From: a virus
Virus record (IMG/VR): IMGVR_UViG_3300033074_001684
Location: 1 to 24,060 of that record
Reading direction: 5' to 3' (one strand)
Length of the DNA stretch: 24,060 nt
Part shown: in pieces, positions 1 through 24,060 of the stretch
How the letters are laid out: every line of letters begins with the position of its first letter
Position numbering within the stretch: the first letter of the stretch is position 1
Position numbers and translations under genes: made by a program
The notes under the pieces: generated by a model
Seen by the model: the letters and a program-made list of their open reading frames with translations, nothing else
Told to the model about the DNA's origin: nothing
Database searches by the model: none

Positions 1-686
1 TTTCCGTTGCTAATCAGAGCCGAAGCCGATGCCCCAGTTCCATCTCCATCAATCACAACTGTAGGAGTCAACGTGTATTGCGATCCGGCCAGCCCAACAT
101 CAATGCGGTCAATTGTTCCTGCAACTGCGGCAGATTGTACCTGCCATTGCGTAGATCCATCATTTGCAGTCAACGCCTTCACCGGAACCCATTCTGGGGT
201 AACAAACTTAACAACATCAGCAGATGGAATGGTATACATGAACTTCCATCTGTATCCATCAGATGTACTGATTGTCGTCGTTCCTGTTCCACTAGGCTTT
301 ACTGTAGAAGCTACTCCCCCGCCGTTTGACAAACACTTATACACATTCAATTCATCCGTCACAACGTAAAACGGAGGATTGCCGCTATTCGGGTCGAACA
401 AATCTGCTCCACTAGAATATTGCGTGTAGATCGTACCTGTTTCCCAGTCGTGACGAGCAATTACAAGGCTAGTGTCACTCGCAGCCACCAACTTGGCTGA
501 GAGCATATCATGAAACGCAGAACTTTCGTCATCTACACAATCAACAGGCAGCGGTGGACTGTTGTCATTTGTCCAGGCTTGTGTTCTTCCGATGCACAAA
601 TACATCTTTTGAAGTGGGTCAGAAAAGCCGCTTTTGAATTGGTTAGCGGCATGAACTCTCATGTTGGTTGTAAAAATTGCAGCCAT
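1..686 (-). CDS. gp8: baseplate wedge subunit gp8-like; N-terminal part only, the gene runs off the window start
   Basis: ATG at 686-684 with GGAG 6 nt upstream. The minus-strand frame is open to position 1. Translation MAAIFTTNMRVHAANQFKSGF...IGRTQAW...RHDWETGTIY...SDGYRWKFMYTIP resembles T4 gp8 motifs GRSEPW, RRDWGDTRY and GDGYVWEYLFEIP. It is absent from the ORF track because it is truncated. Confidence 0.65.
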   Translation of the reverse strand, partial: MAAIFTTNMRVHAANQFKSGFSDPLQKMYLCIGRTQAWTNDNSPPLPVDCVDDESSAFHDMLSAKLVAASDTSLVIARHDWETGTIYTQYSSGADLFDPNSGNPPFYVVTDELNVYKCLSNGGGVASTVKPSGTGTTTISTSDGYRWKFMYTIPSADVVKFVTPEWVPVKALTANDGSTQWQVQSAAVAGTIDRIDVGLAGSQYTLTPTVVIDGDGTGASASALISNG

Positions 687-719
687 TGTAATCTCCGTAT
701 TCTATTTAGGCGCACCATT

Positions 720-3700
720 TTAGGTGATATTCATTACGCCTGTCATATCCTGTGTTGCAGTTACCTCAATTCTACCGTCTCCGGTTTGTGTGATTTCAGT
801 TCTGCCCACAACCACACTGCCGATTCCTTCTTGCGTTTGTTGCGATGTTATCTGAACAGCCGTCAAACCAGTTTGTGCGCTTGTGCTAGTATTCTGGATT
901 GCTGCCTTTCCGTTCTGTGTTTTTGTTCCAGAGTTCTGAATTGCAGCTACACCCGTTTGAATTTGTGCAGTTTCTCCTGCCAAGCTCGATACACCAATAT
1001 TGGTTACTGTGGCTGTATTTTGAATTGCCGACACACCAGATTGTGTTTGACTAATACGATGTGTCAATTCAGAAACACCCAACATGGTTTGTATTGTGGT
1101 ATTCTGCAATCTAGTTACACCAGATCTGGTACGTGCGGACGAATTTTGCATCCGTGAAAGACCAGAAACTATTTGCAAAGAAGATCCTGTGACACGGGCA
1201 TCTCCAAACTGTTGTGCTACAGTAGTGATTCTAAGATTAGACTTTCCAAGCAAAGTTCTGGTGGTGGTCTGCTGAATTGCAGATACTCCAGACTCATATT
1301 GCCGTCTCTGGTTATTGATCCAAGTAACTCCAAGTTGTGTTTGAGCAATACGATGCGAAAATTTCGTAGTACCAGAAATAGTTTTCTGTATTTCTTCAAC
1401 CTGGATACGGGTTTTTCCTTTCAACTCACGGTTGTAAGTATCGTGAATAATGACATTTCGTTCTGCCAATAGCATTTCACGCAATGCTTTGTAAATGGAC
1501 TTCACTTCGTAATCAAACAGCGCTCGATCATAGAATAAAGCGTATGCCAAAGTTCCATTGAAATTTCCAATTGCAAAAGTTGCACCTGGAATAGCCTCTT
1601 GCATGAATTTTCCAGCCCCAAATTTTTGCTCTGAAAAATTAGATGGAAGTTGAGGTTCAAAAATGTAATCGTTTGTGCTTTTGCACATATACCATCCAGA
1701 ACTTGTATTCGCCGGAATGATCGGATAGCTCTGAAATCTAGCTACATGTGTTTCGCTATTATTGACATTGCAGTTAATAAGCCCGTTTCTAAAACGAAAC
1801 ACTGCCATGAAAAATGTATCATCTTTAAGAGTATCAGATGGAAACACAATTGTCTTTGTAAGTGTGTTTCCAGTATCACAATTTTGTACACGGAATGCTA
1901 AACCACCAGGACCATAATTAGCATCTCCTAACACGTCAATCGAAAAACCATTGTCTTGATCGGTTTGAATGCAATTGACAATCGACATGTTTTGTGAAAC
2001 ATCAGGAGTGGCCGCAACCACAATCACACTGCACTCCTGCAAATTAACTGGAATGGCATACGTATCGTGGCGAACTGGGAGAGATGGTGCCCAATTGTTT
2101 ACATATGGTGCTGTGTACAAAGGATTATTGTAAGGATTGAAATTCCAAACTCCTGCGGCTGTGCCATCAATGTGACTACTTCCGTCAAAATATAACCCTT
2201 CAGTTACCCAACTACCACCATAATTTCTTCCGTCATAATCCCTACCATCAACGTCATTTACTGGTGTCAAAATAATAGGGCTTACGTTGTACACACGTGA
2301 AGTAGATGCTCCTTCAAGAAAATCATAGCGAACTTGATTTCCTTCGTGCGGGATCGTGCCATTAACAAACTTGGCATAATACTGAGACGTATCCACAACG
2401 ATTGGACCGACAACCGATGTATAATTTGCAGATTCAAAAGATACAATAGCGTCAATATTCAGCTTAGATCTTTGGTCTGGGTTATTAACAATAGATCCAA
2501 TGATTCGATCTTTGAAGTGGACAATTTGTGTGTTGCCGTACACTTCACCGCCAACTACAGTCAGTGGAAATCCAACAAATTTCTGACGGTCCAAAGACCC
2601 GTGAACATTTCTGAAACCCAAAACTAACGGATCATTTGGAATGATTTTCAATTCCTGTGTTTTGCTCAATGTCAAACGTGCATCACATATTTTGGCATCC
2701 AACCAAAGAATGTTTCTGCGAACAAGGTTGAGGAAGTTGTTCTCTGGTTTGCTCTTAATGAGCACCGATCCAAACATCTTCATTCCGGCAGGATGAACAA
2801 GTTTTTTGACAACATCTCTATAGCGATCTACTATTTCGCCAAACCGCAAATCGTATGAGAAATCTTGCCAATAATAGCTGTCTTGAATGATCTTGTTAGA
2901 GTTTGGAAAACTGTCTGGTGTCGTTGGAACTTCACCCATACCACCAGCACGCCCAGGAGTCCACTGGCCACTCGTAGTCCCAATCAAACCCAAAACAGGC
3001 TCAAGAATAGCATTGTGGCCGTTGGCAGACGCAATCGATACTGTTGGTGTCGTAACAAATCCCAATCCAAAATTGGTACTACGTACAGACTTAATTCCAC
3101 CACGAATGTGTGTGATGGAATACTTTGTTGTGCCGTCAGGAATGTCTACAAACGGAAGATCAACTGTAGCAATCTTTGTAGTTCCGTTGTATGATACGAT
3201 GATTCTTTTCTGACCTATTCCAGTTCCACCCACCAAAGCAATTTCGTCACCAACAAAAAAATCATCCGTTGATGTTTCGCTAGAAGACAACAAAATTTGA
3301 TTAGGATTCAAAAGATCGGAATTTGTATACTGTGAGTGTACGTCAGAAAAGAAATACATCCCCGGAATACACACACCATCCTGAGTAAAATCATTGGTTG
3401 TATTAACCGTGTCGTTTGGACCGAAAAATGGTTCCAGGTAAAAGGTGGAAGGTGGAACTTGGCAGCTACCGTTATAATACGTCTGGAAGATAGATGTAAT
3501 TATAGCAGTTGCATCCGACAATCCGCCGCCGCCTGAAATAGTGATTTCTTCTCCAACCAAGTAGTCATTTCCGGGTTCGATAATATCCAAACTCTGAAGC
3601 AATTGATATGCTTGTTCGTAGAGCAATTCGTTGTATGGCTCTTCCAAATCTGTGACTGATCCAAGTTCTGTTTGTGCTGGAGGATTGACAGGGTAAACAA

Positions 3701-4559
3701 TCTTCACTTGTTCTGGCAATCCTGTAGTCGGATCAACAATAAACGTTCCTTCAATATTCGACACCGTAAGCGTCGTAACAATCCCACCGTCGATTACCTC
3801 TTGAACAACAGATTCGACTTTTGCTGTCGCCCCAGACACAACACCAATTATTTTTCGATTGAGGTAGTCAAATGTGTTATCCGTGGTGGTAATCTTCATT
3901 ACCTTTTGAACATACCATCTGGCATCGGATGCACGGAACAAGTCAACCTTTGGGTAGTAAAATTCCACTTCTTGATTGAACAGAATTCTAAACAAGAATC
4001 TGAATGAGTTTTCAGTTCCCTTTGCCCTGTAAAAGTCCTTGATGTGCTTCAGTATGTTTCGCTTATCTGCTAAGATGTTTCCTGGAATCGAATACATAAA
4101 TTCATCTCGCAGATACGAAATGAATTTGTCAATAGTATAATCGGCATCACGGTATTCCAATAGCTTCGCCGGGTGCAATGCATCCCGAATTTCCATTAAA
4201 GTGTTGGGTGGGGGAATATTTGTTACATCCCAAGATTCATACAGTGTTACCACACGAGTTTTTGGATCATAATAACGGATCTTCTTTGTGTGCCCCTTTG
4301 CTGGCCCGTTAAGACACACAATAAACATGTCTTGGTACGCATTGACAATCGTCGCATCCGCTGTATCTTTCAGCGTGATTGTAGTCGGTGATGTCGCAAG
4401 AACTTTTCCACTCCATACCTGTGCGCCATTTGTTTCAAGCCATTCGTAATAGGCTTTCACAAATGCCACAAACATCGGATAGTCTTCCTGGATGAAATCA
4501 GGAATCTGCGACGGTATAAGTTGTGAAATTGTTCTTGGTGATTTTGGAATTGTTGGCAT
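720..4559 (-). CDS. large baseplate wedge protein, gp7-like by synteny (1279 aa), with a C-terminal degenerate tandem-repeat domain
   Basis: Long ORF between the gp6 and gp8 homologs in T4 order 6-7-8. No direct motif recall for gp7, so the product rests on synteny and size. The C-terminal ~180 aa consist of ~13-aa repeats of the form SGVSAIQNTATVT. Confidence 0.5.
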   Translation of the reverse strand: MPTIPKSPRTISQLIPSQIPDFIQEDYPMFVAFVKAYYEWLETNGAQVWSGKVLATSPTTITLKDTADATIVNAYQDMFIVCLNGPAKGHTKKIRYYDPKTRVVTLYESWDVTNIPPPNTLMEIRDALHPAKLLEYRDADYTIDKFISYLRDEFMYSIPGNILADKRNILKHIKDFYRAKGTENSFRFLFRILFNQEVEFYYPKVDLFRASDARWYVQKVMKITTTDNTFDYLNRKIIGVVSGATAKVESVVQEVIDGGIVTTLTVSNIEGTFIVDPTTGLPEQVKIVYPVNPPAQTELGSVTDLEEPYNELLYEQAYQLLQSLDIIEPGNDYLVGEEITISGGGGLSDATAIITSIFQTYYNGSCQVPPSTFYLEPFFGPNDTVNTTNDFTQDGVCIPGMYFFSDVHSQYTNSDLLNPNQILLSSSETSTDDFFVGDEIALVGGTGIGQKRIIVSYNGTTKIATVDLPFVDIPDGTTKYSITHIRGGIKSVRSTNFGLGFVTTPTVSIASANGHNAILEPVLGLIGTTSGQWTPGRAGGMGEVPTTPDSFPNSNKIIQDSYYWQDFSYDLRFGEIVDRYRDVVKKLVHPAGMKMFGSVLIKSKPENNFLNLVRRNILWLDAKICDARLTLSKTQELKIIPNDPLVLGFRNVHGSLDRQKFVGFPLTVVGGEVYGNTQIVHFKDRIIGSIVNNPDQRSKLNIDAIVSFESANYTSVVGPIVVDTSQYYAKFVNGTIPHEGNQVRYDFLEGASTSRVYNVSPIILTPVNDVDGRDYDGRNYGGSWVTEGLYFDGSSHIDGTAAGVWNFNPYNNPLYTAPYVNNWAPSLPVRHDTYAIPVNLQECSVIVVAATPDVSQNMSIVNCIQTDQDNGFSIDVLGDANYGPGGLAFRVQNCDTGNTLTKTIVFPSDTLKDDTFFMAVFRFRNGLINCNVNNSETHVARFQSYPIIPANTSSGWYMCKSTNDYIFEPQLPSNFSEQKFGAGKFMQEAIPGATFAIGNFNGTLAYALFYDRALFDYEVKSIYKALREMLLAERNVIIHDTYNRELKGKTRIQVEEIQKTISGTTKFSHRIAQTQLGVTWINNQRRQYESGVSAIQQTTTRTLLGKSNLRITTVAQQFGDARVTGSSLQIVSGLSRMQNSSARTRSGVTRLQNTTIQTMLGVSELTHRISQTQSGVSAIQNTATVTNIGVSSLAGETAQIQTGVAAIQNSGTKTQNGKAAIQNTSTSAQTGLTAVQITSQQTQEGIGSVVVGRTEITQTGDGRIEVTATQDMTGVMNIT
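780..1330 (-). repeat. in-frame tandem peptide repeats (~39-42 nt period) encoding tGVsAIQnTxTxT units at the C-terminus of the gp7-like protein
   Basis: Protein repeats SGVSAIQQTTTRT / SGVTRLQNTTIQT / SGVSAIQNTATVT / TGVAAIQNSGTKT / NGKAAIQNTSTSA / TGLTAVQITSQQT are seen in the translation. The DNA is rich in cag/acc/ggt periodicity. Confidence 0.55.
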
Positions 4560-4569
4560 CCCTTACCCC

Positions 4570-6372
4570 TTATGCGTTAGCTAACACTGTCACAAAAATA
4601 TCCTCTGGCCGGATATACAAAATGTTATTACGTACTGGAATGATATCGTTCTCCGATGGACTCATTGTCACAGAAATGTTTCCGTCTGTGCCATCGAGGT
4701 AATACGGCATAAACTCCTGAAGAATTATTCTGCCTGTAGTGTAATCAACGGTTCCACAATCCCGAACAACTGCATTCGGCGTGCCGATACGGTGTTGAAC
4801 CATTTGAATAATTCCGTTACTATCATCTTGAAGTGTATAGGTGCATCCGTTTTGATACGGAACCAGCAGTTTAGGATCATGCACCGTCACAAAGCTGCTC
4901 GAAACCAAAGTTCCCGGCTTCACTGCATTATAATAGTCAAGTTGGTAATTTGCGATTAGATCAGAGGTTGGAAGTAAAACCTTCTTCATCGTAATTGTTG
5001 ACAAATTGTTTGTAATGCTCGTTTCACTGTTATCGATGGCAGACAGCAATTTGGAATATCGGAACTCCAGATCAAACTTGTCGAGATTTTCCGTCGAATA
5101 CGTTACAATAGCATCATATGCGGTTGTACGTATGTCACCTTCCGTCTTGAATGTGTTCGCCGGATTATATTTTACTGTACTGTTCACAATCAGGAAAGTA
5201 TAATCTGGGTCAAGAAATTCAGGGATAACAGAAACAACATTGCGCTTCCGAATGATGTTTTGTAGAACTAGTGCTTTAGCTTCTTCGGTAATAACATATC
5301 CCTCTACAGGCTTAATTGAAACGAAAACTTTTCCGTATTGTGGAGGAATATTTTCTTCACCACCCCAAACCGCAACCGAATCAGCATTGGTGTATTGTTG
5401 TTGCACTGTTGTAATATAATCTTTGGCTGTGACCGCTCGACCCTGTGCTTCATAATTTTTGGGCGCAGCGAACCGAATTTCTTCTGTCGTTTCCGCTTCA
5501 AGTCCACCCGCAGCAGGGACCAAAGTCGTCACACTAACCGCACGGACGGGATACCCAGCCACTGGAACATTCGGAGTAAATGACAACGCTCCGTTTGGAT
5601 TTGGACCATCGGAAATGATATAATCAACCACCACGACATTTCCGTCTGTCAATTTTTGACAAATGATACCATCACCAAATTTTACCTCGTACTTCTGGTC
5701 TTCCACTTCTTGCAAAAAGTACGCCTTTGTATCACTCTTCAATTCCAACAAATTATCCGCAAGGACATATGTGGTCAATGTTGTGTTAGATGTCGATGTC
5801 TGTACACGGACAGTAATGGCACGAGTATCGATCTTAGAACTAGGCAGAACAAACCTCTGATTTACAGCCTGAGAATTTACAGTAAACCTATACGTGTATG
5901 CCACACCTTGAATAAGAGTTACATCTGGATAGTTGAACACACCATTTTCAATAGTGGCTCCATACGCACGATCTGTAACAAAGTTGTAGACTGTTCCGTC
6001 AACGTTTGACCTAAATGGTGTATTCTTTTCAATAACTGCCGATGCTGCATTATCTGTAGGGATGATAACGATGCTAACACGAGCTTGCGCAGATGTGACC
6101 GAACGTGGGGTATAATTCAAATGCTTCGCCAAAGAAACCACAGACGATCTCATATTAGCAGAATCCAAGAACATTTCGTTAGCAATCATGTTCATGTAGA
6201 ACGCATTGTAGTGAGTATTGTACGCCAGGATATCAAGAAGCACCGAAATACTAGAACCCTCAAAGTCATAGTCTTTGAATTGTGACTGTGATCGTAAATA
6301 ATCACGTAAAGACGCTTTAAGAGTATCAAAGTCGAGGTAAGTTACGCTCAATTTGGATGTAGAAGTGCTCAT
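4570..6372 (-). CDS. gp6: baseplate wedge subunit gp6
   Basis: 600 aa. The N-terminus ...QFKDYDFEGSSISVLLDILAYNTHY...LRSSVV matches the T4 gp6 motif YDFEGS..NVL.DLLAYNT...LRSSVV. Its position between gp25 and gp7-like fits. Confidence 0.8.
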   Translation of the reverse strand: MSTSTSKLSVTYLDFDTLKASLRDYLRSQSQFKDYDFEGSSISVLLDILAYNTHYNAFYMNMIANEMFLDSANMRSSVVSLAKHLNYTPRSVTSAQARVSIVIIPTDNAASAVIEKNTPFRSNVDGTVYNFVTDRAYGATIENGVFNYPDVTLIQGVAYTYRFTVNSQAVNQRFVLPSSKIDTRAITVRVQTSTSNTTLTTYVLADNLLELKSDTKAYFLQEVEDQKYEVKFGDGIICQKLTDGNVVVVDYIISDGPNPNGALSFTPNVPVAGYPVRAVSVTTLVPAAGGLEAETTEEIRFAAPKNYEAQGRAVTAKDYITTVQQQYTNADSVAVWGGEENIPPQYGKVFVSIKPVEGYVITEEAKALVLQNIIRKRNVVSVIPEFLDPDYTFLIVNSTVKYNPANTFKTEGDIRTTAYDAIVTYSTENLDKFDLEFRYSKLLSAIDNSETSITNNLSTITMKKVLLPTSDLIANYQLDYYNAVKPGTLVSSSFVTVHDPKLLVPYQNGCTYTLQDDSNGIIQMVQHRIGTPNAVVRDCGTVDYTTGRIILQEFMPYYLDGTDGNISVTMSPSENDIIPVRNNILYIRPEDIFVTVLANA

Positions 6373-6800
6373 TATCTCAATCTCTCCAGAAAAACGGATA
6401 CCGTTTGCTGTGCCGTGATGTTTTCGATGTAAAAAGTGACAGTTACATCATATCCATTTTCTTCATAATTGGTCTTTACTGAAACATCACTTAACGTAAC
6501 TCTTGGTTCAAAATTTTGGATCACGTCCTGAATGGACCTCTTAATCGACAAAGCAGTGATGCTCGTAATGTTTTCAAACAACATCGCCATTACGCTACAA
6601 CCGATTTCTGGATGGAAAGGACGCTCATAATGTTTAGTACGAACCAAATTGACTACGGCAGATTTAACAGAATCAGAGTCATAGAGCATACCAATATCCT
6701 TCTTCACCGGATTGGGAAGGAAAAGTAAGCTGAAATCGCTATATCGATTGGAAATGTTCTGCGGCACACTTCTATTTAGTGCGGCAACTTTGGGTTTCAA
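6372..6800 (-). CDS. gp25: baseplate wedge subunit gp25 (GPW/gp25 family)
   Basis: 142 aa. RPFHPEIGCSVMAMLFENITSITALSIKRSIQDVIQNFEPRV aligns with T4 gp25 RPFDPEFGCDLSDQLFENMTPLTADTVERNIESAVRNYEPRI. Confidence 0.9.
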   Translation of the reverse strand: MKPKVAALNRSVPQNISNRYSDFSLLFLPNPVKKDIGMLYDSDSVKSAVVNLVRTKHYERPFHPEIGCSVMAMLFENITSITALSIKRSIQDVIQNFEPRVTLSDVSVKTNYEENGYDVTVTFYIENITAQQTVSVFLERLR

Positions 6801-6823
6801 AGAGATGGAGAGATATACAACTA

Positions 6824-7108
6824 TCAGTTTGCGAAGACGTTAGGAGAACCTTCGGCATTAAAATCTAAGCAAGAAATTGAATCACCAATTCTCGCTACGG
6901 GCTTGTTGTTTACAAAAACATTGGGTGATCCGGTAGCCTGATTTCCATCATGACAGGCAGGGCCGCAGCAATGTACAATCCAATGGTCACCAACTCTGTG
7001 GATTCCTTTGTTGTTGGCAAATACATTTGTGCTGGCGGAATCATTCGGTCTGGCGGGCCAGCATCCGTGTCCGGTGCTTTTGTCGGCAAGTCTAACAATA
7101 GATGGCAT
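6824..7108 (-). CDS. gp5.4: PAAR-repeat spike tip protein (gp5.4-like)
   Basis: 94 aa with repeated SPNVF(A/V)NNK...RIGD motifs and conserved Cys/His, typical of a PAAR domain. It lies immediately downstream of the gp5 homolog, as in T4. Confidence 0.8.
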   Translation of the reverse strand: MPSIVRLADKSTGHGCWPARPNDSASTNVFANNKGIHRVGDHWIVHCCGPACHDGNQATGSPNVFVNNKPVARIGDSISCLDFNAEGSPNVFAN

Positions 7109-7117
7109 CAGTGATAT

Positions 7118-7369
7118 TTACAAAATTACCTTTATCAAAATGCCAACTATCGTTAACGGAAGCACAAATTTCATGAACTTGATATGGTATTTTGGTTCGT
7201 CTACTATCCATATCAGCCACATCAAAATTCCTTGGAACGGCCATGTGCCTAGCTTAACCATAAGCATAATCAAGCTGCCCAATACGATTGCACACAAAAG
7301 GCGAAACCATTTAGATACGATTAGCAAAATAAAGCCCATGCAAATTGCAACTACAGCAAAATCGCTCAT
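7118..7369 (-). CDS. small hydrophobic membrane protein (2-3 predicted TM helices)
   Basis: 83-aa ORF tightly packed between gp5 (ends 7387) and PAAR (starts 7108). Composition is strongly hydrophobic (LLIVSKWFRLLCAIVLGSLIMLMV..). No homology recognised. Confidence 0.45.
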   Translation of the reverse strand: MSDFAVVAICMGFILLIVSKWFRLLCAIVLGSLIMLMVKLGTWPFQGILMWLIWIVDEPKYHIKFMKFVLPLTIVGILIKVIL

Positions 7370-7386
7370 GATTTCATTTTAACACA

Positions 7387-8784
7387 TCAACAATCTTCTT
7401 GCTGAAATTCCTCTGGGGTTGGATCAAACTTTTCTTCCTTTTCAGGGTCAGTAAACGATTCACTACGATTTTCCGTCATTCCCAAAGCTGTTGGAAATTC
7501 AGGAATTACTGGTGATTGTGGAGCAGTTGGTCCGCTCGCTGAACCCTTTCCAGAATTCCAGTGAACTGCCTGGGCATCGCCAGAAAGCGTTCCACCAGCC
7601 ACCATCACAAAATTTCCGCCAGCACTCTGCTTGATCTGCCCACCAGCAAGGTCGTACATTGCGCCGCCTGAATGACGATCACTCGAACCGCCAGCGTGCA
7701 TAGATTCGTTTCCGCCAACTTCCCGCTGGTCGTATCCCTTGATCTTCGTCACCCGGTTGCCTTCAATGTCAGTGTAGTAATTTCCTTTCACCTTTTCGGT
7801 GACATTGCCTTGCACGTGCATATTCAAGTCGCCATCAACCTGGAGATTTGCATTTGAACGGCAATAGATATTGCACTCACCATCAACCGTAACATTCATC
7901 GAATTTTGAAAGTGACTGTATGAATTTTCCATCGTCACTTCAAATTTCTTACCTACAATTTTGATCGTGAGATTACCTTCTGGGTCAATTTCCACACGGG
8001 TGAGTGTGCGATGCGCCATGTGAATGCGTTCTGCGCCAGGAGTATCATCGATTTCTACAACATGGCCGGATTCCGATTCGTACACGTGATTGTACGGATA
8101 TTGCGCATCATAGGCAGATTCCGGCTCTACCCATTTTCTTGTTGGTAAAGGATGCACAAAGGCAATAGGAACAGCACCAAACTCACCCTTTCTGCCTACA
8201 TCTCTTTGCCGTTTTTGAACACCAATGATTGTGTCATCAACATTTTCTGCTCGTGCCAAACGATTAACATCGGATTCCCCAACAATACAACCCCAAGGAT
8301 GCGTTTGTCTTGGATACAAAGAAGCAGTTGATTCTTCAACAAGCTCTGCACCAGAACCATCATTTGGGTAGAACCGACTTTTGATTTTACGAGGTGCAGA
8401 ATCAACTTCGTGGAATGGCTTTCCTGGATCGTAAAACCCGATAGAAGGCTGTGGAGATTCTTCTGGAATTCCTGCCCAAGTTCCCATTATGATTGGCTCT
8501 TGTGCGCTTTGACCGTCTTTAAAGAAACCGAACACCCACGTTCCTTCCGCTGGTCCAGTTGGGGAATGCCCCAATCCATTCATAGCTTGATTCCAGGTAA
8601 TTGGCTGATACACGTAAGCCCAATGCAATTGACAGGTGGGAATCATTTGCTTGTCTTCGGTGTGTGCGCCCAGGACACGTACACGACAGCGTCCTAGTTT
8701 TTGTGGGTCACGGCGATCTTCAACAACTCCAACCCACCAGTAGAAGCTGTCCTTGCCCATGAAGTTTGGTTCTGATTTTGCCAT
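7387..8784 (-). CDS. gp5: baseplate hub / cell-puncturing spike protein gp5-like (OB-fold N-domain plus C-terminal beta-helix; no recognisable lysozyme domain)
   Basis: 465 aa. The N-terminus FYWWVGVVEDRRDPQKLGRCRVRVLGAHT matches the gp5 OB domain (W/FVGVVED..DP..LGRVRVRV.G.H). The C-terminus has VxGxxxxx beta-helical repeats (NVTVDGECNIY..NLQVDGDLNMHVQGNVTEKVKGNYYTDIEGN..). A PAAR gene follows. Confidence 0.8.
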   Translation of the reverse strand: MAKSEPNFMGKDSFYWWVGVVEDRRDPQKLGRCRVRVLGAHTEDKQMIPTCQLHWAYVYQPITWNQAMNGLGHSPTGPAEGTWVFGFFKDGQSAQEPIIMGTWAGIPEESPQPSIGFYDPGKPFHEVDSAPRKIKSRFYPNDGSGAELVEESTASLYPRQTHPWGCIVGESDVNRLARAENVDDTIIGVQKRQRDVGRKGEFGAVPIAFVHPLPTRKWVEPESAYDAQYPYNHVYESESGHVVEIDDTPGAERIHMAHRTLTRVEIDPEGNLTIKIVGKKFEVTMENSYSHFQNSMNVTVDGECNIYCRSNANLQVDGDLNMHVQGNVTEKVKGNYYTDIEGNRVTKIKGYDQREVGGNESMHAGGSSDRHSGGAMYDLAGGQIKQSAGGNFVMVAGGTLSGDAQAVHWNSGKGSASGPTAPQSPVIPEFPTALGMTENRSESFTDPEKEEKFDPTPEEFQQEDC

Positions 8785-8800
8785 CGGATTTATATAGGTC

Positions 8801-8830
8801 TTGACAAAATGAACCGCTTTGTGCTATGAT
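8801..8830 (+). promoter_or_regulatory. sigma70-type promoter TTGACA-N18-TGcTATGAT
   Basis: TTGACA at 8801-8806, extended -10 TGcTATGAT at 8822-8830. An ATG sits 6 nt after the -10 (8837). Same architecture as four other promoters in the window. Confidence 0.6.
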
Positions 8831-8868
8831 TCCATCATGTGTGATTATACGATTATACGTATTCTGCA

Positions 8869-9222
8869 ATGATTACGAAAAACGAAGACGGAACGGCAGA
8901 TATTTGTCTTACGGATATTCCTCCTGAAGCCGTATCAGCTTCCCTCCGACAGAAGCCGACTTTGAAAAGATTGGACGTGAACTACGAGAATATTTCAACA
9001 CAAATGAAACACGTTTTCATTTTCCTTATTCGGGTGTATCAAATCGTCTTCTGGCCGATCCGTCAGCTTGGCTTATGCAAATTTGAACCACACTGCTCTG
9101 CCTATGGCATTCAGGCCATTCAACAACATGGCGCTTTTCGTGGTTCCTGGCTCACGATCAAACGCATTGCCCGATGTAATCCCTTCACATGCGGTGGACA
9201 CGATCCGGTCCCTTTGCGGTAA
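8869..9222 (+). CDS. yidD: YidD-family membrane protein insertion efficiency factor (DUF37); start uncertain, alternative ATG at 9004
   Basis: FLIRVYQIVFWPIRQLGLCKFEPHCSAYGIQAIQQHGAFRGSWLTIKRIARCNPFTCGGHDPVP matches the YidD consensus ..Y...ISP....CRF.PTCS.YA..A....G...G..L...RL.RC.P...GG.DPVP. The 8869 start gives a 45-aa N-extension; the 9004 start gives a typical 72-aa YidD. Confidence 0.75.
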   Translation: MITKNEDGTADICLTDIPPEAVSASLRQKPTLKRLDVNYENISTQMKHVFIFLIRVYQIVFWPIRQLGLCKFEPHCSAYGIQAIQQHGAFRGSWLTIKRIARCNPFTCGGHDPVPLR

Positions 9223-9241
9223 CGTTACACAATCTGCTATA

Positions 9242-9409
9242 ATGGCAGAAGCATGGACTGAGTGGCACGAACAAGAAGCCGCAAAAATGCGGGAGCGGTG
9301 CAGAATCCGCTTTGGAAAAGAATGGGTTGGCGCACGTTTGTCCCTATACGGTCAACATGGTTCCGATCCACCCAGAGTTTCGTTTACAAATTGGACAGAA
9401 AATGTATGA
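9242..9409 (+). CDS. hypothetical 55-aa protein
   Basis: Fills the gap between yidD and the lipoprotein gene. Its TGA stop overlaps the lipoprotein ATG as ATGA (9406-9409). No SD. Confidence 0.35.
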   Translation: MAEAWTEWHEQEAAKMRERCRIRFGKEWVGARLSLYGQHGSDPPRVSFTNWTENV

Positions 9410-9831
9410 TAAATAAATTCGTAATCATTGCGTTCGCTGTAATTTCCTTTGCCGGATGCAGCACCAGAAAATCAATCATACCCAAAATGAGTACGCCAGT
9501 ACCAAAAGCGGGTACAGCAACTCCGGTGGGTGTAGTCGTTCGTATGAGCGACGGAACCGAACAAGTTTATCCACTTGGCATATGGATCATGTTCCAAAAC
9601 GGCCAGCTTCGTGGTGCTATGCCCACACAGTATGTAAACCAACCAGCAACTCTTCAAACGAATGGAACCTGGACGTACACCCGGCCCGGAAGAAACGTGC
9701 AAGTTTGGAGAAATGGCGTTCTTCAGAAACTCAATGAAGACTACACCTTAAACCAAGCTGCCGCTACCATTACGCCTATTGGAGAGCCGTGGAATTCTAT
9801 TGATACTGTTCAGGTAGCATACCTTTACTAA
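9406..9831 (+). CDS. putative lipoprotein (141 aa)
   Basis: Internal ATG of ORF 9262..9831. The N-terminus MINKFVIIAFAVISFAGCSTRK is a signal peptide with lipobox FAGC. The upstream part of the ORF looks non-coding. Confidence 0.65.
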   Translation: MINKFVIIAFAVISFAGCSTRKSIIPKMSTPVPKAGTATPVGVVVRMSDGTEQVYPLGIWIMFQNGQLRGAMPTQYVNQPATLQTNGTWTYTRPGRNVQVWRNGVLQKLNEDYTLNQAAATITPIGEPWNSIDTVQVAYLY

Positions 9832-9847
9832 TTTTTGGATGTACCTA

Positions 9848-9876
9848 TTGACTTTTTGTGCTGAATTTGCTATTCT
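9848..9876 (+). promoter_or_regulatory. sigma70-type promoter TTGACT-N17-TGcTATTCT; -10 ends 6 nt before the ATG at 9883
   Basis: CCTATTGACTTTTT...TGCTATTCTcaaaccATG. Near-identical copy at 10785-10826. Confidence 0.65.
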
Positions 9877-9882
9877 CAAACC

Positions 9883-10059
9883 ATGACACCTTTTAACAGC
9901 ATGATCGAAGCACGTGACTATTTCTGGATGGAGTTTTGCCGCCAGGGTGGTGGAAAACCTGTTGCGAAGTCTTGTCTTGTGCGTTTCAAGGGGGGCGTTC
10001 GCCAAGTGACGTTCATGCCCGGAATGGTTGCGTATGGCAGCTTTGTCGGAGTCGATTAA
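9883..10059 (+). CDS. hypothetical 58-aa protein (leaderless start)
   Basis: ATG 6 nt downstream of the -10 hexamer. The stop overlaps the ATG of a possible 32-aa ORF (10059..10157, MARKSDQSKDPIDRAVNQMLRALSKLFRNKHY) as TAATG. Confidence 0.4.
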   Translation: MTPFNSMIEARDYFWMEFCRQGGGKPVAKSCLVRFKGGVRQVTFMPGMVAYGSFVGVD

Positions 10060-10183
10060 TGGCACGAAAATCAGATCAATCGAAAGACCCGATTGATCGG
10101 GCAGTGAATCAAATGCTTCGTGCTCTTTCCAAACTCTTTCGCAACAAACATTACTAACGGAACAATCAAACCGTAAGGATATC

Positions 10184-10366
10184 ATGTTCAAACGAATTTT
10201 TACCGCATTCCGTGAACTATACGATTTCGATCTGATGTTCACTCCTATCGGCACTAGTCGTGTGTACTATTGCAAAGGTCCAAGTACTGGAATTGGCTAC
10301 ACATATGTCCGTGTGTTTGGAATCATGGTTATGAAATTCCAGTCCACCAAGCCGTGGTTAACATGA
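10184..10366 (+). CDS. hypothetical 60-aa protein
   Basis: AAGGA SD 6 nt upstream of the ATG. The stop overlaps the next ATG as ATGA. Confidence 0.5.
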   Translation: MFKRIFTAFRELYDFDLMFTPIGTSRVYYCKGPSTGIGYTYVRVFGIMVMKFQSTKPWLT

Positions 10367-10608
10367 TTTACACATACGACACAATCTGGACGCCGGAACT
10401 ACGAAACGGAAATTTTCACATCCCATTGGTTCCGGTTCATTTAAAAGTAGGTACACACGCATCATCTGTGTGGTTAGTTCGCAAAGCTGATTTAGGAAAT
10501 CTTCAGGTGGGCGGATTGCTCAAAATCTTCAGCGAACGCAATGCTCACCCGGTTCACATTGAAATCACAGAGCTTCGTGGCAATCTTTGGTTCGCCACAA
10601 GAATTTGA
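10363..10608 (+). CDS. hypothetical 81-aa protein
   Basis: Internal ATG of ORF 10270..10608, coupled via ATGA to the upstream gene. Confidence 0.5.
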   Translation: MIYTYDTIWTPELRNGNFHIPLVPVHLKVGTHASSVWLVRKADLGNLQVGGLLKIFSERNAHPVHIEITELRGNLWFATRI

Positions 10609-10614
10609 GGAAAC

Positions 10615-10779
10615 ATGGAATCCCCAATCGTAACCGACAAACACGTGTGGCTGAAAATCTACAACACAGTCATGGCCGAAATTCTGCGCCACGGAAAGCT
10701 CTCTGTCATGGAAGCAGCCTTCAGAGCACAAACCGCCGCACACGAAGCTGTCAAACACTTCCGTAACGAAACTTTTTAG
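10615..10779 (+). CDS. hypothetical 54-aa helical protein
   Basis: GAGGA SD 5 nt upstream of the ATG. Below the 60-aa track cutoff. Confidence 0.5.
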   Translation: MESPIVTDKHVWLKIYNTVMAEILRHGKLSVMEAAFRAQTAAHEAVKHFRNETF

Positions 10780-10788
10780 ATACACCTA

Positions 10789-10817
10789 TTGACTTTTTCA
10801 TCCTGGTGTGCTATTGT
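10789..10817 (+). promoter_or_regulatory. sigma70-type promoter TTGACT-N17-TGcTATTGT; -10 ends 6 nt before the ATG at 10824
   Basis: CCTATTGACTTTTT...TGCTATTGTaaaaccATG, a paralog of the 9848 promoter. Confidence 0.65.
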
Positions 10818-10823
10818 AAAACC

Positions 10824-11438
10824 ATGATCGCACCGAACAACAACATGACGCCGAAGCAGATCGATTGGGTTGCCCGGATGAGGGCCAATCTGGAATCCCT
10901 GCACTGCCAGTGGTACGGTTGGGATTATGAAGGTCACCCGATGGGTGGACGTGGCAATGCAAACATGAATTCTGAAGTGTTTGCGGAGACGGATCGCAAA
11001 ATCCGTGAGGCAGCGTTCCGGTTGGGCATCACGGTGGAGAACGCCGGGGATCTGGCCGAACTGAACGAAGGATGGGATGGCGAAATGAACGGCGATCTGG
11101 TTGTCCTGGGCAATGCTCTGGATGCCATCGTTCGCAAGGCAAACGCAAAGAACGAAGAAAAAAACCAAGCGGCTCCAGTATCAGAATCCGCAATGGACGG
11201 CACGTCGGGATTACTAACAATGATGACACCACTTCCAATTCCCGCAAATCCCGGTTTCTACAGCGAATTGCTGGCAATTTCCAGCGGCACCCTGTCGGCG
11301 CTTTCCGGTATGTCGTCCTACGCCGAACTGGACGAACTTCACACGGCACTTCTGGTCTTCTACCTTCACAACCAGGACAAACCCTACGAAACCTGGATGG
11401 ACGTTTGGAACGCTTTCCAAACGGCATCGGTGAACTGA
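10824..11438 (+). CDS. hypothetical 204-aa protein (GC-rich island)
   Basis: Longest ORF in its region. Leaderless ATG after the promoter. Many overlapping ORFs in other frames reflect high GC content. Confidence 0.6.
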   Translation: MIAPNNNMTPKQIDWVARMRANLESLHCQWYGWDYEGHPMGGRGNANMNSEVFAETDRKIREAAFRLGITVENAGDLAELNEGWDGEMNGDLVVLGNALDAIVRKANAKNEEKNQAAPVSESAMDGTSGLLTMMTPLPIPANPGFYSELLAISSGTLSALSGMSSYAELDELHTALLVFYLHNQDKPYETWMDVWNAFQTASVN

Positions 11439-11759
11439 ATGCGGGTCTTTCCTCTTTGGGGTTTCAGCAACGGGCAATACGACATTTTCACCCGTGGAGA
11501 AACCCAAGAACAGGCATGGGAACACGTCAAAGACGGCCCGTGGGAACGAGGGCATACTGTGTTTCCTCTGAATACCCTTCCCATTACTGCTGCCAAGTTA
11601 TACGATCAAAACCATGCTCCTGGCTGGCTTTACCGTCCCATGTATTGGCTCCAGAAAAAAGAAGAACGAGAACGATTCGCCAATGCACCAAAAACCCTTG
11701 ACGAAGCCATCGCCGGGGTTGTTGCGCATTTGCGGAAAAAACACGGAATCGGAGTATGA
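11439..11759 (+). CDS. hypothetical 106-aa protein
   Basis: ATG immediately follows the stop of the upstream gene (TGAATG). Confidence 0.55.
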   Translation: MRVFPLWGFSNGQYDIFTRGETQEQAWEHVKDGPWERGHTVFPLNTLPITAAKLYDQNHAPGWLYRPMYWLQKKEERERFANAPKTLDEAIAGVVAHLRKKHGIGV

Positions 11760-11870
11760 TTGTTTTCAACACTTTCAGTGAAGGGCTGCTGTGGGCGGAA
11801 AAGAACGCTAACGGAACCTGCATTTTCAAATTCAAAGGGATGATTTTCCCTCTTGGGGATACATTGTAAT

Positions 11871-12104
11871 ATGATCGCAACACTCCATCGTGAATGGGAA
11901 CTTCACACCTGGAAAGAAGACGGCACAACTGGCAACGACGTGTATGTTGGACCGGGGACCGTCGAACTCGAACGAATCCCTAATCCATTGGGGTACAAAG
12001 GATTTTGGCTCATCATCAAGGGAACCAATGTTGGCATGGCAGAAGGCGCATGGCGGCAATGGGAAGACTTTACTGATGAGTGGCAAATCCAGATCACCGA
12101 ATAA
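11871..12104 (+). CDS. hypothetical 77-aa protein
   Basis: First ATG in ORF 11853..12104 (the track start is TTG). GGGGA 10 nt upstream. Confidence 0.45.
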   Translation: MIATLHREWELHTWKEDGTTGNDVYVGPGTVELERIPNPLGYKGFWLIIKGTNVGMAEGAWRQWEDFTDEWQIQITE

Positions 12105-12119
12105 TTTTCTCGAATCCTA

Positions 12120-12149
12120 TTGACAATTCGGTTCGTACTGTGGTAGTGT
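12120..12149 (+). promoter_or_regulatory. sigma70-type promoter TTGACA-N18-TGgTAGTGT; -10 ends 6 nt before the ATG at 12156
   Basis: CCTATTGACA shares the CCTATTGAC core with the other promoters. The hexamer-to-ATG spacing of 6 nt is conserved. Confidence 0.5.
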
Positions 12150-12155
12150 ATAAAC

Positions 12156-12608
12156 ATGACGAACGAAATCGAGCTTCTGGCAAAGGTAAGCGCTGAAGAG
12201 GTTTATGGCCCGGACATGGACGCTATGCTCCGTGAAATGGCCGATTCCGATTGGCACGTCGAATTTCCTTCCGATATCGTGGTCGTCGGACACGATGGCG
12301 AATACGCCGACATGAGCAATCCGACTGGTGCTCTCTACGGAGAACGCTTCTATATCCGTGCCGAAGACGAAGCGGGTCATCGCCGGGTTTGGGGTGGATT
12401 GTACGAGACGGCAGAACTAGCCGAAGCTGCTTACCTGATGTTTGCCCCTCCGGTTGAGTTTTGGGAAGAAACCAGCCCGTGCTACGGCTCCGAAGCCTGG
12501 AGCAGCGAGAACGAAGCCGAACTCCGGGAATGGGAAGCCGACATTGCCGAAGGAAACAGTGTGTACAGCGACGACTTTGTGGTTGGAATCGGCCCGGAGA
12601 TGGTCTGA
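12156..12608 (+). CDS. highly acidic 150-aa protein (possible DNA-mimic or anti-defence type; product unknown)
   Basis: ORF with ~30% D+E (EDEAGHRR..EWEADIAEGNSVYSDDF). Leaderless ATG after the promoter. Confidence 0.6.
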   Translation: MTNEIELLAKVSAEEVYGPDMDAMLREMADSDWHVEFPSDIVVVGHDGEYADMSNPTGALYGERFYIRAEDEAGHRRVWGGLYETAELAEAAYLMFAPPVEFWEETSPCYGSEAWSSENEAELREWEADIAEGNSVYSDDFVVGIGPEMV

Positions 12609-12732
12609 CGGCATCACCTATAAAATCACCGAAGCCGAACTGAAAAATGCAAAAATGGCAGGAACAGGCGCACCGCTTCACTTCGACAAACCTTCGACAA
12701 ACCTGTTGTCATCGAACCTTAGGATGGAAATT

Positions 12733-13005
12733 ATGAAGCTGTCAACCGCCGAACAAGAAGCTCTTGAACTGCTGAAACGGCATGGTGGCTGCATTTCATC
12801 TGGCACGGTTTCGGATCGCACAGAACCAGACGTATTCGGAAACATAGTTCCTGGAATCAAAATTTTCAAATCTCTCGAAAAAAAGGGTCTGATCTTCTTC
12901 ACAGAAGAAGAACCAATCGTCCTGGAAGACGGGACAAAAATCGACCTCACACCGCTGATTTATTTGGAGGAAGAAAATGCAGACAACCACACAACGAATC
13001 GCTGA
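12733..13005 (+). CDS. hypothetical 90-aa protein; start uncertain (alternatives 12724, 12655)
   Basis: AGGA 8 nt upstream of ATG 12733. The upstream part of ORF 12442..13005 overlaps the previous gene out of frame. Confidence 0.45.
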   Translation: MKLSTAEQEALELLKRHGGCISSGTVSDRTEPDVFGNIVPGIKIFKSLEKKGLIFFTEEEPIVLEDGTKIDLTPLIYLEEENADNHTTNR

Positions 13006-13207
13006 AAGATCTCACATGCGTGGGTGGGGAGCCTACCAGAAGGAAAAGGACTTCGCCTATGACACCATCTGTGCGCTTGCGGAACTGTACAAACCCATGA
13101 ACTGGCTCTGCATCATGGACTTCATCCGCATCGCTGTGGCTGATGGAATTCTTTCCGAAGCGGAAGCCAACCTCACCGCTTCTTACGCCCTGTCAGTTTG
13201 CATATGA
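12977..13207 (+). CDS. hypothetical 76-aa protein
   Basis: Strong SD GGAGGAAG 4 nt upstream of the ATG. The stop overlaps the next ATG as ATGA. Confidence 0.6.
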   Translation: MQTTTQRIAERSHMRGWGAYQKEKDFAYDTICALAELYKPMNWLCIMDFIRIAVADGILSEAEANLTASYALSVCI

Positions 13208-13419
13208 TCCAGTACGTCACAACCATCGAAAACCTCTTCATCAGCGTCATGGTCGATGGTCGCTATCGGGCGCAGATTCGCCGCTTGTCATCTTTCGGTG
13301 GAAACACTCACAAATGGTATTTGTTTGTCAACGGCCACGAAATTCAGTACGTTAACAGAAAAAAGGTGGCGGGAAATCTCAGACACGTCAAACAGTGTGT
13401 GGAAAATTATTTCAAGTGA
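13204..13419 (+). CDS. hypothetical 71-aa protein
   Basis: ATG at 13204 (the track start 13198 is TTG). ATGA-coupled to the upstream gene. Confidence 0.5.
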   Translation: MIQYVTTIENLFISVMVDGRYRAQIRRLSSFGGNTHKWYLFVNGHEIQYVNRKKVAGNLRHVKQCVENYFK

Positions 13420-13496
13420 GTGGCGGCACCGGGTCTAGGGTTTCCCTTGCGATACGGCGCTCTTATCTCCCCCTTTCGTGACCACTCTAAACAGCG

Positions 13497-13534
13497 GCAG
13501 GGATTCCCGATTCTCCACCCTGCACTTTTCGTTT
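13497..13534 (+). terminator. candidate intrinsic terminator closing the plus-strand cluster
   Basis: GCAGGG (13497-13502) pairs with CCCTGC (13518-13523) across a 15-nt loop, followed by ACTTTTCGTTT. Confidence 0.35.
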
Positions 13535-13659
13535 GGGAGATTTTACCTCCACCAGCCAGCCCATTTGTCGAGGACTTCGGCATTCAGCTACGAACGTGCT
13601 AATTTGTTTATCGTATCTGCCCGGTTTCCCGGACTTCTTTACACCACGCTGTCTAAAAT

Positions 13660-13733
13660 TGGAGCGGGCACCGGGACTCGAACCCGGCTCTCAGGACTGG
13701 CAGTCCTGGGCACAACCGCTATACCATACCCGC
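13660..13733 (-). tRNA. tRNA-Gly(GCC)
   Basis: Reverse complement GCGGGTA...CAGGA CTGCCAG TCCTG...CCGGG TTCGAGT CCCGG TGCCCGC T CCA. The cloverleaf has a 7-bp acceptor stem and anticodon GCC. CCA is encoded. Confidence 0.85.
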
Positions 13734-13755
13734 AAAGGAAATGTGTGTAAGAAAT

Positions 13756-13829
13756 TGGAGCGGGACACGGGACTCGAACCCGTATCTCTAGCTTGGAAGG
13801 CTAGGGCACAGCCCTTATACCAGCCCCGC
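13756..13829 (-). tRNA. tRNA-Gly(UCC)
   Basis: Reverse complement GCGGGGC...CTAGC CTTCCAA GCTAG...ACGGG TTCGAGT CCCGT GTCCCGC T CCA. Anticodon TCC. Confidence 0.85.
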
Positions 13830-13850
13830 TTGAACTTGTATTTATACGAA

Positions 13851-14171
13851 CTACCGAACGATCTGAGTACCGATCAGTGCCGCATTCCACAAAACGATAA
13901 GAGTGAACAACCGATTCACAAAGTTCCATTTCTTATCCGTATTTGCAGAGGGTCGAACCACAAAGAAGCCCAAAATAACCGAAACGGTCAAGAGCTTCCC
14001 AAAAATCAACCCGGCCACCGGACCCATCGAGGGAAAGAATTGACTAATAGCAGGATTCGCTTCCGAAAGGCCAACCGAAAATCCGATTAGCGTCGAAACA
14101 ACGTCTGCCACCTGGAGTGCTGCAAATCTCCAGTGGTTCCTGTTCATCTTCGCAATGGAAAGGCTAACCAT
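13851..14171 (-). CDS. membrane protein (~106 aa, multiple TM helices)
   Basis: Internal ATG (14171) of ORF 13851..14255, placed 6 nt after a -10 hexamer of a TTGACA-N17-TGcTACCTT promoter. The protein is hydrophobic (VVSTLIGFSVGL..GLIFGKLLTVSVILGFFVV). Confidence 0.5.
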   Translation of the reverse strand: MVSLSIAKMNRNHWRFAALQVADVVSTLIGFSVGLSEANPAISQFFPSMGPVAGLIFGKLLTVSVILGFFVVRPSANTDKKWNFVNRLFTLIVLWNAALIGTQIVR

Positions 14172-14177
14172 GACTAC

Positions 14178-14206
14178 AAGGTAGCACATCCACCACGATT
14201 TGTCAA
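14178..14206 (-). promoter_or_regulatory. sigma70-type promoter (minus strand) TTGACA-N17-TGcTACCTT, hexamer 6 nt before the ATG
   Basis: Minus-strand ATATTGACAAATCGTGGTGGATGTGCTACCTTGTAGTCATG has the same geometry as the plus-strand promoters. Confidence 0.45.
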
Positions 14207-14399
14207 TATCTTTTACGGATTTCGTTTCCGAACCGCAAAACAAATCCCTCGCCAAAAAGCTCCCCAGATGGCTTTGAAGTTGTGTCCGTAACCCTTTCCA
14301 TTAAAGACGTTTACTCATCGGCACCACAACCCAAACCAAAAGCCAATAGAAAACTCGATACAAAAGCAATCCAAACCCAATATCGAACAATAAATTCCC

Positions 14400-14642
14400 T
14401 TACTCTTCCAGTATACCACTGTTAACAGGTCTTGTCAAACCGTGGATTTTGCTCCGCACTTCCCGGGGAACGTCCATCACAACTTCTTTCCCGTTCATCA
14501 TAGCCCACAACTCAGGAGAGCACGCCAGGACGCCATTACAGCCTGCTAGAGCCTCGTCTTCGGCCTCTGCCATACGACGGAGCCATTCCTCATCCCGATT
14601 GCTTAAAACGCCTCTATTCGCTTCCACACGCACCACCTTCAT
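14400..14642 (-). CDS. hypothetical 80-aa protein (internal start of ORF 14400..14795)
   Basis: Chosen to avoid the 180-nt out-of-frame overlap with ORF 14614..15087. The alternatives are equally possible. Confidence 0.3.
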   Translation of the reverse strand: MKVVRVEANRGVLSNRDEEWLRRMAEAEDEALAGCNGVLACSPELWAMMNGKEVVMDVPREVRSKIHGLTRPVNSGILEE

Positions 14643-15087
14643 TTTCCCAAATATCAGTTCGATCCAAAATTCCCCACGGCAAGTACGGACAGTAGAAAAA
14701 TCCCTGGTCACAAGGATCTCTGCCCAAAGTCCACTCGCTAATGCAATACTGAAAATGTCTGTACGCCTTCTTTTCGTTTTCAGAAAGCTCGTCATACTTC
14801 AATGCTGCCAAAGTAGCGATCATTTCTTCCTGGACTTTATCTGACCAACGAGTGATTCCCTTATAGCCCATCTTGATGGGAGCATTAGGATCTTTCGCAA
14901 ACACTGGATCAATGTAGACCTTAATTTTGCCCAATTCATGATCGACTTTCACTCTGTCGTCTGCCCGTTGCTCAAACCCTAATCCAGTGAATGGAGAAAT
15001 GCCACATGCGCAGCACAATCCTGGTGCCCATTGGCCGGGATCAAGCTCTCCACCACAGTTTGTGCAAACAAGTTCGTTGTTCTTCAC
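14614..15087 (-). CDS. hypothetical 157-aa protein with N-terminal Cys cluster (CTNCGG..CCACG) resembling a zinc ribbon
   Basis: ORF with a GTG start at 15087, 30 nt downstream of the ArfB-like stop. Rich in Cys, Trp and Tyr. Confidence 0.45.
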   Translation of the reverse strand: MKNNELVCTNCGGELDPGQWAPGLCCACGISPFTGLGFEQRADDRVKVDHELGKIKVYIDPVFAKDPNAPIKMGYKGITRWSDKVQEEMIATLAALKYDELSENEKKAYRHFQYCISEWTLGRDPCDQGFFYCPYLPWGILDRTDIWENEGGACGSE

Positions 15088-15116
15088 GATGTAATCTATA
15101 CTCCACCGTTTTCAAG

Positions 15117-15470
15117 TTATTCCACCTTGATAGTTCCGTCTTTCAAACCTTCATCCACCATACGATTCACCCGTTCACGAATCTGTTCTGGTGTTTCTTC
15201 GATTCTCTGCCCCATCCGTTTGGCGCATTCGATCCGATGCCAGTCTTTGAACTTTTTGGTTTCCACAAGACGCCGGAACGCAGCTTCCCGATTTTTGCTG
15301 TTGGTTCGATGTTCCCGCCCTTCACCAACAGCACCGGATGCTCTATGAATCAGGCGCACTCCGCTATTGGACGTGTCCTTGCCACCGCCACCGTTGCCAC
15401 CAACAGTGAACGTTTGAATATCAAAATCTTTCTTTGTGACTGAAAAAAGTAGTTGCCATTGCTTATCCAT
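15117..15470 (-). CDS. ArfB (YaeJ)-like RF-1-domain protein, peptidyl-tRNA hydrolase family, with the catalytic GGQ glutamine missing
   Basis: GGAGGA SD 7 nt upstream of ATG 15470. [28 protein letters not shown] aligns with ArfB [45 protein letters not shown] aligns with YRSQELNREAALARLVA. The GGQ region reads GGNGGGG and contains no Gln. Confidence 0.75.
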   Translation of the reverse strand: [117 protein letters not shown]

Positions 15471-15675
15471 TTTCGTATCCTCCACGCACACACGTATCCC
15501 ATCAGAACGGTTACCGGGCTAGGATGGATAATGGAACAGCATAACGGTATATAGTCACTTGATTGCGCCGCACAGCATACCGACAATGAGTACGAGACAA
15601 ATCAATGCCGTGACCGCAACATTTCGAGCGTTTTCGTTCAGATTCAAATCTAGTCTCATGTCTTCATTATAACAC

Positions 15676-15716
15676 AAAAGCGGGCGACCCCTTTCGGAAG
15701 CCGCCCGTCTGATTTT
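15676..15716. terminator. GC-rich hairpin with flanking T- and A-runs; candidate bidirectional intrinsic terminator just downstream of the MVP gene
   Basis: CGGGCG (15681-15686) and CGCCCG (15702-15707) flank a 15-nt loop. AAAAG precedes it and TCTGATTTT follows on the plus strand. On the minus strand, CTTTTGTGTT follows. Confidence 0.5.
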
Positions 15717-15725
15717 CAAGATTGT

Positions 15726-24060: not shown

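Follow-up and report, generated by a model that had tools for sequence, protein, structure and literature searches.

The window analysed here, 24,060 nt in length, is an entire JGI metagenome contig whose source is a T4-like myovirus of distant affinity. Contigs of up to ~400 kb carry its relatives, and no near-identity DNA match to the whole window was found among cultured phages. A scan of the window for the pattern TTGACW-N16-19-TANNNT-N6-ATG returned five matches as opposed to 0.03 expected by chance, and none of 100 shuffles reached five. These matches confirm all five promoters listed in an earlier note on this DNA, each with its -10 hexamer ending 6 nt before an ATG. On the plus strand, P1 (8801-8830) consists of the -35 hexamer TTGACA at 8801-8806, a spacer of 18 nt, and TGc-TATGAT ending at 8830, followed by tccatc and an ATG at 8837. 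P2 (9848-9876) combines TTGACT at 9848-9853, a 17-nt spacer, and TGc-TATTCT ending at 9876 with caaacc and ATG 9883, and P3 (10789-10817) has TTGACT at 10789-10794, again 17 nt of spacer, and TGc-TATTGT ending at 10817 ahead of aaaacc and ATG 10824. In P4 (12120-12149), TTGACA at 12120-12125 is separated by 18 nt from TGg-TAGTGT ending at 12149, and ataaac leads to ATG 12156; its TGGTAGTGTATAAACATG is identical in the relative L063. P5 lies on the minus strand (14206-14178), with TTGACA at 14206-14201, a 17-nt spacer, TGc-TACCTT ending at 14178, gtagtc, and ATG 14171.

All five promoters share the extended -10 (TGn), a -35 that reads TTGACA or TTGACT, and spacers of 17-18 nt, and thus carry the elements of sigma70-type extended -10 promoters, namely a TTGACA-like -35, a spacer of 17 ± 1 nt, TGn, and TANNNT. 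P1 matches 11 of the 12 consensus positions in addition to TG, with the reservation that the sigma70 consensus may not be that of the host. The elements of the formula proposed earlier, aTTGAC(A/T)-N17/18-TGcTAnnnT, are present, but the formula reads as if the spacer excluded the TGn, which is counted within the 17 or 18 nt. The description of P2 and P3 as near-identical over ~45 nt was an overstatement, as 33 of 45 positions agree (73%). This identity resides mostly in the -35 and its flank, TGCTATT, and AAACCATG, and the spacers differ.

Most genes behind these promoters are ORFans. The P2 operon begins with a 58-aa ORFan (9883-10059, plus strand) without a Pfam or PHROG match, P3 precedes a 204-aa ORFan (10824-11438, plus), and P4 a 150-aa ORFan (12156-12608, plus). 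P5 is followed on the minus strand by the gene for a 106-aa DUF5658 membrane protein (13851-14171; Pfam), downstream of which lie, on the same strand, two tRNA-Gly genes and a conserved structured RNA (13450-13650; no Rfam match). These four genes are all predicted to be leaderless, and alignments with orthologues identify the ATG as their real N-terminus. Residues 1-55 of the P2 ORFan align with residues 1-55 of its L001 orthologue, the alignments with the P3 orthologues in L062, L063, L008, and L075 begin at residues 1-8 and these orthologues likewise start at +6, the P4 orthologue in L006 aligns from residue 1, and the L063 orthologue of the DUF5658 protein, also at +6, aligns over residues 1-96. 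A search of IMG/VR via peptide patterns recovered relatives of gp5 and none of the P3 protein. In the JGI gene call the P3 gene measures 165 aa instead of 204 aa, because the start was missed and 39 residues were lost, as typically happens when a gene starts without a leader. No Shine-Dalgarno site precedes the first genes of the operons, where the ATG is preceded by nothing but the -10 and a discriminator of 6 nt, whereas operon-internal genes have AAGGA, GAGGA, GGAG, or GGAGGA sites or ATGA overlaps.

P1 is a special case. The ATG located 6 nt past its -10 opens an ORF of only 11 codons (MCDYTIIRILQ*, 8837-8872, plus strand) that contains the tandem repeat GATTATAC x2 and is no normal gene; no homologue was found in the relatives. 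With so short an ORF, P1 is the exception to the finding that the ATG is the real N-terminus. Its stop codon TGA (8870-8872) overlaps the ATG at 8869 (ATGA) of a 117-aa ORF (8869-9222, plus) with a YidD domain at residues 47-114 (Pfam), whose conserved YidD core starts from ATG 9004. The 11-codon ORF may be an upstream ORF translated without a leader, or what is left of an earlier gene. According to the alignment, positions 8962-8993 are a relic of the leaderless YidD promoter found in relatives, and in L001, L004, and L006 YidD starts with GTG 7 nt past a -10. The named YidD homologues are mostly from Bacteroidota (~60% identity). This was not accepted as evidence on the host, because YidD is short and widely conserved and because TTGACA/TGnTANNNT promoters and GGAGG-type Shine-Dalgarno sites, as seen in this phage, do not fit the expression signals of that phylum. 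When GTDB genomes were searched for gp5 and for the promoter motif, neither gave a match.

Not all promoters of this type are followed by an ATG at +6. Two further copies on the minus strand are as strong as P1-P5 but lack it and so count as leadered: TTGACA-N17-TGg-TATACT at 14438-14410 and TTGACA-N16-TGc-TATACT at 18311-18284. The latter has a leader of ~32 nt with AAGGA before ATG 18245 of an MVP-like gene, and its orthologues in L006 and L112 are leadered too. Across the clade, ~30-40% of the promoter matches of like quality have a leader, so the leaderless design is not universal. A different situation is found at gp5, to which the earlier note had extended the P1-P5 geometry. TATATA-aatccg-ATG is indeed present on the minus strand (8782-8796), but it has neither a -35 nor TGn. 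A conserved cTATATA without a -35 is located 5-8 nt ahead of the gp5 ATG also in L001, L006, L008, and L062. T4-type late promoters have a TATAAATA-like element at about -10 and no -35, and the window has TATATAAATC at gp5. By its sequence, the gp5 motif is a separate, putatively late-like promoter class that resembles TATATA/TATAAAT and lacks a -35.

The distance of 6 nt extends well beyond the window. The IMG/VR collection was scanned with a pattern that covered the promoter but not the ATG, and at 16 of 16 non-redundant sites an ATG lies exactly 6 nt past the -10, each time opening an ORF of 48-194 aa. In 80 promoter instances pooled from the window and its relatives, the ATG occurs at offset 6 in 49 cases, and any other offset from 0 to 12 accounts for at most four. 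The excess in the window, the IMG/VR scan, and the pooled offset peak together rule out a chance origin. The layout serves 46 distinct proteins from at least 30 unrelated ORF families, which speaks against an origin by recent duplication of a single promoter-gene pair, and this reading was rejected. A promoter in L069 that seemed to precede a tRNA was dropped, because ARAGORN finds no tRNA there. Orthologues of the P2-P5 genes stand behind matching geometry despite differences in the sequence of the -10 and the discriminator; for example, the orthologous P2 promoters in L001 and L112 likewise lie 6 nt ahead of an ATG. The base before the ATG (-1) is C or T in 44 of 44 cases, and A occupies -4 in 30 of 44. 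Judging from these comparisons, the 6-nt geometry is conserved and selected.

In principle, the promoters could fire without yielding truly leaderless mRNAs, if transcription started 1-3 nt upstream or at upstream promoters, or if the A/U-rich -10 served as an unstructured landing site for ribosomes. Gaps of 7-9 nt between the -10 and the start codon in some relatives and the 5-8 nt at gp5 would suit this scenario, as would the arrangement of the promoters in tandem. The terminator scan detected no terminator adjoining P1-P5 and no clear ones between the tandem operons; read-through transcripts must therefore also exist, in which these ATGs are internal and lack a Shine-Dalgarno site. However, the offset distribution has a single sharp peak at 6 (49 versus at most 4 elsewhere), ATG outnumbers GTG at this offset by 49 to 3, and the invariant pyrimidine at -1 suits the selection of a start site but would not be needed by a landing pad. 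We thus regard this scenario as improbable.

Instead, P1-P5 very probably represent strong early promoters of the host sigma70 type that give rise to leaderless 5'-AUG mRNAs. With the -10 ending 6 nt before the ATG and C or T invariably at -1, the A of the ATG is the predicted transcription start; at P1-P5 the expected start site, the seventh nucleotide after the -10 hexamer, coincides with the first base of the start codon, and the resulting Y(-1)R(+1) pair is the context favoured for transcription starts. The leaderless start claimed earlier is thus supported, as far as geometry can predict it, by the IMG/VR scan, the offset peak, the -1 pyrimidine, and the N-termini of the orthologues. From the sequence we infer which polymerase and sigma factor act, where exactly transcription starts, that it takes place early, and how the mRNAs are translated. 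Early in infection, the housekeeping (sigma70-type) RNA polymerase of the host would read promoters composed of the -35 TTGACW, a spacer of 17-18 nt, TGn-TANNNT, an A/T-rich upstream stretch, and, in most relatives, a palindrome. With the A of the ATG as transcription start, the first gene of each small early ORFan operon would be on a leaderless mRNA and would be translated by initiation on the terminal AUG without Shine-Dalgarno pairing, and later genes of the operon would rely on Shine-Dalgarno sites or overlapping stop and start codons.

The palindrome, AGATRCATCT, is a 10-12 bp loop-less element (fuller form (T)AGAT(G/A)CATCT(A)) that occurs in most members of the promoter family, either at -46 to -37 (centre -41.5) or inside the spacer, the latter at the YidD and DUF5658 promoters of relatives. 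Every exact match is located at a promoter. The window contains degenerate copies only, such as GGATGTACCT at 9837-9846 (plus), 1 nt upstream of the P2 -35, and the palindrome-like AGATACACCT at 10778-10787 (plus), at about -46 to -37 of P3; TGATGCATCT is situated 29 nt upstream of the -35 of the leadered promoter at 18311-18284. At P1, P4, and P5 the palindrome is absent or degenerate. As it can be missing there and can also move into the spacer, it acts as a separable module. Its confinement to promoters and its two positions are those of an operator, and we tentatively suggest, as a possibility short of even odds, that it is bound by a dimeric regulator of phage or host origin that controls a leaderless early-gene regulon in very large T4-like phages. 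The upstream position could then allow activation or tolerance and the spacer position could cause repression. Pfam and PHROGs revealed no recognisable DNA-binding domain in the early ORFs. Palindromes at these promoters are new here and point to a regulator of early expression that has so far escaped discovery; if the proposal is true, palindrome, promoter, and the ATG at +1 form a compact unit of ~60 bp that can be shuffled before any ORF. Conservation past the canonical hexamers, which comprises the palindrome and a cTA before TTGAC, might alternatively indicate that the motif is read by a sigma factor of the phage or a polymerase that the phage has modified, instead of the unmodified host sigma70 holoenzyme, with AGATRCATCT as part of the recognition sequence. 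Early promoters of T4 have an extended consensus as well. Such a phage-specific machinery is very improbable, given that the -35, spacer, TGn, and TANNNT are textbook elements of housekeeping sigma factors and that the palindrome is missing or degenerate at P1, P4, and P5 and can move into the spacer.

Another explanation holds that the repeated block of 45-60 bp is mainly a cassette for recombination and shuffling, comparable to the promoter-early stem-loops (PeSLs) of the T4-type phages RB49 and phi1, that it is retained for the homology it offers when ORFans are exchanged, and that the distance to the ATG was inherited along with it and not selected for leaderless translation. The region is a plastic, ORFan-rich zone, the relatives differ in the genes that lie between gp5 and the early region, and the promoter context of YidD has changed three times (leaderless in L001 and L006, operon-internal in L062, and with a relic promoter in the window). 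PeSLs, too, consist of an early promoter of sigma70-like type that occurs in repeated copies, with A/T-rich sequence ahead of it and an inverted repeat upstream of the -35 or between -35 and -10, and they also precede ORFans in hyperplastic regions of T4-type genomes (PMC2839356). However, they carry a Shine-Dalgarno site before the ATG and a stable, GC-rich terminating stem-loop (PMC2839356). Both are absent here: the 6-nt gap contains no Shine-Dalgarno site, the ATG is predicted at +1, the palindrome has 10-12 bp and no loop, and the terminator scan found no stable GC-rich terminator or attenuator stem-loop next to P1-P5. Moreover, spacer, -10, and discriminator vary freely between the copies, whereas the 6-nt distance and the -1 pyrimidine are fixed, which argues for selection on geometry and not for recent copying. 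We therefore consider it doubtful that shuffling is the main function of the block. Shuffling and leaderless expression are mutually compatible.

The leaderless layout is known in a few other phages and bacteria and is new for T4-like phages, for which no report of leaderless transcripts was found in the literature. Our findings would make T4-like phages, apparently jumbo ones, a further case of systematic leaderless expression, in contrast to the classic T4 model with its Shine-Dalgarno-led early genes. In a large clade of uncultured phages, where automatic gene calls misplace early-gene starts, as for the P3 gene, they allow early transcription units and true N-termini to be located by a simple sequence rule. 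They also predict that the host translates 5'-AUG mRNAs efficiently, and the short, near-consensus cassettes are directly testable in vitro.

Early promoters of T4 are very strong, are used by host sigma70, and show conservation beyond the two hexamers and an A/T-rich upstream region. The promoters described here are a similarly strong sigma70-type family, but in T4 a leader with a Shine-Dalgarno site precedes the early genes and the -35 consensus is GTTTAC-like, as opposed to the leaderless arrangement and the TTGACW found here. The classic leaderless mRNA is that of phage lambda cI, which is transcribed from the sigma70 promoter PRM and starts at the A of the AUG. It is the message of just one regulatory gene, and the phage is temperate, whereas here a genome-wide family of early promoters appears to share this design. 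A precedent comes from the Thermus phages phiYS40 and Lalka27a, in which most of the transcripts lack a leader and originate at promoters with a TGx-extended -10 (bioRxiv 10.64898/2026.04.20.719267). These phages are not T4-like, their thermophilic host belongs to a phylum in which leaderless genes abound, and their transcripts were mapped, whereas the leaderless starts proposed here were read from the DNA. The leaderless promoters of phiYS40 are mainly middle and late and have no -35, unlike the full consensus -35 and the early-type ORFan operons of the present phage. In Deinococcus-Thermus, a -10 adjoining the ORF is a common mode of expression (PMC12340547); in bacteria, leaderless genes are marked by a TA-like signal ~10 bp upstream of the start codon (PMC3160421). 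As predicted for our phage, TANNNT a few bp before the start then serves as promoter and as determinant of the translation start, and the addition of a -35 at 17 bp boosts expression in this mode (PMC12340547; PMC3160421). Those are cellular genes whose -35 is usually weak or missing, whereas the phage carries a stereotyped, near-consensus cassette accompanied by a palindrome.

All five promoters described in the earlier note, P1 to P4 on the plus strand (starting at 8801, 9848, 10789 and 12120) and P5 on the minus strand (starting at 14206), were borne out by sequence reading and a pattern scan. In each, a TTGACA or TTGACT box is separated by 17 or 18 nt, the last three of which are TGc or TGg (an extended -10), from a TANNNT hexamer, and ATG follows after exactly 6 nt. 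This promoter-ATG pattern was found five times in the window versus 0.03 times expected from dinucleotide-preserving shuffles. An ATG does follow each -10 hexamer after 6 nt, as had been claimed, but that of P1 (8837) opens a mere 11 codons. P2 and P3, previously described as near-identical over about 45 nt, actually have 33 of 45 positions in common; they share the -35 with its flank, TGCTATT, and AAACCATG, and their spacers are unlike. Two more promoters of equal quality, both on the minus strand of the window, have no ATG at +6. One of them (18311-18284) provides a leader of approximately 32 nt with AAGGA ahead of a gene resembling that of the major vault protein (MVP-like; 15726-18245, minus strand). 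In the window and in relatives this gene, unlike its neighbours, has a leadered promoter with a Shine-Dalgarno site. The other (14438-14410) precedes small ORFs, one of which has a plausible AAGGG-N6-TTG start.

Beyond the window, too, the motif is enriched ahead of start codons, as the leaderless reading had anticipated. The promoter type recurs in eleven IMG/VR loci around gp5 homologues, where ATG (occasionally GTG) lies 6-8 nt past the -10, and exactly 6 nt past it in twenty non-redundant instances. A scan across IMG/VR for the promoter elements alone (AGATRCATCTATTGACW-N13-15-TGNTANNNT, ATG not required) yielded 16 non-redundant sites on 8 contigs, and ATG follows exactly 6 nt past the -10 in 16/16; the ORFs opened by these ATGs encode 48-194 aa each. 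Among 80 non-redundant TTGACN-N13-15-TGN-TANNNT instances pooled from the window and its relatives, ATG stands at offset 6, directly after the 6 nt that follow the hexamer, in 49, versus no more than 4 at every other offset from 0 to 12. GTG occupies offset 6 only three times, compared with the 49 ATGs. From an earlier version of the pool (n=74), 44 instances have an ATG or GTG at +6 that opens an ORF of 40 aa or more. All 44 of these starts have a pyrimidine at -1 (31 C and 13 T), and 30 of them have an A at -4. The genes behind the +6 ATGs encode 46 distinct proteins of at least 30 unrelated families, and the pattern therefore does not stem from one duplicated gene. Orthologues of the P2, P3, P4, and P5 genes on other contigs align from residues 1-8 and have the same 6-nt geometry, and orthologous promoters vary in the -10 and discriminator (e.g., TATTGT/aaaacc, TATCCT/taattc, and TATTCT/taactc). 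A closer relative, represented by a 399,930-bp ENA contig, has three further such promoters, the P2 orthologue among them. The P3 gene (10824-11438) was called by JGI with 165 aa instead of 204 aa, and its conservation with orthologues begins at residue 2-8. Gene callers that depend on Shine-Dalgarno sites can be expected to fail in this way at a leaderless start, and many first-in-operon genes of this clade are probably truncated in gene calls.

In sigma70-type promoters the -10 hexamer extends from -12 to -7. With a 6-nt discriminator the A of the ATG would therefore be +1, and promoters of the P1-P5 type would produce mRNAs beginning with 5'-AUG, which ribosomes would translate without a leader. 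Start-site selection by bacterial RNA polymerase favours a pyrimidine followed by a purine at positions -1 and +1, a context with no obvious role in translation. The placement of +1 on the A, the invariant -1 pyrimidine, the preference for ATG, and the sharp single offset peak are best explained by such leaderless mRNAs. Together with the conserved starts of the orthologues, the peak and the pyrimidine lend good computational support to the earlier note's proposal of leaderless transcripts from sigma70-like promoters, which we regard as probably correct.

Two to six small ORFs form a run behind each promoter. Those after the first have AAGGA, GAGGA, GGAG, AGGA, or GGAGGA ahead of them, or overlap the prior stop codon as ATGA or TAATG. 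The Shine-Dalgarno sites at these ORFs imply that the translation system of the host uses Shine-Dalgarno pairing; only the first gene of each unit is devoid of such a site. The terminator scan found no terminator-like hairpin beside P1-P5, and read-through transcripts from upstream promoters probably exist. On these, the ATGs of the first genes would have an internal position and no Shine-Dalgarno site, which fits a dependence of these genes on their own start site. Inside the P1 operon, a perfect extended -10 (TGcTATAAT, 9235-9244, plus strand) is located such that its final AT and the next G form the ATG at 9242 of a 55-aa ORF, with a weak TTGCGG 18 nt upstream. Another promoter may be located here.

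Downstream of P1, the 11-codon ORF ends in a TGA that overlaps the start (ATG at 8869) of an ORF of 117 aa, in which only residues 47-114 represent YidD (9004-9222, plus strand), which is a membrane-protein insertion efficiency factor. The 11-codon ORF also contains a tandem direct repeat, GATTATAC-GATTATAC (8843-8859, plus strand). YidD is kept in relatives, and its promoter context differs in each. In the related metagenome loci L001, L004, and L006 its start is a GTG located 7 nt past the -10 of a promoter of this family, and in L062 the gene is internal to an operon and overlaps its upstream neighbour. In the window, positions 8962-8993, which directly precede the YidD core, align with the leaderless promoter of the relatives and have decayed to TTGAAA-N18-GAGAAT; P1 is a new consensus promoter approximately 170 nt further upstream. 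P1 may drive a leaderless upstream ORF of 11 codons that is coupled to the 117-aa ORF by the ATGA overlap. Alternatively, the 11-codon ORF may be a remnant of a lost gene. Whichever of these readings holds, the locus shows that promoters of this region turn over.

The motif in front of gp5 (8782-8796, minus strand) had been assigned the same geometry. A conserved cTATATA does lie 5-8 nt ahead of the gp5 ATG in the window, L001, L006, L008, and L062, but it has no recognisable -35, and the window copy has no TGn. The T4 late-promoter consensus is TATAAATA, and the window motif, TATATAAATC, matches 7/8 of its bases. In L006, several TATAAAT(A/G) motifs are situated 5-8 nt ahead of the ATGs of longer ORFs. 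Owing to the conserved cTATATA without a -35, the likeness to the late consensus, and these motifs in L006, the gp5 motif is better read as representing a separate, late-type promoter class outside the sigma70-like family. This late-type class may give rise to very short or absent leaders too. A perfect TATAAATA was also found at 13846-13839 (minus strand); the 5' end of tRNA-Gly(UCC) follows 9 nt downstream of it.

Most family members in the relatives carry a palindrome, AGAT(G/A)CATCT, which is often flanked by T and A and then extends to 12 bp. Exact copies were identified in nine related contigs, every one at a promoter. They fall into two classes. In the first, the palindrome ends 1 nt before TTGAC and spans -46 to -37 (centre -41.5). 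In the second, which includes the YidD and DUF5658 promoters of the relatives, it lies within the spacer (TTGACR-n1-4-AGATRCATCT-n1-4-TGn). With up to one mismatch allowed, the palindrome is found at 33/44 promoters with ATG or GTG at +6 versus 4/30 of the rest. The window contains degenerate forms only: AGATACACCT before P3 (10778-10787, plus strand), GGATGTACCT before P2 (9837-9846, plus strand), and TGATGCATCT (18351-18342, minus strand) 29 nt upstream of the MVP promoter. As a loop-less 10-bp element that occurs only at promoters of this family and in two registers, the palindrome behaves like a putative protein-binding site, and AGAT(G/A)CATCT is a candidate operator. Pfam and PHROGs pointed to no protein that might bind it.

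The window is an entire JGI contig of 24,060 bp, and the source metagenomes are from peat and soil. The T4-type baseplate module occupies 720-8784 on the minus strand and comprises, according to Pfam, a gp7-like wedge protein, gp6, gp25, and gp5. The nearest cultured phages in gp6 (approximately 35-40% identity) are Pelagibacter phage HTVC008M, the Methylophilales Melnitz phages, Caulobacter phage Cr30, and T4-like cyanophages; no cultured phage nearly matched the window at the DNA level. Gp5 relatives with 53-77% identity occur on IMG/VR contigs, and several homologues of the MVP-like protein are encoded on contigs of 375-570 kb. The clade, which includes IMGVR_UViG_3300050821_002957 (405,631 bp), IMGVR_UViG_3300048762_000248 (118,567 bp), and ENA ERZ25039501 contig_20886 (399,930 bp), is probably one of very large T4-like phages. 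The MVP-like protein has 839 aa with major-vault-protein shoulder and repeat domains and about 6000 metagenome homologues. Near the MVP-like gene of the close relative on the 399,930-bp contig, a protein with an RF-1 (peptide chain release factor) domain is encoded (L112 12917-13294). Two scans of GTDB genomes for the host, with gp5 and with the promoter motif, gave no match, and a Bacteroidota host, suggested by the similarity of YidD (mostly to Bacteroidota, approximately 60% identity), was unconvincing. Small ORFs fill the 8.8-14.2 kb region, which has the late baseplate operon on one side and the tRNA region on the other; none except the YidD homologue and a DUF5658 membrane protein matched Pfam or PHROGs. 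This ORF content is typical of an early, plastic region of a T4-type genome.

ARAGORN called nine tRNA genes on the minus strand of the window, and Rfam supports 8/9; tRNA-Leu(UAA) (21647-21727, minus strand) did not match the Rfam tRNA model at the gathering threshold. Just downstream of two tRNA-Gly genes, on the same strand, lies a conserved non-coding element (13450-13650, minus strand) that recurs in L006 (7490-7600), L008 (5852-5967), L010 (6931-7040), and L063 (about 2951-3010). Its DNA identity to the relatives (72-82%) exceeds that of adjoining genes, and it contains the invariant blocks AGAWACGATAAACAAATTAGCACG, GGTAAAATCTC, and TGGAGAATCGGGA and hairpins with compensatory changes. 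RNAalifold predicted 31 pairs, six of them changed on both sides, and the element had no match in Rfam. It probably is a novel phage small RNA, transcribed together with the tRNAs and the DUF5658 gene, which is predicted to be leaderless.

Leaderless expression from housekeeping-type promoters is known. The Thermus phages phiYS40 and Lalka27a make mostly leaderless transcripts, from TGx-extended -10 promoters (bioRxiv 10.64898/2026.04.20.719267), and in Deinococcus-Thermus a -10 element right next to the ORF represents a general mode of expression (PMC12340547). In many bacterial phyla, among them Acidobacteria, Actinobacteria, and Chloroflexi, a TA-like signal about 10 bp before the start codon is a mark of leaderless genes (PMC3160421). 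By contrast, phiKZ has no leaderless transcripts (PMC8244752). For T4-like phages, full-text literature searches found no report of leaderless transcripts. What is new is the stereotyped early-promoter cassette with a palindrome in large uncultured T4-like phages. Its closest T4-type analogue is the PeSL cassette of phages RB49 and phi1. PeSLs are sigma70-like early promoters that recur as repeats; the region upstream of them is A/T-rich, and an inverted repeat lies either before the -35 or within the spacer. They precede ORFans in hyperplastic regions, and modular shuffling has been proposed for them (PMC2839356). The present family shares the repeated promoter, the A/T-rich upstream region, the placement of the inverted repeat, and the ORFan setting. 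However, two defining features of PeSLs, the GC-rich terminator stem-loop and the Shine-Dalgarno site, are missing. Thus, the family does not belong to the PeSLs and, by analogy, appears to work like a leaderless counterpart of them.

Follow-up and report, generated by a model that had tools for sequence, protein, structure and literature searches.

Here, we describe a small phage gene that encodes a stand-alone release-factor catalytic domain in which the glutamine of the GGQ motif has been replaced, as a family trait, by one of the smallest residues within a new and strongly conserved loop, GG[G/S]GKDTS. The gene, which we call the mini-RF gene, occupies positions 15117..15470 on the minus strand of the window (the whole 24,060-nt stretch of IMG/VR record IMGVR_UViG_3300033074_001684 analysed here) and is an open reading frame of 117 amino acids. 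The protein belongs to a known phage RF-1 family and presents the release-factor catalytic domain in a new form; in our full-text literature searches, no Gln-less protein of this kind from a phage was described. We give about an even chance to its being a codon-independent peptidyl-tRNA release factor with a remodelled tip for which the Gln is dispensable. To our knowledge, GGQ is regarded as universal among the factors that free peptides from ribosomes. What its glutamine does has been under debate for two decades, the options being water coordination, packing, or a contribution of the backbone amide only.

The assignment to the release factors rests on profile and fold comparisons that agree. 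The Pfam RF-1 model (PF00472) matches residues 9-72 with 38.8 bits against a gathering cut-off of 35 (E=1e-9), and PHROG 3122, annotated as "RF-1 domain peptide chain release factor", matches residues 7-83 (E=1e-18). An AF2 model built from 31 family members has a mean pLDDT of 85 and predicts strands at residues 16-23, 35-42 and 48-51 and helices at 57-69, 72-86 and 94-111, that is, the three-stranded sheet, long loop between strands 1 and 2, and following helix of the release-factor fold. Foldseek against the PDB gave GGQ domains for all of its 50 best matches (RF1, RF2, mtRF1/mtRF1a, PrfH, C12orf65, YaeJ), and the best matches by sequence and fold together are to domain 3 of RF1, RF2, mtRF1 and PrfH. 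Thus the previous recognition of a release-factor catalytic-domain protein, made from the letters of the DNA, is borne out by a Pfam score above cut-off and by the predicted fold. The full-length models are touched only in part: the NCBIfam RF1/RF2 models score 28-34 bits against cut-offs of 370-423 and align over model positions ~210-290 only, and the PrfH model TIGR03072 scores 25.7 bits against 166.65 over model positions 103-181 only. We regard the protein as a free-standing domain 3 of the RF1/RF2/PrfH type that carries a short helical C-terminus of its own. The helix at 72-86, with its conserved basic and aromatic residues (F74, W77, H78), is an obvious candidate for an RNA-binding surface.

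We draw a distinction between this protein and ArfB, after which the earlier note had named it. ArfB/ICT1 is likewise a stand-alone catalytic domain with no codon reader, which is the mode of action that we propose for the window protein. Two features define the ArfB/ICT1 family, however (PMC3950681): the alpha-i helix, which is an insertion, and a long, basic C-terminal tail, which reaches into the empty mRNA channel as a probe and is needed for ribosome binding and activity. Between its strands 2 and 3 the window protein lacks the alpha-i helix, its alignment with E. coli ArfB showing a 22-column gap there, and it also lacks the basic tail (ArfB residues 100-140 hold 16 Lys/Arg against 3 Asp/Glu); ArfB also keeps GGQ, whereas the window protein has no such Gln. 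With the ArfB equivalog model of NCBIfam (NF006718) reaching only 10.6 bits against a cut-off of 100, the ArfB-like label falls away. RF1/RF2 domain 3 and PrfH, the best matches, are likewise without the alpha-i insertion, but the window protein lacks domains 1, 2 and 4 of RF1/RF2 as well as the N-terminal, decoding-centre-binding domain of PrfH, and should therefore neither read stop codons nor sense a damaged decoding centre.

The C-terminus is indeed unlike the basic probe of ArfB, as had been noted, since residues 70-117 hold 12 Lys/Arg against 11 Asp/Glu. Its description as an acidic tail is right for the last 27 residues only (pI 4.7) and wrong for residues 70-90, which are basic (pI 10.0), the region as a whole being roughly neutral; the entire protein has a pI of 9.8.

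The closest known company of the window protein is its own family in PHROG 3122, whose phage proteins (such as Tunturi_4 gp53, EniyanLRS gp129 and Alice gp197) are of the same size, consist of one catalytic domain, and share with it a short helical C-terminus bearing conserved F..W and ...NLKxE motifs. The size typical of the family is ~110-150 amino acids. Its proteins from cultured phages are 34-44% identical to the window protein and have GGQ, whereas the window subfamily has GG[G/S]GKDTS.

The start of the gene is marked by a perfect Shine-Dalgarno sequence, GGAGGA (15478..15483, minus strand), 7 nt upstream of the ATG at 15470, which favours the 117-residue product over initiation at a GTG at 15491; antisense open reading frames on the plus strand over 15117-15470 are without support. 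The motif strings VRLIH and GGNGGGG, previously read from the letters, are both present in the translation. At the other end, the TAA stop (15117-15119) is followed in frame by a vestigial tail, LENGGV, and a TAG (15096..15119, minus strand; translation DGTIKVE*LENGGV*). In a DNA alignment with three related loci (L025, L026 and L004), which read ...GAATAT CTT GA. ... TAG at the end of the gene, the TAA stands at the position of a Tyr codon (TAT) of the homologues and removes 7 residues, while the codons after it still match the ...EYLENGGV* tail of the homologues. From this comparison the TAA appears to have arisen recently as a nonsense change, or to be a variant of the assembly. The missing tail varies among family members, many of which end in ...VEE or ...EEF. 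A homologue on another contig (L012, IMGVR_UViG_3300021170_000008, 5923-6426) carries, in a locus with 27 tRNAs, an in-frame TAG as its codon 17, a position taken by Asp or Glu in the family; as regards stop-codon recoding at either the window TAA or this TAG, there is no suppressor tRNA among the tRNAs called.

The absence of the catalytic Gln is the central observation, and it does not depend on how the loop is aligned. The loop that stands in place of the GGQ loop is encoded by codons 24-34 (15369..15401, minus strand, located by ungapped alignments). In phmmer alignments with RF1 and mtRF1 chains, the GGNGGGGKD of the query pairs with KGAGGQHVN, ungapped through the loop and at maximal posterior, so that G27 and G28 align to the Gly-Gly of GGQ and Gly29 falls at the position of its Gln; ungapped alignments to GGQ-type relatives agree. 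Codon 29 is GGT (15384-15386, minus strand). The Gln residues of the protein are at positions 4, 6, 19, 88 and 96 only, and with none between 19 and 88 a Gln in the loop is impossible under any alignment. The hand alignment of the earlier note was thus not shifted: the check that could have overturned it, an alignment placing a Gln in the catalytic loop, was run and places Gly29 there, and the reported lack of the Gln stands on several ungapped alignments that agree in register. The loop also loosely resembles a P-loop (G-x4-G-K), a resemblance that we treat as coincidence because Asp, and not Ser or Thr, follows the Lys.

Is the loss of Gln peculiar to one phage? A search through 5.8 billion proteins yielded 364 homologues. 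The best 120 are 63-85% identical to the window protein and come from metagenomes, on contigs of up to 400 kb. Position 29 in these 120 is Gly in 91, Ser in 26, and Cys, Ala and Gln in one each, so that the question whether homologues also lack the Gln can be answered with yes for the close family (119 of 120). Around it, G27 (120/120), G28 (119/120), G30, K31, D32, T33 and S34 are each found in at least 118 of the 120, giving a near-invariant loop of the form GxGG[G/S]GKDTS. The loop region is the most conserved 11-residue stretch of the protein, with a mean major-residue frequency of 0.94-0.97 against 0.76 elsewhere. At the DNA level, the loop codons of 15 genes vary synonymously (GGT/GGC/GGA/GGG, AAA/AAG, GAT/GAC, ACN, TCN/AGY) while the peptide stays constant, and Ser29 is encoded by both AGY and TCN codons among them. 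The loss of Gln is a family trait, and the new loop is under strong purifying selection. It is the opposite of what is found in catalytically inactive release-factor homologues (Dom34, most baeRF-1 families and the MRPS35-type domain), which also lack the Gln but have loops of low conservation (PMC6514570).

A profile search of 1.84 billion cluster representatives extended this picture, with 1,717 hits at E<=1e-3. Nearly all of the best 150 are small proteins (~70-260 amino acids), and GGQ is present in 120 of them. The variant loop, GG[S/G]GKDTS, occurs in 17 of these 150 and in the window protein, with Ser twice as common as Gly. Six more of the 150 have a canonical xxNKT loop except for GGS or GGT in place of GGQ, a sign that Gln may have been lost independently in further cases. 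Outside the loop, R39, H42, S45, G46, A47, R55, N60, A64, F74 and W77 are conserved in both loop types; within it, positions 22-23 and 29-34 have changed together in the variant group. The homologue of L012 has a longer C-terminus with an RF1/RF2-like IRTYNF...DHR...LDG segment, which points to descent from a full-length factor.

As regards distribution, the family members from cultured phages, among them Tunturiibacter phages Tunturi_3 and Tunturi_4 and many mycobacteriophages (e.g. EniyanLRS gp129, Alice gp197), keep GGQ. Scans with GG[G/S]GKDTS patterns found no relative in 185,579 species-representative bacterial and archaeal genomes, while relatives, mostly of the variant-loop type, are encoded on 16 viral contigs of IMG/VR that measure 20-242 kb; the variant therefore appears to be restricted to phage-type sequences. 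One GGQ pattern alone returned 189 viral loci, and the 80 of these that were listed show no overlap with the contigs carrying GG[G/S]GKDTS genes.

The two loop types can nevertheless meet at one locus. Locus L025 is syntenic with the window, with a 73% identical major-vault-protein (MVP) homologue, the same tRNA-Gly(tcc)/tRNA-Gly(gcc) pair and gp5 downstream, and its mini-RF (P0113) has a canonical GGQKQNST loop. P0113 and the window protein are identical at 72 of 99 positions (73%) outside residues 22-34 and at 4 of 13 (31%) inside them (Fisher p=0.004). A GGQ-type protein at the syntenic locus implies that both loop types substitute for each other in closely related phages. Conversely, proteins only ~45-50% identical to the window protein share exactly its variant loop, and long and short C-termini occur with both loop types, as far as a noisy regular-expression measure can tell. 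A neighbour-joining tree of 68 non-loop columns did not recover the GG[G/S]GKDTS group as a clade, and yet the group is slightly more self-similar than random (0.47 within against 0.44 between, a difference reached in 5 of 2000 permutations). This pattern suggests mosaic evolution or loop exchange, and sequences this short would fit a single origin with later exchange of the loop as well as repeated events. In L025, an Endonuclease VII-domain gene (2086-2751) is inserted between the MVP and mini-RF genes and overlaps the start of the latter. This insertion, beside the locus at which the loop type differs, may be a mobile or homing element.

The window derives from a T4-like myovirus, with homologues of gp5, gp25, gp6 and baseplate-wedge proteins, and the cultured phages closest to it in gp6 are Pelagibacter phage HTVC008M, Methylophilales phage Melnitz and Caulobacter phage Cr30 (36-40% identity). 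The upstream neighbour of the mini-RF gene encodes an MVP homologue of 839 amino acids (15726..18245, minus strand; Pfam MVP_shoulder, E=4e-20) that carries the MVP shoulder and vault repeat domains. It is 73-78% identical to its syntenic metagenomic relatives, and its matches in the GenBank phage collection are confined to uncultured huge phages of 462-735 kb (LR756500, LR756501 and LR756503; 37-38% identity). The mini-RF gene lies downstream of the MVP gene, as stated previously, but not directly so: it starts 255 bp downstream, and the gap holds a strong, intrinsic-terminator-like hairpin with a T-rich tail (15671..15707, minus strand). The hairpin itself (15707-15681) pairs over an 11-bp stem, 8 pairs of which are G-C, and its tail reads CTTTTGTGTT. 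MVP adjoins the mini-RF gene only in the lineage of the window (L004, L025, L026/27) and is absent from the other 23 loci. We considered a functional coupling to MVP and rejected it on these two grounds, the lineage-limited adjacency and the hairpin between the genes; the link to MVP is one of lineage-specific synteny only.

No conserved partner gene was found, as the immediate neighbours in the window and in L004, L005, L007, L001 and L002 are dissimilar, except that the window and L004 are syntenic. In the region just downstream of the mini-RF gene (14400-15087, minus strand), a 157-residue Cys-rich open reading frame (CTNCGG...CCACG) is zinc-ribbon-like and has no Pfam hit; it overlaps a 131-residue open reading frame, the C-terminal part of which is homologous to a 76-residue gene at the same position in L004.

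What does recur near these genes is RNA of the translation apparatus. The window has 9 tRNAs (ARAGORN and Rfam), all on the strand of the mini-RF gene (Gly twice, Ser three times and Leu four times); the two for Gly, a tRNA-Gly(gcc) and tRNA-Gly(tcc) pair downstream of that gene (13660..13829, minus strand; ARAGORN, Rfam), are syntenic in L004, L025 and L026. The tRNAs of the window lie at 13660-13829, 18505-19967 and 21647-23713 on the minus strand, grouped by amino acid with small open reading frames between them; only Gly, Ser and Leu are represented, and there is no single compact array. Among them lies a gene for an FkbM-family methyltransferase (19077-19865, minus strand) with a weak TRM5/TYW2-like hit, found at the same relative position in L004 and L026.

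Elsewhere in the family, several mini-RF loci lie inside arrays of 7-27 tRNAs. In raw counts, tRNAs occur within 6 kb of the mini-RF gene in the window, L004-L007, L025, L026 and 10 of the 16 IMG/VR loci, and within 3 kb in 5 of 11 variant loci and in 18 of the 80 GGQ-type loci listed. The proximity of tRNAs is frequent and not universal. The GGQ-type gp53 of Tunturi_4 has a permuted tmRNA directly downstream, detected with ARAGORN and with the Rfam model RF04321 (79 bits; cut-off 47). This tmRNA lies at L001 6263-6832 (PP885687.1, about 43441-44010) and is missing from the annotated features of that record. Mycobacterial tRNA arrays are reported to have an RF-1 domain gene among their core genes, alongside Pth and tmRNA (PMC5966550). 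With tRNA arrays and tmRNA nearby, the context of the family is one of translation maintenance and ribosome rescue.

In light of a conserved tip without Gln, what might the window protein do? Our leading explanation is that the mini-RF would enter the A site of ribosomes that have halted during infection with peptidyl-tRNA on board, for instance through codon starvation or damaged tRNA or mRNA, and would insert its glycine-rich tip into the peptidyl-transferase centre, releasing the nascent chain without codon reading and making the ribosome available for phage translation. In the window subfamily this tip would have been remodelled from GGQ-x-x-N-K-T to GG-(G/S)-G-K-D-T-S with both backbone-shaping glycines retained, and catalysis would proceed through the backbone amide at position 29 together with the ribosome and the tRNA themselves, the Gln side chain and its methylation by host PrmC being dispensable. 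Release without the Gln side chain would therefore also be release without host PrmC methylation. Ribosome binding, hydrolytic activity and the choice of target ribosomes are what we infer here. Shaw and Green reportedly found in 2007 that small substitutions of the Gln cut hydrolysis modestly and abolish the preference for water.

The literature on the canonical motif offers some ground for this. The glycines of GGQ take backbone angles reachable by glycine only, and any mutation of them abolishes release, while the Gln side chain is assigned a "packing role" (PMC5799190); catalysis itself is ascribed to the backbone amide of the Gln (PMC6742477, PMC5378476). Besides packing, a part in selecting the nucleophile has been given to the side chain. 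The invariant glycines, the tiny residue at position 29 and the invariant flank thus make a tip that still promotes peptide release the best-supported reading. Several points count against it. Nothing in the mini-RF is recognisable as a part that would sense an empty A site or mRNA channel; the Gln is kept in 120 of the best 150 clusters and so is normally selected; mutation of each GGQ residue of RF1/RF2 is lethal in vivo (PMC9589212); and tRNAs lie close to many of these loci but not to all.

Other proteins bear on the question from different sides. mtRF-R (C12orf65), one of the Foldseek matches, is also a small GGQ-domain protein with no codon reader; it works with a partner, MTRES1, on split large subunits, as presented in the structure entry (PDB 7a5h). 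It keeps GGQ and has that partner, whereas no conserved partner gene was found for the mini-RF of the window. Engineered RF1 mutants with GGS and GGD (PDB 9mtr, 9mtq) have been captured in 70S complexes and are laboratory constructs in full-length RF1, which may have been made because they are impaired and would then tell against Gln-independent release; GGS is also the tripeptide commonest in the wider GG[G/S]GKDTS group.

The same evidence can be read in other ways. The earlier note had suggested that the protein cannot hydrolyse peptidyl-tRNA in the canonical way and could be a decoy or regulator. In its fuller form, this holds that the protein is a non-hydrolytic binder of the A site and peptidyl-transferase centre, a plug or decoy that would block host release or rescue factors, hold ribosomes or protect peptidyl-tRNA. 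The absence of an otherwise universal Gln, the lethality of Gln mutations in RF1/RF2 and the lowered efficiency of GGQ mutants (PMC9589212) are all in keeping with such a role; the coordinated changes at positions 22-23 and 29-34 look like a change of function; and Dom34, the baeRF-1 clades and the MRPS35-type domain are non-catalytic, Gln-less precedents (PMC6514570). However, the loops of those precedents are degenerate, whereas here the loop is the best-conserved segment and both glycines of the catalytic geometry are invariant. A GGQ-type orthologue at the same locus of a sister phage fits an equivalent function better than an opposite one, and tRNA arrays and tmRNA point to keeping translation going, not to blocking it. 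To conclude that hydrolysis is impossible is to over-read the loss of Gln when the essential glycines are invariant and the literature assigns catalysis to the backbone amide; we consider a decoy role unlikely and treat it as a minority reading.

A change of chemistry or substrate is a further option, in which an open pocket at position 29 would admit a nucleophile other than water, or the substrate would be another ester, such as that of an aminoacyl- or adduct-bearing tRNA, or else the peptidyl-tRNA of split 50S subunits. GGQ mutations are said to lower efficiency or to admit other, non-specific nucleophiles in a passage that cites Shaw and Green 2007 (PMC9589212), position 29 is limited to the smallest residues while the loop gains an invariant Gly-Lys-Asp-Thr-Ser, and the fold matches that of C12orf65/mtRF-R with its action on split large subunits. 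The argument is purely inferential, though, with neither a partner enzyme nor a conserved neighbour gene found, and Ser29 is excluded as an essential nucleophile because Gly replaces it in most members. We regard altered chemistry or substrate as distinctly improbable. That the gene is a decaying, non-functional remnant or a mis-called open reading frame is hardly credible: the premature TAA of the window copy, which costs it the last 7 codons of its homologues, and the in-frame TAG of the L012 homologue would fit decay, but the number of homologues (364), their strongly conserved columns and synonymously changing codons, the intact Shine-Dalgarno sequence and a confidently predicted fold speak against it, and the lost tail is variable across the family. 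The conservation data effectively refute gene decay.

Beyond a release factor that can do without its Gln, GG[G/S]GKDTS might be a purpose-built, phage-only catalytic tip, suited to Gln- and PrmC-free release with relaxed choice of nucleophile or to some other use of the peptidyl-transferase centre. We offer this as a tentative and somewhat unlikely idea. If the tip were purpose-built, its alternation with GGQ orthologues at one locus is what would be expected under a conflict between phage and host over translation.

Thus, the GGQ rule has a natural exception in a large, strongly selected, phage-type family that keeps the two glycines and replaces the Gln by the smallest residues. The GGQ-type orthologues at the same locus in sister phages are ready-made controls, and such a matched pair of variant and GGQ proteins could reveal whether nature runs peptide release without the Gln. 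The same pair could give a first function to the phage "RF-1 domain" genes, which are widespread and keep company with tRNA arrays and tmRNAs.
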